Assembly (NCBI GenBank): GCA_937888635.1
Contig: CALARG010000004.1
Location: forward strand, 7,193 to 71,192
Length of the DNA stretch: 64,000 nt
Direction: 5' to 3'
Origin: an uncultured Alphaproteobacteria bacterium
GTDB taxonomy: Bacteria; Pseudomonadota; Alphaproteobacteria; Rs-D84
Made by a program: the position numbers and the translations under genes. Within the stretch, counting starts at the first letter, position 1. The number at the start of each line of letters is the position of its first letter. Under the pieces are notes generated by a model. The model saw only the letters and a list, made by a program, of their open reading frames with translations. It had not been told where the DNA came from and did not search any database. This document shows, one piece after another, positions 1 to 64,000 of this stretch.

Positions 1-195
1 GTCTAAACTGTCTGCGCGAACCATAAATTCAGATTCTGGGATAAAGTTCGGGTCGTCTGGATATGCATAGTATGATTGCACAGGTGTTTGGGTGTATATT
101 GTTTGAAAATCCTGATTTATAACTTCTTCGGTTGCAGAAAATGCGGAAAAACCGCAAAAAACAGTTAAAAATGCAATAGATAATGGTCTTAGCAT
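1..195 (-). CDS. Partial ORF whose 3' end lies beyond the window start; small secreted hypothetical protein
   Basis: Reverse-complement reading from an ATG at 193-195 (on the complement) gives MLRPLSIAFLTVFCGFSAFSATEEVINQ..., a signal-peptide-like N-terminus. It is open to the window edge and no homolog was recognised. Confidence 0.4.
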   Translation of the reverse strand, partial: MLRPLSIAFLTVFCGFSAFSATEEVINQDFQTIYTQTPVQSYYAYPDDPNFIPESEFMVRADSLD

Positions 196-331
196 GATAT
201 GGCCTTTTGTTCTCTCGTGTTGAATATTAGAACATTTTAGATATTTGTGTAAAGTGAAAATTTTTTATTGAAATTTGATATGCGTTTGTTCTACTGTTTG
301 TGCAGAATTAAATAAGAAAGGTGGAAAAGTA

Positions 332-991
332 ATGGTTGATTTAATTATTTCTGGTGAATCAGGTAAATTGCATGCGGTGTATCATAAATCTGCCCAGCCA
401 TCGGCGCCGCTGGCGGTGGTGCTGTCGGGTAATCCGCGTCAGAAATATCATATGAACGATCGGGTTTCGTATGCTATGTTTCGTGCGTTTATGGATATTG
501 GTTTTTCGGTGGTGCGTTTTAACTATCGTGGTGTTGGCGATTCCGAAGGGGTAATTGGAACAACATCTGAAAATATGCTGGATATCGCAACGGTGATTGA
601 CTGGATTCAAAATCATAACGAAGACAGTGACAAGATTTGGTTGGCGGGACATCAATTGGGGGCATGGTATGTATTGCAGGCGATGATGCGCCGACCCGAG
701 ATTTCAGGGTTTGCATTGGTGTCGCCTGATGCGTCTGTGTCGGACTTTGCATTTTTATCACCACGGCCAAATCGTGGGTTGTTGTTGCAGGGGGCGGCAG
801 AATCAGATGAAGCGCGCGCATTTGCAACGCACCTGACCCAGGTTTTGAAAAAACAGGCGCAAATTGATTTGGAAACAATTCGTGTGCGTGGCGCAGATGC
901 AATGTACAGCCAGCCAGCAGACCTGCGCCAAATGTACAATGATTTAAAGGCCTATGTAGGACGCGAAAACGAAGAAGATAAGTTGTTGTAA
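332..991 (+). CDS. Alpha/beta-hydrolase-fold protein (esterase/thioesterase-like)
   Basis: The ORF 275..991 has a likely start at the ATG at 332, preceded by AAGGTGGAAAAG. Motifs VVLSGNP..., [12 protein letters not shown] and a nucleophile-elbow-like [10 protein letters not shown] are present. The stop overlaps the ruvB start (TAATAATG). Confidence 0.6.
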
Positions 992-993
992 TA

Positions 994-1983
994 ATGCAGA
1001 GCAAAGAACGTTTTTTAGATGCCAATATTCCAGATGAAATGGCGGCAACAATTCGTCCGCGGTCGTTGTCTGACTTTATTGGACATGAAAGTTTGAAACA
1101 AAATCTGTCGGTGTTTGTTTCGGGTGCGCGTTCGCGTGGCGAAGCAATGGATCATGTGTTGTTGTATGGTCCCCCGGGGCTTGGTAAGACAACATTGGCG
1201 CATATTGTTGCAAATGAATTGGGGACAAACTTTCGGGCGACGGCGGCACCTATGTTGACCAAGCAGGGGGATTTGGCCGCGATTTTGACGGCGTTGGAAC
1301 CGATGGATGTGCTGTTTATTGATGAAATTCATCGTTTGCCGACCGCGATAGAAGAAGTTTTGTATTCCGCAATGGAAGATTTCAAGTTGGATATTATGCT
1401 GGGCGAAGGCCCCAGCGCAAAAAGCGTGCGTATTGACCTGCCCCCGTTTACACTGGTTGGGGCGACGACGCGTACGGGGTTGCTGTCTAATCCATTGCGC
1501 GACCGATTTGGAATTGATTTAAGACTGACATTCTATTCGCCTGAAGATTTGGCGCGGATTATTATGCGCAGTGCAAATATTCTGGGAACGCCGATTGATG
1601 CAGATGGTGCGCTGATGTTGGCGCGTTCGTCCCGTGGTACGCCGCGTATTGCAAATCGGTTGCTGAAACGTGCACGTGACTTTGCGGCGGCATTGGGAAA
1701 AAATCAAATAACGGCTGATACGATTAAGACCACCTTGTTCCAGTTGCATATTGATGAATGCGGTTTGGATGAAATTGACCGTGAATACATGAATATGATT
1801 ATCAAGTTCTATGCTGGTGGACCGGTCGGAATTGAGAATTTGGCCGCTGCGTTGTCAGAGCCGGCCGATACAATTGAAGATGTGATTGAGCCTTATTTGA
1901 TGCAATTGGGATTTGTTCAACGCACACCACGCGGTCGTGTTATCACGGATGCAGGTTATAAACATCTGGGGGTGGAAAAGTAA
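994..1983 (+). CDS. ruvB: Holliday junction branch migration helicase RuvB
   Basis: Walker [15 protein letters not shown], Walker B/sensor LFIDEIHRL and the RuvB C-terminal winged-helix region are present; the size of 329 aa fits. Confidence 0.95.
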
Positions 1984-2409
1984 ATGTTTAGGCTGGTCGT
2001 TGCTTTTTGTGTTTCATTGGTGGTTGCAGGTTGCGCATCAGATGTGGTTTATAAAAATAATGCGCGTGCATATACTGTTGCAGGCAAAACATATCAACCG
2101 TTGAAGAGTGCGGACGGGTATTCTGAAACAGGTGTTGCGTCTTGGTATGGTAAAAAGTTTCATGGTCGTAAAACCGCCAGCGGCGAACGCTATAATCAAA
2201 ACAAGATGACTGCGGCGCATAAAACCTTGCCTTTTGGGACACGGGTGCGTGTTAAAAATTTAGAAAATGGAAAAACTGCAAGTGTTGTAATTAATGACCG
2301 TGGGCCGTTTACCAAGGGACGGGTTATTGATGTTTCACGTGCGGCAGCACGAAAGTTAGATATGGTTAATTCTGGTACGGCACGTGTGCGAATTAGTGTG
2401 GAGAATTAG
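1984..2409 (+). CDS. rlpA: Septal ring lytic transglycosylase RlpA-family lipoprotein (DPBB domain)
   Basis: A lipobox LVVAGCAS is followed by ASWYGKKFHGRKTASGERYN...AAHKTLPFGTRVRVKNLENGKTASVVINDRGPF, which is a RlpA-like double-psi beta-barrel. Confidence 0.85.
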   Translation: MFRLVVAFCVSLVVAGCASDVVYKNNARAYTVAGKTYQPLKSADGYSETGVASWYGKKFHGRKTASGERYNQNKMTAAHKTLPFGTRVRVKNLENGKTASVVINDRGPFTKGRVIDVSRAAARKLDMVNSGTARVRISVEN

Positions 2410-2411
2410 GG

Positions 2412-2789
2412 GTGACCAAAATACATAGATTTCCATTTACAATTGCCTATGCAGATACAGATGCCGAAGGTATCGTTTATCATGCGCGATATCTGGAAAT
2501 TGCAGAGCGTGCGCGTATGAACTGGCTGCGCGGGCATGTTGTGGTTGGCGATGATATTGGCTTTGTTATTCGCGAGTTGAATATTAAATATATGCAACCC
2601 TTGCGTGCGGCAGATGAATTTGTGGTTGAAACACAAATGGTTGATGTTGGGGCAGCACTTGTTAGGATAGAACAAAAGTTCGTGAAAGACGGTGCGGTTT
2701 GTGCTATAATCAATCTTAAGGTCGCGTATTTAGGGGCAGACATGCGCCCGAAACGGATACCTGAAGAATTTATCACAGGTTTGGTTTAA
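2412..2789 (+). CDS. ybgC: Tol-Pal-associated acyl-CoA thioesterase YbgC (4HBT family)
   Basis: GTG start. The hotdog-fold motif FTIAYADTDAEGIVYHARYLEIAERAR matches, and the gene sits immediately upstream of tolQRA as in the conserved ybgC-tolQRA order. Confidence 0.85.
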   Translation: MTKIHRFPFTIAYADTDAEGIVYHARYLEIAERARMNWLRGHVVVGDDIGFVIRELNIKYMQPLRAADEFVVETQMVDVGAALVRIEQKFVKDGAVCAIINLKVAYLGADMRPKRIPEEFITGLV

Positions 2790-2808
2790 TTAAAAAAGGG
2801 TCAGAGAG

Positions 2809-3288
2809 ATGGAAGGAAGTTTTTCGTTGTTAAGTTTATTTACAGGCGATTGGATGACGGTGTTTGTGTCAATCGTGTTGGTGATTTTTAGTGTTATTTC
2901 ATGGACGGTGATTGTAGAGAAAATTCGTCTGTGGCGGATGCAAAAAAGAACCCCAATGAAAATGAAGCCGGATGAAAATATTGATGTCTTTATTCGTCCA
3001 TTTGATAAGAATCTGTGGTTCTTGTCTATGGTGGCATATATTTCGCCGTTTATTGGTTTGTTTGGAACAGTTTGGGGGGTTATGGATTCTTTTGCTGCGA
3101 TTGGTGTTAATCAATCGGTCAGTATTGGTGTGATTGCGCCTGGGTTGGCGGTTGCGTTGGGGACAACTGCGTTGGGGTTGATTGCGGCGATTCCAGCGGC
3201 AATTGCACATCAATATTTTACAAAAAAATCAGATGATTTGTATGAACGACTGGAATGTGCATGCAAAGAACATAAAAATCAAAAATAA
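2809..3288 (+). CDS. tolQ: Tol-Pal system protein TolQ (MotA/TolQ/ExbB proton channel, compact form)
   Basis: Three predicted TM segments with the conserved GLFGTVWGVMDSF and AL.TTALGLI.AIPA motifs. At 159 aa it is shorter than the usual ~230 aa because the cytoplasmic loop is short. Confidence 0.85.
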   Translation: MEGSFSLLSLFTGDWMTVFVSIVLVIFSVISWTVIVEKIRLWRMQKRTPMKMKPDENIDVFIRPFDKNLWFLSMVAYISPFIGLFGTVWGVMDSFAAIGVNQSVSIGVIAPGLAVALGTTALGLIAAIPAAIAHQYFTKKSDDLYERLECACKEHKNQK

Positions 3289-3299
3289 TGGTGTGATAT

Positions 3300-3698
3300 A
3301 TGTCCAGACTAAGACGCAGAAATACCGACAGTTCTATTCAATTAACGCCAATGATTGATGTTATGACGGTGCTGTTGGCGGTGTTTATGGTGACAACACC
3401 TATGATGACAACCGGGATTGATTTGGAATTGCCGCGTGCGGGCGCATCGGCAATGACAGGTAATGATCATGCAATTCAAATCAGTGTGGATTCGCATGGG
3501 CGATATTTCCTGTCAGAGATGGAATTGCCAAGGGATGAAATTGTAAAACGCGCAATTGCAATGCGTGGGGAAAATCCAAATTTAACCATTATGATAAGTG
3601 GTGATACGCATGCGGATTATGGCGCGGTAATGAGCATGATGGGTAAACTGAAAGATTCAGGTTTTCAAAAGGTTGGACTGCGTACGCAACCGGAATAA
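3300..3698 (+). CDS. tolR: Tol-Pal system protein TolR (ExbD/TolR family)
   Basis: IQLTPMIDVMTVLLAVFMVTTPMM TM helix followed by a periplasmic domain; 132 aa. Confidence 0.9.
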   Translation: MSRLRRRNTDSSIQLTPMIDVMTVLLAVFMVTTPMMTTGIDLELPRAGASAMTGNDHAIQISVDSHGRYFLSEMELPRDEIVKRAIAMRGENPNLTIMISGDTHADYGAVMSMMGKLKDSGFQKVGLRTQPE

Positions 3699-3703
3699 AA
3701 TAA

Positions 3704-4495
3704 ATGACAAAATTTAACCGATTTTCATCAGAAAATATCTTGATTTCTGTTGCAGGACACCTGGTTTTGGTGGCGGTTTTAATTACTTCTTTTGCAGTGG
3801 TGGTTAATCGTGCAAAAATGGTTGCGCCAGACAGAATTCAAATTATGGAAATTGACTTAAATGATGTTGTTGTGACAGGTGATGAAACAAAACTGTATAA
3901 TGTCGGTAATGTCGCAGAATCTAAGCCAGAAGAACCAACCCCGGTCCCAGATGCTAAGCCTGATGAAAAAGAAGAAATAACAGAGAATGAACCAGAAGAG
4001 GTAAAACAACCAACATTGGTTGAAGAACCTGAAAAGAAACAAGAAGAAGCGCAAGAAGAAAAGAAAGAAGATAAAAAGGAACAGGAAAAAAAACAAGAAT
4101 CAAAACCAGTTGAACCGGCCCCTGCCCCAAAAAAGCGCAAGGTTGTTCGTGTCAATCGCGAGGTTTTATCACTGGACAGAACATTGACGGTTTCTGTTGT
4201 TGATGCGTTGCGTGTGGCAATGACGCGTTGTTGGGTGATTGATTCTGCGCGTCCAGATATAACAGATATTCGTGCAGTTGCGCATTTGACAATGCGAAAA
4301 AATGGTACAGTGCGTGATGTTTGGTTTGAATCCCAGGCGCGTGAAGAAACAGACGCGGCGTTTGCGTATGTCTTGGAAACTATACGCGCGGCGATAAATC
4401 GGTGTCAGCCATTGCGGATGCTGCCGGAAAAAGAATTTTCAAAGTGGGAGAAAATCCAGTTAACCTTTTATCCAACCCAGGGTAAGGTTATGTAG
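3704..4495 (+). CDS. tolA: TolA-like protein (N-terminal TM anchor, Lys/Glu/Pro-rich linker, C-terminal TolA domain)
   Basis: N-terminal TM helix, a strongly charged KEE repeat linker, and position directly after tolQR. Confidence 0.7.
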   Translation: MTKFNRFSSENILISVAGHLVLVAVLITSFAVVVNRAKMVAPDRIQIMEIDLNDVVVTGDETKLYNVGNVAESKPEEPTPVPDAKPDEKEEITENEPEEVKQPTLVEEPEKKQEEAQEEKKEDKKEQEKKQESKPVEPAPAPKKRKVVRVNREVLSLDRTLTVSVVDALRVAMTRCWVIDSARPDITDIRAVAHLTMRKNGTVRDVWFESQAREETDAAFAYVLETIRAAINRCQPLRMLPEKEFSKWEKIQLTFYPTQGKVM

Positions 4496-4537
4496 CATAA
4501 GGCCTGCGGGAGAGAGAAGAAAACCAAAGGCAACAGT

Positions 4538-5656
4538 ATGATTAAAGATTACTATTCAGAAAATTGGTATCAGGCAACAGATAAATTTATTAAAAATGCC
4601 CAAGGGCGTGGTGTGTTGCGGTGGTGTGTTATGCCGGGACATGAATATGATATTCCATATTTAACAATTGGTAATGGTGAAAATCGTGTGGTGATTAATT
4701 CTGGTGTTCATGGGATAGAAGGCTATTTTGGCAGCGCTGCGCAAAATATGTTTCTGGACAAGATGGTGGACAGTTTGCCAACGAAATTATTGGATAAGTA
4801 TACAATTGTTTTGGTGCATGTTGTCAATGGGTGGGGAATGCAAAATCGTATGCGTGAAGTTATGGACAAGACGCATGGCGGTTTGGTTGACTTAAATAGA
4901 AATTTTGGGGTTGATTTTGATAATAAATCTGCCCTGCCCCAAAATCCAAAGTATGATTTGGCGCATGATTTGCTGCTGTCACGACCAGATAAAGTTCAAA
5001 AGAAAAATGCAATCAAGGAATTTCGCCAAAAACATTTGCATGATGGTGTATGGAGTGCCATCAGTTATGGACAGTATAAGCATCCGTATGGGTTGTTCTA
5101 TGGTGGTGTGGCGCCTATGACAGAAAATAAGATGACATTAAGTATATACGATAATATTATGTGTGGTGCAAAATCATTGATATCTGTTGGGTTGCATACT
5201 GGTCTGGGGCGGTTTGACAAACGGCGTGCGTATGTGTCGTCGCATTTGTTGGTGTCGCATCCAAAAGCACACAAAAATACGCAATATTTTTCAGACATAT
5301 TGCATGGTACGGAAATCGTTTCTGATGAATTGGCGATAAATGGTCCAACCCTGTTGGGCGACTTAGTTGATTGTTTAGAGGCGCGATATGCAACAGCACA
5401 ATTGCCTGTATATACAGCCGACTTTGAAATTGGCACAGGCGAGTTTCCAATTATGTCGCCAATTTATAAAAGAATGGACATGGGTGATGCGCGTTATGAT
5501 TTGATAAATTATGGCAAAATTAATCCACAGACCTGGGCTAATTTAACAGAAAGTTGGTATCCATCAGATGTTAGATGGCGTGTGGGCGCATTGGAACGCG
5601 CACATATTTTGTTTAAAGAAATGTTTGATGAATTGACAAAAAAAGTACAGCGTTAA
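4538..5656 (+). CDS. M14-family zinc carboxypeptidase-like protein (DUF2817/succinylglutamate desuccinylase-like fold)
   Basis: An HxxE zinc motif in GVHGIEGY and the carboxypeptidase signature GLVDLNRNF are present. It occupies the position where tolB-pal would be expected. Confidence 0.55.
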   Translation: MIKDYYSENWYQATDKFIKNAQGRGVLRWCVMPGHEYDIPYLTIGNGENRVVINSGVHGIEGYFGSAAQNMFLDKMVDSLPTKLLDKYTIVLVHVVNGWGMQNRMREVMDKTHGGLVDLNRNFGVDFDNKSALPQNPKYDLAHDLLLSRPDKVQKKNAIKEFRQKHLHDGVWSAISYGQYKHPYGLFYGGVAPMTENKMTLSIYDNIMCGAKSLISVGLHTGLGRFDKRRAYVSSHLLVSHPKAHKNTQYFSDILHGTEIVSDELAINGPTLLGDLVDCLEARYATAQLPVYTADFEIGTGEFPIMSPIYKRMDMGDARYDLINYGKINPQTWANLTESWYPSDVRWRVGALERAHILFKEMFDELTKKVQR

Positions 5657-5793
5657 GTTGTGTCTGTGGTTGTCCAAGAAATGGTTTGTCATATCTGTAT
5701 ATACAGGCGTAAAATTTAGGTTTTTTTGTTATTTTTCACTTGCCCAAAAGGCTGTTTTTTTTCTAGGATTTATATTAATGAGAGGGTAAGTAC

Positions 5794-8700
5794 ATGAATT
5801 TGAAATGCTTAATGTCCAGAATTTCGGCGTTTTTTGCGTCATTGTTGTTTATGGTTGTTTTTGCAACCGAATCGTTTGCGGCGATGTATTTGCCTGGACA
5901 GGTGATTGAAAAGTTTAACTATATCAGTAATGTGACCTTTACGGCGCAGTATACTGCGGTGGTGTGTGACGCAGGCACGTACCTGCCCGAAGGTGGCGAA
6001 GAATGTGTTGCGTGTCCGGCGGGGTATTATTGTTTAGGTGGTGGTGCGCCTGTTGTGTGTCCGGCGGGGCGCTATTGTTTGTCTGGCACACAAAGCGCAA
6101 ATGGTTCTGGGCTGGTCGCGGCTGGGTACTATTCAACGGGTGGTGCAAAAGTTCAAAATCCTCAATTTGCAGAAGACTGTGTTGGTGATGGTAATGCGTG
6201 TGGTTTAATTGATGCGGGATACTGGGGTGCGGCTGGCGCAACAACCAGTACTGGTTCTGGAAAGGTTGCGGCTGGATACTATAATCTGGGTGGTGGTACA
6301 TCGGCAACGCCAGAGGTTCGCGGAAAAGGTTGCGTAAATGTCAGCACCACGCAATGCGGTACGGTCGCACCAGGTTATTGGGGCGAAGCGGGCGCAACAA
6401 GATATGGTGGCTCTGGGGCTGTTGCGCCGGGATACTATTCAACAGGTGGTGCAACATCCAGAACACCAAGTGCCAGTGGCTGTGCCGGCAAGGTTGCGAT
6501 TATAGAAAATGGCAAGCTGATGGGTGCATCTGATGTTGATAACACGTGTGGACAGGTTCAGGCCGGATACTGGAACAATGCATGTGGTATTAATGCAACC
6601 GGTGGTGTTTGCAGTGCCGAATACCAAGGTGGTGTAATTGCAGCAGGTCATTGGGGAACAGTGGGCGCAACAGACAGTGCTGGGTCGGGACTTCTAACCC
6701 CAGGATATTATTCAACCGGTGGTGCAACAATTGAGTTCCCAGATCCAAATCAGTGTGTCGGTAATAATACATGCGGTGCGGTTGCAGCAGGATATTGGAA
6801 TAATGGTGGTGGTACATCTGCAAATGGAACATGTGTCAGTGGCAAGTCTTGTGGTCAGGTTAATGCGGGCTACTATTCAACTGGTGGTGGTACATCTGCA
6901 ACGCCAACAGCCGCAGGTAATGGATGTTTGGCTAATAAGTCTTGTGGTACATGTGCAAACTGGACATATTCTGGTGCGGGTGCGGCATCATGTACCGCCT
7001 GTCCAGCGGTAGAGTCTGGTTATGCAAAACTGGACAGCACAGGTACAGGATGGACGACATATCAGAAGTGTGTTGAAATTGCGACAGAATCACCAGAAAA
7101 CTGTGCATCTGGTAAATTGCAGAAGATCCCAACTGCATCTGGCGCAACGACATGGGCAACAGCAACAGTTAATGCGAATAATCCGTTGGTGGCAAAGCCG
7201 GGATATATCGTAAGTGGTACGGCATGTTTGTCAGAGGGCTATGTGGTGTCGTTTGAGACCAATGGTGGCACCGATGTAGCAGATATGACATGTACGGTTG
7301 AATCAGCGGATATTACCCTGCCAACACCAACCAAGACAGGTTATACATTTGGTGGATGGTATCAGAATTCTGCTTTGACAGGTAATGCGGTATCTGTGAT
7401 TGCCAAGGGAACATGTACATCTGCGTATAAACTGTATGCAAAATGGACGGTAATTGAACGCAAGATTACTTTGAATGCAAATGGTGGCACAATTGTTGGT
7501 GGCAGCAGTGCAACACCAAGTGCGTGTACGGTTGAAACGGCGGATATTACCCTGCCGAAACCAACCAAGACAGGTTATACATTTGGTGGATGGTATCAGA
7601 ATTCTGCTTTGACTGGTACTGCGGTGACCAAAATCGCTAAGGGTGCATGTTTGTCAGATTATACACTGTATGCCAAGTGGACGGTTAATACATATACTGT
7701 TACATTGGATGCGAATGGTGGTACAGGTGGTGATACATCTGTGACGGCGACATATGGTGAATTGTTACCAGCAATTAGCGCGTTGCCAAGCCAGGACGGT
7801 TATGACTTTAATGGTTATTGGTCTGCAAAGACAGGTGGTGTTCAGTATTATAATATGTCTGGTGCCGCAATTGAAAAATGGTCAACGGATGCAGCAGGTA
7901 CATTGTATGCACAATGGGCAGCAAAGGGGACCTGTGCGGCGGGTACATATTATAACGAAGAAACAGGTGCTGTGGAAACATGCCCAGCAGGCAGTTATTG
8001 TGCCGGTGGAACATGGGGCAATGATGGAAACAACTGTGCGATAGCAAAATGTCCAAGTGACTATCCAAACAGTGTTGCAGGCGCATCAGAGGAAGGACAG
8101 TGTTATAAGGCATCTCCAAAATGCTGGTGTTCGCATGATGAGGCAGAATGTGCTTCCAAGGGGGCGAATAGTTGTATGTATAATGATGTGCGGTTCCAGG
8201 GTGTGACCTATAAGTCAAATCCTGATATGTGTGTAGCTGCGCCTGGCAGTTCCGATAATACTTATTGTGAGATAATCAAGGTGTCTTGTAAGGCGGGGAC
8301 GTATTATACCCCAACTGGAGATATTGAAGATGGCAGTTGCGTATCATGCGCCACATTGGGGGATGGTTCTTTTAAGACTTCATATCCTTCGTTGGTAAAA
8401 TATGTTGCGGATTCTGATACAGGGTCAACGGCGTGCTTCAAATCGGTTGACTTGCCATGTACAGCGCCGGTTTGTCCTTTGAGTGGGACTGGGGTATGTG
8501 CCTATGATGCAAGTCACTCTATATTAGGTGGTGGATATTTGTTTTACGGTACAGATGAGCCATTGCCTGGTTCTGCAGCAGCGTATGTGTGCCCGAATGC
8601 ATCGTTCACATGTAATACAGGGTATGACAAGAATGAAAATGCGGATATAGATCCAACAGATGGATCGGCGTCTGTGCCAGAAGAACTGTGTACGCCGCAT

Positions 8701-11700
8701 GTGTATACATTTACATTGGATCCAAATGGTGGTGAAACGGCAGTTGGTAAGATATACGAAAAGTATTCTGTAGGTTGGTATAGTAATGAAGCGGCAACCG
8801 CTAAGATTACCAAGGTTGCGGTTCCGGTGCGTCCAGGCTATACATTCGCAGGATATTATACCAAGATGACTGCATTGGAAGGGGCTGTGCCTGTAATAGG
8901 TGTTGCGGGTAATATATTGGATGAACCAGATGTGGCTGCAGATGCTGTGCTGTATGCTTGGTGGCAGGTTAATACTTACACAGTTAAGTATAATGCGGCC
9001 GGTGCATCGGGAACGATGGACAGTGTGGTTCATACCTGTGATGAACCGTTGAATTTGACACCGAATGCGTTTACATCGGCAACAAATGATCAGCAATTCA
9101 TGGGATGGGCGACAGAGCCGAATGCGGCAACGCCGGAATACACAGATGGTCAAAAGGTTGTTAATTTGACGCTGGTCAATAATGCGGTGGTTACATTGTA
9201 CCCTGTGTGGAAGGCATGTACAGCATGTGCAGCGGGTAAAGGTGCAACATGTTCACTGACGGCGCCGGTTGGGGTTTGTACATATACAACTGCGTGTGCG
9301 GCTAATTATGAAAATCTGCAAAACGCGGGCAAGTATAATCCAACATGTTCTGCAGTTAAATATGCTGTAAACATGGAAACAAACGGTGGTGAAATCAGCA
9401 GTGACTATACAATGGTGTCACAGTGTACGGTTGAATCTGGTGTGATTGTATTGCCAACTGCGGCGCAGATTTCGCGTGAAGACTATCGCTTTGAGGGTTG
9501 GTATGATAATGTTGCGACCACAGGCAGTGCGATATCATCAATCCCAGCGGGTGGATGTACGACAAATAAGACATTGTATGCAAAATGGGTGATAAATGTT
9601 GAGATGTGTCAGCCAGGCATGTACTATAATGGTACTTCGTTTGTGGCATGTCCAAAGGGATACTATTGCCCAGGTGAAGGTAAAGTGACAATGGGTGTTG
9701 CAGGATGCCGTACCGTATGTCCAAGTGGATATGATGATGGTGGTACAGGGTACAGTGATGAATCACAATGTCAGATTTCTGTGCCACAGGGTTCTTACCT
9801 GGCCACAGCCAAGGGAACCAACACGACTGTTTGCCCTGCAGGGAAGTATACATCGGGTGCGGTTTTGGTTTCGTATGGTGATACCAGCAGTTGCGCATCT
9901 TGCGAGGCAGGCAATTATTGCAGCAATGGTACAAAGCGCAGTTGTGCGACCGAAACAGACGGCGTGTTTGCAAGCAGTGTGGCAAATAGTGACAATATTA
10001 ATGATTGCTATACTGTGACGGTGGCGGGTAAATACATTGCGGACAATGCTGTTAAGACCTGTGTTGTGCCTTATTACTGTCCGGGTGATATAAAGGTATC
10101 GTATGGCAATTCTGGTGGTAATTTATCGTGCGCAGATTTGTCAGATGATGTGACATGGCAAAGTGGCGTGACAGCCAGTGGGGCAAGTACACCTGATAAG
10201 TGCTATGTAGTGGTTGCGGACGGTAAATACTGGAATGGTGATGCGTTTGCAACATGTAAGGCAGGAACATACAAGACAGAACATAATGTCTATTATGGTC
10301 AGAAAAGTAGTTGTGCGACCTGCCCTGCGGGATATACTTCTGAAGCGGGTGCATCAGAATGTTATCTGACCACGACAGCGGGCAAGTATGTTGCGACCGC
10401 TGGCAAGGGTGAAGTTGAATGTAAGGCAGGCGATTTCTGCCCAGGTGGTGTCAAGGTTATGGTCAGCGGTGTTGGTGGAAACACAGCGTGTAAGACACTG
10501 GCAGGTGGTAAATACAGTATGTCTGCAGCCGGTACAAAGAGTGCGGATATGTGCTATACAGAAAGTTGCGCGTTGGCAACCAATGCAACAACGATGAGTG
10601 GTAAAGATTACTATGGTGCGTCTGTTGCGGATACATGTGTGGCGACATTATGTAAAGCAGGCTTTACAGTTGTTGGTGGTGCATGTTCAGTATGTCCAGC
10701 GAACAATGTATGTAATCCAGCCAAAGATGCGGGTAAACCATATACTTGTTCTGAATTGACAGGTGGGGTTTATACAAAGTCTGCGGCACAGACTGGTACA
10801 GTTGATAATTGCTATCTGACCACGACGGCGGGCAAGTATGTTGCGACTGCGGGTCAAGGCGAAGTTGAATGTCTGGCAGGTGGATACTGTGCGGGTGGTG
10901 TTGATGTAAAACGCACAGGCACAGGTGGCCGTGAAGCGTGCCCAGCGGGTTATGCAATGTCTGGGACGGGGGCGTCTGAGATAAATCAGTGCTATGCGAA
11001 CTGTGCTATGTATTCACATGCAACACAGATGGCGGGTAAAGACTTCTATGGAACGGGTGTTGATACCTGTGAAGCAGTAGAGTGTGAGACAGGATTTGTC
11101 TTGGCAAATGGTACATGTGGCAGCTGTCCGGCCAATAGCGTGTGCGATCCAAACTATGATGGTGGCAAACCGCATACATGTTCTGAATTGACCAATGGTA
11201 AGTATACCTTGTCGTTAGAGAACAGTTCATCAATTGATGCGTGTTATACGATAACGACACCGGGTAAGTATGTTGCGGTTGCAGGTCAAGGCGAAGTGGC
11301 ATGTAAGGTTGGTGATTACTGTTTGGGTGGCGTAAAGGTTATGTATACGGCCACAGGTGGTAATTCAGCGTGTTCAGCATTTGGTGCGGGTTATTCATCA
11401 GATGTTGGTGCAAGTGTAGAAACCCAGTGCTATCAGCGTTGTGCGTTGGCAGCAAATGCAACCCAGATGTCAGGTCGTGATTACTATGGAACGGATGCGA
11501 CAGATACATGTGCAGTTGCATCTTGTGTGTCAGGCTATACGGTTGCAGGTGGTGTATGTTCGGTATGCCCAGCGGATCATGTGTGCGACCCTGCCAAGGA
11601 TAATGGCGCACCACATACATGTTCTGAATTGACAGACGGTGTTTATACAAAGTCTGCAATGCAGAATGGGTCGGTTGATAATTGCTATCTGATTACAACG

Positions 11701-12921
11701 GCGGGTAAGTATGTTGCGACCGCAGGTCAAGGCGAAGTTGACTGTCTGGCGGGTGGATATTGCGCCGGTGGAGCCAAGATAATGCGTGTCGGTAAAGGTG
11801 GACGCGAGGTATGTCCAAACGGCTATGCGTTATCTGATTCAGGGGCAGCAAGTGCACAGCAGTGCTATACAAGTTGCGCAATGGCAACCAATGCCCAAGA
11901 AATGTTCGGTCGCGACTATTATGCAAATGGTGTGGATACATGTGAAATAACACTGTGTCGCCCGGGGTATACTTTGAACGCTGGTGTGTGCGCAGTATGT
12001 CCGGCAAATAATATCTGTACACCAGATATTGAACGCGGTAAACCACAACTGTGTTCAGATCTGACAAAGGGAACACACCAGTTCGCATCGGCAGGCTCTG
12101 AAAAGATTTCTGATTGCTATCTGAAATGTGAAGCCTATGATATTACCTATGGAACGGCGATTCCTGTGTCGGGTACTGAAAATTATCCGCTGCAGTGCAG
12201 ATTTGACGGTTTGTCTGTCACCAAGAATCCGTGCGACATAGTTAACGGAACATGTGTAGAAAGATCATGTAACTATAACTATGAAATGATTGGTGGTAAA
12301 TGTCAGGCATGTGCACGCGAAAATGCATTGTCATACAAGAAAGATGGTGGCAACTGTGTTGTAGAGTCGTGTGTCAGCGGATTCCATCCAAATGGCCAGG
12401 CCTGCGAAGTTGATACCGTAGAATGTTCTGTTCCAAATGCGGTTGCGGCGACACGCGTTTGGGATGCATCAAAGCAAGCGTTTGGTGAATGTGTAATCAC
12501 AGAATGCGAGGAAGGATATCATCTGGGGGCAAATACATGTCAGGCAGATGAACAGGTCTGTGAATTAGAACATGGTATTGGTATACGCGAATGGAATCAC
12601 AAGAAAAATACATGGGGCGATTGTATCGCAACCAAGTGTGATCCAGGCTATACAAATGACCGCAGCCAGACCAATGAACTGTGGAAACAGTGCGGACGAT
12701 GCAACAATATGTACAGTGCGGGTGGCGAGTTGGCGGCCAGCAGCTATGTTGATGGTTGTGAGATTGCGACTTGTATGTACGAAGGTGAGTTGTACACACT
12801 GGAAAACAATGAATGTGTTCTGATATGCGATACCTATTCAGATGAGACGGGATCGCGCAGATGGAATGCATCACGCAAGAAGTGTGAACGCACATGTGAA
12901 CCAGGATATATGTCTTGGTAA
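5794..12921 (+). CDS. Giant secreted Cys-rich repeat protein (2375 aa) with mixed repeat modules: ephrin-receptor-like CxxCPxGxYC Cys repeats, Gly/Tyr/Trp-rich (AGYW/GYYSTGG) repeats, at least six Listeria-Bacteroides (Flg_new) repeats, four tandem ~150-aa Cys-rich modules and EGF-like Cys-rich C-terminal modules
   Basis: RBS GAGAGGG is followed by a signal peptide MNLKCLMSRISAFFASLLFMVVFATESFAA. CVACPAGYYCLGG repeats are present. Flg_new-type repeats include VSFETNGGTDVADMTCTVESADITLPTPTKTGYTFGGWYQNSALTG...YKLYAKWT, found twice almost identically at nt 7237-7690. Repeated CYLTTTAGKYVATAGQGEVECLAGGYCAGG modules lie at roughly nt 10320-12000. A rho-independent terminator follows the gene. Confidence 0.8.
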   Translation: MNLKCLMSRISAFFASLLFMVVFATESFAAMYLPGQVIEKFNYISNVTFTAQYTAVVCDAGTYLPEGGEECVACPAGYYCLGGGAPVVCPAGRYCLSGTQSANGSGLVAAGYYSTGGAKVQNPQFAEDCVGDGNACGLIDAGYWGAAGATTSTGSGKVAAGYYNLGGGTSATPEVRGKGCVNVSTTQCGTVAPGYWGEAGATRYGGSGAVAPGYYSTGGATSRTPSASGCAGKVAIIENGKLMGASDVDNTCGQVQAGYWNNACGINATGGVCSAEYQGGVIAAGHWGTVGATDSAGSGLLTPGYYSTGGATIEFPDPNQCVGNNTCGAVAAGYWNNGGGTSANGTCVSGKSCGQVNAGYYSTGGGTSATPTAAGNGCLANKSCGTCANWTYSGAGAASCTACPAVESGYAKLDSTGTGWTTYQKCVEIATESPENCASGKLQKIPTASGATTWATATVNANNPLVAKPGYIVSGTACLSEGYVVSFETNGGTDVADMTCTVESADITLPTPTKTGYTFGGWYQNSALTGNAVSVIAKGTCTSAYKLYAKWTVIERKITLNANGGTIVGGSSATPSACTVETADITLPKPTKTGYTFGGWYQNSALTGTAVTKIAKGACLSDYTLYAKWTVNTYTVTLDANGGTGGDTSVTATYGELLPAISALPSQDGYDFNGYWSAKTGGVQYYNMSGAAIEKWSTDAAGTLYAQWAAKGTCAAGTYYNEETGAVETCPAGSYCAGGTWGNDGNNCAIAKCPSDYPNSVAGASEEGQCYKASPKCWCSHDEAECASKGANSCMYNDVRFQGVTYKSNPDMCVAAPGSSDNTYCEIIKVSCKAGTYYTPTGDIEDGSCVSCATLGDGSFKTSYPSLVKYVADSDTGSTACFKSVDLPCTAPVCPLSGTGVCAYDASHSILGGGYLFYGTDEPLPGSAAAYVCPNASFTCNTGYDKNENADIDPTDGSASVPEELCTPHVYTFTLDPNGGETAVGKIYEKYSVGWYSNEAATAKITKVAVPVRPGYTFAGYYTKMTALEGAVPVIGVAGNILDEPDVAADAVLYAWWQVNTYTVKYNAAGASGTMDSVVHTCDEPLNLTPNAFTSATNDQQFMGWATEPNAATPEYTDGQKVVNLTLVNNAVVTLYPVWKACTACAAGKGATCSLTAPVGVCTYTTACAANYENLQNAGKYNPTCSAVKYAVNMETNGGEISSDYTMVSQCTVESGVIVLPTAAQISREDYRFEGWYDNVATTGSAISSIPAGGCTTNKTLYAKWVINVEMCQPGMYYNGTSFVACPKGYYCPGEGKVTMGVAGCRTVCPSGYDDGGTGYSDESQCQISVPQGSYLATAKGTNTTVCPAGKYTSGAVLVSYGDTSSCASCEAGNYCSNGTKRSCATETDGVFASSVANSDNINDCYTVTVAGKYIADNAVKTCVVPYYCPGDIKVSYGNSGGNLSCADLSDDVTWQSGVTASGASTPDKCYVVVADGKYWNGDAFATCKAGTYKTEHNVYYGQKSSCATCPAGYTSEAGASECYLTTTAGKYVATAGKGEVECKAGDFCPGGVKVMVSGVGGNTACKTLAGGKYSMSAAGTKSADMCYTESCALATNATTMSGKDYYGASVADTCVATLCKAGFTVVGGACSVCPANNVCNPAKDAGKPYTCSELTGGVYTKSAAQTGTVDNCYLTTTAGKYVATAGQGEVECLAGGYCAGGVDVKRTGTGGREACPAGYAMSGTGASEINQCYANCAMYSHATQMAGKDFYGTGVDTCEAVECETGFVLANGTCGSCPANSVCDPNYDGGKPHTCSELTNGKYTLSLENSSSIDACYTITTPGKYVAVAGQGEVACKVGDYCLGGVKVMYTATGGNSACSAFGAGYSSDVGASVETQCYQRCALAANATQMSGRDYYGTDATDTCAVASCVSGYTVAGGVCSVCPADHVCDPAKDNGAPHTCSELTDGVYTKSAMQNGSVDNCYLITTAGKYVATAGQGEVDCLAGGYCAGGAKIMRVGKGGREVCPNGYALSDSGAASAQQCYTSCAMATNAQEMFGRDYYANGVDTCEITLCRPGYTLNAGVCAVCPANNICTPDIERGKPQLCSDLTKGTHQFASAGSEKISDCYLKCEAYDITYGTAIPVSGTENYPLQCRFDGLSVTKNPCDIVNGTCVERSCNYNYEMIGGKCQACARENALSYKKDGGNCVVESCVSGFHPNGQACEVDTVECSVPNAVAATRVWDASKQAFGECVITECEEGYHLGANTCQADEQVCELEHGIGIREWNHKKNTWGDCIATKCDPGYTNDRSQTNELWKQCGRCNNMYSAGGELAASSYVDGCEIATCMYEGELYTLENNECVLICDTYSDETGSRRWNASRKKCERTCEPGYMSW

Positions 12922-12945
12922 TGTGCAAGGAATCAAGGAAGGAAA

Positions 12946-12972
12946 AACCCGCCAATTGGCGGGTTCTTTGTT
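12946..12972 (+). terminator. Rho-independent terminator downstream of giant gene 1
   Basis: cccgccaattggcggg hairpin plus a T-run. A second hairpin, aatcccaattaagggatt, lies in the convergent region (terminator of the minus-strand ORF). Confidence 0.7.
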
Positions 12973-13000
12973 ATAAAAAAAATCCCAATTAAGGGATTGG

Positions 13001-13264
13001 TTATTTGGCGCCCTGGGTGCGCGCAGAATGCAGCGCGTGTCGCAATGCCTGTTCGGCAATTTGGCGAATTTTTGGTGCGAATGTGCGCATGTTCATTGTG
13101 TCAGCAACAGTGTTGCCAAACAAGCGCGCGATATATTCAATTTGTGTTGGTGCGATAATGTAAACATCACTGGTGATATCTTTTGGATTTAAGTTATGAA
13201 TTTGTTCTTGCATAATGCTAATTCCCCCTGCTTTGCCATGGTATTTTATCAGATTTTTTTGCAT
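13001..13264 (-). CDS. Small hypothetical protein (87 aa)
   Basis: ORF between convergent terminators and the secA promoter region. No recognisable motif; coding status is uncertain. Confidence 0.3.
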   Translation of the reverse strand: MQKNLIKYHGKAGGISIMQEQIHNLNPKDITSDVYIIAPTQIEYIARLFGNTVADTMNMRTFAPKIRQIAEQALRHALHSARTQGAK

Positions 13265-13363
13265 TTTGCACTTGTTTAATTTAAATAATGTTATTATATC
13301 ATAAAGTGATTGACCGAAAGGTGCAAAGTTGCTATATATTGCGTGATAAAATAAGGAAGAAAA

Positions 13364-15976
13364 ATGATTAAAAATGTAATTGGTAAATTGTTAGGTTCTG
13401 CAAATGACAGATTGGTAAAAAGTTATGACAAGACGGTGTCTTTGATTAATGATTTGGAACCAAAATATCATGCAATGAGTGATGATGAATTGCGTGCGCA
13501 AACAGTATCCCTGCGCGAGCGTTTAATTGCAGGTGAACGCGAAAAAGATATTTTGCCAGATGCCTTTGCTTTGGTGCGCGAGGCATCGGTGCGTACGATT
13601 GGGTTGCGCCACTTTAATGTTCAGATGATTGGCGGTATGGTGTTGACCAATGGCCAGATTGCAGAAATGAAAACCGGTGAAGGTAAAACGTTGGTTGCGA
13701 CATTGGCTATGTTTTTAAAGGCACTGCATGGTAAAGGTGCACATCTGATTACAGTAAATGATTATTTGGCGTCGCGCGATGCAAACTGGATGGGGGAAAT
13801 TTATCGTTTCTTAGGTCTGACAGTTGGGATTGTTCAACATGATATGACCGATGAAGAAAGACGCGCTGCCTATGCGTGCGATATCACATATGTGACAAAT
13901 TCAGAGTTGGGTTTTGACTATCTGCGCGATAATATGAAATTCAGCAAGGCACAACAGGTATTGCGGCCGTTCTTTTATGCGATTGTTGACGAAGTTGATA
14001 GTATTTTGATTGACGAAGCGCGTACCCCATTGATTATTTCTGGGCCGGCCGAAGATACAAGTGAACTGTACGCCAAGGTTGATGCGGTTGTTGCCCAGTT
14101 TACAGAAAGTGATTTTAAGAAAGACGAAAAAGACCGTCATGTGACATTGACAGAATCAGGGGTTGATACGGCAACGCGTCTGTTAAAAGAAGCAAATTTA
14201 TTGATTGGGGACAATTTGTATGCATCTGAAAATGCGCCATTGGTTATGCATATTCAACAGGCGTTGTTGGCGCATCATTTGTATCAGTTGAATGTAAACT
14301 ATGTTGTACGTAATGGCGAAATCTTGATTGTTGATGAATTTACAGGTCGTGTTATGACTGGGCGTCGCTTTGGCAAGGGGTTGCACCAGGCGATTGAAGC
14401 CAAAGAACATGTACCGGTTCAGCCAGAAAACCAGACAGTATCCAGTATTTCATATCAGAATTTGTTCCGGTTGTATCCAACTTTGTCGGGTATGACGGGT
14501 ACTGCCATGACCGAGGCGGCGGAATTTGAAGAAATTTACAAGTTGCGCGTGGTTTCAATCCCAACAAATCGCCCGGTCGCGCGTGTTGACCATCATGACG
14601 AGATTTATCGTAATAAAGATGAAAAGTACGAAGCAATTTTAAAACAGATTTCAGATTGTGTCGCGCGCAAACAGCCGGTCTTGGTTGGTACTGTTTCAAT
14701 TGAAAAGTCAGAAGAATTGGCGGAAATTGTGCGTAAAAAGTTAGGGATTAATCCGGCTGTTTTGAATGCAAAGCACCATCAGTCCGAAGCAAAAATTGTT
14801 GCCCAGGCGGGTGCCCCGGGCGCAGTGACAATTGCAACGAATATGGCAGGACGCGGTACAGATATTAAGTTGGGTGGTAATGCAGAAGAATTGATTGCAG
14901 AATTAGATGCCGAGGCACCTGACTATGAAGAAAAAAAGAAAGAAATCTATTATACAATAGAAGCCAACAAAAAATTGGTTTTGGATGTTGGCGGGTTGTA
15001 TGTTATTGGTACAGAACGGCATGAATCACGCCGTATTGATAATCAGTTGCGTGGTCGTTCAGGTCGTCAGGGCGACCCAGGTGATTCTAAGTTCTTTTTG
15101 GCGTTGGATGATGATTTAATGCGTATATTTGGCGCGGCGCGTTTGCAGGGTATGTTGACAACACTGGGGTTGAAGCCGGGTGAAGCAATTACACACCCGT
15201 GGATTACAAAAGCGTTGGAAAAAGCCCAGAAACGCGTAGAAGCACGCTATTTTGAAGCGCGTAAAGAATTGCTGAAATATGACGATGTTGCAAATGAACA
15301 GCGTACGGTTATCTATAAGCAGCGTGATGATTTGATGACCAGTGAAGATTTGTCTGATTTGGCACGCGAAATGATTGGTGATGTTGTTGAACTGATTTGT
15401 GAAAACAATATTCCAGAAAAAGGGACATCGGCGGATTGGAATATTGATGGTATTCGCAATTCTATGTTGCGTGTGTTTGCATTGGATATTACCGATGTAG
15501 AACGTTGGAAGACAGATGAAAACATTACAGAACGCAAGGCGTTTGAAGTGTTGCAAAAATTGGGATTGTATCGTTTTGAACAGCAGAAACAAAAGTATGG
15601 CCCAGAATTGATGCAGTTGGCAATGCGCCAGATGATGCTGGGGGCGTTGGACAGTGTATGGAAAAAGCATTTGCAACAGATGGATTATCTGCAAAGTGCA
15701 ATTGGATTGCGTGGTTATGCCCAGAAAAATCCGTTGTATGAATACAAGCGTGAAGCACTGGATTTGTTCAAGAATACAGTGACGAACTTTAAGGTGTTCT
15801 CGGTATCAACGATTTGTCGTATGGAACTGACGCGTGAACAGGTTGATGCAACCGAGGCAGAACGTCAAAAGCATGACCAAGAACTGAATCAAGAGGCATT
15901 AAATTCGCGTCGCAATGCGCCCTGCCCGTGCGGTTCAGGTCAAAAGTTCAAACATTGCTGTGGTAAATTGCACTAA
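13364..15976 (+). CDS. secA: Preprotein translocase ATPase SecA
   Basis: DEAD-motor motifs (MKTGEGKTLVATL, DEVDSILIDEARTPLIIS) and the C-terminal zinc finger CPCGSGQKFKHCCG; 870 aa. Confidence 0.97.
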   Translation: MIKNVIGKLLGSANDRLVKSYDKTVSLINDLEPKYHAMSDDELRAQTVSLRERLIAGEREKDILPDAFALVREASVRTIGLRHFNVQMIGGMVLTNGQIAEMKTGEGKTLVATLAMFLKALHGKGAHLITVNDYLASRDANWMGEIYRFLGLTVGIVQHDMTDEERRAAYACDITYVTNSELGFDYLRDNMKFSKAQQVLRPFFYAIVDEVDSILIDEARTPLIISGPAEDTSELYAKVDAVVAQFTESDFKKDEKDRHVTLTESGVDTATRLLKEANLLIGDNLYASENAPLVMHIQQALLAHHLYQLNVNYVVRNGEILIVDEFTGRVMTGRRFGKGLHQAIEAKEHVPVQPENQTVSSISYQNLFRLYPTLSGMTGTAMTEAAEFEEIYKLRVVSIPTNRPVARVDHHDEIYRNKDEKYEAILKQISDCVARKQPVLVGTVSIEKSEELAEIVRKKLGINPAVLNAKHHQSEAKIVAQAGAPGAVTIATNMAGRGTDIKLGGNAEELIAELDAEAPDYEEKKKEIYYTIEANKKLVLDVGGLYVIGTERHESRRIDNQLRGRSGRQGDPGDSKFFLALDDDLMRIFGAARLQGMLTTLGLKPGEAITHPWITKALEKAQKRVEARYFEARKELLKYDDVANEQRTVIYKQRDDLMTSEDLSDLAREMIGDVVELICENNIPEKGTSADWNIDGIRNSMLRVFALDITDVERWKTDENITERKAFEVLQKLGLYRFEQQKQKYGPELMQLAMRQMMLGALDSVWKKHLQQMDYLQSAIGLRGYAQKNPLYEYKREALDLFKNTVTNFKVFSVSTICRMELTREQVDATEAERQKHDQELNQEALNSRRNAPCPCGSGQKFKHCCGKLH

Positions 15977-16056
15977 ATTTGTTTAGTGCAATTTATTGCG
16001 TTTTTATTTTGGTATTGTTTTCTTGCTGGTGATTTAAAGGTTAAAGGAAAGGGGTT

Positions 16057-19000
16057 ATGCAGCAATTTATTCATCTTCGTACACATTCGCGTTTTTCGGT
16101 TGGGGCAAGTACACTGACGGTTAAGGGAATACCAGGGTTGTGTCAAGGCGCGGGAATGAGTGCGTGTGCATTAACAGATACAAATCTGATGTCGGGGTGC
16201 GCCGAATTTTCAGATGTTATGCCCAAGAATAAATTGCAACCAATTATTGGGGTTGAAATAACACTAAATCATCATAATGCGGATCCAAAAATACTGCGGG
16301 CCGAGGCGTTGTCTAAAATTGTTTTGTTGGCCCAGAATCATGCCGGATATTTGAATTTGTGTGAATTGAACCGTGTGATGTATATGCGTACAGAAAATCA
16401 TCATCTGGGACCGTATATTTCTTTTGATGAATTGACCAGTCACAGTGATGGGTTGATTTGTCTGTCAGGGGCGCATTTAGGGCCGATTGGTATGGCGATT
16501 TTGAATAATCAGGATGAACTGGCCCGGGGGTATGCAAAGCGATTTTTAGAAATATTTGGCGACCGGTTTTATATGGAAATTCAGCGGCACGGTTTGGAAA
16601 ATGAGATAAAGACTGAACCGGAATTCTTGAATATTGCCCAGGAATTAAATATTCCAATTGTTGCGACAAACGATGTATGCTTTGCGTCTGATAAGGACTA
16701 TGAGCCGGCAGATGCGTTAAGTTGTGTGTTGGGACAGACCAAGGTTATTGACCCAGAGCGTCCCAGAAAATCTTCGGAACAATATTTTAAATCGTACCAG
16801 GAAATGTCTGAAATATTTTCTGACCTGCCCGAGGCGATTGAAAACACTGTTGTTATTGCACGGCGTTGTGGTTTTATGGTTAATGTGCATGAAAAACCTT
16901 TGTTGCCCCGATTTGGTGATGATTTAGAAACCGAATGTCAGATGTTGCGCGATAATACCATGAATGGGCTAAAGCGCAGATTGGAACAGCATAATATTAC
17001 AGATACTGCGCCATACTATGAACAGGCTGAATTTGAATTAGGTGTTATTATCGGTATGGGATTCCCGGGGTATTTCTTGATTGTGGCGGACTATATTGAT
17101 TGGTGCAGGAATAACGATGTTTTGACCGGCCCTGGGCGTGGTTCAGGGGCGGGTTCAATTGTGGCATGGGCACTGGGGATTACAAATGTTGACCCGTTAA
17201 AGTATGGGTTGCTGTTTGAACGATTTTTGAATCCAGACCGTATTTCTATGCCGGACTTTGACGTTGACTTTGAACCGACCGGAATTGAACGCGTTTTGGC
17301 GTATGTTTGTGATAAATATGGGCATGATTCAGTGTGTCGCATTATTACATTTGGTTCGTTGCAGGCGCGCGGTGCAATTCGCGATATTGGGCGTGTGTAT
17401 GGTATGCCCTATTCTAAATCTGATAGATTGTCAAAGTTAATTCCACAGGATGCAAAGACACTGAAAGATGCGGTTGGTATGTCAACGGAAATTCAGGATA
17501 TATTGAATAACGACGAAGATTTAAGCAAGGTTGTAACCGTCGCCGAAGAATTAGAAGGCAGTTTGCGAAACCTGGGGCAACATGCGTGCGGTGTTGTTAT
17601 TGGGGACAGACCAACAACCAAGATTGCGCCGGTCTATCGTGACCCAGCCAACCCGTTGCCGTCATGTCAATTTGATGGTAAATATTTGGAAAAGTCGGGG
17701 TTGATTAAGTTTGACTTTTTGGGATTGGAAACTTTGGTGGTGCTGAAATATGCAACACGGTTAATTCAGCAAACACGTGGGATTAACATTGACCTGGACC
17801 AAATCCCAACAGATGATGCGAAAACAATGAAATTGTGGCAACAGGGGTTGACCGAAGGTATATTCCAATTTGATGCCCCGTTTGTTCAGCAGACCCTGCG
17901 CAAGATGCATCCGACAAATTTCTTGGAAATATCGGCGTTGAATGCGTTAAATCGTCCGGGGCCAATTGCGTTTATTCCGCAATTTATTGCTCGTATGCAT
18001 GGGGAAGAAAAAATTGAATATGTGCATCCGCGCGCAGAACCTATATTAAAAGAATCATACGGCATTATCGTTTATCAAGAACAGGTTATGCAGTTGACGC
18101 GCGTTCTGGCCGGGTTTACACGTGGACAATCAGACAATGTGCGCAAGGCAATGGGTAAAAAAATCATTGCTATGTTGGATGAACTGGAAGGTAAATTCTA
18201 TGAAGGGTGCGAAAAGGAAGGAACGCTGGACCGCGCCACTGCCAAGGATTTGTGGGAAAAGTTCAAGGATTTTGCAAAATACGCATTTAATAAATCACAT
18301 GCTATCGCCTATTCAATTGTGGCAAATCAGTGCGCCTATCTAAAGGCAAACTATACTCCAGAATTTTTGGCGGCCTCTATGTCCAGTAATTTGAATGATA
18401 CCGACCAATTGGCGATATTTGTGGATGATGCCAAGACTAATTTTGGTATTCAGATTGTCGCGCCAGATATTAATCAAAGTGAATCACTGTTTACAGTGCG
18501 TGACGGTAAAATTATCTATGGATTGGCAGCACTGAAGGGGGTTGGTACGGTCGCGACAGATGCAATCGTCGCAGAACGAAATGCAAATGGTAAGTTCAGG
18601 AATTTAACAGACTTTGCAAAGCGTTGTGCGCCAATTATGAACAAGCGTATTTTAGAGGCCTTTGCTAAGACGGGTGTTCTGGATTCATTAGAGCCAAATC
18701 GGGCGCTGATTTACCTGAATGCGGATGCGATTTTATCGTATGCGGCAAAGTCAAAAGATGGTGCTAATATGCTGTCACTGTTTGCAAATACGACCGAAGA
18801 TGATGTTGACGAGGACAGGCTGCGCAAGAATTTGCCCAAGACTGACCCATGGACATTCGGGCAAAAATTGGAAAATGAATTGTCTGCGTTGGGGTTCTAT
18901 ATCTCGGCACATCCGTTGGATCAGTACAAGCACTTAATCCAACGATCTAATTTGGCAACCAGCGCAACTTTAGAGAAGATGGGCGACAGAAAACCGGTGC

Positions 19001-19464
19001 AAATTGCCGCAAATGTAAATAGTTTTGGGCGCCGCCGTACCAAGACGGGCAAGGAAATGATAACTATTAATGCGTCGGACAGCCATGGTAATATTGATGC
19101 GGTGGCATTTGGCGATGCGTCTATTGAATTTGCCCAGATATTAGCGAATGAAAATGCGGTTGTTATTTCAGGAAAAACATCAAATCGTGATGACAGGGTG
19201 TCTATATTTGTGGACTCTATTACGCCGTTGACAGAATGGGTGGCAAAAATTGCCAAGAAGTTAACACTGGACATACGGGATCAGACTGTGTTGCAGGATG
19301 TGAAAAAGGCTTTGGTTGCCCTGCCCCGTGGATATACGCGTGTAGAATTAGTCCTGCATGGCGCAGAAAAAACGGCGACTGTTGCATTGCCAGGCGGTGT
19401 TGAATTAGGGGCGACGACGGTTGCGGACTTAACAGCATTGGGTTTAAAGGTAGAGGTGGAATAA
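16057..19464 (+). CDS. dnaE: DNA polymerase III alpha subunit
   Basis: N-terminal PHP domain (IHLRTHSRFSVGAS), polymerase core motifs (FPGYFLIVADYIDW, PDFDVDF) and a C-terminal OB-fold region; 1135 aa. Confidence 0.95.
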   Translation: MQQFIHLRTHSRFSVGASTLTVKGIPGLCQGAGMSACALTDTNLMSGCAEFSDVMPKNKLQPIIGVEITLNHHNADPKILRAEALSKIVLLAQNHAGYLNLCELNRVMYMRTENHHLGPYISFDELTSHSDGLICLSGAHLGPIGMAILNNQDELARGYAKRFLEIFGDRFYMEIQRHGLENEIKTEPEFLNIAQELNIPIVATNDVCFASDKDYEPADALSCVLGQTKVIDPERPRKSSEQYFKSYQEMSEIFSDLPEAIENTVVIARRCGFMVNVHEKPLLPRFGDDLETECQMLRDNTMNGLKRRLEQHNITDTAPYYEQAEFELGVIIGMGFPGYFLIVADYIDWCRNNDVLTGPGRGSGAGSIVAWALGITNVDPLKYGLLFERFLNPDRISMPDFDVDFEPTGIERVLAYVCDKYGHDSVCRIITFGSLQARGAIRDIGRVYGMPYSKSDRLSKLIPQDAKTLKDAVGMSTEIQDILNNDEDLSKVVTVAEELEGSLRNLGQHACGVVIGDRPTTKIAPVYRDPANPLPSCQFDGKYLEKSGLIKFDFLGLETLVVLKYATRLIQQTRGINIDLDQIPTDDAKTMKLWQQGLTEGIFQFDAPFVQQTLRKMHPTNFLEISALNALNRPGPIAFIPQFIARMHGEEKIEYVHPRAEPILKESYGIIVYQEQVMQLTRVLAGFTRGQSDNVRKAMGKKIIAMLDELEGKFYEGCEKEGTLDRATAKDLWEKFKDFAKYAFNKSHAIAYSIVANQCAYLKANYTPEFLAASMSSNLNDTDQLAIFVDDAKTNFGIQIVAPDINQSESLFTVRDGKIIYGLAALKGVGTVATDAIVAERNANGKFRNLTDFAKRCAPIMNKRILEAFAKTGVLDSLEPNRALIYLNADAILSYAAKSKDGANMLSLFANTTEDDVDEDRLRKNLPKTDPWTFGQKLENELSALGFYISAHPLDQYKHLIQRSNLATSATLEKMGDRKPVQIAANVNSFGRRRTKTGKEMITINASDSHGNIDAVAFGDASIEFAQILANENAVVISGKTSNRDDRVSIFVDSITPLTEWVAKIAKKLTLDIRDQTVLQDVKKALVALPRGYTRVELVLHGAEKTATVALPGGVELGATTVADLTALGLKVEVE

Positions 19465-19465
19465 T

Positions 19466-20311
19466 ATGAAGCATATTCCTGTGTTATTGGATGCGGTGTT
19501 GGACGGTCTGGGCGATATTTCTGGCAAGACAGTTGTTGATTGTACTTTTGGTGCCGGTGGGTATTCGCGGGCCTTTTTGGCGCGTGGTGCAAATGTTATT
19601 GCGTTTGACCGCGATCCAAATGTTGTGGCGGATGCCGCCGCGCTGGCAGGTGAGTTCCCAGGGCGATTTGAATTTGTGGCGGCGCCTTTTTCAAAAATTG
19701 CAGATTTGGACAAAACGGTTGATGCGATTGTGTTTGATTTAGGGATATCTTCTATGCAGATTGATGTGGCGGCGCGAGGGTTTTCTTTTCGTATGGATGC
19801 GCCATTAGATATGCGTATGGCGCAAAGTGGTATGACCGCCCAGGATTTAATCAAAGAAAAATCTGTTGGTGAATTGGCAGAAATTCTGCGTATTTATGGC
19901 GATGTTAAAAAAGCAAATATATTGGCGCGCGCGATAAAAGAGGCGTTGCCCCAAACAACATTTGAACTGCGTGATTTAATTCATAACCCAAAGGATGTTG
20001 CGCCGGTCTTTCAGGCATTGCGTATTGCGGTAAACGATGAAATGGGCGAAGTTGAACGCGCATTGGCGGTGGTGCCTGGGTTGTTGGCAGATGGTGGCAG
20101 GTGCATATGTGTGACCTTTCATTCATTAGAAGACAGAATTGTAAAAAATACTTTTCGTACATGGACGACGCCGCGTGGAGATCCGCGTATGCCGGTGGTT
20201 GAAGATGCGCCGTTTAAGATGATAAAACCGGTTGTGCCATCACAGGACGAATTGGCAAACAATCCACGTGCCCGGTCGGCGCACATGCGGGGCGTTATAA
20301 AAACATGTTGA
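19466..20311 (+). CDS. rsmH: 16S rRNA (cytosine1402-N4)-methyltransferase RsmH
   Basis: SAM-binding motif GKTVVDCTFGAGGYSRAFL plus RsmH-specific motifs (GISSMQID, DMRM). The start overlaps the dnaE stop. Confidence 0.9.
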   Translation: MKHIPVLLDAVLDGLGDISGKTVVDCTFGAGGYSRAFLARGANVIAFDRDPNVVADAAALAGEFPGRFEFVAAPFSKIADLDKTVDAIVFDLGISSMQIDVAARGFSFRMDAPLDMRMAQSGMTAQDLIKEKSVGELAEILRIYGDVKKANILARAIKEALPQTTFELRDLIHNPKDVAPVFQALRIAVNDEMGEVERALAVVPGLLADGGRCICVTFHSLEDRIVKNTFRTWTTPRGDPRMPVVEDAPFKMIKPVVPSQDELANNPRARSAHMRGVIKTC

Positions 20312-20357
20312 CCGTCTGTGTTGATTTTTTGTACGATTTTATAAAAGGAAGAAAGGA

Positions 20358-20855
20358 ATGAGTAAGTTATTTGTGGCATTATCGGCTTTTTTGTGTGCAA
20401 TTTGCGCGGCAGATGCGGTCTGCCCGGTGTGCACAATTGCGGTTGGTGCAGGACTGGAAGGGGCGCGCCTGTTAGGGGTTGATGATGTTATTACCGGTAT
20501 TTGGGCGGGTGGATTGACATTGTCTTTGTATTTCTGGACGGTTGGTTGGCTGAAAAAGCGTGGTGTTAATAATTTCTGGTGGCAGATTGTTGTGCCTTTT
20601 GTAGTGTACTATGCGTTATTGGGGATGGTTTATTTGATGCCAGGGGTTGATTTTGGGGCGGTGACCTTGTGGGGGATTGATAAATTCTTGTTAGGGGTGA
20701 TTGTTGGTACGGTCGCGTTCTATTTCGGGGCGCGTTGGTATGTAAAGATAAAACGCAATAATGGCGGTCGTGCAATGTTCCCTTTTCAAAAGGTTGTTGT
20801 GCCGTTGTCGTTATTGGCGGTTATGACGGCGGTGTTTTGGTTTATAACTAAATAA
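20358..20855 (+). CDS. Hypothetical integral membrane protein (4 predicted TM segments, N-terminal CPVC motif)
   Basis: Hydrophobic segments are spread through the whole ORF. It sits where ftsL/ftsI would follow rsmH in a canonical dcw cluster. Confidence 0.5.
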   Translation: MSKLFVALSAFLCAICAADAVCPVCTIAVGAGLEGARLLGVDDVITGIWAGGLTLSLYFWTVGWLKKRGVNNFWWQIVVPFVVYYALLGMVYLMPGVDFGAVTLWGIDKFLLGVIVGTVAFYFGARWYVKIKRNNGGRAMFPFQKVVVPLSLLAVMTAVFWFITK

Positions 20856-20867
20856 TGGTGGGTTGTA

Positions 20868-21079
20868 TGGCACAAAAGAAAGAATTGTTTGATATCGGTT
20901 CAGATAATGATTTGCAGGTGGCGATGATGAATTTGCATATGGCAATGCAATGCGCAACGGAAAATGTCGGGGTTGTGCCATTGTTACAGGAAGTTCGTGC
21001 GGTGTTGGGACAGTATGCAAAGTGTTCTGATGCAGATATAGCAAAACAGTGCGATAAGTATTTTTATAAAAAAAGTTAA
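20868..21079 (+). CDS. Small hypothetical protein (about 70 aa)
   Basis: ORF 20855..21079, with the likely start at ATG 20868 (MAQKKELFDIG...); no homolog recognised. Confidence 0.3.
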
Positions 21080-21128
21080 AGGATTTTATAAAAAGATGTA
21101 ATTTGCTGTTGATTTAAAATGGCAAAAA

Positions 21129-23696
21129 ATGTTAAAATGCAAAAAAGAGAGAATTGACGTGAAACAAATATTAACACATTTTTGTAAGTTTTCTGCAGTT
21201 TTAGCGACAATTGGTGGCGTCGGCTTTGCACATGCTGATCAGGCGCCAAATCCGCGCAGTGCGACGGTGACAAATGTTGCGTCGGGGCGCAGCGAGGGAC
21301 GCGTTGTTAAACGCGGTGCGGGGACAAATGCAAATGTTGTGGCAAATACTTCGCGCAGTGCGGTGCGTCGTGATATATCGGTTGCGTCACGTGATGTTGC
21401 AATGGATAAAAAGAAAACTGCACGCAGCGCGACAGCTGCTCGTGTGCAACCAGGACGCAGTGCGACGGTGGCACGCAGTGGTGCGATTAATGCGGGTCGT
21501 GCCGCAATGCCGGGTGTTGGTGCGAATGCAGCGCGCAGTGCAGCCAGTGTAATTAGCGGTTTGGCACGTGCGGCGTCGCGTGCACGTGCAACGGCGGTGT
21601 TTTCAGATATTTCCAAGATTGGTGGTGGATATTCAGAATGTCGTGATGCATACGCAACATGTATGGATCAGTTTTGTGCAAATGCAAATGATACATATCG
21701 TCGCTGTTTCTGCAGTTCCAGATTTACAGAATTTCGTGATATGGAATGGGCCATGGATCAGGCCAAGGTTCTGTTGCAGAAATTTGAAGACAATAATTTA
21801 AATGCAGTTGACAAGACGGCAGCCGAAGTTAATGCAATGTACACTGCAACAGTTGGTGAAGCGGCGATTAAAAACGATACCAGTGGTGCGCAAAGCATTT
21901 TGAATGAAATTGGCGATTTGTTGTCTGGAAAAAAGAAAGCGACATCGTCAAATGCGGCAGCTTCTTCTTCATCTATGGGGATTATGTCATTGGACTTTTC
22001 AACCGATATCGGCGATGTTTGGGGCGAAGGTGGCGCAGATCCGTTTGACAGTGGTTCTATATTCAGCACAGGTGGCGGTGTGGATTTGACCACATTAGAA
22101 GGTCAGGCGTTGTACAATGAATCTAATAAGCAGTGCGTTCAGTTGATTAAGGAAAATTGTGAAAGCAATGCGGTTCTGAACATGGCGACCAGTGCGTACA
22201 ATATCATGATTTCCCAGGATTGTAATGCGTATGAAAAAAGTGTTAACAAAAAGCGTGAACAGGTTATGTCAACGGTTCGCCAGGCGGAAAAGATTCTGCG
22301 TGACGCCCGTCTGGAAGAATACCGTGCGCATAATTCGCGTGATGTAAACGAATGTATCGCCAAGGTCCAGGCCGCTTTGTTGGCGGATACAGCGTGCGGT
22401 CCGAATTATAAACGTTGTTTGGATTATAGTGGTGCGTATGTAAATCAGTCAACGGGTGAACCGATTTATTCCCAGCGTTTGTTTGAATTGACAAACATTA
22501 TTACCCTGGCCGGGGCTGGTGGTGATATGGATGTTTTGGGACAGAATCCAAAGTTTGACCAGTTCTTGGATTCCAAGAAGATGTATGCGGAATCAGCATT
22601 GGATTCATGTCGTGGTATTGCAGATAATGTTTGGACAGAATTTAAACGCATGGCGTTGATTGAAATCGCCCAGGCACAAGATGCCAAGATTGAAGAAGTC
22701 AAAATGTCGTGTGTTAATACAATGAAAGAATGTTATGATACACAGTCCAGTGCATTGAAAAGCTTTGATGATACAACCGCCAAAACATCGGGTGCGATGT
22801 CGGCATATGCAGCCAAGGCAATGTGCGAAGACAAGGTTATTGCGTGCGCATCATTGTATGGCGATACAACGGGATGTGAATTTGATGGCAATGGTCGTTT
22901 GACAGCGGGAACCAAAAAGGCAGATGGGACAGCATCAACACGTTGTGGTTTGACATCATTGTTGGCGTTTGTTGATACGGTTGACAATGTCCGTGTTGCC
23001 GAAGGTTGTGATGCCGCAATTGAAACCCAATTAAAGGAATGGTGCACCCCAACAGATGGCAGTGGCGAAGCATATCCATGGAATTGCCGTCAGTGGGGAC
23101 TGGATGAATTAAGTGTAAATGTGTACAAGTTTGCGGCAAATTCATGCGCAGATCCAACAAAGGCAAAACCACAGATTGCAAGCAATGCAACAGCGGCGGC
23201 GGCGCGTCAGGCCCTGACAGCGACGGGTGCGGTACCATTGGATACATTGAACAAGATTGACCAGGCAATTAATGAAATTAAATGGCAGATGGAATATGTA
23301 TTTATTGAAAAATGTGAAGAATTAGAGGGGTATTGGGTTGATGCGGAAATTGTTGCAGAAAACAAAGATTCAAACAGAGGCTTGTTGAATGCGCCGGATT
23401 TGATTGGATTCTATAATGCAATATATGGTACCGGCAGCAGCAGCACAACCAAAGGGGCCGCAACATGGGGCAAGTGTGTGCAAAACACAACCCGTGTATT
23501 GTGCGAGGCATATAATTCAAATATCGTATCTGATAAAGATGATGTAGGTGGCACCACAGAGACGAAGTTGTTGGCAAAGTATAATGCGGACAAGGATGAA
23601 TGTGAATTTAGTGCCGAATGGTATGAAAACCAGTGTAAGTTGCTGGGGAATGGGTATTATGAAAATGGCGTATGCTATGTTGCACCGGAGAATTAA
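21129..23696 (+). CDS. Secreted hypothetical protein with an N-terminal Arg/Ser/Ala-rich low-complexity region and a Cys-rich C-terminal part (855 aa)
   Basis: Signal-peptide-like FSAVLATIGGVGFAHA; an alternative in-frame GTG start lies at 21159. Degenerate ARSATVARSGA repeats and many Cys residues are present; no known domain recognised. Confidence 0.55.
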   Translation: MLKCKKERIDVKQILTHFCKFSAVLATIGGVGFAHADQAPNPRSATVTNVASGRSEGRVVKRGAGTNANVVANTSRSAVRRDISVASRDVAMDKKKTARSATAARVQPGRSATVARSGAINAGRAAMPGVGANAARSAASVISGLARAASRARATAVFSDISKIGGGYSECRDAYATCMDQFCANANDTYRRCFCSSRFTEFRDMEWAMDQAKVLLQKFEDNNLNAVDKTAAEVNAMYTATVGEAAIKNDTSGAQSILNEIGDLLSGKKKATSSNAAASSSSMGIMSLDFSTDIGDVWGEGGADPFDSGSIFSTGGGVDLTTLEGQALYNESNKQCVQLIKENCESNAVLNMATSAYNIMISQDCNAYEKSVNKKREQVMSTVRQAEKILRDARLEEYRAHNSRDVNECIAKVQAALLADTACGPNYKRCLDYSGAYVNQSTGEPIYSQRLFELTNIITLAGAGGDMDVLGQNPKFDQFLDSKKMYAESALDSCRGIADNVWTEFKRMALIEIAQAQDAKIEEVKMSCVNTMKECYDTQSSALKSFDDTTAKTSGAMSAYAAKAMCEDKVIACASLYGDTTGCEFDGNGRLTAGTKKADGTASTRCGLTSLLAFVDTVDNVRVAEGCDAAIETQLKEWCTPTDGSGEAYPWNCRQWGLDELSVNVYKFAANSCADPTKAKPQIASNATAAAARQALTATGAVPLDTLNKIDQAINEIKWQMEYVFIEKCEELEGYWVDAEIVAENKDSNRGLLNAPDLIGFYNAIYGTGSSSTTKGAATWGKCVQNTTRVLCEAYNSNIVSDKDDVGGTTETKLLAKYNADKDECEFSAEWYENQCKLLGNGYYENGVCYVAPEN

Positions 23697-23700
23697 GAGC

Positions 23701-24942
23701 ATGAAACGAATTGGACAATTTTTTGTTGTGGGATTGTTGTGTGTTGCGACACAGACGTCTGCGTATGCGATAAGTGTTGTTTCAGATGCCCTGTCGGCTA
23801 AGTGGGGATATACCAAGGCAACAAGCATAACCAGTGCGGGCGGTCGTGGTGAATTTATTATTGATGGTTATTTGTCTTTGGGCAGTAGAGGGTCACATGG
23901 CGACGAAGGTGCAATTGTTGGGGTTATCGCACAACAAATTGTTGAGCATGGTGGTTGGTTTTGTCCGTATCATATACAATGTGGAAACGGGAAAAGAAAT
24001 CAGTTGTCCTGGTTATTATACTATCGTCCATATGGGTATGCGGATTCAAAGTGCGCATGGTTGTGTGAAAAAGGCTATTCTGGTCCGAATTGTGAAAAGC
24101 AGTATACAGAAGATGGCAGCAAAAAGAATGTAAATGTTATTTCAAATATGCGTTCCGGTATTGCGCGTTGGCAAGAAGGTGGCAACCGAAGTGACCTTTC
24201 CGGCCAGGTTCAGGGTTTTTATTCATGGGAATATCATTTTAAACCGACTGCAAAGAACGATCGTGGGGAACACAATGTTTTGCTGGGGGTTGTTGATTTC
24301 TTGAAAAATGGTGTAAAGGTGGCGCCGGTTCAGGTTGGTTGTCAGTGGAACAATTGGAGATATATTGATTCTTGGGTTCAGCGTGCAGATGCTATGACGA
24401 CAAAGTACACACTGTTATGTAAACAGGGTTTTCAACCAAATGCAACAAATACGGATTGTGAATATGCAACGGCGGATATGTTGGAAGACATTAATCCGAT
24501 ATTCTGTGGTAATTTCCCAGAAGAATATTATAAACCAGAACTGCATCGTTTGAAAAAGAATGAGGAGGCAGGTTGTTATATTTATTTGTGCAAAGATCCA
24601 ACCAAAGCATTTACCGCCCTAGGGAAGGTGGATGTTTGTGAAGATTGTGCGACAAGTATTCGTGGTGGCCCCAGTTTGGTTGATGGAACATGCGTTGTTT
24701 GTAATCGGCCTGGTCAATATTTTGATGCAAACAGTAGCACATGTAAGAGCGCCCAGGGATATTCCAGTCAGGATTTGCAATATGGTAAAGGTCAAGGTAA
24801 GGGGTCATACAAGAATGATATCTATGGACAGTGTTGGACCAAAACTTCACCCGCGGATTATAGGATTTGTGTAAAGTCGGGCGGTAAGTTGACTGTTGAA
24901 GATTTGGAAGAGGCACAAGAAGGTTTTAGCAATATTAAGTAA
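23701..24942 (+). CDS. Secreted Cys-rich hypothetical protein (413 aa)
   Basis: The ORF track begins at 23548, but the sensible start is ATG 23701 right after the upstream stop, giving MKRIGQFFVVGLLCVATQTSAYA (signal peptide). Many conserved-looking Cys pairs; no homolog recognised. A terminator follows. Confidence 0.55.
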   Translation: MKRIGQFFVVGLLCVATQTSAYAISVVSDALSAKWGYTKATSITSAGGRGEFIIDGYLSLGSRGSHGDEGAIVGVIAQQIVEHGGWFCPYHIQCGNGKRNQLSWLLYYRPYGYADSKCAWLCEKGYSGPNCEKQYTEDGSKKNVNVISNMRSGIARWQEGGNRSDLSGQVQGFYSWEYHFKPTAKNDRGEHNVLLGVVDFLKNGVKVAPVQVGCQWNNWRYIDSWVQRADAMTTKYTLLCKQGFQPNATNTDCEYATADMLEDINPIFCGNFPEEYYKPELHRLKKNEEAGCYIYLCKDPTKAFTALGKVDVCEDCATSIRGGPSLVDGTCVVCNRPGQYFDANSSTCKSAQGYSSQDLQYGKGQGKGSYKNDIYGQCWTKTSPADYRICVKSGGKLTVEDLEEAQEGFSNIK

Positions 24943-24950
24943 TTAAAATT

Positions 24951-24977
24951 CCGCCCATGTGGCGGTTTTTTTTTTTA
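24951..24977 (+). terminator. Rho-independent terminator
   Basis: ccgcccatgtggcgg hairpin plus an 11-T run. Confidence 0.75.
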
Positions 24978-24980
24978 GTG

Positions 24981-25330
24981 ATAAGTTGCTAGTGTAAGTG
25001 GTTAGTGGTGGTCCCTGCGGGGCAATGGATACCGGCCTGCGCCGGTATGACGAAGAGGAAAAATGACCTGGGGCCTGCGGCCCGACCGCGGGATGACAGA
25101 AATGTTTAATTTTTTGCGGATACTAACAACTATTAACAACTAATATAAACTTTTATTTATCACAGTAAAAATAAGTCCGTCATACCGGCGCAGGCCGGTA
25201 TCCATTGTAATCATAAAACACAGTGGACCCCGACCTTCGCACGCGTGACGATTTTTTCCCGACACTAATCACTTACAACTTACACTAACAACTAACATAA
25301 ACTTTTATTTATCTGTAAAAATTGAAATAA
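24981..25330. repeat. Composite intergenic palindromic repeat locus (modules A/B/C/D), including an inverted duplication of module B
   Basis: Module A is a GT-rich tagtgtaagtggttagtggtgg run. Module B is gtccctgcggggcaatggataccggcctgcgccggtatgacg at 25018-25062 (the 8-bp-stem hairpin ataccggc-ctgc-gccggtat is at 25039-25058), and its reverse complement appears at 25186-25216. A reverse-orientation module A/D lies at 25260-25320. The same modules recur at 27410-27545 and 36716-37060. Confidence 0.8.
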
Positions 25331-25372
25331 AAAAAACCGCCGGGGCGGTTTGTCAGAATGTGGAAATGTGCC

Positions 25373-25792
25373 CTATTCCTGGCCGTTTAGGGCGCGCAAC
25401 ATTTTCATTACCATTTCGCGTTGTTCATCGTTTGGTAATTTCCAATACAGATTTATTAATTGTAATGATTCATTTTTACCCAATGGGTCGGCCGGCCGAT
25501 TGTCGCGCAGATATGTTTTTGGTAAATGACCGTTGCGGGGTTCGCGTTCAATATGCCCCGGCAGGCCCGCAAAGAAAAATGAAACCGGGGTTTCCAGTGC
25601 GGCACTTAGTTCAAACAGGCGCGATGCAGATATGCGATTGCCCGCGGATTCGTATTTTTGAATCTGTTGGAATGTGACCCCACAGATTTTTGCCAAATCT
25701 TTTTGAGACATGCCCATCATAATACGGCGCAGTTGCATACGCTGGCCAATGTGTTCGTCAATTGAATTTGGTTTAAATGGTTTGCCACTCAT
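25373..25792 (-). CDS. XRE-family helix-turn-helix transcriptional regulator (139 aa)
   Basis: HTH motif IGQRMQLRRIMMGMSQKDLAKICGVTFQQIQKYESAGNRISASRLFELSAAL. A terminator hairpin ccgccggggcgg lies downstream on the minus strand. Confidence 0.8.
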   Translation of the reverse strand: MSGKPFKPNSIDEHIGQRMQLRRIMMGMSQKDLAKICGVTFQQIQKYESAGNRISASRLFELSAALETPVSFFFAGLPGHIEREPRNGHLPKTYLRDNRPADPLGKNESLQLINLYWKLPNDEQREMVMKMLRALNGQE

Positions 25793-25907
25793 TTCCTAGT
25801 CTCCATATTGATTTCCTATAGGAATATTTTATACAATTTTTCTTTTGCTTTTGCAATTAAAAAACGGTTATGATATCTTGAATTTTAATCTAATTAAGGG
25901 GAAAAAT

Positions 25908-27380
25908 ATGAACAAACCGTTGGTTTTATGTATTATGGATGGCGTTGGTATAGATGGCGCATCAGAATATAATGCCGTTACACGGGCAAAAATGCCTTTC
26001 TTTAACGAATTGTTGGCAAAATATCCACATTCGCGACTGAATGCCAGTGGGGTGGCGGTTGGCCTGCCGGATGGAACAATGGGAAATTCTGAGGTTGGTC
26101 ATATCACCATGGGTGCAGGACGGGTTGTAAACCAGTTCTTGCGCAGGTTTCAAATTGAAGACTGGGCAAAAAATGTCCCGTTGAATGAATTTATTTCGTC
26201 TGTAAAAAATGACGGCGGTATTGTGCATGTCGCAGGATTAATGAGTGACGGTCGTGTTCATTCCGATATTGGGGACATTTTGATAATTGTGGAACGAATT
26301 GTTGATGCTGGGTTGCGTGTGTGTATTCACTTTATCGCAGATGGGCGTGATACCCTGCCCCAGTCTGCGCCAGAATATATTGCGATGATAAAAAATCGCA
26401 TGGCGGCGGCAATTGATGATGGGCGTGTGTTCTTTGGGACTTTGTCGGGGCGTTATTATGCAATGGACAGAAATCAAAATATGGACCGGACACAGTTGGC
26501 AATTGATGCAATTGCAAATGCAAAATCTGAATTCTGTGCGTCAACAATTGATGCGGCGTTGGCCGATGCATATGCCCGCGGTCAAACAGACGAATTTATC
26601 GTGCCAACTGTCATTGATGGCGATGTGCCGATTCGTTCTTGTGATGGGGTGCTGTTTGGGAACTATCGCAGTGACCGTGCACGCCAAATTATGCGCGAAT
26701 TGTTAAAGACAGGTGCGCATGTGTTGTGCTTTTCACAATATGGCGAAGGATTGAATGAATTATGCCCTGCACTGTTGCCAGATGAAAGTATAGAAAATAC
26801 ACTGGGGGATGTGTTGGCGAATAATGGTTTGTCGCAACTGCGCATTGCCGAGACGGAAAAGTATAATCATGTGACATATTTCTTTGATGCGGAACGCAAT
26901 GTTGACTTTGATAATGAAAAGAAAATCTTAATCCCGTCGCCCGATGTTGCGACATTTGATATGAAACCAGAAATGTCTGCGATTGAAATTACAGATGCCT
27001 TAATCCCAGAATTGGGAAATTGGGATGTTGTAATATTAAATTGGGCAAATGGTGATATGGTTGGACATACGGGTAATGTTGATGCAACGATTCGTGCAAT
27101 GGAAACACTGGATGCGCAATTGGCGCGACTGGTGCCGGCGGTGCTGGCGCGGGGTGGTGCGTTGCTGATAACGGCAGATCATGGAAACGCAGAAAAACTG
27201 TGGGATGCGGATAATAATCTGCCGTGGACGGCGCATACGACCAATCCGGTAAACTTGATTGTTGTTTCTGATGATATTCGGGCGGTGCGTGATGGCGGGC
27301 TGGCCGATATTGCGCCAACAATGCTGAAAATGCTGGGGGTGGAAATCCCACCAGAAATGACAGGTGTGTCATTAGTATAA
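25908..27380 (+). CDS. gpmI: 2,3-bisphosphoglycerate-independent phosphoglycerate mutase
   Basis: Start set to ATG 25908 (GGGGAAAAAT ATG; MNKPLVLCIMDGVGI). Motifs MGNSEVGHITMGAGRV and TADHGNAE are present; 490 aa. Confidence 0.93.
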   Translation: MNKPLVLCIMDGVGIDGASEYNAVTRAKMPFFNELLAKYPHSRLNASGVAVGLPDGTMGNSEVGHITMGAGRVVNQFLRRFQIEDWAKNVPLNEFISSVKNDGGIVHVAGLMSDGRVHSDIGDILIIVERIVDAGLRVCIHFIADGRDTLPQSAPEYIAMIKNRMAAAIDDGRVFFGTLSGRYYAMDRNQNMDRTQLAIDAIANAKSEFCASTIDAALADAYARGQTDEFIVPTVIDGDVPIRSCDGVLFGNYRSDRARQIMRELLKTGAHVLCFSQYGEGLNELCPALLPDESIENTLGDVLANNGLSQLRIAETEKYNHVTYFFDAERNVDFDNEKKILIPSPDVATFDMKPEMSAIEITDALIPELGNWDVVILNWANGDMVGHTGNVDATIRAMETLDAQLARLVPAVLARGGALLITADHGNAEKLWDADNNLPWTAHTTNPVNLIVVSDDIRAVRDGGLADIAPTMLKMLGVEIPPEMTGVSLV

Positions 27381-27387
27381 AAAAAAA

Positions 27388-27411
27388 GTCCCCGTAAAGG
27401 GGATTTTTTAG
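27388..27411 (+). terminator. Rho-independent terminator after gpmI
   Basis: tccccgtaaaggggat hairpin plus a T-run. Confidence 0.7.
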
Positions 27412-27545
27412 TTGTAAGTTGTTAGTGTAAGTGATTAGTGTCGGTTTTTATTTTCTTAGCCCCTGTTCCCGCGATGGCCGGAATGACAAATATGATGAAT
27501 CGTTTACTGCGATAAACTTTTATTTGTTTAAGAAAACGGAAATTT
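27410..27545. repeat. Intergenic palindromic repeat locus (modules A, C, D)
   Basis: tagttgtaagttgttagtgtaagtgattagtgtcgg (module A), ccctgttcccgcgatggccggaatgacaaa (module C) and gataaacttttatttg (module D), matching the copies at 24981-25330 and 36716-37060. Confidence 0.75.
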
Positions 27546-27660
27546 ATCGGCGAAAAAATACTGTCAAAAAAATTATTGCTGTGTTGGGGGAATTTTTTAC
27601 TTGTGCAAAATTGCTGGTTTTTCTATGATAAAGACAAAAGAGAAAAAGAAAGTGGGAAGA

Positions 27661-30600
27661 ATGTCTAGATTTCTGCGGTTTTACGCATTTTTATCTGTTT
27701 TGTTTTTTACCGGTAATTTGATGGCGGCGGGGTATACCTGCAGCACAACGGCGAGATATACTTCGTGTAAAGAAGGCTATTATATGTCCGATTGTGGCAG
27801 TACAGCCGCGAATTGGACTGGGCAGACAGTGGACGCAACCAATGGTAACACTTGTATTGCGTGCCCTGACGGATATGCGTGTGAAGGTGACAATGTGTGT
27901 CCTGTGCGGAATGGTATTAACTGTGCCGCGGGGACATATATCAAGGCGAATACAACAACATGTACCGCATGTCCGGCTGGGAATTATTGCCCAGGCATAA
28001 CCACAGATTCTGTGACCAGTACTTCATCAGATCGTGGTATAACACAATGTCCGGCGGGTTCCTATTGTCCCGCGGGCAGTAGCAATCCAAAGTCATGTCC
28101 AACAAATTATGGAAACAGTGCAGCCGGTTCAGATGCGGCATCAGATTGCTATGCCACTTGTGGGGTTGGTGCAGTGGTGACTGCGCCAATGACACCGTGC
28201 GTTACACCAGCGGGGGCATGGTATTCCCCATCGGCACATAATGTTTACTATGGCAAAATTTCACCAATTGGGTATTGTCAGTATGGGTCAGATTCCCGCA
28301 ATGGGGTAACCAGTTTGCATGATCAGGGGGCCGACTGTTTGGTGACAGTGCCGGCGGGGTACAGTTCCGCGGTCACAACCAGCACTGCACGTTATATCCG
28401 AATCAGTTCTGAAACAGGCGTATTCCCGTTGGCAGAGGTTCAGGCATATAATAATTCTTTGGGCCAGCTGAGTTTGGCATTGGGCAGCAGTGTGACAAAT
28501 GGTGTGAATGCATTGGATGGTTCTTTGGCGACACAGGCGGGCGTAACCACAGAATCGGCTGTTGGGGCGTATGCGATATTTGATTTGGGCAGTGCCAAGA
28601 CGATTACGAATATTAAGTTTGCATTGGGTAATGTGACCAGTGGATATAATATTGTAATTGCAATATCGTCTGATAAATCAAACTGGACAACTGTATTTAA
28701 TCAGACCGTTTTTGGTGTTTCGGTATTGCCGGGCGTGTTGCAAAATGTACCGCTTAACACCCGGACAAATACCAAGTGTACAGCCGGCACATATCATGGT
28801 TCAACGACGGTTGCTGCAACAAATGGTGTGACCTGTTCGGAGTGTCCGGCAGCGGTATGTAATGGAGAAACAAATTGTGCCAGTGGTTTTTCAACCCACA
28901 GAAATACATATCCTGCTAATTACCATTCTGATGATAATTTGAAATTGGTTAAGGCATGGTTCGCAACATCGTCAAATACAGGAAATACATCCATAGAGGA
29001 ATGTAAGCTGTCTTATACGTATACCAACAATCGTGGTACATTTAATCAGGATTCAGTTCGGTATCAATCCAGTACGGGACGCTATGATGGTGTGGGTGGT
29101 TCTGTTTACTATACTGTTTTGAATCCTGGTTATTATGGTTCTGGCAAAATGCCAGATGGGTACTGTGATACTGATACAAATACTCGTCGGCATTATTATC
29201 AGGATGCAGTATTATGTCCTGCGGGGAAATACTGTTCAGGATATACACAGATGCCATTGTGTTCTTCTGGAACTTATAATGATACAATGGGAATTGATGG
29301 TTTGTTATCTGGGGGATACTTTTCAACTGGTGGTGCGACAAAAGCTGCACCGACATCGGCAGATTGCGTTGGGGTTGTTGGAGCCGATATCTGGAGTTCA
29401 TCTGTTTCCCCGGTAAAAAATGTCTGTGGTCAACTCTTGCCTGGATATTATTCCATAGAGGGTGCTATCTTGCCTGCGCCGGGTGAATTGGGTGCAAAAA
29501 ATACCGCGGCATTGGGCTTTAGTATTGATTATTTGAATCAGGGGCTGGATTCTGTTCGGGCGGGATGCCTTGGAAGTGACAAATGCGGTATGGTTGCTGC
29601 GGGGTATTTTTCATCGGGCGCTGCAACTTATCCAAGGCCATCGTCTACAGGTTGTGTGAGTGGGACATGTGGCATTTGTCCGGCAGGTGCATATTCTGCC
29701 GCAGGCGCGACCAGTTGTACAGCATGCCCTGCCCTGGGTGGATCAAATTGGACCTGGAATATGTCACAGGGTGCCGGATCATTGTCTGCCTGTAAGCGTA
29801 AGGGTGTGCCCGATGGGTGCAGCGCCGGTACGGTGACGGATACTGCAACATCGGCAACAACATGGGGAAATCGTGTGCTGAACGAATGGGCGGCGCCTGG
29901 GAATACGCAAATCTTTGCACAACGGGGATATCAGATAGATGTGACCAATCTAAAATGTACAATATGCCCAAATGGACATTATAGTGGGGGATATACGAGC
30001 AGTTGCGCCCCAGTTAATGCTGGATATTATGCAACAGGCGCTGCAACTTCACCAGCCCCTTCGTCATCAGAAGATTGTGTGACTGGAACATGTGGCAAAG
30101 TTCAAAAGAATTGTTATGGCGCATCAGGGGCGACATCAGCATGCCCAAACAAATGTTCTGATTTGGCATATGGTACATACCCACAGTCGGATGAGGGCGC
30201 GGATTCACCGAATAAATGTTTCACATCGGGCAGCGCGATGGGCGGTGGATATATTGCAACAGCCGGTGGCCCACGCCGTGATTGTCCGTTGGGAACATAT
30301 AAGGAATATCATACTGTGTATTATGGTCAAACATCTCGGTGTACAGTCTGTCCAAGTGGGACCACCACAGCGACACAAGGCGCTCATAATACATCCAGCG
30401 CGTCATGCAGTGCTGAATGTACAAATGCTGATGGTGTGTATGAATGGCAAATGCCAGAATTGTCTTCGGATGGAGGAACAGTGTTAAAATTGTGTCAGGC
30501 GGCCAGTTGCAAGGCAGGAAACGCTTTGGGAACAACAAGCCAATGTAACGAATGTCCGGCGGGACATTATCAACCCGTTGATGGTTATTCCGACAGCATA

Positions 30601-33600
30601 TGTAGCATAACACCCGATGGATATTACAACAACGAGCCCGGCGCAACAGAGCCACTGCCGTGTCCCGCAGGGCAATGGTCGGTGGCGCAATCTAAATCAT
30701 GTACGACCTTGCCTGCTGGATACTGGAATAATGGTTGTGGTACTGATAACAAGGGTTCTGTACGTGAAGGTTATCTGGGTGGCGAGATTGCTGCGGGTTA
30801 TTGGGGCGAAGCTGGTGCGACAACTGCAACGGGTTCTGGTATGGTTAATGCAGGTTACTGGAACGATGGTTGTGGTATAAATGCAACAGGTGGCGTTTGC
30901 GACACAACCCATAAGGGTGGCCAGGTAAATGCCGGATACTATAACCTGGGTGGTGGTACATCGCCAACACCAGAGGTTCGCGGAAAAGGTTGCGCAAATG
31001 TCAGCACCACGCAATGTGGTACGGTTGCACCAGGCTATTGGGGGGCTGCGGGTGCAACACAATATGGGGGCTCTGGGGCCGTTGCGCCGGGATATTTTTC
31101 AACAGGTGGTGCAACATCCAGAACACCAAGTGCAAGTGATTGCGCCGGCAAGGTTGCGATTATAGAAAATGGCAAGCTGATGGGTGCATCTGATGTTAAT
31201 AACACATGTGGACAGGTTCAGGCCGGATACTGGAACAATGCATGTGGTATTAATGCAACTGGTGGTGTGTGCAGCACTAGTTACCAAGGTGGTATAATCG
31301 CAGCTGGATATTGGGGAACGGTGGGCGCAACGGACAGTGTTGGCTCAGGGCGCATTGCCCCAGGATATTATTCAACCGGTGGTGCAACAATTGAGTATCC
31401 AGATCCAAATCAGTGCGTTGGTAATAATACATGTGGTGCAATTGCGGCAGGATATTGGAATAATGGTGGTGGTACACTGGCCGCGCCAACGGCCCCAGGC
31501 AATGGGTGCCACAGTGATAAATCGTGTGGCACGGTTAACGGCGGATACTATTCAACTGGTGGTGGTACATCCGCAACGCCAACAGCCGCAAGTAATGGAT
31601 GTTTGGCTAATAAGTCTTGTGGTAAATTAAGTGCGATATACTATTCAAATGGTGGCAGCACATCTGATGGTGCGACATGTGTTAGTGGTAAAACATGCGG
31701 TACATGTAATGCAAATTATCGTGCAAATACCACAACAGGTAAGACATCCGCAAGCCAGTGTCAGGCATCTTGTGCGGCAGGCACGCGTGTTGCAACAGTG
31801 AATGCAGCATGTACATCGCCGGCGGGCGGATGGTTTAGTGCGGCCCATCTGGTAAATTATGGTCAGATATCACCGGTAAATTACTGTATGTCTGGTTATA
31901 CATCAGCCAGCACATCGGCCAGTGGTCACGATGCAAAATCTGATTGTGTCCAGACGGTTGCAGGTGGTAAATATGTGCCGTCGTCAAAGATTAATGCACG
32001 GTATATTAAGATTACATCTGATGGCAGTGTTAGTGTAAGCGGTTCTACAAATCCAAGTACACACTTGCTAGAAATGCAGGCGTTTGCATCCAGTGATGGT
32101 ACAGGCACAAATCTGCTGTCAGGTAAAGGAGCGGTTGCAGGTGATAAGATGTCTGCGGTGACAAATGGCAACTGGACACGTGGCGATGGGTATTCCTATG
32201 GCGAAGGGTCACCAATGATATTGGATTTAGGTTCTGTTCAGGCGTTGGGCAGTTTGAAGTTTGCGATGTATACTGATGGTCGTGAATATCAGAATGTTGC
32301 AATTGCGGTGTCTGAAGATAACACGACATATACAACAGTGTTTACAGCGAATAAACTGTTAACCCAGAATACAACCACCCCAACAGGCGAACTGGTTGTA
32401 TTAAGTGCAGCACCAAAATCATGTGCGGCCGGTACATCTAAGGCATCAGGTACGGTTGCGTTGGGCAACACAACGACATGCGGTACATGTGCAAACTGGA
32501 CATATTCTGGTGCGGGTGCGGCATCATGTACCGCCTGTCCAGCGGTAGAGTCTGGTTATGCAAAACTGGACAGCACAGGTACAGGATGGACGACATATCA
32601 GAAGTGTGTTGAAATTGCGACTGCATCGCCAGCAAACTGTAAGTCTGGTAAATTGCAGAAGATTCCAACTGCATCTGGTGCAACGACATGGGCAACAGCA
32701 ACAGTTAATGCGAATAATCCGTTGAATGCAAATCCGGGATATATCGTAAGTGGCACAATGTGCTCACAATGTACTGGTGCGACCTACTCTGCTGGTGGCA
32801 GTGCAACATCGTGTTCGGCCTGTGATCCAAATTATCAGGCGGATACCACTGCAGGTAAATCGGCTGCAACTCAGTGCCAGATTTCATGTGCGCCTGGTAC
32901 AGCAGTTGTAGAAAAGAACAAGGCATGTGCAGTGCTGTCAGGTGGTAAGTATAAGACGGGCACGGCATTGGTAAAATATGGTTCGTTATCGCCAACCGCA
33001 ACTGATAAAACATCAGGATGGGCGGTGGATACAGTGTATAGTTGCCCAAGCAGCTATGGCATTAGTGGCACAGCGGCGGCCAATCATGATGCACGCACGG
33101 ATTGCACTATTAGCTGTCCGGCGGGAACCCAGGTTGCAAGTACGAACGCAACATGCACAACACCAAGTGGCACAACATGGTACACATCTGGACACAGTGT
33201 TGCGGCGGGCTCAACATCTGGAACAAATGTAAAAAGCTGTAATTCTGGTTATACGACGCCGAATACAACAACACAATCTGATCACGACGCGGCAGCGGAT
33301 TGTAAGATTAGTTGTGATGCTGGATACTATGTTCCAAATGCAGGTCAAGGATGTAAGATTTGTGCGCCGGGTAAGTATTGTGAGGCTGTGTCAGATATTG
33401 ATCAGACAAAGATATCGGCTGTGACCGGCGATGTGACGGCGGGATACTATTCCAGTGCGGGCGGTACATCGGCAACGGGTACATGTTTGTCTGGCAATTC
33501 TTGTGGCAGTTGTTCAACCGGAACAGGTTCTAATGGGCGTCTGTTGTATTCAAATGCTGGGGCGGCATCATGTTCGGAATGTCCAGCGGCAACAGGCACA

Positions 33601-36600
33601 TTGGCCAGCCGTGTGACGGGGTATAGTGGATGGTGGTCAAATAATATCCATAACAAAATTGGTGGGTGCTATGCGAATTTCTCTGACAGTGATGATACTG
33701 CAACATACCGAACAATGTGTTATTACAACGCAACAGATGGCACATATGGTGGCGAAAACAGCAGTTGTCAGTTCTATGCCCCAACGGCATGCAGTGGCGG
33801 ATACTATTCAGTTATTGATAAAACATCTGAATGGAGCACGTATGGATATGCGTACTGTAAGGGTGTGGATTGCATGAAGGGTAAGGTTTGTGGTCTGACC
33901 GATGCTGGTTCATACAGTCCAGATGGCGCAACAACACAGACCAAGTGTGTAATGGGTTCGTATACCGACACAACAGGTCAAAGCGCATGTAAGGCATGTG
34001 CAGGTGGCAAGACAAACAGCGCAGATGGTGCAACATCGTGTACAGCAACCTGCTCTAATGCGACGGGTGTGACAGGTTGGGAAACACCGGTTTGGGACAA
34101 CACAACCAACAAGATGACCAATTTGTGCACGGTTAAGGCAACAGCGGGCTGTTCGGCAAATTATTACAAGAACAGCAATGCGTGCACTGCATGCCCAAGT
34201 GCGACCTATCCATATAGTGTGGCAGGCGCAACAGCACAAACACAGTGCTATGCAAATGTGACATTGAACAAGAATGGATTTAGTGGTTCTATTGCGGCTG
34301 GTTTGGGCACAGGGTGCAAGGTTGTATCTGCTGCGACAGGTACAAATAATGCGACACTGCAGGTGTATTACAATACAGAATGTACATTGCCAACAATCAG
34401 CGGATTTACCCAGACGGGTTATACTGCGGCCAGCGGTTGGGCATCTGTGAATACGATTGGTGCAAGTGCAGTGACCAAGTTGCCGGCATCAACATCAAAA
34501 CCTGCGGCGACATATTATGCGCGCAAGACAACATGTGGTGCAGATTACTATAAGAAAGATGCAACGACATGCAGCACATGTGCAAGTGGTACGGATGGCA
34601 ACTATACCAAGTCTGCAGCAGGCACGGCCAGTGATGTGAATGTATGTTATCTGAATACAACGGCCAAGAACTTTGTTAAGACACCGGGCGCAGGTCAAAC
34701 AACATGTGAGAAAGGCAACTATTGCCCAGGTTCGGTCAAGGTGTATTATGGCGGAACAGCATCTGATACACACCCAACAACCGGTGGCAGTACACAATGT
34801 CCGGCAAACAGCTATTGCGTGGCGGGTGTAAGCGAACCAGTTGCGTGTTCAACACTGGGTGGTGGTTTGTATAAGAACAGTACAGCAGGTGCAAGCGCGG
34901 CAGAAGATTGCAACTTTACAACAACGGCGGGTAAGTACATGGTTGCGAATACCGATACTGCACAGACAACATGCCCAGCCAAACAGTACTGCACAGCAGA
35001 AACGCTGAACTGGCCAAATGTCAGTGTGCTGAACGACGGCGGTTGGAATGACTGTCCAGATGCAGCAACGCATAAACGTACATCGTTCCCTGCGGATTAC
35101 TATAGCCCGACGTTTGCAAGCACCAGTGTGACAAGTTCTACAGGTAAAGGATCTATAAGTGGGTGCCAGGTATTAAACTGGTTGGATTCAGCAACGCATG
35201 GTGGATTATACGAATATGTGAACTATAATCCAAACTCTGGCAAGTATGATACAACATACACATACAGATGGCATAGTGCAAAGCCTGGTTATTATCTGAC
35301 TGATAAAAATGGTTGTGGAGGATATGCATATTATCAGACCATCAAAGAATGCGAGCCAGGTTCGTACTGTCCGGGTAAAAACAAGGTTTCATGTAATAAA
35401 GATAACCAGGCAACGGTTCATACGGATACATTTGGTATATATTCGTGTTCGGCGGATACAGATGGCAACTATGAACTGTCATCTGGTGGGGTGGCGGCGA
35501 ACAGCATTAACAAATGCTATCTTGTGACCGATGTTGGTGATTGGGTGGCCACAGCGAACGCAGCCCAGACAGATTGTCAGGCAGATGGTTGGTGTCCTGG
35601 TAATGCGACCGTGTACTATGGCAGTACCGGTGGACGCACAGCATGTGTGGCACCATATGGATTGGCCGCAGCGGGGTCAGATGATGCGAATGATTGCTAT
35701 CTGAAGACCACGGCGGGACAGTATGTTGAGACCGCGGGCGCAGGTCAGACAGTATGCCCGGCAGGATACTGGTGCGTTGGTAAAGTCACCATATATAAGG
35801 GCGGTTCGGTCACCGGTCGCAGCACAAAGGGTGGCAGTGAACAATGCCCCGCCGGTTATCGTGATGGCACAACAGGATACAGTTTACAGTCACAGTGCAC
35901 AATGAATGTTCTGGGCGGTAAGTATGTTAAAGTTGTCAACGAAAGCAGTGCCAGTGGTACATGCGATTTAGGAACATATAAACCTGCACACCCGGTCACA
36001 TATGGCAAGACATCCAGCTGTATTCCTTGTCCGAATGCAACATATGCAGCACAGGAAGGCATGAGCGCATGTGAAGCATGTCCGACGGCAACAAAGTATG
36101 CGGATAAGGTTGTGTCGTATGGATCAAACAAAAAAGCGCGTTCAGGGTGTTATGCCAGATTTGAAGATACAGTAAAAAACGGCGAAACAACGTATTTTAG
36201 TTGTTATCTGCGGTCTGGTGATGATTATGGAACACTGACCAGTGGTAATAATTGTTGGACGCATGGGGCGCGCACAAAGTGTGACGCAGGGTATTATTCA
36301 CCGGTTGTACCAAACGCCCAATATGATGAAATGTGGTACATGAATTATTCAACAGTTGTTAATAATTTGTGTATGCCAGTAGAATCTGGATACTGGTCGG
36401 GGGCGGACAGCCTGACCCGTACGGCGTGCGAAACAGGCCTGGTGACATGTGGTGCGGGGTTGTGCGCGAACGAGGCCGGCGACTGTGGACGCAAGTTGCA
36501 TGCAGGTGATAATGTAATCTATCTGCGCAGCCAAAAGCGTACGACACCATCGCTGAATGTGAAAATTGGTGATAAGATGTTCTATGGAAACCTGGGGGAT

Positions 36601-36669
36601 GTTATTGCGAACAGTCTGCGGGTTAAGAATGGAACAAAGAATTACTCGGTTGTTAATGATAACCAATAG
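27661..36669 (+). CDS. Giant secreted Cys-rich repeat protein, paralog of 5794..12921 (about 3000 aa): ephrin-receptor-like Cys repeats, two discoidin-like (F5/8 type C) domains, Gly/Tyr/Trp-rich repeats, Cys-rich modules
   Basis: The likely start is ATG 27661 (AAGTGGGAAGA ATG; signal peptide MSRFLRFYAFLSVLFFTGNLMAAG); the ORF track starts at 27601. There are CxxCPAGxYCPG repeats. Discoidin-like segments are ARYIRISSETGVFPLAEVQAYNN... (about nt 28380-28740) and ARYIKITSDG...LLEMQAFAS... (about nt 31985-32350). A block of about 230 aa is near-identical to gene 1. The same 3' flank and terminator motif as gene 1 are present. Confidence 0.8.
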   Translation: MSRFLRFYAFLSVLFFTGNLMAAGYTCSTTARYTSCKEGYYMSDCGSTAANWTGQTVDATNGNTCIACPDGYACEGDNVCPVRNGINCAAGTYIKANTTTCTACPAGNYCPGITTDSVTSTSSDRGITQCPAGSYCPAGSSNPKSCPTNYGNSAAGSDAASDCYATCGVGAVVTAPMTPCVTPAGAWYSPSAHNVYYGKISPIGYCQYGSDSRNGVTSLHDQGADCLVTVPAGYSSAVTTSTARYIRISSETGVFPLAEVQAYNNSLGQLSLALGSSVTNGVNALDGSLATQAGVTTESAVGAYAIFDLGSAKTITNIKFALGNVTSGYNIVIAISSDKSNWTTVFNQTVFGVSVLPGVLQNVPLNTRTNTKCTAGTYHGSTTVAATNGVTCSECPAAVCNGETNCASGFSTHRNTYPANYHSDDNLKLVKAWFATSSNTGNTSIEECKLSYTYTNNRGTFNQDSVRYQSSTGRYDGVGGSVYYTVLNPGYYGSGKMPDGYCDTDTNTRRHYYQDAVLCPAGKYCSGYTQMPLCSSGTYNDTMGIDGLLSGGYFSTGGATKAAPTSADCVGVVGADIWSSSVSPVKNVCGQLLPGYYSIEGAILPAPGELGAKNTAALGFSIDYLNQGLDSVRAGCLGSDKCGMVAAGYFSSGAATYPRPSSTGCVSGTCGICPAGAYSAAGATSCTACPALGGSNWTWNMSQGAGSLSACKRKGVPDGCSAGTVTDTATSATTWGNRVLNEWAAPGNTQIFAQRGYQIDVTNLKCTICPNGHYSGGYTSSCAPVNAGYYATGAATSPAPSSSEDCVTGTCGKVQKNCYGASGATSACPNKCSDLAYGTYPQSDEGADSPNKCFTSGSAMGGGYIATAGGPRRDCPLGTYKEYHTVYYGQTSRCTVCPSGTTTATQGAHNTSSASCSAECTNADGVYEWQMPELSSDGGTVLKLCQAASCKAGNALGTTSQCNECPAGHYQPVDGYSDSICSITPDGYYNNEPGATEPLPCPAGQWSVAQSKSCTTLPAGYWNNGCGTDNKGSVREGYLGGEIAAGYWGEAGATTATGSGMVNAGYWNDGCGINATGGVCDTTHKGGQVNAGYYNLGGGTSPTPEVRGKGCANVSTTQCGTVAPGYWGAAGATQYGGSGAVAPGYFSTGGATSRTPSASDCAGKVAIIENGKLMGASDVNNTCGQVQAGYWNNACGINATGGVCSTSYQGGIIAAGYWGTVGATDSVGSGRIAPGYYSTGGATIEYPDPNQCVGNNTCGAIAAGYWNNGGGTLAAPTAPGNGCHSDKSCGTVNGGYYSTGGGTSATPTAASNGCLANKSCGKLSAIYYSNGGSTSDGATCVSGKTCGTCNANYRANTTTGKTSASQCQASCAAGTRVATVNAACTSPAGGWFSAAHLVNYGQISPVNYCMSGYTSASTSASGHDAKSDCVQTVAGGKYVPSSKINARYIKITSDGSVSVSGSTNPSTHLLEMQAFASSDGTGTNLLSGKGAVAGDKMSAVTNGNWTRGDGYSYGEGSPMILDLGSVQALGSLKFAMYTDGREYQNVAIAVSEDNTTYTTVFTANKLLTQNTTTPTGELVVLSAAPKSCAAGTSKASGTVALGNTTTCGTCANWTYSGAGAASCTACPAVESGYAKLDSTGTGWTTYQKCVEIATASPANCKSGKLQKIPTASGATTWATATVNANNPLNANPGYIVSGTMCSQCTGATYSAGGSATSCSACDPNYQADTTAGKSAATQCQISCAPGTAVVEKNKACAVLSGGKYKTGTALVKYGSLSPTATDKTSGWAVDTVYSCPSSYGISGTAAANHDARTDCTISCPAGTQVASTNATCTTPSGTTWYTSGHSVAAGSTSGTNVKSCNSGYTTPNTTTQSDHDAAADCKISCDAGYYVPNAGQGCKICAPGKYCEAVSDIDQTKISAVTGDVTAGYYSSAGGTSATGTCLSGNSCGSCSTGTGSNGRLLYSNAGAASCSECPAATGTLASRVTGYSGWWSNNIHNKIGGCYANFSDSDDTATYRTMCYYNATDGTYGGENSSCQFYAPTACSGGYYSVIDKTSEWSTYGYAYCKGVDCMKGKVCGLTDAGSYSPDGATTQTKCVMGSYTDTTGQSACKACAGGKTNSADGATSCTATCSNATGVTGWETPVWDNTTNKMTNLCTVKATAGCSANYYKNSNACTACPSATYPYSVAGATAQTQCYANVTLNKNGFSGSIAAGLGTGCKVVSAATGTNNATLQVYYNTECTLPTISGFTQTGYTAASGWASVNTIGASAVTKLPASTSKPAATYYARKTTCGADYYKKDATTCSTCASGTDGNYTKSAAGTASDVNVCYLNTTAKNFVKTPGAGQTTCEKGNYCPGSVKVYYGGTASDTHPTTGGSTQCPANSYCVAGVSEPVACSTLGGGLYKNSTAGASAAEDCNFTTTAGKYMVANTDTAQTTCPAKQYCTAETLNWPNVSVLNDGGWNDCPDAATHKRTSFPADYYSPTFASTSVTSSTGKGSISGCQVLNWLDSATHGGLYEYVNYNPNSGKYDTTYTYRWHSAKPGYYLTDKNGCGGYAYYQTIKECEPGSYCPGKNKVSCNKDNQATVHTDTFGIYSCSADTDGNYELSSGGVAANSINKCYLVTDVGDWVATANAAQTDCQADGWCPGNATVYYGSTGGRTACVAPYGLAAAGSDDANDCYLKTTAGQYVETAGAGQTVCPAGYWCVGKVTIYKGGSVTGRSTKGGSEQCPAGYRDGTTGYSLQSQCTMNVLGGKYVKVVNESSASGTCDLGTYKPAHPVTYGKTSSCIPCPNATYAAQEGMSACEACPTATKYADKVVSYGSNKKARSGCYARFEDTVKNGETTYFSCYLRSGDDYGTLTSGNNCWTHGARTKCDAGYYSPVVPNAQYDEMWYMNYSTVVNNLCMPVESGYWSGADSLTRTACETGLVTCGAGLCANEAGDCGRKLHAGDNVIYLRSQKRTTPSLNVKIGDKMFYGNLGDVIANSLRVKNGTKNYSVVNDNQ

Positions 36670-36693
36670 TTCGGCAAATCAAGGAAGGAAAAA

Positions 36694-36718
36694 TCCCGCC
36701 CATGTGGCGGGGTTTTTA
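36694..36718 (+). terminator. Rho-independent terminator after giant gene 2
   Basis: cccgcccatgtggcggg hairpin plus a T-run, preceded by the aatcaaggaaggaaaaa motif shared with the gene 1 3' flank. Confidence 0.75.
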
Positions 36719-37060
36719 GTGGTTAGTGTTGGTCCCTGCGGGGCAATGGATACCCACCTGTGTGGGTATGACGGACTTATTTTTACTGTGATAAATAAAA
36801 GTTTATATTAGTGGTTAGTGTAAGTTGTAAGTGGTTAGTGGTGGAAATAAATTAAGAATCTTCGTCATTCCCGCGAATGCGGGAATCCACTGCGTCGCAG
36901 ACATTTTCTTACTTGTCCCTGCGGGGCAATGGATACCCACCTGCGTGGGTATGACGGAGGGTGCGCGTTGCGCACGGTTTGGGGACCCTGTTCCCGCCTT
37001 CGCGGGAATGACAAAGGGGGGGCGTGGTTTGTGCCCTGCCCGTGTTTAGGGATAAATTTA
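36716..37060. repeat. Intergenic palindromic repeat locus (modules A, B x2, C x2, D)
   Basis: Module B occurs twice: tccctgcggggcaatggatacccacctgtgtgggtatgacgga at 36729-36771 and tccctgcggggcaatggatacccacctgcgtgggtatgacgga at 36907-36949. Its stem is atacccac/gtgggtat, versus ataccggc/gccggtat at 25039-25058, which is a compensatory change. Module C hairpins are attcccgcgaatgcgggaat and ttcccgccttcgcgggaa. Module D is gataaataaaagtttat, and the GT-rich module A is also present. Confidence 0.8.
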
Positions 37061-37145
37061 TTTAAGAAAATGTGTCTATTGCCACTTGAAATCATTTTCT
37101 GGTTAACTATATGGTGGGTAAGCAAAAATTTAAGGAGTATGAAAA

Positions 37146-39041
37146 ATGGGAAAAGTTATTGGTATTGATTTAGGAACAACTAATTCCGCCATGGCATTTA
37201 TGGACGGAACAGATCCAAAAATTATTGAAAATGCCGAAGGACAACGCACAACACCGTCTGTTGTTGCATTAACCAGTGGTGGTGAACAGTTGGTCGGTAT
37301 TACCGCAAAAAACCAGGCAGTGACAAATCCTGAAAATACAATTTATGAAATTAAACGACTGATGGGGTTGCGCTTTGACAGCCCTGCGGTCAAGGAAATT
37401 GCTGCGCGCGTTCCATACAAAATTGTTGCCGGGGAAAATGGTGACGCATGGGTTGAAATGGATGGTAAAAAATATGCCCCTTCACAGATTTCTGCAATGA
37501 TTTTAGCAAAACTGAAAAAAGACGCGGAAAGTTATTTGGGCGAAACAGTGACCGATGCAGTTATCACGGTTCCTGCGTACTTTAACGATTCACAACGCCA
37601 GGCAACAAAAGACGCAGGGCGTATTGCAGGGCTGAATGTGTTGCGTATCGTAAATGAACCAACCGCCGCGGCGTTGGCATATGGCCTGGACAAGGGTAAA
37701 GACGGCGTTATTGCAGTATACGACTTGGGTGGTGGTACATTTGACGTGTCCATCTTGGAAATTGTAGATGGCGTGTTTGAAGTAAAATCAACAAACGGTG
37801 ATACGGCGTTGGGTGGTTCAGACTTTGACGCGCGTATCTTGGAACACTTAATCGCAGAATTTAAAGCCCAGACGGGAATTGACCTGACCGGTGATAAATT
37901 AGCATTACAGCGTTTAAAAGAAGCCGCAGAAAAAGCCAAGATTGAATTGTCTTCTAAGACATCAACTGATATTAACCTGCCTTATTTAACGGCAGATGCA
38001 ACGGGGCCAAAGCACTTTAACACAACATTGACACGCGCAAAGTTGGAATCGCTGGTTGCGGATTTGATTGAACGCACAATTGAACCATGCAAAAAGGCCT
38101 TGAAAGATGCAGGTTTGGAAAAATCACAGATTAACGAAGTTATCTTGGTCGGTGGTCAGACACGCATGCCAAAGGTTGCAGAAACAGTAAAAGAATTCTT
38201 TGGTCGCGAACCACACAAGGGTGTTAACCCAGACGAAGTTGTCGGTATGGGCGCAGCCATTCAGGGTGGTGTTTTAAAAGGCGATGTAAAAGATGTTCTG
38301 TTGTTGGATGTGACACCTTTGTCTTTGGGTATTGAAACATTGGGCGGTGTGTTTACACGACTGATTGACCGCAACACAACAATTCCAACCAAGAAATCAC
38401 AGGTGTTTAGTACCGCAGAAGATAACCAGTCAGCCGTGACAATTCGCGTATTCCAGGGCGAACGCGATATGGCGGCAGACAATAAATTGCTGGGGCAATT
38501 TAACCTGGAAGGGATTGCACCTGCCCCACGCGGTATGCCACAGATTGAAGTGTCTTTTGATATTGACGCAAACGGCATTGTTCATGTGTCTGCAAAAGAT
38601 AAAGGCACCGGCAAAGAACAGGCGATTTCTATTAAGTCTGATGGTGGGTTGAGCGAGGAAGAAATCAAACGCATGGTTGATGAAGCCGCACAAAATGCCG
38701 AAGCAGACAAAAAGAAACGCGAATTAGCCGAAGCGAGAAACACTGCGGAAACGGCCGTGTTCAGTATTGAAAAATCACTGAAAGAACATGGTGATAAAAT
38801 TAGCGAAGAAGAAAAGAAAGCGATTGAAGATGCTAAGAAAGAATTGGCCGACGAATTGGCCAAGGTTGAGGCAACAGCAGAATCGCTGAAAGAAAAGACA
38901 GATGCGTTAACAGAAAAAGCCATGAAGTTAGGCGAAGCGGTATATAAAGCCGCCCAGGCAGAACAACAGGCAAACAGCGAAGCCGGCGACAAGAAAAATG
39001 ACGACGGTACAGTTGATGCAGACTTTTCTGAAAAGAAATAA
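37146..39041 (+). CDS. dnaK: Molecular chaperone DnaK (Hsp70)
   Basis: Hsp70 signatures [16 protein letters not shown] and VGGQTRMP; 631 aa. There is no adjacent grpE or dnaJ. Confidence 0.97.
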
Positions 39042-39043
39042 AA

Positions 39044-39070
39044 ATAATCCCCCGTTTGGGGGATTTTTAT
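39044..39070. terminator. Bidirectional rho-independent terminator between dnaK (+) and the phosphoesterase gene (-)
   Basis: atcccccgtttgggggat hairpin flanked by A- and T-runs. Confidence 0.7.
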
Positions 39071-39594
39071 TAGCGTGAAAATTTGCGCGATTGGGTAATA
39101 AATGGATTAACCAATGGCACAGGTCGGTAATCCGTTTTTTCAACACATACATTTATGCAATGCGCGTGGTCTGGGAAATCATAATCTTGGATATGAATAT
39201 GACCATGAATATTCGCAATGTTTGGCAGGTTGCCAAATTCTGGCAATGGTTCGTGCGACAGCATGATATAATTTTCTGCATCATATATCGGATGTGAATA
39301 AACGCGATCAAACCCGGCCGACAGCCACCAGTGTTCTGAATGCCCGCGGTCGTGATTGCCCATAATCAGATATTTGCGGCCACGCATCTGTTGCAGAATC
39401 TTTTTTACTTTATCGGGGGTCGCACCATACATAATGTCGCCCAGCCAATAGCATATATCTTGTTTGGAAATGACAGAATTATAATTTTCTATCAATTTTG
39501 CGTTCATTTCGGCAATGTTTGCAAATGGACGATTGCCATTTCTGATGATAGATTCAGAATCAAAATGCGGATCCGAGAATACAAATTTTGCCAT
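39070..39594 (-). CDS. Calcineurin-like metallophosphoesterase (about 174 aa)
   Basis: Start set to the ATG at 39592-39594 (complement; MAKFVFSDPHF...); the ORF track extends upstream to 39669. Canonical MPE motifs are present: SDPHF (DxH), LGDIM (GD), MGNHD (GNHD) and HGHIH (GHxH). It lies 5 nt downstream of the stop of the NTase gene, so the two are translationally coupled. Confidence 0.75.
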   Translation of the reverse strand: MAKFVFSDPHFDSESIIRNGNRPFANIAEMNAKLIENYNSVISKQDICYWLGDIMYGATPDKVKKILQQMRGRKYLIMGNHDRGHSEHWWLSAGFDRVYSHPIYDAENYIMLSHEPLPEFGNLPNIANIHGHIHIQDYDFPDHAHCINVCVEKTDYRPVPLVNPFITQSRKFSR

Positions 39595-39599
39595 GTGTA

Positions 39600-40535
39600 T
39601 CACCTTTGATATGCGATTTGCTTTAGGTCTTGGGATAATTGTTCCAGACGCTGAACAATTAAATTCCACGATGTTTTTGGGGCAGTAAATGTTTGTTGCG
39701 CCATATTGTCATAGTCTGATTCCAGGGCGTATAAAACCGGATCCGACGGAATCAAAATAGCATCGCGTGGTGTTATATCTGTTCCCAATCGCTTGGTTGT
39801 ATATTTTTCCTGGTACTGTGCAACATCTGACAGCATGTGCGCGGTTTTGTCTAAATCAACGTATCCTGCCAGTCTGGCAACATCAAAATAGTGGCGCGAA
39901 TAAAATGCGTCTGTGTGTGGGCGTGCCGATATAGCGTTTGAATGCAAGGCAAAAACCTTGTCCCAGAAGGTTTGTTCATAGGCAACGGTTGGGATATGCC
40001 CAAATCGGGTGCCCCGTAATGCATACGGCATTACAGAATGAAAAGACAGCGCAGACGATGAGTATTTGCGCGGAATTATTTCAATGTGAATTTCTTCGGG
40101 CCTGTCACAAAATGCAGAATTATAGAATATATGAATTGTTGGTGATGACAGCCATTGTTCTTTGTTGCTTCTTATACAGTGTTCACGGTCTGTTTGTATT
40201 TGGAAATTATTGTCTGTGGCAATCAGGGCCGATATTCGGGGGGCAACAGTTTCAAAAATAAATGTTTTAAACCGTTTGCGAAATTTTTTTAACTGATTTC
40301 GCGATGGGGTGTCGGGAATATCGCAAAATACAGTGCATGCCAAATCCAGGTCCTGGCTGACGCGTGGGCTGAACGCATATGATTTTGTAATAGAGCCACC
40401 ACCTGCAAACACAAAATTTTCCGCGAAGAATTTATCTTGGAATAATTTGACCAAGATTGCACATTCCAGGAAATCTTTTTCCGCCATGGCAGGGTTTTTG
40501 GCGCCTGCAAAAATATCGTACCGTTTTTCTATCAT
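39600..40535 (-). CDS. Pol-beta-superfamily nucleotidyltransferase, AbiEii/DUF1814 (MenT-like) toxin family
   Basis: The N-terminal motif AEKDFLECAILVKLFQDK...FVFAGGGSITKSYAFSPRVSQDLDLA matches the AbiEii/DUF1814 signature (KD..ILk.l...FvFKGGTaL.k.y...RfSeDiDf; hG[GS]x9-13DhD). 311 aa. No AbiEi-type antitoxin ORF is adjacent. Confidence 0.65.
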   Translation of the reverse strand: MIEKRYDIFAGAKNPAMAEKDFLECAILVKLFQDKFFAENFVFAGGGSITKSYAFSPRVSQDLDLACTVFCDIPDTPSRNQLKKFRKRFKTFIFETVAPRISALIATDNNFQIQTDREHCIRSNKEQWLSSPTIHIFYNSAFCDRPEEIHIEIIPRKYSSSALSFHSVMPYALRGTRFGHIPTVAYEQTFWDKVFALHSNAISARPHTDAFYSRHYFDVARLAGYVDLDKTAHMLSDVAQYQEKYTTKRLGTDITPRDAILIPSDPVLYALESDYDNMAQQTFTAPKTSWNLIVQRLEQLSQDLKQIAYQR

Positions 40536-40634
40536 GCGCTGATTATAGCCAGTAAGTGCATTTTGTCAATAAAATGATAAAAAACTTGTGTTTATGGGTT
40601 TGACATAATGGTGTGCGATGGGTATTATGTAGGT

Positions 40635-40979
40635 ATGAAAAAAATTATTTTGTCTTGGTTGTTTTGCGCCCTGCCCGTGGTGGCGGATGCGTATGTTAAC
40701 CGCAATGCGGCGGTTGTTAAAATTATGAACAAAGACGCCGGCAAGGTTCAGCAGGTGGTAATTCCTGTGAATCAAGAGGTGCAATTTGAAAAAATCTTTA
40801 TAAATGTGCGGTCTTGTAAACAAACTGACCCGTTCCAGGCAGAAGATTTCTTTGCGTTCTTGGAAATTTCAGAACGCGACAAGGGCCAGGTTTTTGGCGG
40901 TTGGATGTCACGAAATGAACCAGGGCAAAATCCGTTGCAACATCCAGACTATGATGTGTGGTTGGTAAAATGCGAATAA
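40635..40979 (+). CDS. Small secreted protein, DUF2155-like (alphaproteobacterial periplasmic protein)
   Basis: Likely start ATG 40635 (MKKIILSWLFCALPVVADA, signal peptide). The C-terminal region resembles my recollection of the DUF2155 consensus (HP.YDVWlv.C). This is a family-level guess only. Confidence 0.45.
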   Translation: MKKIILSWLFCALPVVADAYVNRNAAVVKIMNKDAGKVQQVVIPVNQEVQFEKIFINVRSCKQTDPFQAEDFFAFLEISERDKGQVFGGWMSRNEPGQNPLQHPDYDVWLVKCE

Positions 40980-40998
40980 AGTTTTAAGGATTTATAAA

Positions 40999-41391
40999 AT
41001 GAAAGTATCAAATATTGTTGGATATATGTTGGGAAATGAAAACCATGTGGTTGCACGTGGTGACCAATGGTGCGATGCGGGTGAACAGGTTTATATTTGC
41101 ACAAATAAAGAAGTTGCCAAGGCGATATTAGAATCTTCGCAAATGGGGGTGGGAAATATTGTATGGACGACGATATATCGTGTGCATGCCAATGATATCA
41201 ATATTGATGCATATACGGATTTGCGAAATCTGGCGTGGACCAAGGAAGGAAATAAAATAATTGTAGACAGACCTGTTCTGTACCGTTCTGTACAAAAAAT
41301 GTTAGAACAACATTTATTGCAAAATGCGGCACAAATTCGCCCAGATTATTTTAAACTGGTTAACGGAGTACAAAGAGGGAAAAGAAAATGA
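40999..41391 (+). CDS. Hypothetical protein (130 aa)
   Basis: Coding-like ORF with no signal peptide; no homolog recognised. Confidence 0.4.
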   Translation: MKVSNIVGYMLGNENHVVARGDQWCDAGEQVYICTNKEVAKAILESSQMGVGNIVWTTIYRVHANDINIDAYTDLRNLAWTKEGNKIIVDRPVLYRSVQKMLEQHLLQNAAQIRPDYFKLVNGVQRGKRK

Positions 41392-41693
41392 ATTTTGCAA
41401 AAAAATATTTCAAGATTTTTATTGGTGTTGGGGTTTTACTGCTGGTAATTGTTGTGTTCTTTTTCGCACAGCGCAGTGATGCGTTGGAAACTGCGACACT
41501 GAAAGATTGGCGTGCGGCACCAATGGAACGCCGGGTTGCGTCCGCACAAATTATGACGGGGGCGACAGAAAATGTTGATATATTGGTCGCATGCATAGAT
41601 AAAATGGCCACACTGCCAGACAGTGGTCAAATGGCGGTGCGTGATGCGGCATCGCTGTGCCATACGGGAATTAAGTTAAAGCAAAATCTGTAA
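41388..41693 (+). CDS. Small membrane-anchored hypothetical protein (101 aa)
   Basis: N-terminal TM helix IFIGVGVLLLVIVVFFFA. The start overlaps the upstream stop (ATGA) and its own stop overlaps the next start. Confidence 0.45.
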   Translation: MNFAKKYFKIFIGVGVLLLVIVVFFFAQRSDALETATLKDWRAAPMERRVASAQIMTGATENVDILVACIDKMATLPDSGQMAVRDAASLCHTGIKLKQNL

Positions 41694-42376
41694 TGTGGAA
41701 ATTGTTTGTCGTTTTGTTCTTGGTCGGGTGTGGCATGGTGCCACGATTGCCCGGCCATGATTTTTTGGGTGCACGATATATAAATTCGCCCTTGGGTGAA
41801 GGGTGCGCGCCAGATTCTGATCCGCTGATACGATTTGATGCATTTGACTGTACCACATTTGTGGAAACGGTGATGGCAAATGATGATATAGAAACACTGA
41901 ATCAAATCCGATACAAGGATGGTCAAATTGGGTTCTTGAACCGAAATCATTTTATTGAATCTGATTGGCTGGTCAATAATTCAGATCGCGTGCAAAATGT
42001 CAGCGCTGATTACGCACAAACAAAAATACGCAGTGTTATAATTGATAAACGGTCTTGGTTTAAAAAAGTTCACAATATTGATACAGATTTTAAGTCGGTT
42101 GCAGTTGAGTTGGAATATATTCCATACGAATTTGCAAAAGATTTAAATATTGAAAAAACTATGATTGTGTTGTTTATTACTGACAATGCCGATTTTCGTG
42201 ATAAGATAGGAACTGATTTGGCGGTGGTACACATGGGCCTGATAATGCCAAATGGCGTTTTGCGGCACGCATCCAGTGAACGCGGCGCGGTTGTAGATGT
42301 GCCATTTGAAGAATATGTGAATGCGCGCAAAAAGAATAAAAATAACCTGGGGATAGCATTGGTGGAAATAAAATGA
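41693..42376 (+). CDS. Lipoprotein, possibly a permuted papain-like (DUF1460/NlpC-P60-like) hydrolase
   Basis: Lipobox LFLVGCG. A candidate catalytic Cys lies in DAFDCTTFVETVMA and a candidate His in AVVHMGLIM. The family assignment is tentative. Confidence 0.4.
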   Translation: MWKLFVVLFLVGCGMVPRLPGHDFLGARYINSPLGEGCAPDSDPLIRFDAFDCTTFVETVMANDDIETLNQIRYKDGQIGFLNRNHFIESDWLVNNSDRVQNVSADYAQTKIRSVIIDKRSWFKKVHNIDTDFKSVAVELEYIPYEFAKDLNIEKTMIVLFITDNADFRDKIGTDLAVVHMGLIMPNGVLRHASSERGAVVDVPFEEYVNARKKNKNNLGIALVEIK

Positions 42377-43494
42377 GTGATGAAAAATTAATTCGTATGG
42401 ATATGGGCACAATTGATTCTGAAACACACAGTGTGCGCCCCACCCTGTGTCTGGGAATTGAATCTTCGTGCGATGAAACATCTGCGGCAATTGTAGACAG
42501 CGACAAAAATATTTTGGCGCATATTATATATTCGCAAATACCAGAACATCAAAAATACGGTGGCGTTGTGCCGGAACTGGCAGCGCGCGCGCACATATTG
42601 GCAATTGAAGATGTTGTAAAACAAACCCTGGCCAAGGCCGGCAAAACAATTGATGATATAGATGTTGTTGCAGCAACTGCGGGACCGGGGTTAATCGGTG
42701 GTGTGTTGGTCGGTTGGATGGCAGCCACCGGTATCGCCCAGGCAACCGGAAAACCATTGGTTGCGGTCAATCACCTGGAAGGGCATGCACTGGTGCCACG
42801 GTTGTGCGCAACAATGGCAGATGGTACAAATGGAAATGTTCAGGTGGACTTTCCATATCTGTTGATGCTGGCATCTGGTGGGCATTGTCAGATTTTATTG
42901 GTGCGCGGTGTTGGACAATATGAAATGATTGGGCAAACATTAGACGACAGCGCAGGTGAAGCATACGACAAAGTGGCAAAAATGCTGGGACTGGGGTATC
43001 CAGGTGGGCCGATTGTTGATAAACGCGCGCAATGTGGTAATTCAAAGGCGTTTGCCTTTCCGCGTCCATTGTGTGATAAGCCGGGGTGCGATTTCTCGTT
43101 CAGCGGAATTAAAACGGCCGCGCGAACATTCTTGGACCGTGCCGCACAACCACTGACCGATGAATACATCAATGATTTTTGCGCATCGTTCCAGGCATCG
43201 GTTGTAGATTGCATAATTAATCGTTTAAATAACGCCCTGCGTGATTCGCGTGTACGCGATTGTATGCCAAAAACACTGGTTGTGGCAGGGGGTGTTGCAA
43301 AAAACAGCGCAATTCGCAGCGCAATGGAAAAATTTGCCCAGAAAAACAAAATGATATTTGCTGCCCCACCAATGAGTCTGTGTACAGACAACGGCGCAAT
43401 GATTGCATGGGCAGGATTGGAAAATTATAAGATTGGTAAAGTCGTGTCTGAACCTGTTGCACCGCGCCCGCGTTGGCCACTGACCGAATTGTAA
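42373..43494 (+). CDS. tsaD: tRNA N6-adenosine threonylcarbamoyltransferase TsaD
   Basis: LGIESSCDETSAAIV..., HLEGH metal-binding motif and the C-terminal LVVAGGVAKN. About 10 extra N-terminal residues suggest the true start may be the ATG at 42400-42409. Confidence 0.9.
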   Translation: MSDEKLIRMDMGTIDSETHSVRPTLCLGIESSCDETSAAIVDSDKNILAHIIYSQIPEHQKYGGVVPELAARAHILAIEDVVKQTLAKAGKTIDDIDVVAATAGPGLIGGVLVGWMAATGIAQATGKPLVAVNHLEGHALVPRLCATMADGTNGNVQVDFPYLLMLASGGHCQILLVRGVGQYEMIGQTLDDSAGEAYDKVAKMLGLGYPGGPIVDKRAQCGNSKAFAFPRPLCDKPGCDFSFSGIKTAARTFLDRAAQPLTDEYINDFCASFQASVVDCIINRLNNALRDSRVRDCMPKTLVVAGGVAKNSAIRSAMEKFAQKNKMIFAAPPMSLCTDNGAMIAWAGLENYKIGKVVSEPVAPRPRWPLTEL

Positions 43495-43530
43495 TTGATA
43501 TAGAAAAACTGTTGTGATATAGTTCGCGTT

Positions 43531-44046
43531 ATGGAAGCAAGGAAGAAAGAACAATTATTTGAAGGCGCAACGAAGAAATTAATCGGCCAACTGGATACGA
43601 TGGGGCTGGACAAGCGGTCGCGTATGCAGGCTAAGAATTTTGTGTTGCTGTTTCGCGACAGTTTTAAGTTAGATACAGTTAAACGCGCGACCTTTTCACG
43701 CGTAATTGGTGATGATTACAAGAATTTTCCGTATGATGCGTATGGTTTCTGCAAGGCCGCCAGTTGTTCTTTTGTCGGGCTGATGAACAATCCAAAAGAA
43801 TGGCGGGTTATGTATATAAACGAGGTCTGGGCATACGGACCACACTATTATGTTCAACATATCCCCAGCGGACAGACATTTGACCTGACATACGATCAAT
43901 ATGAACATGACATGCTGACTGTGCCGTATCATATGGGACGACCAATAAAAATTAATCGTGAAGCCCAGGATACAGTTGTTAGATTTCTGCACTCAATTGG
44001 TATAGACTTTATGGAATTTGTGAAAAACAATAATGCAAAAGAGTAA
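43531..44046 (+). CDS. Hypothetical protein (171 aa)
   Basis: Coding-like ORF; no recognisable domain. Confidence 0.4.
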   Translation: MEARKKEQLFEGATKKLIGQLDTMGLDKRSRMQAKNFVLLFRDSFKLDTVKRATFSRVIGDDYKNFPYDAYGFCKAASCSFVGLMNNPKEWRVMYINEVWAYGPHYYVQHIPSGQTFDLTYDQYEHDMLTVPYHMGRPIKINREAQDTVVRFLHSIGIDFMEFVKNNNAKE

Positions 44047-44051
44047 GTGAT

Positions 44052-45284
44052 ATGCAAAAACCTGAACCGTTTGTAAATGGCGATACTGTTTTTAGCGTGA
44101 CCGATGCGTCCGCCCTGTTAAAAGGTGTGGTTGAAACCGCATTTCCGCGCATAAAAATTCGCGGGGAATTATCACAAATAACACGTGCGACTTCGGGGCA
44201 TATGTATATGACGATTAAGGATTCAGGCGCGGCAATATCTGTGATTATATGGCGTGGGACACCTGTTTCTTTTAAATTGGAAGAAGGGATGGAGGTTATC
44301 CTGACTGGACGCTTTACAACATATCCTGCACGCAGTAATTATCAAATTGTCGCCAGTGAAATTGAGATGGCGGGCGTGGGCGCAATCTTGAAAATGCTGG
44401 AAGAACGCAAAAGAAAACTGGCTGCCGAAGGTTTGTTTGACGAAAACAGGAAAAAGCCCCTGCCCCGATTACCACAAAGAATTGGTGTTGTTACCAGTCC
44501 GACCGGTGCTGCATTTCAAGACATTCAAAACAGGTTGCGCGAACGCTTTCCGGTGCATGTGTTGTTATATCCGGCGACTGTCCAAGGCACAACTGCCGCA
44601 GCCGAGGTTGCCGCCGGCATTGAATACTTTAACAAAATACGCAATGTTGATGTTATTATTGTTGCGCGTGGTGGTGGCGCATTGGAAGATTTGCTGCCGT
44701 TTTCAGAAGAAATTGTTGTGCGTGCCGCAGCCGCCAGTGAAATACCACTGATATCTGGCGTTGGGCATGAACCAGACTGGATGCTGATTGATTTTGCCGC
44801 CGACTATCGCGCGCCAACACCAACCGGTGCCGCCGAAGCAGTTGTGCCAACAAAACTGGCACTGATTCAAGAATTAGATAATATGTGGGTCAGATTGTCA
44901 GGTAACTTTACAACCCGTCTGATAAATGCAAAACAGCGAATAGAGGCCATTAATATAAAAAGCCCAAAACAGGTCGTTATGGAACACGCCCAGCGATTAG
45001 ATGACATAGGGCGCACAATGAATGTTATTATTAACGCAAAATTGACCACGGCGCGACAAAAGATGGATATAGTTTCTGCGTTTCCAAATATTCTGCAAAA
45101 TCAGATAAATGTATTGACCCAGGGACTGAACCATATGGGACAGATGTTAAATTCACTTAGTTATAAAAGTGTTTTGTCACGCGGATATGCAATTGTGCGT
45201 GATGCAAACAATCAAATAGTCAGCCGCAGCGATGCGGGCGCGCCCGCAACAATTGAATTTGCGGACGGCGTAATTACACTGTAA
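44052..45284 (+). CDS. xseA: Exodeoxyribonuclease VII large subunit
   Basis: N-terminal OB-fold (FSVTDASALLKGVVETAFPRIKIRGELSQITRATSGHMYMTIKD) and the catalytic domain GVVTSPTGAAFQDI...IIVARGGGALEDL; 410 aa. Confidence 0.92.
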   Translation: MQKPEPFVNGDTVFSVTDASALLKGVVETAFPRIKIRGELSQITRATSGHMYMTIKDSGAAISVIIWRGTPVSFKLEEGMEVILTGRFTTYPARSNYQIVASEIEMAGVGAILKMLEERKRKLAAEGLFDENRKKPLPRLPQRIGVVTSPTGAAFQDIQNRLRERFPVHVLLYPATVQGTTAAAEVAAGIEYFNKIRNVDVIIVARGGGALEDLLPFSEEIVVRAAAASEIPLISGVGHEPDWMLIDFAADYRAPTPTGAAEAVVPTKLALIQELDNMWVRLSGNFTTRLINAKQRIEAINIKSPKQVVMEHAQRLDDIGRTMNVIINAKLTTARQKMDIVSAFPNILQNQINVLTQGLNHMGQMLNSLSYKSVLSRGYAIVRDANNQIVSRSDAGAPATIEFADGVITL

Positions 45285-45313
45285 AAAACAAGGCCCCATT
45301 ACGGGGCGTTTTT
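45285..45313. terminator. Bidirectional terminator between xseA (+) and recN (-)
   Basis: ggccccattacggggc hairpin with flanking A- and T-runs. Confidence 0.65.
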
Positions 45314-46964
45314 ATTGCTTTAACAATGTTTTTGCCATTGTTATAGATTCAGGCGTTATTTCAGCACCACTGATTATTCGTGCGATTTCATTTATGCGTT
45401 CGTCAGATTTTATTTCGCATACACTGGTTGTGGTTTTTTCATCGTGAACCGACTTTGATATTTTAAAGTGCCGGTCAGCAAAGCCTGCAACCTGGGCAGA
45501 ATGCGTTATAACCAATGCCTGGGATTGGTGCGCCAGACGATTAAGGCGCGCCCCGACCGCAGACGCAGTGGCACCACTGATACCGGTATCAATTTCATCA
45601 AAAACAAACGAACACATATCGTCTGTGCCGGTTAAAACAACACGCATTGCCAGCATTAAACGCGCCAATTCACCACCTGATGCCGCCCGATGCAGGGGCG
45701 CAAATGGCGAACCAGGATTTGTCTTTATCATAAATGTAATGTCGTCCGTACCGGTTGATGATGCATCAGTTGCGTTGATTTCAACCATAAAATCAGCAGA
45801 CCCCAGTTTTAAATCAGGCAATTCACGCAGTAATGCATCGCGCAATATATTGGCGCCATGGACGCGCGCATTATGCAATTGTGTGGCAGATGCATCAAAA
45901 TCAGCCCGCGCCACCTTTAACGCGGCAGATAATTTTTGTAATTGCGCATCCGAATTATCAATCGCATCAAGTTGTGCAGACATTTTTTCCAGTAATGCCG
46001 GCAGTTCGTCCGCAGGCGTGCGATGTTTGCGTGACGCAGCACGAATTGCGAACAGTCGTTCTTCTATTGCGTCCATGTCATCCATATCGGATACTTCGGC
46101 GGTTAATGAATCAGATATTTGCGCAACGGTTTCTGCAATCTGGTACAATTTATCAATTTGTTCTGAATACGGGTTTTCATCGCCTTTGATTCTTTGTAAT
46201 ATGTGTGCGACCGCAAACAGTTGCGAATCAATTGAATTGCCACGCGGCGATAGGGCCTGTTGAGCCTCGGTCAAAATGGCGGCGTTTTTTTCGGCATTCA
46301 TCATATTGGCGCGACGGGTTGCCAGTTCTTCTTCTTCGCCGGGTTGAACATTCAGATTACGCAATTCTGCGACATTGTGTTCTAAAAATTCGCGTTCAGA
46401 TTCACTGCGTGCCAGCATTTCTTGCAACTGGGCCAATTGTTTTTTTGTTGTGTTATATAGCGAATATTTTTCTTTAACTTGTTCCAACAACTGTTTGTAA
46501 TCAGGTATATTATTTTGCAAAAACAAATCCAGCGTCGGACGGTGCGTTGACTGATTTAACAATGTATGATTTGCAAATTGGCCATGTATTTCAACCAAAC
46601 TGTCGCCAACCGACTTTAATGTCTTTACAGACACCGGCACATCATTAATCCACGCCCTGCTTTTACCATCGGCTGACAATGTACGACGCAGAATCAGACC
46701 GTCTGAACAATCAATATCATTTTCTGCCAATATGTTTTTAACCGCGTTTGGCACCATATCAAATTCAGCCGTTGCAGACGCTGTGTCGCAACCGTGGCGT
46801 ACCAACCCCGCATCAGAACGCGCGCCCAACGCCAGCGACAGCGCATCCATCAAAATACTTTTGCCCGCACCCGTTTCCCCGGTCAGCACATTCAGTCCCG
46901 CACCGAATTCCAGATTCAGTTTTTCAATTAAAACAATATTTGAAATATTTAAACCAACTAACAT
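45312..46964 (-). CDS. recN: DNA repair protein RecN
   Basis: N-terminal Walker A LNVLTGETGAGKSIL, a coiled-coil middle section and C-terminal signature/Walker B motifs; 550 aa. Confidence 0.93.
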   Translation of the reverse strand: MLVGLNISNIVLIEKLNLEFGAGLNVLTGETGAGKSILMDALSLALGARSDAGLVRHGCDTASATAEFDMVPNAVKNILAENDIDCSDGLILRRTLSADGKSRAWINDVPVSVKTLKSVGDSLVEIHGQFANHTLLNQSTHRPTLDLFLQNNIPDYKQLLEQVKEKYSLYNTTKKQLAQLQEMLARSESEREFLEHNVAELRNLNVQPGEEEELATRRANMMNAEKNAAILTEAQQALSPRGNSIDSQLFAVAHILQRIKGDENPYSEQIDKLYQIAETVAQISDSLTAEVSDMDDMDAIEERLFAIRAASRKHRTPADELPALLEKMSAQLDAIDNSDAQLQKLSAALKVARADFDASATQLHNARVHGANILRDALLRELPDLKLGSADFMVEINATDASSTGTDDITFMIKTNPGSPFAPLHRAASGGELARLMLAMRVVLTGTDDMCSFVFDEIDTGISGATASAVGARLNRLAHQSQALVITHSAQVAGFADRHFKISKSVHDEKTTTSVCEIKSDERINEIARIISGAEITPESITMAKTLLKQ

Positions 46965-46986
46965 GCCTGGATTATAGCCATTTTAC

Positions 46987-47427
46987 TTATATTTTTTCCA
47001 GCGAAAAATCATGCGTCCATAAAATATAGCCTTTGATTGCATAATCCGGATAAACCGCATGCAACAAGGCGATATATTCGCGAACCTGGAAAATATATTT
47101 GTCGCGATTAATCGTTTTGTCTATGTCTGTTTTATAATCCAGCACAGACACCGTCTTGTCTGATGCGTTTACAACCAATCGGTCAATGCGACGACTGATA
47201 AAACGCCCTTTTATCGTGCCGGCAATTGGAACCTCGGTTTTGGCAGATACGCAAAAGAAAGGCAGCAATTCGGATTTTGCAGAAATACGCGCAACCACAT
47301 CTGGGTCGCCCGATGTTTTATCGGCTTCAATCATGACCCGTTGCAATCTTTTATGCATTTGGGTGCCGGCATCGGTTGCAAAACGCGTGCGTTCACACTG
47401 ATTTAAAATGTCATGCAATGTCTTCAT
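46987..47427 (-). CDS. PD-(D/E)XK (RecB-family) nuclease domain; C-terminal fragment of a split AddA-like helicase-nuclease
   Basis: The nuclease motif IDRLVV...VSVLDYKTD...Y is present. The start overlaps the upstream helicase ORF in a different frame (the ORFs overlap at 47411-47427). Confidence 0.6.
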   Translation of the reverse strand: MKTLHDILNQCERTRFATDAGTQMHKRLQRVMIEADKTSGDPDVVARISAKSELLPFFCVSAKTEVPIAGTIKGRFISRRIDRLVVNASDKTVSVLDYKTDIDKTINRDKYIFQVREYIALLHAVYPDYAIKGYILWTHDFSLEKI

Positions 47428-50029
47428 TTGTTATCCTGATAAATTCTGGGGCGTCAGAGCCTGCAAAAACACGCCATAATTGGGTGTGCCATGCGTTTTC
47501 TGGGGCGTTCTTGTGCGGCGTATAGCCATATATATACAATTCGTCACGCGCACGTGTCATTGCCACATACAGCAAACGATAATATTCTGCCATACGCACA
47601 TGCATTAAGTTGTCGCGTGCATCGGCAGATTCACCAACCTGGGCCCCACGCGGTGTCCACAACCATACAGGCATATCATTGCGCGATTCAATCGGCAATA
47701 TATTTTCAGACTTTGGCGTGCGCACGGTGTCAATCAAGAACACAACACGCGATTCCAGCCCCTTGCTGCCGTGTACGGTCACAATACGAACGCCGGCGGA
47801 CGCGTCCATGTCGCGCTTTATCTCGCTGGCACCGGTTATAAACCATTTTAAGAAATGATGCAAAGTTCCGGGCTGGGTTCGTTCGTACGACAAGCATATT
47901 GTCATAAATTCTTCCAGCGGATCAATTACCTGATCGCCCAGGGCCGAAATAAATTTATGACGCGTATCATTTGTGCTTAGCACATACGAAAAGAATGTAT
48001 AGGCGGACGCCGTTTCGGACAAATTCTTGATATCTGTTAGTTGTTTGTAAATATCGGGTCGTTCGTTTTCTAAGATTTCAAAAACAGTTATTGGGGTTGC
48101 GGCTTTATCTTCGCGTTTGCGCGCACTGTTTATGTCATTTTTTATTTTGCACAAATCAAAAATATCATGTTCGGTCAAATAGAAAAAAGGACTTTTTAAT
48201 ACACAACATAAACTAAAATCATCCGTCGGATTCAGGCACCAACGAACCAGATTTAACATGTCACGAATGGCCGGATAGTTTGGCAAAACGATGCGGTCAC
48301 TGCCCGCAACATCTATGCCGCGTTTTTTCAACTGATAAATCAGAGGCGCCGCCATCGGGTTGCGCTGTTGCACCAACACCATAATATCGCCGGCCGTGTA
48401 TTTGCCAGAATCAATTAACATCTTTATTCTGTCGGCAATTGTGGCCGCATATTGATCAATCGTTGTGTCGGCGTCTTGTTTTGCGGTCAACGCATGTAAT
48501 TCAACAGCGCCAGGCGCATCAATACGAAAGCATTTGTGCGGATTGTTTGCAAAATCAGATATCGCAATTACCGTATCATCTGCAAAGAAACGATCAACGG
48601 TATTTAATACCGGTAAAGCAGAGCGAAAACTCTGTGCCAGGGGCACTTCACGAATGGTACGCACATTGTTTTCAATTTGTTTAGATATAACTTCGCGACT
48701 GTACGCAAATGCCGCAGGATCTGCACCCTGAAAGCCGTAAATTGACTGTTTAGTATCACCAACAACAAACAGCGAATGCGGCATATCGCCCGTGTCACCT
48801 TCGGTAAAAAAGTCACCAGACAGCATTCGCAATATATCCCATTGTAATGGCGATGTGTCCTGGGCTTCGTCCACCAAAATATGCGACAGCGACACATCCA
48901 ATTGAGACAACACCCACCCCATTGTTTCACGATTAGAAAACAATTTACGGGTATAAAGTATCAAATCTTCAAAATCCAGCAGATTGCGCGCACGTTTTTC
49001 ATCCCTGTATCGCGTTGCAAACGCTGCGGACAAATCAAATAAAGCCATCGTGTCCGCAAACACCAAAGCGTTGGTATTATACAGATTTTGGTCGTATACA
49101 CGCTGTTGCTCGGCGGACAAATATTCTTTTTTTGAAACGACGGATTTTTTGTTGCCTTCGGCCGTTAAGTATGCAGATTTATATTCTTCAAAATCTATTG
49201 TTTTATCAATATACTGTTTTGTTAGATTAATAATTTCCGTTAAGTACTTTGCCGGCTTTTTTGATGTTTTTTGTTCATCAGATGCTAAATCTATGATTTT
49301 TTGCAACAAAACTGGGTCAGCCACAGTATTTTTTGCCGAATCTATATTTAAAAACTTTTTAGTTGTATCAATAAAGTATTCGCGATATTTAACAATGTTT
49401 TCAATTTGAAAAAAATGTTTATATTGCGCGCTTAATATCGCCAACAGGTCAGTCATATATGTTTCAGAAACACGACCGACAATATGCGCAAAGGCATCAT
49501 AAACACGACCGTCTGAAGTTGGGGAATTTATCAGTTTATCAAACGCATCTTGCAATAATATGCGTTGAGCACTGTCGGACACCAGTAACCATGATGGCGA
49601 TACGCCCGCCTCTATCGGGAAACGATGCAATATTTCTTCACAAAAACCGTGAAGAGTTTTTATTTTTAGCATTTCAGGCGCATCAATATATCGGAAAAAT
49701 ATTTCACGCGCATGCGCAATGTCTGAATCTGTTATCGGGCGCGACAATGCAACCCCGTCCAGCATTTCTGCCAATTCATCATCAGATGCCAGCGCCCATT
49801 TTCGCAATGCGACCAATATACGATTACGCATCTCGCCCGCCCCGGCATTGGTGTATGTCAGGCACAATATTCCCGTAGCCGCACAATCAGGACTGCGAAA
49901 TAAAATACGCAGTAAACGCTGGACCAGGACACTGGTTTTACCGGTACCTGCATTTGCCTGGACCCATACATTCTCGCGCGGGTTGGCCGCACAATCTTGT
50001 TCAGGGGAAAGAGTGTGTTTTTTTGTCAT
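47411..50029 (-). CDS. UvrD/Rep-family ATP-dependent helicase (AddA-like N-terminal and helicase core, 872 aa), apparently separated from its nuclease domain
   Basis: Walker A ANAGTGKTSVLVQR; helicase motifs DEAQDTSPLQW, VGDTKQSIYGFQGAD, VHGSKGLE and VAMTRA. No addB-like gene is adjacent. Confidence 0.75.
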   Translation of the reverse strand: MTKKHTLSPEQDCAANPRENVWVQANAGTGKTSVLVQRLLRILFRSPDCAATGILCLTYTNAGAGEMRNRILVALRKWALASDDELAEMLDGVALSRPITDSDIAHAREIFFRYIDAPEMLKIKTLHGFCEEILHRFPIEAGVSPSWLLVSDSAQRILLQDAFDKLINSPTSDGRVYDAFAHIVGRVSETYMTDLLAILSAQYKHFFQIENIVKYREYFIDTTKKFLNIDSAKNTVADPVLLQKIIDLASDEQKTSKKPAKYLTEIINLTKQYIDKTIDFEEYKSAYLTAEGNKKSVVSKKEYLSAEQQRVYDQNLYNTNALVFADTMALFDLSAAFATRYRDEKRARNLLDFEDLILYTRKLFSNRETMGWVLSQLDVSLSHILVDEAQDTSPLQWDILRMLSGDFFTEGDTGDMPHSLFVVGDTKQSIYGFQGADPAAFAYSREVISKQIENNVRTIREVPLAQSFRSALPVLNTVDRFFADDTVIAISDFANNPHKCFRIDAPGAVELHALTAKQDADTTIDQYAATIADRIKMLIDSGKYTAGDIMVLVQQRNPMAAPLIYQLKKRGIDVAGSDRIVLPNYPAIRDMLNLVRWCLNPTDDFSLCCVLKSPFFYLTEHDIFDLCKIKNDINSARKREDKAATPITVFEILENERPDIYKQLTDIKNLSETASAYTFFSYVLSTNDTRHKFISALGDQVIDPLEEFMTICLSYERTQPGTLHHFLKWFITGASEIKRDMDASAGVRIVTVHGSKGLESRVVFLIDTVRTPKSENILPIESRNDMPVWLWTPRGAQVGESADARDNLMHVRMAEYYRLLYVAMTRARDELYIYGYTPHKNAPENAWHTQLWRVFAGSDAPEFIRITNEDIA

Positions 50030-50120
50030 TTCTGCCCTTGCATTATCAATTAGATTTTAGTATAAATCCAAAAGAACTGCAAGATTTATAAAATCAGCAT
50101 GTCTATAGGGGAGAAAGGAA

Positions 50121-52046
50121 ATGGAAATCACACAAACTTGGCTAATTATCAGCAGTATTTTCGCAGGATTATTTTTTATTACACTGATGGTTTTGTTCTT
50201 TGTTTCGCGCAAAACACAAAAGGTTATGCAATCATTGCTGACCATTATAACACGACCAGAGCGCGCAAAAATCGCCGATGCAACCCGGGTACTAAATACC
50301 ATTTTAGCCGATGAAATTTACAAAATTGAACAAAGTTTCCAGACAATGCGCGACACGCTGAATGCGCAAATCGCATCTGCAGATGAATTAAAAAAAATAT
50401 TGGGCGAACAAAATGAAAAATTAGTCACATTGGCAGATGACGCAACAAAAAAACTGGCCAATATGTCGGGGCGTTTGGACAACACAGTTGCAGGACTGGG
50501 GAACATTGTGGAATCTCAATCATGGAAGGATGTAGAAAATTCAACAGACCGATTCAGCAATACTGTAAACGATCTGTTGGGGCGGATTGATGGCACCAGC
50601 CAAGATGTGACAGAACGCACAACACAAATACAGACACAGATTGATTCTTGGATTGAAAGCGAAAAGGAATTATCTGCACATCTGAAAAACGAATTTAGCA
50701 ATAACGAACAACAGATGAAGACAATTATCGGCGAGGCTGAAAATACACAAAACAAATTGTCTGAATTGGCAAAATCTACGACCGACGGATTTAATGAGGT
50801 AAAGACAGCCGCCGCAAACTATGAAGATATTATGGTGCGCAACGACAGATTGCTGGATGGGTATCTGGAAAAACTGGATTTGTTCGGCAAACAATCCAAG
50901 AAGCAACTGACAGGCCAGATGAACACATTAACAAATACTGCAAATGTTGTTGCCGGACAGGTACGATTGGCCGAGTCTTCTATTGACAAACAAACACAGC
51001 GACTGACAGACGCGGTTGAAACATTGATGTCTTCGGCGACAGCCACAGAAAATTCAGTTCGCGGAATATCATCGGAATTGGCAACGCTGACCAACAGATT
51101 TGATGGCGAAATTAAGGAATTTGCAACAGGCGTTGTATCAGAATTAAAGACTGTGTCTGGCGTTGCAAACGCAACACTGGAAAACACCAAAACCGCGGCA
51201 AGTGCGTTCAGTGAATCCGTCAAGGCGATGGCAACAGGCGTGCGCGAAACACTGATTGAAATGAATACTGCGCACACACAATTGTCGGGACAATCGGCGA
51301 ATCTGATTAAGATGTCAAATGACACAACCGCACAATTGCAACCGCTGTCCGCGCTGATTGAACGGTATTATTCCGCCCTGCCCGACCTGTCACGCGGCAG
51401 TGTAGAAGCCAGTGCAACATTGGAAAAAATTGTCACCAGTTTGAATGAAAAACTGAATCTGATGAATGCGACGGTTGCAGAATCTACGACTGCGATTTCT
51501 GAATCTGCGGTAAAATTAGAAGATTTGGCCGGCGCATCGCGTCAGCAAATGATTGATTTGATGTCTGACTATGCCAAGGCGGTAAATACAATGCAGACAT
51601 TAAATAAACAGATGATGGTCGCGCGCGCGTCTGCGCCAATGGACGCAATCAAAACCGCCCCAACAGAAATCTTTGGCCATGTCAGCGGACAAGATTTTCT
51701 GAACCAAAGCGAAAAAATGTTTGATAAATTGCATGAACTGTCCATGGATTTAACACGGGCGGTTGGCGCAGAAATACCAGATGTTGTGTGGAAAAAATAC
51801 CACAGTGGTGACAAAACAATCTTTTCAAAATGGTTGGCCAAGATGCTGAATGCGGCAGAAAAGAAGCAAGTGCGCGATATGATGAAGAACGACGCCGTAT
51901 TTCGTTCCCAGGCCACACAATTTGTTCGCAGTTTTGACAAGATTTTAACCGGCGCACAACAAACAGACGCGCCTGACAAAACATCTGCAACATTAATCAA
52001 GACCGAACCAGGTCAGATATATATAATATTGAAGAATTATGTCTAA
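50121..52046 (+). CDS. Membrane-anchored coiled-coil protein (641 aa), function unknown
   Basis: N-terminal TM helix IISSIFAGLFFITLMVLFFV, followed by long Gln/Glu/Thr/Ala-rich heptad-like sequence. A terminator follows. Confidence 0.5.
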   Translation: MEITQTWLIISSIFAGLFFITLMVLFFVSRKTQKVMQSLLTIITRPERAKIADATRVLNTILADEIYKIEQSFQTMRDTLNAQIASADELKKILGEQNEKLVTLADDATKKLANMSGRLDNTVAGLGNIVESQSWKDVENSTDRFSNTVNDLLGRIDGTSQDVTERTTQIQTQIDSWIESEKELSAHLKNEFSNNEQQMKTIIGEAENTQNKLSELAKSTTDGFNEVKTAAANYEDIMVRNDRLLDGYLEKLDLFGKQSKKQLTGQMNTLTNTANVVAGQVRLAESSIDKQTQRLTDAVETLMSSATATENSVRGISSELATLTNRFDGEIKEFATGVVSELKTVSGVANATLENTKTAASAFSESVKAMATGVRETLIEMNTAHTQLSGQSANLIKMSNDTTAQLQPLSALIERYYSALPDLSRGSVEASATLEKIVTSLNEKLNLMNATVAESTTAISESAVKLEDLAGASRQQMIDLMSDYAKAVNTMQTLNKQMMVARASAPMDAIKTAPTEIFGHVSGQDFLNQSEKMFDKLHELSMDLTRAVGAEIPDVVWKKYHSGDKTIFSKWLAKMLNAAEKKQVRDMMKNDAVFRSQATQFVRSFDKILTGAQQTDAPDKTSATLIKTEPGQIYIILKNYV

Positions 52047-52049
52047 ATA

Positions 52050-52076
52050 CCCCGCCCAATGTGGCGGTTTTTTTAT
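52050..52076 (+). terminator. Rho-independent terminator
   Basis: ccgcccaatgtggcgg hairpin plus a T-run. Confidence 0.7.
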
Positions 52077-52100
52077 TATGATAATATTTCTATATTTACA

Positions 52101-52129
52101 ATTGACACAGCCCGGGAACTTTTGTTAAA
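52101..52129 (+). promoter_or_regulatory. Candidate sigma70-like promoter (TTGACA-N18-TAAAAT) in a 380-bp intergenic region
   Basis: TTGACA at 52101-52106 and TAAAAT at 52125-52130, found by visual match to the consensus. Two terminator-like hairpins lie downstream, at about 52204-52232 and 52318-52352. Confidence 0.3.
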
Positions 52130-52459
52130 ATAATCATGTCGCGATGTGTTGTCGTGATGGGGTGTAGTGACCTCTGCCATAGCGTCGGAATACATACTTG
52201 TGGCGCATATTATGCGCTGTTTTTATTATAAGACCGACGAAAAACTCCTGATCCCGGGTCAGGAGGGTTGCGAATATAATGAATAAGCACACAATTCTAT
52301 GGATTGTCACTAACCTCCTGACCACTTTGAATTTAATTCTGGTGGTTTTTTTTGTTGTGGTGATGCGACCCATTTTAATGACCCGTTGTGGTTATTAAAA
52401 TACACTCTATTCACAATCCGCATCACCACCAAGATTTGAACAGAAAGGGAGAGATTCGT

Positions 52460-53392
52460 ATGCCATACGATTTTAAGAAATTTATATTTTCCGTATCATT
52501 GTGCGCCATGTTGGCGGTCAACCCGGTATTGGCAACCGCACCAACAAACGATGAAGACCTGGGCACAACGCATGATGTATATGTTGAATCAACATTAAAC
52601 CAGGCAACAAATGGTATTGCGGGTGTCAGTTATGTAAATCGTATGGTAAATGCGGCGGGCAACGCCGCCGATGCGGCCGAAGCACATGCAGCCGCCGCAG
52701 GCGCACATGCCTTAAGTGCCGCCCAATCCGCAGACGAGGCGCACAAGGTTTTGGCAGATAAAGTTAATATTGACCAGGGTGAAAACAAGAAAAATCTGGC
52801 CATGGTGACGGATGATAAAGGGACGGTCTATGCGGGGTATGTTGCGCCAGGTATGATTGCCGACGGTGGCAAGATAGACGATGTTAAAACCAGTCCATAT
52901 TCAGGTTTTGTTTTATGGAGTGATCGTGACGGTAATGTGTCATGGAAAACTGTGGATAATGAAGTTCTTGCCAGTGGCGCGGTAACGGCAAGTAGAATTG
53001 CCGATGGTGCGGTGGGTGCTGATAAATTATCTGCTGGTATTCCTGATGATTTTTCTAGTACGGGTTTTTTGGCATATTCTGGCATTGATGGTGATGATAA
53101 AGGAGGAATGATATGGCGCCAGGTTTGGGCCGATGATATTGCCGATAGTGCGGTGACATTAGATAAAATTGCCGCAGAAAAATATGAACAACCCCAAAGC
53201 ACCGCAGGCACTGATGGTGTATTATTAACATGGTCAATGTCCGGCGACACCAATCAGCTTCAATGGCGCAAAATTCGCGCAGGCGATATAGGTGATGGTG
53301 CGGTGACGATTGAAAAAACCGAAGGTGTTGTTGGTATGGTGCCGGTGGGCTCAGCAGACGCCACCACATATGGGCAATTTTGGATTGAATAG
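52460..53392 (+). CDS. Secreted repeat protein (about 310 aa) with reiterated ADGAVT/DKI motifs (tail-fibre/adhesin-like repeats)
   Basis: Start ATG 52460 (RBS AAGGGAGAG; signal peptide MPYDFKKFIFSVSLCAMLAVNPVLATA). Repeats include RIADGAVGADKLSAG, IADSAVTLDKIAAE and IGDGAVTIEKTEG. Confidence 0.5.
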   Translation: MPYDFKKFIFSVSLCAMLAVNPVLATAPTNDEDLGTTHDVYVESTLNQATNGIAGVSYVNRMVNAAGNAADAAEAHAAAAGAHALSAAQSADEAHKVLADKVNIDQGENKKNLAMVTDDKGTVYAGYVAPGMIADGGKIDDVKTSPYSGFVLWSDRDGNVSWKTVDNEVLASGAVTASRIADGAVGADKLSAGIPDDFSSTGFLAYSGIDGDDKGGMIWRQVWADDIADSAVTLDKIAAEKYEQPQSTAGTDGVLLTWSMSGDTNQLQWRKIRAGDIGDGAVTIEKTEGVVGMVPVGSADATTYGQFWIE

Positions 53393-53444
53393 GTTATGGC
53401 AGTGGTTAGTGGTTGAAAAATTATATATAACAACAATACAAAAA

Positions 53445-53480
53445 AATAAAATAAAGGGGGCGGTTTATCGCCCCTTTAAA
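53445..53480. terminator. Bidirectional terminator between 52460..53392 (+) and smpB (-)
   Basis: ggggcggtttatcgcccc hairpin flanked by A- and T-runs. A copy of GT-rich repeat module A (agtggttagtggttg) lies just upstream at 53396-53415. Confidence 0.6.
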
Positions 53481-53935
53481 ATTCGTGCCTTGTTTTTATC
53501 CCATTCGCGTTGTTTTATTGTTTCGCGCTTGTCTACCTTGTTCTTACCATAGCCAACGCCCAGCAAAACCTTTAATTTACCCCGATTGTTAAAATATAAC
53601 TTTAACGGCACAATTGTTGCGCCTTTTTCCTGTAATTTTCCAATCAGGCGGTTTATTTGATTGCGGTGCAACAACAGTTGGCGACTGCGCCGTTCATCAA
53701 AATTTACAATACGCGCCGCCGTGGGCAGTTTTTGAATTTCAACACCCGCCAGAAACAGATTGTCGCCACGACGCTGAACAAAACCGTCAACAATCGTTAC
53801 CAGGCCATATCGTATTGATTTTATTTCAGCCCCGGTTAATGACAAACCAGCCTCTATCGTATCATCAATAGAGTAATTAAATCGCGCCTTGCGATTTTCT
53901 GAAACCTGACCTGATTTTATAATTTGTCTTGCCAT
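53465..53935 (-). CDS. smpB: SsrA-binding protein SmpB
   Basis: ENRKARFNYSIDDTIEAGLSLTGAEIKSIR and the C-terminal basic tail; 156 aa. Confidence 0.93.
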   Translation of the reverse strand: MARQIIKSGQVSENRKARFNYSIDDTIEAGLSLTGAEIKSIRYGLVTIVDGFVQRRGDNLFLAGVEIQKLPTAARIVNFDERRSRQLLLHRNQINRLIGKLQEKGATIVPLKLYFNNRGKLKVLLGVGYGKNKVDKRETIKQREWDKNKARILKGR

Positions 53936-54097
53936 AATGCGCCAATTCTACAACAAAACCCCAGCAATTGCAAATTTTTAAGTTATTTATCAGATGATTT
54001 TTATTCCCCTTGCTTTATGTCGCCAAAAATGTAAAAATTAAATCAGGTTCTTGTTGGATTTATCAGAACCATAACTGCATAAGGAAAGGATAGGATT

Positions 54098-54439
54098 ATG
54101 CGTCAAGGAAAAGTAAAATGGTATAATGGCAAAAAGTGTTTTGGCTTTATTAGTCCAGACACCCCAAACGCGGATGGCAACACAGATGATGTATTCGTTC
54201 ATTCCAGTTCATTAAAGGCCGCCGGAATCAGATTCTTGAACGAAAACGACATTGTTGAATTTGAAGAAGAAGTTCGCAATGGTAAATTGTCTGCAACCAC
54301 AATCGCCGTTGTTCAACGCGACGAAGAATCCGCCCGTCGTTTCCAGGAACGCCGTGCAGAACGCCGTCGTGCAATTGAAGAACGCAAACAACGCGAAGAA
54401 AAATCTTCACGCCGTGGATTTGCATTCTGGAAAAAATAA
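54098..54439 (+). CDS. cspA: Cold-shock domain protein with a C-terminal Arg/Glu-rich extension
   Basis: CSD motifs GKVKWYNGKKCFGFI and DVFVHSS, followed by an RRFQERRAERRRAIEERKQREEK tail. A long A/T-rich 5' leader and a terminator hairpin at 54447-54474 are present. Confidence 0.85.
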   Translation: MRQGKVKWYNGKKCFGFISPDTPNADGNTDDVFVHSSSLKAAGIRFLNENDIVEFEEEVRNGKLSATTIAVVQRDEESARRFQERRAERRRAIEERKQREEKSSRRGFAFWKK

Positions 54440-54530
54440 TTTCGTTTCGCGCCCCGTACGGGGCGTTTTTTTATTGCAGTTGGCATTTTGCCAATGTAAA
54501 ATACCCGCATATAAAAAAGGAGTTTAAATT

Positions 54531-55070
54531 ATGTGGACAACAATTGCTGTTATTGCGGTCTTGTTATTATACTTTATTGCGGTTTACAATGGACTGATTG
54601 CGCGTCGCAACCAGGTACGCGAAGCGTGGGCAACCGTTGACACACAATTAAAACGCAGATATGACCTGATTCCAAACCTGATTGAAACTGTGCGCGGCGC
54701 TGCAAAGCATGAATCTGAAACATTGGCAGCAGTGACAAATGCGCGCAATGCGGCGATGTCTGCAACGGGACCAATGTCTGCAGATGCACAAAACAAATTA
54801 ACCCAAACGCTGAAAAGCCTGTTCGCAGTGGCGGAAAGTTATCCAGATTTGAAGGCAAATCAGAATTTCTTGGAATTACAGCGCGAATTAGCAGATACGG
54901 AAAACAAGATTCAGGCTACACGCCAGTTTTATAATACTGTTGTTATGGGGCTGAACACCCAGATTGAACAATTTCCATCAAATATTATTGCGAACATGTT
55001 TAATATAACCCCAGAAAAAATGTTTGAAATTGACGAGGCCGAAAAAGTCGCACCAAAGGTTCAGTTTTAA
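54531..55070 (+). CDS. lemA: LemA family protein
   Basis: N-terminal TM helix plus RNQVREAWATVDTQLKRRYDLIPNLIETVRG, the LemA signature. Confidence 0.85.
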   Translation: MWTTIAVIAVLLLYFIAVYNGLIARRNQVREAWATVDTQLKRRYDLIPNLIETVRGAAKHESETLAAVTNARNAAMSATGPMSADAQNKLTQTLKSLFAVAESYPDLKANQNFLELQRELADTENKIQATRQFYNTVVMGLNTQIEQFPSNIIANMFNITPEKMFEIDEAEKVAPKVQF

Positions 55071-55915
55071 TGCCCCAGGATTTTACATTACATACACACA
55101 CAATTGGATGCGACGGCAAAAATACGCCTGCAGAAATGGTTGCGCGTGCCACAGAAATGGGAATGCAGGCGATTGGGATTTCAAACCATTTCATTGTACA
55201 CCCCAAAATTCGCGAATCAAACTTCTATCCGCATGCGCTGCGTGGCGGGTACAGCCAAATATACAATGCGTCTTTTGATGAAATAATGGCGCGATTTATT
55301 CCGATTTACCAAGAAATTGAACACGTGGCAAAAAATGCGCCGATACGGGTTCTGCGCGGGCTAGAGGTGGACTTTTTCCCAGATGATAAGTGGCGGCAAA
55401 ATTTTGAACGCGCAATTGGCGTTTTAAAACCAGACTATTTAATCGGCGCATGTCATTTTATTGAATATGATGGCGGTTTACGCAATGTGCACGATATGGC
55501 AAACGCCAATCCAGAAGAACGCGCGCATATGCTGAATGCGTACTGGCGCAAGATTGGAATGGCGGCGGAATCGGGTCTGTTTACATGGATGGCGCATTTG
55601 GACCTGCCCCGCAAAGTTGGGATTGGAATTGGCGACGAATGGCGGATTCGCGAATATGATACAATTGCAAAATTGGCAAAAAATAATACCCCAATTGAAA
55701 TTAATACTGCATTACAGCCAATGCCATATCCATCGCATCGCATATTACAGATGGCGGCGCGTGCAAATCTACCAGTTCTTATCAGTGATGATGCACATCG
55801 CGCAGAACAAATTGGTCGCTTTTTTGACGGCGCAGAACAACTGTGTGCGCAAATCGGCATAAAAAATCGCCTGTCGTTGCAGAAAATACTTGATTTTTCA
55901 AACAAAACACTATAG
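55070..55915 (+). CDS. PHP-domain phosphoesterase (histidinol-phosphatase HisK-like family)
   Basis: HTHTIGCDGKNTPAEMVARA...GISNH and later His/Asp metal-ligand motifs (MAHLDLP, DDAH). The start overlaps the lemA stop. Confidence 0.65.
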   Translation: MPQDFTLHTHTIGCDGKNTPAEMVARATEMGMQAIGISNHFIVHPKIRESNFYPHALRGGYSQIYNASFDEIMARFIPIYQEIEHVAKNAPIRVLRGLEVDFFPDDKWRQNFERAIGVLKPDYLIGACHFIEYDGGLRNVHDMANANPEERAHMLNAYWRKIGMAAESGLFTWMAHLDLPRKVGIGIGDEWRIREYDTIAKLAKNNTPIEINTALQPMPYPSHRILQMAARANLPVLISDDAHRAEQIGRFFDGAEQLCAQIGIKNRLSLQKILDFSNKTL

Positions 55916-56035
55916 AATGCGCACCGCTGGGTAACCAGAACTGATTAAACAATGGTGCTGTTTTGGTCCCATTTGTGATAAGGATTCTGTTCTAAACCAC
56001 CCGGCACCTAAAAAACCAAAATAAAAGGATAAATT

Positions 56036-56668
56036 ATGGCAAGAGCTGGCGCAAAACGCAGCACACGCAAATTAAAAATCGGACGTAGTCTGGGCGTGAA
56101 CCTGTGGGGACAGGCAAAATCTCCATTTAACAAACGCAAATATAAACCTGGTCAGCATGGGCCAACATCTCGTGGTGGTAACTCTTCGGATTACGCAAAA
56201 CAGATGCGTGCCAAGCAGACACTGAAAGGTTATTATGGCAATGTCGGCGAAAAGAAGTTCCGCAAATATTATCTGGAAGCAGCCAATATGAAGGGCGACA
56301 CACCAGAAAATTTGATTGGTTTGTTGGAACGCCGTTTGGACGCAGTTGTATATCGTGCAAAGTTGGCACCAACTGTATTCTCGGCCCGTCAGTTAATCAG
56401 CCACGGTCATATCAATGTTAACGGTAAACGCGTTAAGGTTGCATCATACCAGGTTAAACCAGGCGATGTTATCACAGTCAGCGAAAAAGCAAAACAGATG
56501 CCATTGGTTGTATTGGCCCTGGAATCTGCAGAACGCAACTTTGCAGACTATGTTTCTGTTGACAGTGCAAACTTTACTGCGACATTTGTCCGCGTACCTG
56601 CATTTGCAGATGTACCATATCCGGTTCAGATGTTCCCAGAATTGGTTGTTGAATTCTATTCTCGTTAA
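56036..56668 (+). CDS. rpsD: 30S ribosomal protein S4
   Basis: [25 protein letters not shown]... and the S4 domain [34 protein letters not shown]; 210 aa. Confidence 0.95.
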
Positions 56669-56682
56669 TAGACGGGAGAAAG

Positions 56683-56708
56683 AAGAACAAAAACCGCCGT
56701 TTGGCGGT
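56683..56708. terminator. Bidirectional terminator after rpsD
   Basis: aaccgccgtttggcggtt hairpin plus a T-run. Confidence 0.7.
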
Positions 56709-56729
56709 TTTTTGTTTTTTTATAATGAA

Positions 56730-57176
56730 TTATTTTTCCAGTTTATCCAGTATTCGGTTCAGCATACGAATTGAACTGTTCGCACAGCCACGACCGCGCC
56801 AGGTCATGATTTCTGTGCCTGTTTTCTGATCTGCGATTGACATATTAAAATTCCACCACCAAAAACCATTCAGCACACACCATATGGGACGAAATTTTTC
56901 ACTGCGTTCTGATACCTTGACAACATATTTGGCATCTGTTGGGATTTTGGTTTTATCACGATCAATCGTTTCGGACATTTCATTAGATTCCACTGTTCCG
57001 ACTAGAACCGTGTAGCCCCGCCCTTCTAGCGATTCTTTGACACTGCGGCGCATAGTGTATCCGCCACGGTCGGCATATATAGTTGATTTCGCATCCATTG
57101 TGTTTGGTTTTAAATAAACGCTGTTGCATGCGGTCAAAGGAATTAAAATTGGTATTAGTTTTAAAATTTTATTCAT
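56730..57176 (-). CDS. Hypothetical lipoprotein (about 148 aa)
   Basis: Start set to the ATG at 57174-57176 (complement; MNKILKLIPILIPLTACNS, lipobox LTAC). Confidence 0.5.
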   Translation of the reverse strand: MNKILKLIPILIPLTACNSVYLKPNTMDAKSTIYADRGGYTMRRSVKESLEGRGYTVLVGTVESNEMSETIDRDKTKIPTDAKYVVKVSERSEKFRPIWCVLNGFWWWNFNMSIADQKTGTEIMTWRGRGCANSSIRMLNRILDKLEK

Positions 57177-57311
57177 AAAATCCCCCGGATAATCTTTGCA
57201 CAAATTTTATCCCAGCAAACAATGCAAAACAAGGGAAAATATTCCCTTTACATTCAAGGGAATGTATCATAAGATTGCGACATAGATTTATGTGGTTCAA
57301 GGGGTGTATTA

Positions 57312-58391
57312 ATGCCAAAAATTTCAGTTGTTTTACCATGCTTTAATGTCGGTCGTTATATTGGTCGTTGCCTGGATTCGCTGTTGAATCAAACCCTGCG
57401 TGATATAGAGATTATATGTGTTGATGATAAATCTGGCGATAATACGGTGGAGGTTATAAAGCAATATGTGGCAAAGGATGCGCGCGTACGACTGATTGAG
57501 CAGAAGAAGAACGGTGGCGTATCAATTGCACGCAATACAGGTATTGATGCAGCAAATGGTGAATATATTGGGTTTGTTGACCCTGATGACTGGGTTGATG
57601 CAGATTACTATGAAAAACTGTACAACAAAATTGTTGCAGAAAACGCAGATGTTTGCGCCGGCAACACCAAAGAACATTATACAAACGGCAAGATTAAGGT
57701 CAGAAACGATATAATAAATAATATCATTCGTGCAAAATGCCATTTCTGTTATACAGTATGGTGCGCGATTTATAAGACATCTTTTATTCGTGAAAATAAA
57801 ATATACTGTCCGGTCGGTATTACAAATGGCGAAGACACCGTGTTTTGCATACAATGCGCACTGACGGCAGACAAGGTTGTTGGCGTTAAAAATGCCTATT
57901 ACCATTATATTCGTTATGAAAATTCTGCAGAAGGCAAATACTATCATGAACGGCATATTAATTCGCGTATTCAGGTGGCAAATATGGTTGTTGATATGAT
58001 TAATAAACAAGAAAACATTTCGCCATCTGATTATGTTTCTTATTTTAGCAAAGTCTTTCGTCAGGTTTGTTGGGATGTGTTTGAAAAGACCACGCGTCGC
58101 GATTTGCTGATGCGTTCGCTGGAATGTGCGATGAAATTATATCATGTGAACAAACACAAATCATATATAGACAAAACATATATTGCGCCGTATTTGCGTT
58201 GCGATGATATTGATGGCCTGTATGAAATACAAAAGAAAATGTACACGCGCCCCAGCAAGGTGTTTATAAAACTGTTTAACAAAATACATATTGTCAGAAT
58301 CAGATATTATGACAACAGTATAAAGATATCAGTATTCGGTATACCAATGATTTATATAAGAAATATAAAACAAGGAATTTATAATGTCTGA
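57312..58391 (+). CDS. Family-2 glycosyltransferase
   Basis: ISVVLPCFNVGRYIGRCLDSLLNQT...IICVDDKSGDNT...ARNTGIDAANGEYIGFVDPDD (GT-A DxD fold). Confidence 0.9.
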   Translation: MPKISVVLPCFNVGRYIGRCLDSLLNQTLRDIEIICVDDKSGDNTVEVIKQYVAKDARVRLIEQKKNGGVSIARNTGIDAANGEYIGFVDPDDWVDADYYEKLYNKIVAENADVCAGNTKEHYTNGKIKVRNDIINNIIRAKCHFCYTVWCAIYKTSFIRENKIYCPVGITNGEDTVFCIQCALTADKVVGVKNAYYHYIRYENSAEGKYYHERHINSRIQVANMVVDMINKQENISPSDYVSYFSKVFRQVCWDVFEKTTRRDLLMRSLECAMKLYHVNKHKSYIDKTYIAPYLRCDDIDGLYEIQKKMYTRPSKVFIKLFNKIHIVRIRYYDNSIKISVFGIPMIYIRNIKQGIYNV

Positions 58392-60435
58392 TATAAAAAT
58401 ATCAATTGTTGTACCATGTTATAATGTTGAAAAATATTTGTCCAGATGCATGAACAGTCTGGTTGGTCAGACAATACAAGACATTGAGATAATCTGCATT
58501 GATGACAAATCAACCGACGGAACATTAGACATTCTGCACGATTTTGCCAAACGCGATTCCCGTATATCTGTTATCAGTTTTCCTGAAAACCGTGGTGTGG
58601 CGGTGGCACGCAACATCGGATTGCAAAGGGCGCGTGGGCAATATGTTGGTTTTATTGATCCAGACGATTATATAGATACTGATTTTTATGAAAAGTTATA
58701 TAATAAAATAGAAAACACAAAGGCAGACCTGGTCAAGGCGGCGGTTTATGTCACAAATGCAAAGACAAATGAACGCAGTCTTAGTGATTTGAACGACAGA
58801 ATGCGCGACAATCACAAACATTTCACATGGCAATTTTGGTCGGCATTGTATAAACACGAATTTTTAACAAAGCACCAGATTGAATTTCCTGCGGGCGTTA
58901 TCACAGGACAGGATTCTGTATTTTTAACACATGTGACACTGAAAACAGATAATATTCAATTTGTTGACGATACTTTCTATCACTATTTTATGTTTAATAC
59001 GGGTTCTCTGGATTCAGAATATTTGCCAAAACACAAATCACAATCCAAACTGGATATGTTTAACCGTAAGATTCAACTGATTTTGGACGAAAATTTATCG
59101 CATGATAGATATATAGACTTTATAAAAATTCAGATTATACCAACCCTGTATTACGAGTTAAACAAATCTTTTGAATCCCAAACAGATAAAAGAAAAATCT
59201 TTGATATATTAGTCGGGCTGAACAACCAATGTGAATTTAGCGAATGTATTTTACGCACCTTTGGCAAGAAATTGTATAGATATATAGCCAAAGGCAAATT
59301 ATTCCCTGATGCCAAACGGAAAATAATATGGAAGAAACGATTCCCGGATGGGCGGCGACATGTTTATTTCTTGGGGATAAAGATTCTATCATACAACAAG
59401 CATCACCGTCGCCAACCTATTCCGGCCCTGCGGAAATGTAAGTATGTTCATATTATGTATAATGATAAATTTATTGCGCCATTTGTTGATTTTATGAACC
59501 GTAACTTTAACCCGGACGAGCATTTGTTTTTGTGTATGCATATATACACGCAGTTTCCATTCCCAAATGGAAAGAATGTGGTCAAAATACGTCATTTATC
59601 TGGGATTGATTTATCACATAAAAATATTAAACAGGTTATCTGTCATTCGTTGTTTGTCCCTGGCATCGTAGAGTATCTGTATAAACACCAGGACGTGTTA
59701 CAGACCAAGGCATACTGGTGCATGTGGGGTGGTGATTTGTATAACGCGCCACGTGATGCTGTAAATGACTTTGTTCGCAAAAACTTCTATGCATACATTG
59801 GGTTAATAGATCGCGAGTATGCACTGAATAAATATGGTATGCGTGATAATTTCCATGGGGCCTGCTATATCTTCCCAACATTGTTTGGAAATGATGATGT
59901 TAACGTGACCAAGCAATCAAACCCAATTCGGATTCAGGTAAATAATTCAGCAGATGATTCAACATTGGAAATGTTGGATGTGTTGTCTAAATTCCGTGAT
60001 CAAGACATAGAAATTTATACTGTCTTGTCATATGGCAAAATGGAATATCGCGACCAAATCATTGCCCGTGGAACGGAATTGTTTGGTGATAAATTTAATT
60101 ATCTGGGCGATTATTTGGCCCCTGATGAATACAAAGAATTTGTAAAGAAAAATCATATTTTGATTTTAAATCAGAATCGCCAGCAAGGCGTTGGCAACAC
60201 AATTTTGAATATTCAGTATGGCAACAAAGTCTTTATCCGTGGCGATGTCAGCACATATAAATACCTGAACGATGTTGACGGTGTAAAGATTTTTGACAGC
60301 CGAAGGATTGGCAACATGACCTTTGATGAATTTATCCGCAATGACTATGTTGCCCAAAACCGCAAAAACATCCGCAATCATACAGATGAATCTGTTATTG
60401 CACAACGTTGGAGGAATATTTTCAATGCCAAATAA
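58384..60435 (+). CDS. Bifunctional glycosyltransferase: N-terminal GT2 domain fused to a C-terminal WecF-like (TDP-Fuc4NAc / 4-alpha-L-fucosyltransferase family) domain
   Basis: The N-terminus has ISIVVPCYNVEKYLSRCMNSL...ICIDDKSTDGT...FIDPDD. In the C-terminus, WCMWGGDLY and the segment around IQVNNSADDS align by eye with WecF WHIWGADLY and ILVGNSGDRS. Confidence 0.75.
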   Translation: MSDIKISIVVPCYNVEKYLSRCMNSLVGQTIQDIEIICIDDKSTDGTLDILHDFAKRDSRISVISFPENRGVAVARNIGLQRARGQYVGFIDPDDYIDTDFYEKLYNKIENTKADLVKAAVYVTNAKTNERSLSDLNDRMRDNHKHFTWQFWSALYKHEFLTKHQIEFPAGVITGQDSVFLTHVTLKTDNIQFVDDTFYHYFMFNTGSLDSEYLPKHKSQSKLDMFNRKIQLILDENLSHDRYIDFIKIQIIPTLYYELNKSFESQTDKRKIFDILVGLNNQCEFSECILRTFGKKLYRYIAKGKLFPDAKRKIIWKKRFPDGRRHVYFLGIKILSYNKHHRRQPIPALRKCKYVHIMYNDKFIAPFVDFMNRNFNPDEHLFLCMHIYTQFPFPNGKNVVKIRHLSGIDLSHKNIKQVICHSLFVPGIVEYLYKHQDVLQTKAYWCMWGGDLYNAPRDAVNDFVRKNFYAYIGLIDREYALNKYGMRDNFHGACYIFPTLFGNDDVNVTKQSNPIRIQVNNSADDSTLEMLDVLSKFRDQDIEIYTVLSYGKMEYRDQIIARGTELFGDKFNYLGDYLAPDEYKEFVKKNHILILNQNRQQGVGNTILNIQYGNKVFIRGDVSTYKYLNDVDGVKIFDSRRIGNMTFDEFIRNDYVAQNRKNIRNHTDESVIAQRWRNIFNAK

Positions 60436-61126
60436 AAAGGTTGCAATTTTACAGTCTAACTATATCCCGTGGAAAGGATACTTTGATATAATTGCATCTG
60501 TTGATGAATTTATATTCTATGATGAAATGCAATATACCAAGAACGATTGGCGCAATCGTAATAAAATCAAGACACCTGATGGCGCCAAATGGTTGTCTAT
60601 CCCTGTATCTACGCGGGGACACCTGACTAACAATGTCCGAATAATGGATGCGCGCATCAGTGATAAAAAATGGGCGATTGCACACTGGAATACTATAAAG
60701 CAGTTCTATAAAAATGCGCCGTATTTCAATATGTATCGTGATATTTTTGAATCTTTGTACACAGAATGCGCGAATGAAGAATTTTTATGTAATGTAAATT
60801 ACAAGTTTATTAATGCAATAAACAAAATTCTGGGGATAACTACCAAAATATCGTTCAGCCAAGATTATGGCCTGATAGACGGTAAAACAGAGCGTTTGGT
60901 TGATTTAGTACGTAAGGCGGGTGGCACAGAATACCTATCGGGACCTGCGGCACGTGATTATATCCAAGACGAACTGTTTGATGCCGCGGGTATAAAATTG
61001 TCGTGGATGGATTATTCGGGCTATCCAGAATACCCCCAGTTATATCCACCATTTGAACATGGTGTGTCTGTGCTGGATTTGATATTTAACTGTGGTCCCA
61101 ATGCCAGAAAGTTTATGAAGAATTAA
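60425..61126 (+). CDS. WbqC-family protein (O-antigen/amino-sugar modification)
   Basis: Start at ATG 60425 (MPNKKVAILQSNYIPWKGYFDIIASVDEFIFYDEMQY...), which overlaps the stop of the upstream gene. This is a WbqC-like N-terminal signature. Confidence 0.8.
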   Translation: MPNKKVAILQSNYIPWKGYFDIIASVDEFIFYDEMQYTKNDWRNRNKIKTPDGAKWLSIPVSTRGHLTNNVRIMDARISDKKWAIAHWNTIKQFYKNAPYFNMYRDIFESLYTECANEEFLCNVNYKFINAINKILGITTKISFSQDYGLIDGKTERLVDLVRKAGGTEYLSGPAARDYIQDELFDAAGIKLSWMDYSGYPEYPQLYPPFEHGVSVLDLIFNCGPNARKFMKN

Positions 61127-61138
61127 AAAGGGGGAACA

Positions 61139-61813
61139 ATGCGTAAAAAACTAGTAGTTTTTGGCAATACTAATTATGCAGAAATGGTATGTGATTATTT
61201 TACAGATTATAGCGATTATGATGTTGTTGCTTTTACTGTGGATTCTGCATATGTTTCATCAGACCAATTTTATGGGCGGCCCCTAGTGGATTTTACAGAT
61301 ATAGAAAAGGTATATAGTCCAAATGATTATGATATGTTTGTTGCTGTTGGTTCAGCACAATTAAACCACCTAAGGGAACGTATTTGTAATCAAGCCAAAG
61401 CAAAGGGGTATCACTTGGCGACATTTGTTCATCCCAATGCGTATGTTGCGCGTGATGTATCAATTGGTGAAAACTGTATCCTTATGGAATGCAGTCGTGT
61501 GCTGACCAGAACGAAAATATGCGATAATGTGATAATATGGCCTACGGGTTTTGTATCTCATAATTGTATTGTTGGTAATAATTGCTACATTGTAGGTTCT
61601 GTGAACGGATTTGTTGATGTCGGCGATAATTGTTTTTTAGGTGCTGGGGCAATGATTGCAGATGGTGTGCATATTGCTAAAGACAATTTTATTGCGATGG
61701 GGGCTGTGGTTCGCAAGGATACAGAGCAGGATTCTTTGTATGATGGGTATCCCGCTACAAAGCATCCAAGAATAACGGCATCAATGTTCGCAAAACTAAA
61801 TAAAAAATACTAG
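61139..61813 (+). CDS. Sugar N/O-acetyl(acyl)transferase, NeuD/PglD/WbbJ-like hexapeptide-repeat family
   Basis: N-terminal Rossmann-like KKLVVFGNTNYAEMV followed by left-handed beta-helix hexapeptide repeats (IGENCIL, IGDNCFLGAGAMI). Confidence 0.8.
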   Translation: MRKKLVVFGNTNYAEMVCDYFTDYSDYDVVAFTVDSAYVSSDQFYGRPLVDFTDIEKVYSPNDYDMFVAVGSAQLNHLRERICNQAKAKGYHLATFVHPNAYVARDVSIGENCILMECSRVLTRTKICDNVIIWPTGFVSHNCIVGNNCYIVGSVNGFVDVGDNCFLGAGAMIADGVHIAKDNFIAMGAVVRKDTEQDSLYDGYPATKHPRITASMFAKLNKKY

Positions 61814-61821
61814 GAGATATA

Positions 61822-62889
61822 ATGGCAAAACTATCATTTAATCATGCAAAAATAACATGTGTTTGTACCGTTGTACCTCAACAGCGCATCTATTTGGATG
61901 ACGAGGTCTGTTACTATGATGACGCAACAAAGTTACAGCGATTGAAGATAGTTGTTGGATTAAATTCGCGTACTGTGGCACCTTGTGATGTTACGCCATC
62001 TGATTTAATGTATGACGCGGCGCGTCGGCTGATAACAGACATGGGGATAGATTCATCCAGTATTGATGCATTGGTTTGTGTATTGGATAATCCAGACTAC
62101 AAGTGTCCACCTACCGCATGCATATTACAGGGGCGATTGGGTTTGTCTGAACATTGTATGTCGTTTGACATAACCCATGGTTGCGCTGGTTATGTATACG
62201 GGCTAAGTGTTGCCAGTTCTTTGATTGAAAGTGGTCTGAAACGTGTCTTGCTGCTGGTTGGCGATACCAAGACACATACAATTAATATAAAAGACCGTGT
62301 TTCTGCACCCATTTTTGGCGATGGTGCCGCCGCAACATTGGTTGAATTTTCAGAAAAGCCAACGCCGTCGTGGTTTGTATTGGGGACAGTTGGAAAATCT
62401 TTTGAAAATATCATGATACCTGCTGGTGGGGCGCGTATTCCGTATTCATCTGATACCGCCCAAGAAACCACAGATGAATTTGGTAATGTGCGCAGTTTAA
62501 ATCAATTTCGTATGAATGGCAGAAATGTATTTGATTTTACCATGACCTATGTACCACAAAACATCAAATCAGTAATGGATTTTGCAGGCAAAAATACGGA
62601 TGAAATTGACTTTTTTATTCTGCACCAGGCAAACAAGAGCATAATAAAAAATATCACCAGTCGCGCTGGCGTTACCGACCCCGAAAAGGTTCCGACCCGT
62701 GCACTGTCAGAATATGGAAATTTGGCAGTTGCATCTATCCCCAGTGCAATATCAAATGAATTGTTTGGCCAGATTGAAAATAAAACTATATTACTGTCTG
62801 GGTTTGGTGTTGGGTTATCTTATGGTTCGGCAATCATTCATACAGACAGCATATTTGCCCCAGAAACATTTATTTACCAAGGAGAATAA
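61822..62889 (+). CDS. 3-oxoacyl-ACP synthase III (FabH-like KAS III) within the polysaccharide cluster
   Basis: Thiolase-fold catalytic triad context: an active-site Cys in ITHGCAGYVYGL, a His in FFILHQAN and an Asn in EYGNLAVASIP; 355 aa. Confidence 0.8.
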   Translation: MAKLSFNHAKITCVCTVVPQQRIYLDDEVCYYDDATKLQRLKIVVGLNSRTVAPCDVTPSDLMYDAARRLITDMGIDSSSIDALVCVLDNPDYKCPPTACILQGRLGLSEHCMSFDITHGCAGYVYGLSVASSLIESGLKRVLLLVGDTKTHTINIKDRVSAPIFGDGAAATLVEFSEKPTPSWFVLGTVGKSFENIMIPAGGARIPYSSDTAQETTDEFGNVRSLNQFRMNGRNVFDFTMTYVPQNIKSVMDFAGKNTDEIDFFILHQANKSIIKNITSRAGVTDPEKVPTRALSEYGNLAVASIPSAISNELFGQIENKTILLSGFGVGLSYGSAIIHTDSIFAPETFIYQGE

Positions 62890-62891
62890 AA

Positions 62892-63116
62892 ATGACCGTA
62901 CAAGATTTTTTAACCGAATTAAAAACTGCTATTAATTGTGACCAAGACCTATCGCCTGAAACAGTCTTGTCAAATATTCCCCAATGGGACTCACTGGCGG
63001 TAATTTGTGTAATAACATTGTTCGAAGAAAAATTACAAAAACACATTTCTTTTGAGCAGTTACAAGATGTTACAACTGTTCAATCTTTGATAGATTTGGC
63101 CGGAAATTTACAATAA
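62892..63116 (+). CDS. Acyl carrier protein
   Basis: 74 aa with the phosphopantetheine-attachment motif QWDSLAVICV (DSL). Confidence 0.8.
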   Translation: MTVQDFLTELKTAINCDQDLSPETVLSNIPQWDSLAVICVITLFEEKLQKHISFEQLQDVTTVQSLIDLAGNLQ

Positions 63117-63141
63117 ACATATATAAAATTCAGGAAAACAT

Positions 63142-64000
63142 ATGTCGGGAATATTTGGCTTTTTCAGAAACACATCGCAATCCAAGATTGATTCAATGTT
63201 GGGGTTACTAAATCAGTATCCAAACAATCGTGTATTGCATCATTTCTGTGATGACAATGTTTGTATTGCTAATATTGGTTTGTCGCACCACAAAGATTGT
63301 AAATATTCTGATAAAGATATAGAGTTGTCTATTGCAGGCAATTGTTACAATTTGTGTGATTTTTCCGCTGACACTTTTGCAGATTTAATTGTTTCGTCAT
63401 ATCGTGACGGCAATCTGACCGATACATTGGCCCAGGTTGATGGTTGTTTTCATTTTTGCTTATATGACAAAAAGAATCAAAAAGTCATAATTGCTTGTGA
63501 TCGCTTTGGTCTGTATCCGTTGTTTATTTATAGCCAGGATGGAAATTTTGCCTTTGGTGCAGAATCTAAGTCTCTTTTGAAACTGGACTTTGTTAATACT
63601 ACGATTGACCCAGATTCCTTTTCTGTTTTCGAAAAAATGGGCTATCTACTTGGGTCGTCCACTTGGTTTAAGTACATAAAGCGTATCAAACCCGCCACAA
63701 TAATGACATTTGATATGCAAACTCACGAATTAACATCGTGTTATTATTGGACATTTGCCAGTATAAGAAAGTCCGATATATCTTTTGATGATGCGGTTGA
63801 AATTGCCCACAGGCTGTTTTCTGATTCTGTTCGTCGCCAGGTTAATCCATTGATAAAATCTGTTATTCCAATCAGTGCCGGATATGATTCACGATTAATC
63901 TTAGCGGCAGCAAAAGAATTGTACCCAAATTATAATCCATATACGACGACATTTGGTGTAAAGAATTGTTTGGATATAATTACTGCGCGCAAAGTATGCA
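63142..64000 (+). CDS. Asparagine synthetase (AsnB)-family amidotransferase-like protein, running off the window end; Ser replaces the usual Cys2 nucleophile
   Basis: Manual translation from ATG 63142 gives MSGIFGFF...ACDRFGLYPLFIY...PISAGYDSRLI, matching the AsnB glutaminase-domain and PP-loop (SGGxDS-like) regions. The N-terminal residue 2 is Ser rather than Cys. The ORF is open to position 64000. Confidence 0.7.
   Translation, partial: MSGIFGFFRNTSQSKIDSMLGLLNQYPNNRVLHHFCDDNVCIANIGLSHHKDCKYSDKDIELSIAGNCYNLCDFSADTFADLIVSSYRDGNLTDTLAQVDGCFHFCLYDKKNQKVIIACDRFGLYPLFIYSQDGNFAFGAESKSLLKLDFVNTTIDPDSFSVFEKMGYLLGSSTWFKYIKRIKPATIMTFDMQTHELTSCYYWTFASIRKSDISFDDAVEIAHRLFSDSVRRQVNPLIKSVIPISAGYDSRLILAAAKELYPNYNPYTTTFGVKNCLDIITARKVC

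Follow-up and report, generated by a model that had tools for sequence, protein, structure and literature searches.

DUF1814 nucleotidyltransferases, among them AbiEii and MenT, form a large toxin family that is important for phage defence and for the physiology of Mycobacterium tuberculosis. The toxin-antitoxin systems in which they occur (AbiE/MenAT) were described as type IV and have now been reclassified as type VII. To our knowledge, all described control of DUF1814 toxins depends on antitoxin proteins, which bind the toxin, induce its self-phosphorylation, or do both. DarT/DarG and toxSAS follow a different logic, in which a transferase modifies a nucleic-acid target and a hydrolase encoded by the adjacent gene removes the modification; in toxSAS, the antitoxins are small alarmone hydrolases. 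The toxSAS toxin FaRel2 is described in PMC11559606 as pyrophosphorylating the CCA end of tRNA. Extensions added to tRNA by MenT-type toxins are trimmed by RNase PH and by the CCA-adding enzyme PcnA, the latter giving resistance (PMC11541572). No association of AbiEii/DUF1814 proteins with a (metallo)phosphoesterase was found described in the literature.

The locus analysed here is located in a 64-kb stretch of DNA (referred to as the window) from a gut Candidatus Enterousia-type alphaproteobacterium of the order Rs-D84. Genomes of Enterousia/Rs-D84 are reduced, with sizes below 1 Mb (PMC12306168). The locus consists of two minus-strand genes, the first encoding a nucleotidyltransferase (NT) and the second a metallophosphoesterase (MPE). 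Features are listed in Table 1.

Table 1. Features of the NT-MPE operon, with positions in the 64-kb window.
Feature	Position	Strand	Basis
Sigma-70-type promoter of the NT-MPE operon	40542..40569	-	TTGACA, 16 nt, TATAAT; 12/12 consensus match
NT, 311-aa DUF1814/AbiEii/MenT-type nucleotidyltransferase	39600..40535	-	PF08843, PADLOC, structure model, invariant motifs
NT/MPE gene junction	39595..39606	-	Shine-Dalgarno AAGGTGA (39606-39600) overlapping the NT stop TGA (39602-39600)
MPE, 174-aa calcineurin-like metallophosphoesterase of the aq_1665/COG4186/PHROG 547 family	39070..39594	-	PF00149, PHROG 547, 1xm7, structure model
Bidirectional intrinsic-terminator-like hairpin AATCCCCCGTTTGGGGGATT	39046..39065	.	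Terminator scan, both strands

The NT starts with an ATG and was matched by Pfam PF08843 (AbiEii) over residues 27-288 (E=7.5e-22; 78.9 bits, cut-off 22.5), which places it in this family, and by twelve PADLOC AbiEii models (best PDLC02289, 1e-36). Motif I was located at G45-G-G-S48, followed after 13 residues by D62-L-D64; motifs II, III and IV correspond to I-E152-I, W-D-K193 and Y-x-D218. All four catalytic motifs (hG[GS]-x9-13-Dh[DE]; hEh; K; D) were invariant in an alignment of 29 sequences with identities down to 41%. Their spacing parallels that of D80/D82, E146, K189 and D211 in MenT3, the latter numbers being derived in part from PDB entry titles. An AlphaFold2 model (pLDDT 89.5, pTM 0.88) was compared with the PDB using Foldseek, and the top 12 matches were all JHP933 or MenT3/TglT (Rv1045), with a probability of 1.0 and TM scores of 0.45-0.61 (0.52-0.60 for the best ones). 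As modelled, the NT has the bilobed MenT/JHP933-type fold. When the PDB was searched by sequence, single-sequence and profile queries alike yielded chance matches only, and the kinship to MenT3 and JHP933 is visible at the fold level only. Judged by its motifs, the NT is catalytically intact; family, predicted fold and the four motifs are those of the AbiE/MenAT toxins.

The open reading frame of the MPE was listed as 39070-39669, while its actual start is the ATG at 39594-39592. The protein was matched by Pfam PF00149 (1.4e-7; 32.5 bits, cut-off 21.5), by PHROG 547 'phosphoesterase' (1e-34) and, in a sequence search of the PDB, by 1xm7 (3.5e-9), the entry for aq_1665. The motifs DxH, GD, GNH[DE], H, GH and GHxH are all present. 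The metal ligands D8, H10, D53, N80, H81, H114, H132 and H134 were invariant in 27 sequences with identities down to 33%, and judged by these ligands the MPE is intact. Using the structure model (pLDDT 94.1), Foldseek returned 1xm7 first (E=5e-10, TM 0.68), followed by LpxH and MJ0936, and phage COG4186 proteins matched the model at TM 0.69-0.80. The MPE is thus a member of the aq_1665/COG4186/PHROG 547 family, sharing its motifs and fold, with 34-46% identity to members from bacteria and phages; 958 phage records match the family. Outside Rs-D84, these enzymes are encoded by stand-alone genes with heterogeneous neighbours, whereas the pairing with an AbiEii NT was found in the Rs-D84 clade only. 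A conserved C-terminal tail (NPF..x..R.F.R) is peculiar to the MPE of this clade. No function was found described in the literature on COG4186.

The promoter of the operon ends only 6 nt ahead of the NT start codon, so that the NT mRNA is probably leaderless. TTGACA and a -10 hexamer were present 4-9 nt (mode 6) ahead of an in-frame ATG in 30 of 39 related loci. As a similar promoter with the same layout (40600-40628, plus strand) precedes the divergent DUF2155 gene, a leaderless start is not special to the NT and no toxin-specific conclusion was drawn from it. The NT and MPE genes are separated by a spacer of 5 nt (39599-39595), and the Shine-Dalgarno sequence of the MPE lies inside the end of the NT gene. 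The hairpin downstream of the MPE is common to the NT-MPE operon and the convergent dnaK. An earlier, sequence-only reading of this DNA had assigned the 311-aa protein, by its N-terminal motif, to the AbiEii/DUF1814 family, had described a calcineurin-like metallophosphoesterase with canonical motifs 5 nt past its stop and a terminator bordering the pair, and had reported the usual AbiEi/COG5340 partner to be absent. The profile matches (including the PF08843 search which that reading had named as a check), the conserved motifs, the gene junction and the hairpin agree with the first three of these points, and the fourth was upheld by the search for antitoxin genes.

No DUF6088/AbiEi-like open reading frame was detected beside the pair or anywhere in the window, and the 72 bp between the NT and the DUF2155 gene hold the divergent promoter region only. 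A cognate upstream antitoxin of any of the kinds known from AbiE/MenAT (AbiEi/COG5340, COG4861, DUF6088 or MenA1-type) is therefore missing here. Likewise, no DUF6088/AbiEi-like gene was found in any of the 39 clade loci (the window and 38 related loci), of which 64 kb were read for the window and roughly 12 kb for each of the others. By contrast, the nearest relatives of the NT outside the clade belong to AbiEi(DUF6088)-AbiEii pairs, with an upstream DUF6088/AbiEi_4 gene in 42 of 42 cases, mostly with a 4-nt overlap. The Rs-D84 locus shares with AbiE/MenAT the bicistronic, tightly spaced operon, but differs in that its partner is encoded downstream instead of upstream and is a hydrolase instead of a wHTH protein.

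The phospho-acceptor precedes the first catalytic Asp by two residues, the acceptor/Asp pairs being T39/D41 in MenT1 and S78/D80 in MenT3 (PMC11375011); in AbiEii, the acceptor is T65 (bioRxiv 10.64898/2026.01.19.700257). The window NT carries a Ser at this position (S60), and a Ser was found in all 41 outside relatives. In the MPE-linked clade (n=100), the position is occupied by Gly in 63 members, Ser in 29, Cys in 6, Thr in 1 and Ala in 1. By this count, about 70% of the clade members no longer have the acceptor Ser, a further difference from AbiE/MenAT, which suggests that control through antitoxin-triggered auto-phosphorylation has decayed. The gain of the MPE coincides with the loss of both AbiEi and the phospho-acceptor.

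These data also bear on the idea that the MPE acts as a protein phosphatase dedicated to the NT, reactivating it after auto-phosphorylation within the type VII phospho-switch of MenT/AbiEii. DUF1814 toxins are indeed switched off by auto-phosphorylation, which the Ser/Thr phosphatases PstP and SaSTP reverse in vitro (bioRxiv 10.64898/2026.01.19.700257; PMC11541572), and the window NT has retained S60. However, 70 of the 100 clade members have Gly, Cys or Ala in place of the acceptor, yet all of them have retained the MPE with its ligands, and no antitoxin gene whose product could induce phosphorylation was found in the stretches read. Moreover, the closest folds (aq_1665, LpxH and MJ0936) are those of nucleotide phosphodiesterases/pyrophosphatases and not of PPP/PPM protein phosphatases. 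The chance that the MPE serves as such a phosphatase is considered very remote.

Most neighbours of the pair could be identified as housekeeping genes, namely dnaK (convergent with the MPE), the DUF2155 gene (divergent from the NT, on the opposite strand), an AmiA-like amidase gene, tsaD and xseA; the window as a whole likewise contains housekeeping genes (dnaK, secA, dnaE, ruvB, tsaD, xseA, smpB and similar). The sequence-only reading had correctly placed the pair next to dnaK, but its description of the surroundings as genes of unknown function does not hold, and the repeats which it had assigned to the intergenic DNA flanking the pair are located at 36.70-37.05 kb, beyond dnaK. No known RNA family was retrieved by an Rfam search of 36.5-41.5 kb, and the 64-kb window contains no tRNA genes. 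In every carrier, the pair occupies the identical site, between tsaD/DUF2155 on one side and, ancestrally, rplS-trmD-rimM-rpsP on the other. In the related loci, the left flank is syntenic throughout, equally to the pair itself; the right-hand flank has been rearranged several times, with NT and MPE remaining joined.

Marks of a mobile element or defence island (variable site, mobility genes, clustering of defence genes) were looked for at the locus and found to be lacking: integrase, transposase and adjacent defence genes are absent from the window, in which the PADLOC scan returned, besides AbiEii, only generic helicase-type and similar matches. The locus is inherited vertically at one chromosomal site, without mobile or defence-island context, and in this fixed position across an order it differs from AbiE/MenAT. 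It is very improbable that the pair is a conventional mobile anti-phage element, be it AbiE-type abortive infection or part of a defence island. The strong PADLOC AbiEii matches and the patchy presence within the crown group would fit such an element, and the small number of recognised defence systems in Enterousia makes an unrecognised one plausible (bioRxiv 10.1101/2024.04.04.588093). Yet all carriers have the pair at one and the same site, the patchiness is accounted for by losses, mobility genes and nearby defence genes are missing among the housekeeping genes of the window, no relatives of the NT were found in a scan of viral contigs, and AbiEi, the defining component, is absent from the loci as read. 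A defence function at a fixed site is compatible with the explanation preferred below.

Related loci with either gene carry both (49/49), 2-24 nt apart. Following MPE-anchored sampling, the NT was always present; following DUF2155-anchored sampling, both genes were found in one locus (L169) and neither in L170-L177. No remnants of NT or MPE were detected in pair-less loci (tblastn, E<=1; hmmsearch --max). A 312-aa open reading frame at the NT position of the pair-less L171 proved not to be an NT that had diverged (hhalign probability 0.04). Lineages without the pair branch from within groups that have it; at least six such lineages cleanly lack both genes, none has only the NT or only the MPE, and no clade-type MPE survives in loci without NT. 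The pair is therefore dispensable and was lost only as a unit. As adjacent genes can be deleted together for trivial reasons, this co-loss is weak evidence of a functional link. Damage was seen solely as frameshifts in the NT, beside an intact MPE (L036 and L084); decay would be expected to begin in this way if the NT were the harmful partner. Both frameshifts originate from metagenome assemblies and could be errors. The dN/dS values of 0.05-0.10 (NT) and 0.04-0.11 (MPE) show strong purifying selection on both genes, equal in strength to that acting on the housekeeping genes around them.

The sequence-only reading had proposed a survey for recurrent NT-phosphoesterase pairing across genomes. 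Conservation of the association was confirmed by the 49 related loci, but it has a single origin in one order, and pairing did not recur: no AbiEii was found beside 77 more distant MPE relatives, nor among 114 neighbours of theirs. Because the pairing arose once, a functional link is not backed by independent cases. In L050 (Terriglobia), a canonical AbiEi-AbiEii pair lies 186 nt from a convergent MPE of the same family; this was treated as a probable coincidence, since its closest relative (L059) is without MPE. Covariation of NT and MPE rates (partial Mantel, distances corrected by tsaD and xseA; r=0.63, p=0.0002) was rejected as evidence; r drops to 0.44 when L038 is left out and to 0.17 on removal of the five deepest loci, no better than control genes.

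The single origin, the equal synteny of the whole left flank, the non-robust rate covariation and the stand-alone occurrence of the MPE family elsewhere would all be expected if two unrelated genes shared one operon. The NT would then be an AbiEii relic, tamed or put to another use, next to which a phosphoesterase of a generic kind became fixed, and only the conserved synteny of a small genome would hold the two together. This nevertheless seems decidedly unlikely. The spacer of 2-24 nt with a G-rich Shine-Dalgarno sequence is retained in 39/39 loci, despite divergence of the NT to 31-60% identity, and repeated rearrangement of the right flank never split the pair. In addition, gain of the MPE coincided with loss of AbiEi and phospho-acceptor, and no clade-type MPE is left where the NT is absent.

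In bacterial class II CCA-adding enzymes, end healing is the task of an HD phosphoesterase domain, and in Pnkp/Hen1 repair systems a metallophosphoesterase works together with a nucleotidyltransferase. By analogy with these, NT and MPE might cooperate in healing or tailing RNA 3' ends. The MPE would remove a 2',3'-cyclic phosphate or 3'-phosphate, or trim damaged ends, and the NT would re-extend them, both enzymes acting in sequence in a dispensable RNA/tRNA repair pathway instead of opposing each other. Such a pathway would be in line with two intact enzymes under purifying selection matching that of housekeeping neighbours, with long vertical inheritance of the operon in genomes below 1 Mb (PMC12306168) and with a site between tRNA/ribosome genes (tsaD on one side, trmD, rimM, rpsP and rplS on the other), and its two steps explain the co-loss equally well. 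Healing is still judged unlikely. In its active-site motifs the NT matches toxin-type relatives, for which an antitoxin is always required, the neighbouring genes are merely core genes of a small genome, and the NT never occurs alone, yet copies with a damaged NT and an intact MPE exist. Since the tRNA genes in related loci (Gly-CCC, Arg-CCG) encode CCA, de novo end synthesis would be unneeded, although as a check of the tRNA-repair idea this is not informative either way. The named systems resemble the pair in joining a phosphoesterase to a nucleotidyltransferase, of the Pol-beta type or related to it, that works on the 3' ends of RNA, but they are repair enzymes without toxin ancestry, from other domain families and with fused architectures.

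The explanation preferred here, tentatively and as something possible rather than probable, is that the pair descends from an AbiE/MenAT toxin-antitoxin system in which the antitoxin was replaced by a hydrolase counteracting the NT. The NT would keep the activity of its family, extending the 3' ends of RNA by added nucleotides; the most likely targets are tRNA acceptor ends, whose aminoacylation would thereby be blocked. The co-translated MPE would take over the antitoxin role enzymatically, by hydrolysing the added nucleotides or by otherwise undoing or limiting the NT reaction. Together they would form a write/erase pair, with no synthesis of the writer unaccompanied by that of the eraser. 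The module would be retained because regulated NT activity (growth arrest under phage attack or stress) benefits the cell. The adjacency and phyletic co-occurrence expected of an enzymatic-antitoxin pair were found (conserved spacer in 39/39 loci, both genes in 49/49), and co-transcription is predicted from the operon layout. Against this explanation counts the long vertical persistence amid housekeeping genes in genomes below 1 Mb, which is unusual for toxin-antitoxin modules. The enzymatic antitoxin, which the sequence-only reading had also put forward, is accordingly a reasoned hypothesis. No specific support was obtained for the second-messenger signalling unit that the same reading had offered as an alternative.

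In its logic, a toxin with an activity-reversing enzymatic antitoxin, the proposed pair would resemble DarT/DarG or toxSAS/SAH and not AbiEi/MenA. It differs from them in the enzyme families on both sides and in its gene order with the toxin first, and reversal by the MPE is what we infer. Trimming of MenT3-extended tRNA by RNase PH/PcnA offers a second likeness, as there the product of a DUF1814 enzyme is undone by a cellular hydrolytic/phosphorolytic enzyme, giving resistance (PMC11541572). Those enzymes are housekeeping and act in trans, whereas the Rs-D84 eraser would be dedicated, encoded in the same operon and from another superfamily. The wider claim that all aq_1665/COG4186/PHROG-547 enzymes erase 3'-terminal nucleotides added to tRNA by DUF1814 toxins, with the copies in hundreds of large lytic phages as counter-defence neutralising AbiE-type abortive infection, is regarded as highly improbable.

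As the AbiEi component is absent, the locus is not callable by standard defence and toxin-antitoxin finders. If true, the preferred explanation would add enzymatic, product-reversing control to the DUF1814 family and would provide the first hint of a function for a widespread phosphoesterase family that has hundreds of homologues in phages and whose orphan crystal structure is 20 years old. It would also mean that a module derived from a toxin-antitoxin system can persist vertically in genomes below 1 Mb. The joint inheritance and joint loss of NT and MPE may point to an undescribed way of controlling an AbiEii-type toxin family.

The sequence-only reading had assigned the two genes to the AbiEii nucleotidyltransferases and the metallophosphoesterases, and both calls were correct by profile matches and intact motifs. 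The DUF1814/AbiEii-type nucleotidyltransferase (NT) matched Pfam AbiEii PF08843 (E=7.5e-22) and twelve AbiEii models of PADLOC (best 1e-36). Its four DUF1814 motifs (GG.S...DxD, E152, K193, D218) were invariant in an alignment of 29 homologues, down to 41% identity, and its AlphaFold2 model (pLDDT 89.5) matched JHP933 and MenT3/TglT as sole solved structures (probability 1.0). The small metallophosphoesterase directly downstream (MPE) matched Pfam Metallophos (1.4e-7), PHROG 547 'phosphoesterase' (1e-34) and the orphan Aquifex structure 1xm7 (3.5e-9), with eight metal-site residues invariant in 27 homologues, down to 33% identity. Its model (pLDDT 94) matched 1xm7, then LpxH and MJ0936, which are nucleotide pyrophosphatase/phosphodiesterase types and not protein phosphatases, and also matched phage COG4186 proteins of uncharacterised function at TM 0.7-0.8. 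Judged from sequence and models, both enzymes look active. A clade-conserved C-terminal tail of MPE and a clade-conserved basic helix of NT (residues 79-105, including KKFRKRFK) could be RNA-binding or partner-binding elements.

The arrangement of NT followed by MPE was likewise real, with a 5-nt spacer after the NT TGA. MPE was present in the ORF list as a longer, GTG-started ORF; its start was placed at the ATG because AAGGTGA, overlapping the NT stop, precedes this codon and all homologues begin there in the alignment. A perfect promoter (TTGACA-16-TATAAT) ends 6 nt upstream of the NT start, and a hairpin terminator is common to the pair and the convergent dnaK. For the flanking, divergent DUF2155 gene, ATG 40635 (MKKIIL...) is the probable true start, and the ORF list probably begins the gene too early, at 40608; as its promoter is also 6 nt from the start, leaderless transcripts seem common in this organism.

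Coordinates of the pair, neighbouring features and selected related loci
Feature	Position	Strand	Description
NT	39600-40535	minus	311-aa ORF
MPE	39070-39594	minus	174-aa ORF, start ATG 39594
MPE tail	~39070-39117		residues 160-174, NPF-x4-R-x-F-x-R, absent from distant family members
DUF2155 promoter	40600-40640	plus	near-consensus TTGACA-17-TATTAT, ends 6 nt before the ATG
Giant ORF	27601-36669	plus	3022 aa
Giant ORF	5794-12921	plus	2375 aa
Palindromic repeats	36700-37050		intergenic, 3022-aa ORF to dnaK
44-nt repeat	36732-36775, 36915-36958		two copies, 98% identical, each with internal hairpin
26-nt inverted pair	36860-36885 / 36991-37016
Orientation switch	45312-50029	minus	genes past ~45 kb
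HNH endonuclease gene	L085:7123-7464, L086:7064-7465, L087:8102-8540		just past rpsP
AbiEi-AbiEii pair and phosphoesterase	L050:5309-7710		Terriglobia MAG, contig_15410

A scan using one genome per species yielded 38 loci with close NT relatives (31-88% identity), all hosted by Candidatus Enterousia or unnamed gut Alphaproteobacteria MAGs; all related sequences were MAG or metagenome contigs. Genomes of this order, Rs-D84, are mostly <1 Mb (PMC12306168). MPE lay 2-24 nt downstream of NT on the same strand in 38/38 loci, preceded by a G-rich Shine-Dalgarno sequence. The left flank (xseA, tsaD, an AmiA-like gene, small ORFs and DUF2155, divergent from NT) was common to all loci, and a convergent rplS-trmD-rimM-rpsP operon formed the right flank in 28 of the 38. 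The dnaK neighbour of the window reflects a recent rearrangement, seen otherwise only in L001 and L003. The small HNH endonuclease gene found in several loci adjoins a tRNA-Gly(CCC) gene conserved near the region in most loci.

The neighbours, described earlier as of unknown function, were recognisable housekeeping genes, and the repeat-bearing DNA said to bracket the pair sits beyond dnaK instead. The window is otherwise housekeeping (secA, dnaE, ruvB, smpB and others), and no mobility genes or defence neighbours were found in it, so a defence-island framing was not supported. A conventional mobile defence element is improbable, since the genomic context argues against it; a defence role in place is possible.

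The repeats, among which a 21-nt unit occurs three times, resemble REP/MITE-type elements; they sit at the rearrangement that put dnaK beside the pair in this sublineage. The 3022-aa ORF has a signal-peptide-like N-terminus and a repetitive sequence rich in Cys, Gly, Thr and Ser, and in L173, a locus without the pair, a similar 2396-aa gene abuts DUF2155; the giant ORFs may correspond to the surface proteins that were proposed, from Rs-D84 genomes, to serve in cell-cell interaction (PMC12306168). GC skew was +0.2 to +0.3 from 1 to ~45 kb, where gene orientation also switches, and then about zero or slightly negative; this break may be a replication origin/terminus or an inversion boundary. NT-MPE is among the few units on the minus strand where the skew is positive.

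The next 42 loci of the same scan (Acidobacteriota, Nitrospirota, Mesorhizobium, cyanobacteria and other groups) carried proteins 23-28% identical to NT, and in 42/42 a ~202-aa gene lay directly upstream, mostly with a 4-nt overlap. This gene encodes DUF6088 plus an AbiEi_4 winged helix, the canonical antitoxin arrangement. The absence of AbiEi from beside the pair was borne out: no DUF6088/AbiEi-type gene was present in any ORF of the 64-kb window or in the Enterousia-type loci, at ~12 kb per related locus, so that a trans-acting antitoxin could lie outside these stretches. For MenT1, MenT3 and S. agalactiae AbiEii, the antitoxin neutralises the toxin by inducing its self-phosphorylation on a Ser/Thr (T39, S78 and T65, respectively) two residues ahead of the first catalytic Asp (PMC11375011; bioRxiv 10.64898/2026.01.19.700257). 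This position was Ser in 41/41 AbiEi-linked relatives and, in the MPE-linked clade (n=100), Gly in 63, Ser in 29, Cys in 6, Thr in 1 and Ala in 1; the window NT has Ser (S60). AbiEi loss and a decayed phospho-switch thus coincide with the presence of MPE. That MPE is a dedicated phosphatase for phospho-NT is very improbable: 70% of the clade has lost the acceptor, and the fold class of MPE also contradicts this role. In L050, a canonical pair is followed 186 nt downstream by a convergent 191-aa, aq_1665-like phosphoesterase (E=3.7e-22 against the clade HMM), the sole such case among the 42 loci; its close relative L059 is without one.

An MPE-anchored search recovered three more clade-type MPE clusters (six loci) and three in-clade metagenome loci, all with AbiEii upstream. 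None of 77 metagenome loci with distant MPE relatives (34-46% identity) had an AbiEii-like ORF; their 114 immediate neighbours were heterogeneous, and MPE-family genes stood alone in two bacterial examples and 958 phage records. The predicted conserved NT-phosphoesterase association therefore held strictly within the clade but did not recur across genomes; the pairing is strict, yet of single origin, one evolutionary event. The literature searched yielded neither a DUF1814-metallophosphoesterase link nor a function for COG4186.

A DUF2155-anchored survey, weighted on purpose towards contigs on which NT had not been recorded before and thus silent on the frequency of the pair, found it in one lineage (L169) and neither gene in six (L170, L171, L172, L173, L174/175, L176/177), where rplS or another gene directly adjoins DUF2155 and no NT or MPE remnants were found. 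A 312-aa ORF at the NT position in L171 was unrelated to NT. In a neighbour-joining tree on tsaD+o101+o123, calculated without support values, these lineages fell within one crown subclade, mixed with carriers, and all deeper branches carried the pair, which fits an ancestral pair that was lost at least three times. No locus had NT without MPE, or clade-type MPE without NT; the sole defective copies were two frameshifted NTs with MPE intact, through a 1-nt insertion (L036) and a 2-nt duplication relative to a 99%-identical sister, L083 (L084). The pair is dispensable and is lost as a unit. Co-deletion of adjoining genes is expected by chance, and the NT-MPE rate-covariation signal was not robust; that the two are mere operon neighbours is a rather unlikely account.

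Our preferred, still tentative explanation, which the data fit, is a module of toxin-antitoxin descent, with AbiEi replaced by the hydrolase as the factor that would keep NT harmless. MPE would be produced whenever NT is, is never absent where NT is present and would be needless once NT is gone; it arrived along with the decay of the old control mechanism. In the most economical chemistry, MPE would strip from tRNA 3' ends the nucleotides attached there by MenT/AbiEii-type enzymes; MenT-type extensions can be trimmed by RNase PH and PcnA, giving resistance (PMC11541572). A cooperative end-healing and tailing pathway is an unlikely alternative. The idea of an enzymatic antitoxin has been strengthened by comparative genomics and is still a hypothesis, unproven. 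Pairwise dN/dS was 0.05-0.10 for NT and 0.04-0.11 for MPE, in the range of the adjoining tsaD, xseA and dnaK; such strong purifying selection implies that NT activity is useful to the cell and not merely addictive, possibly through phage- or stress-triggered arrest.
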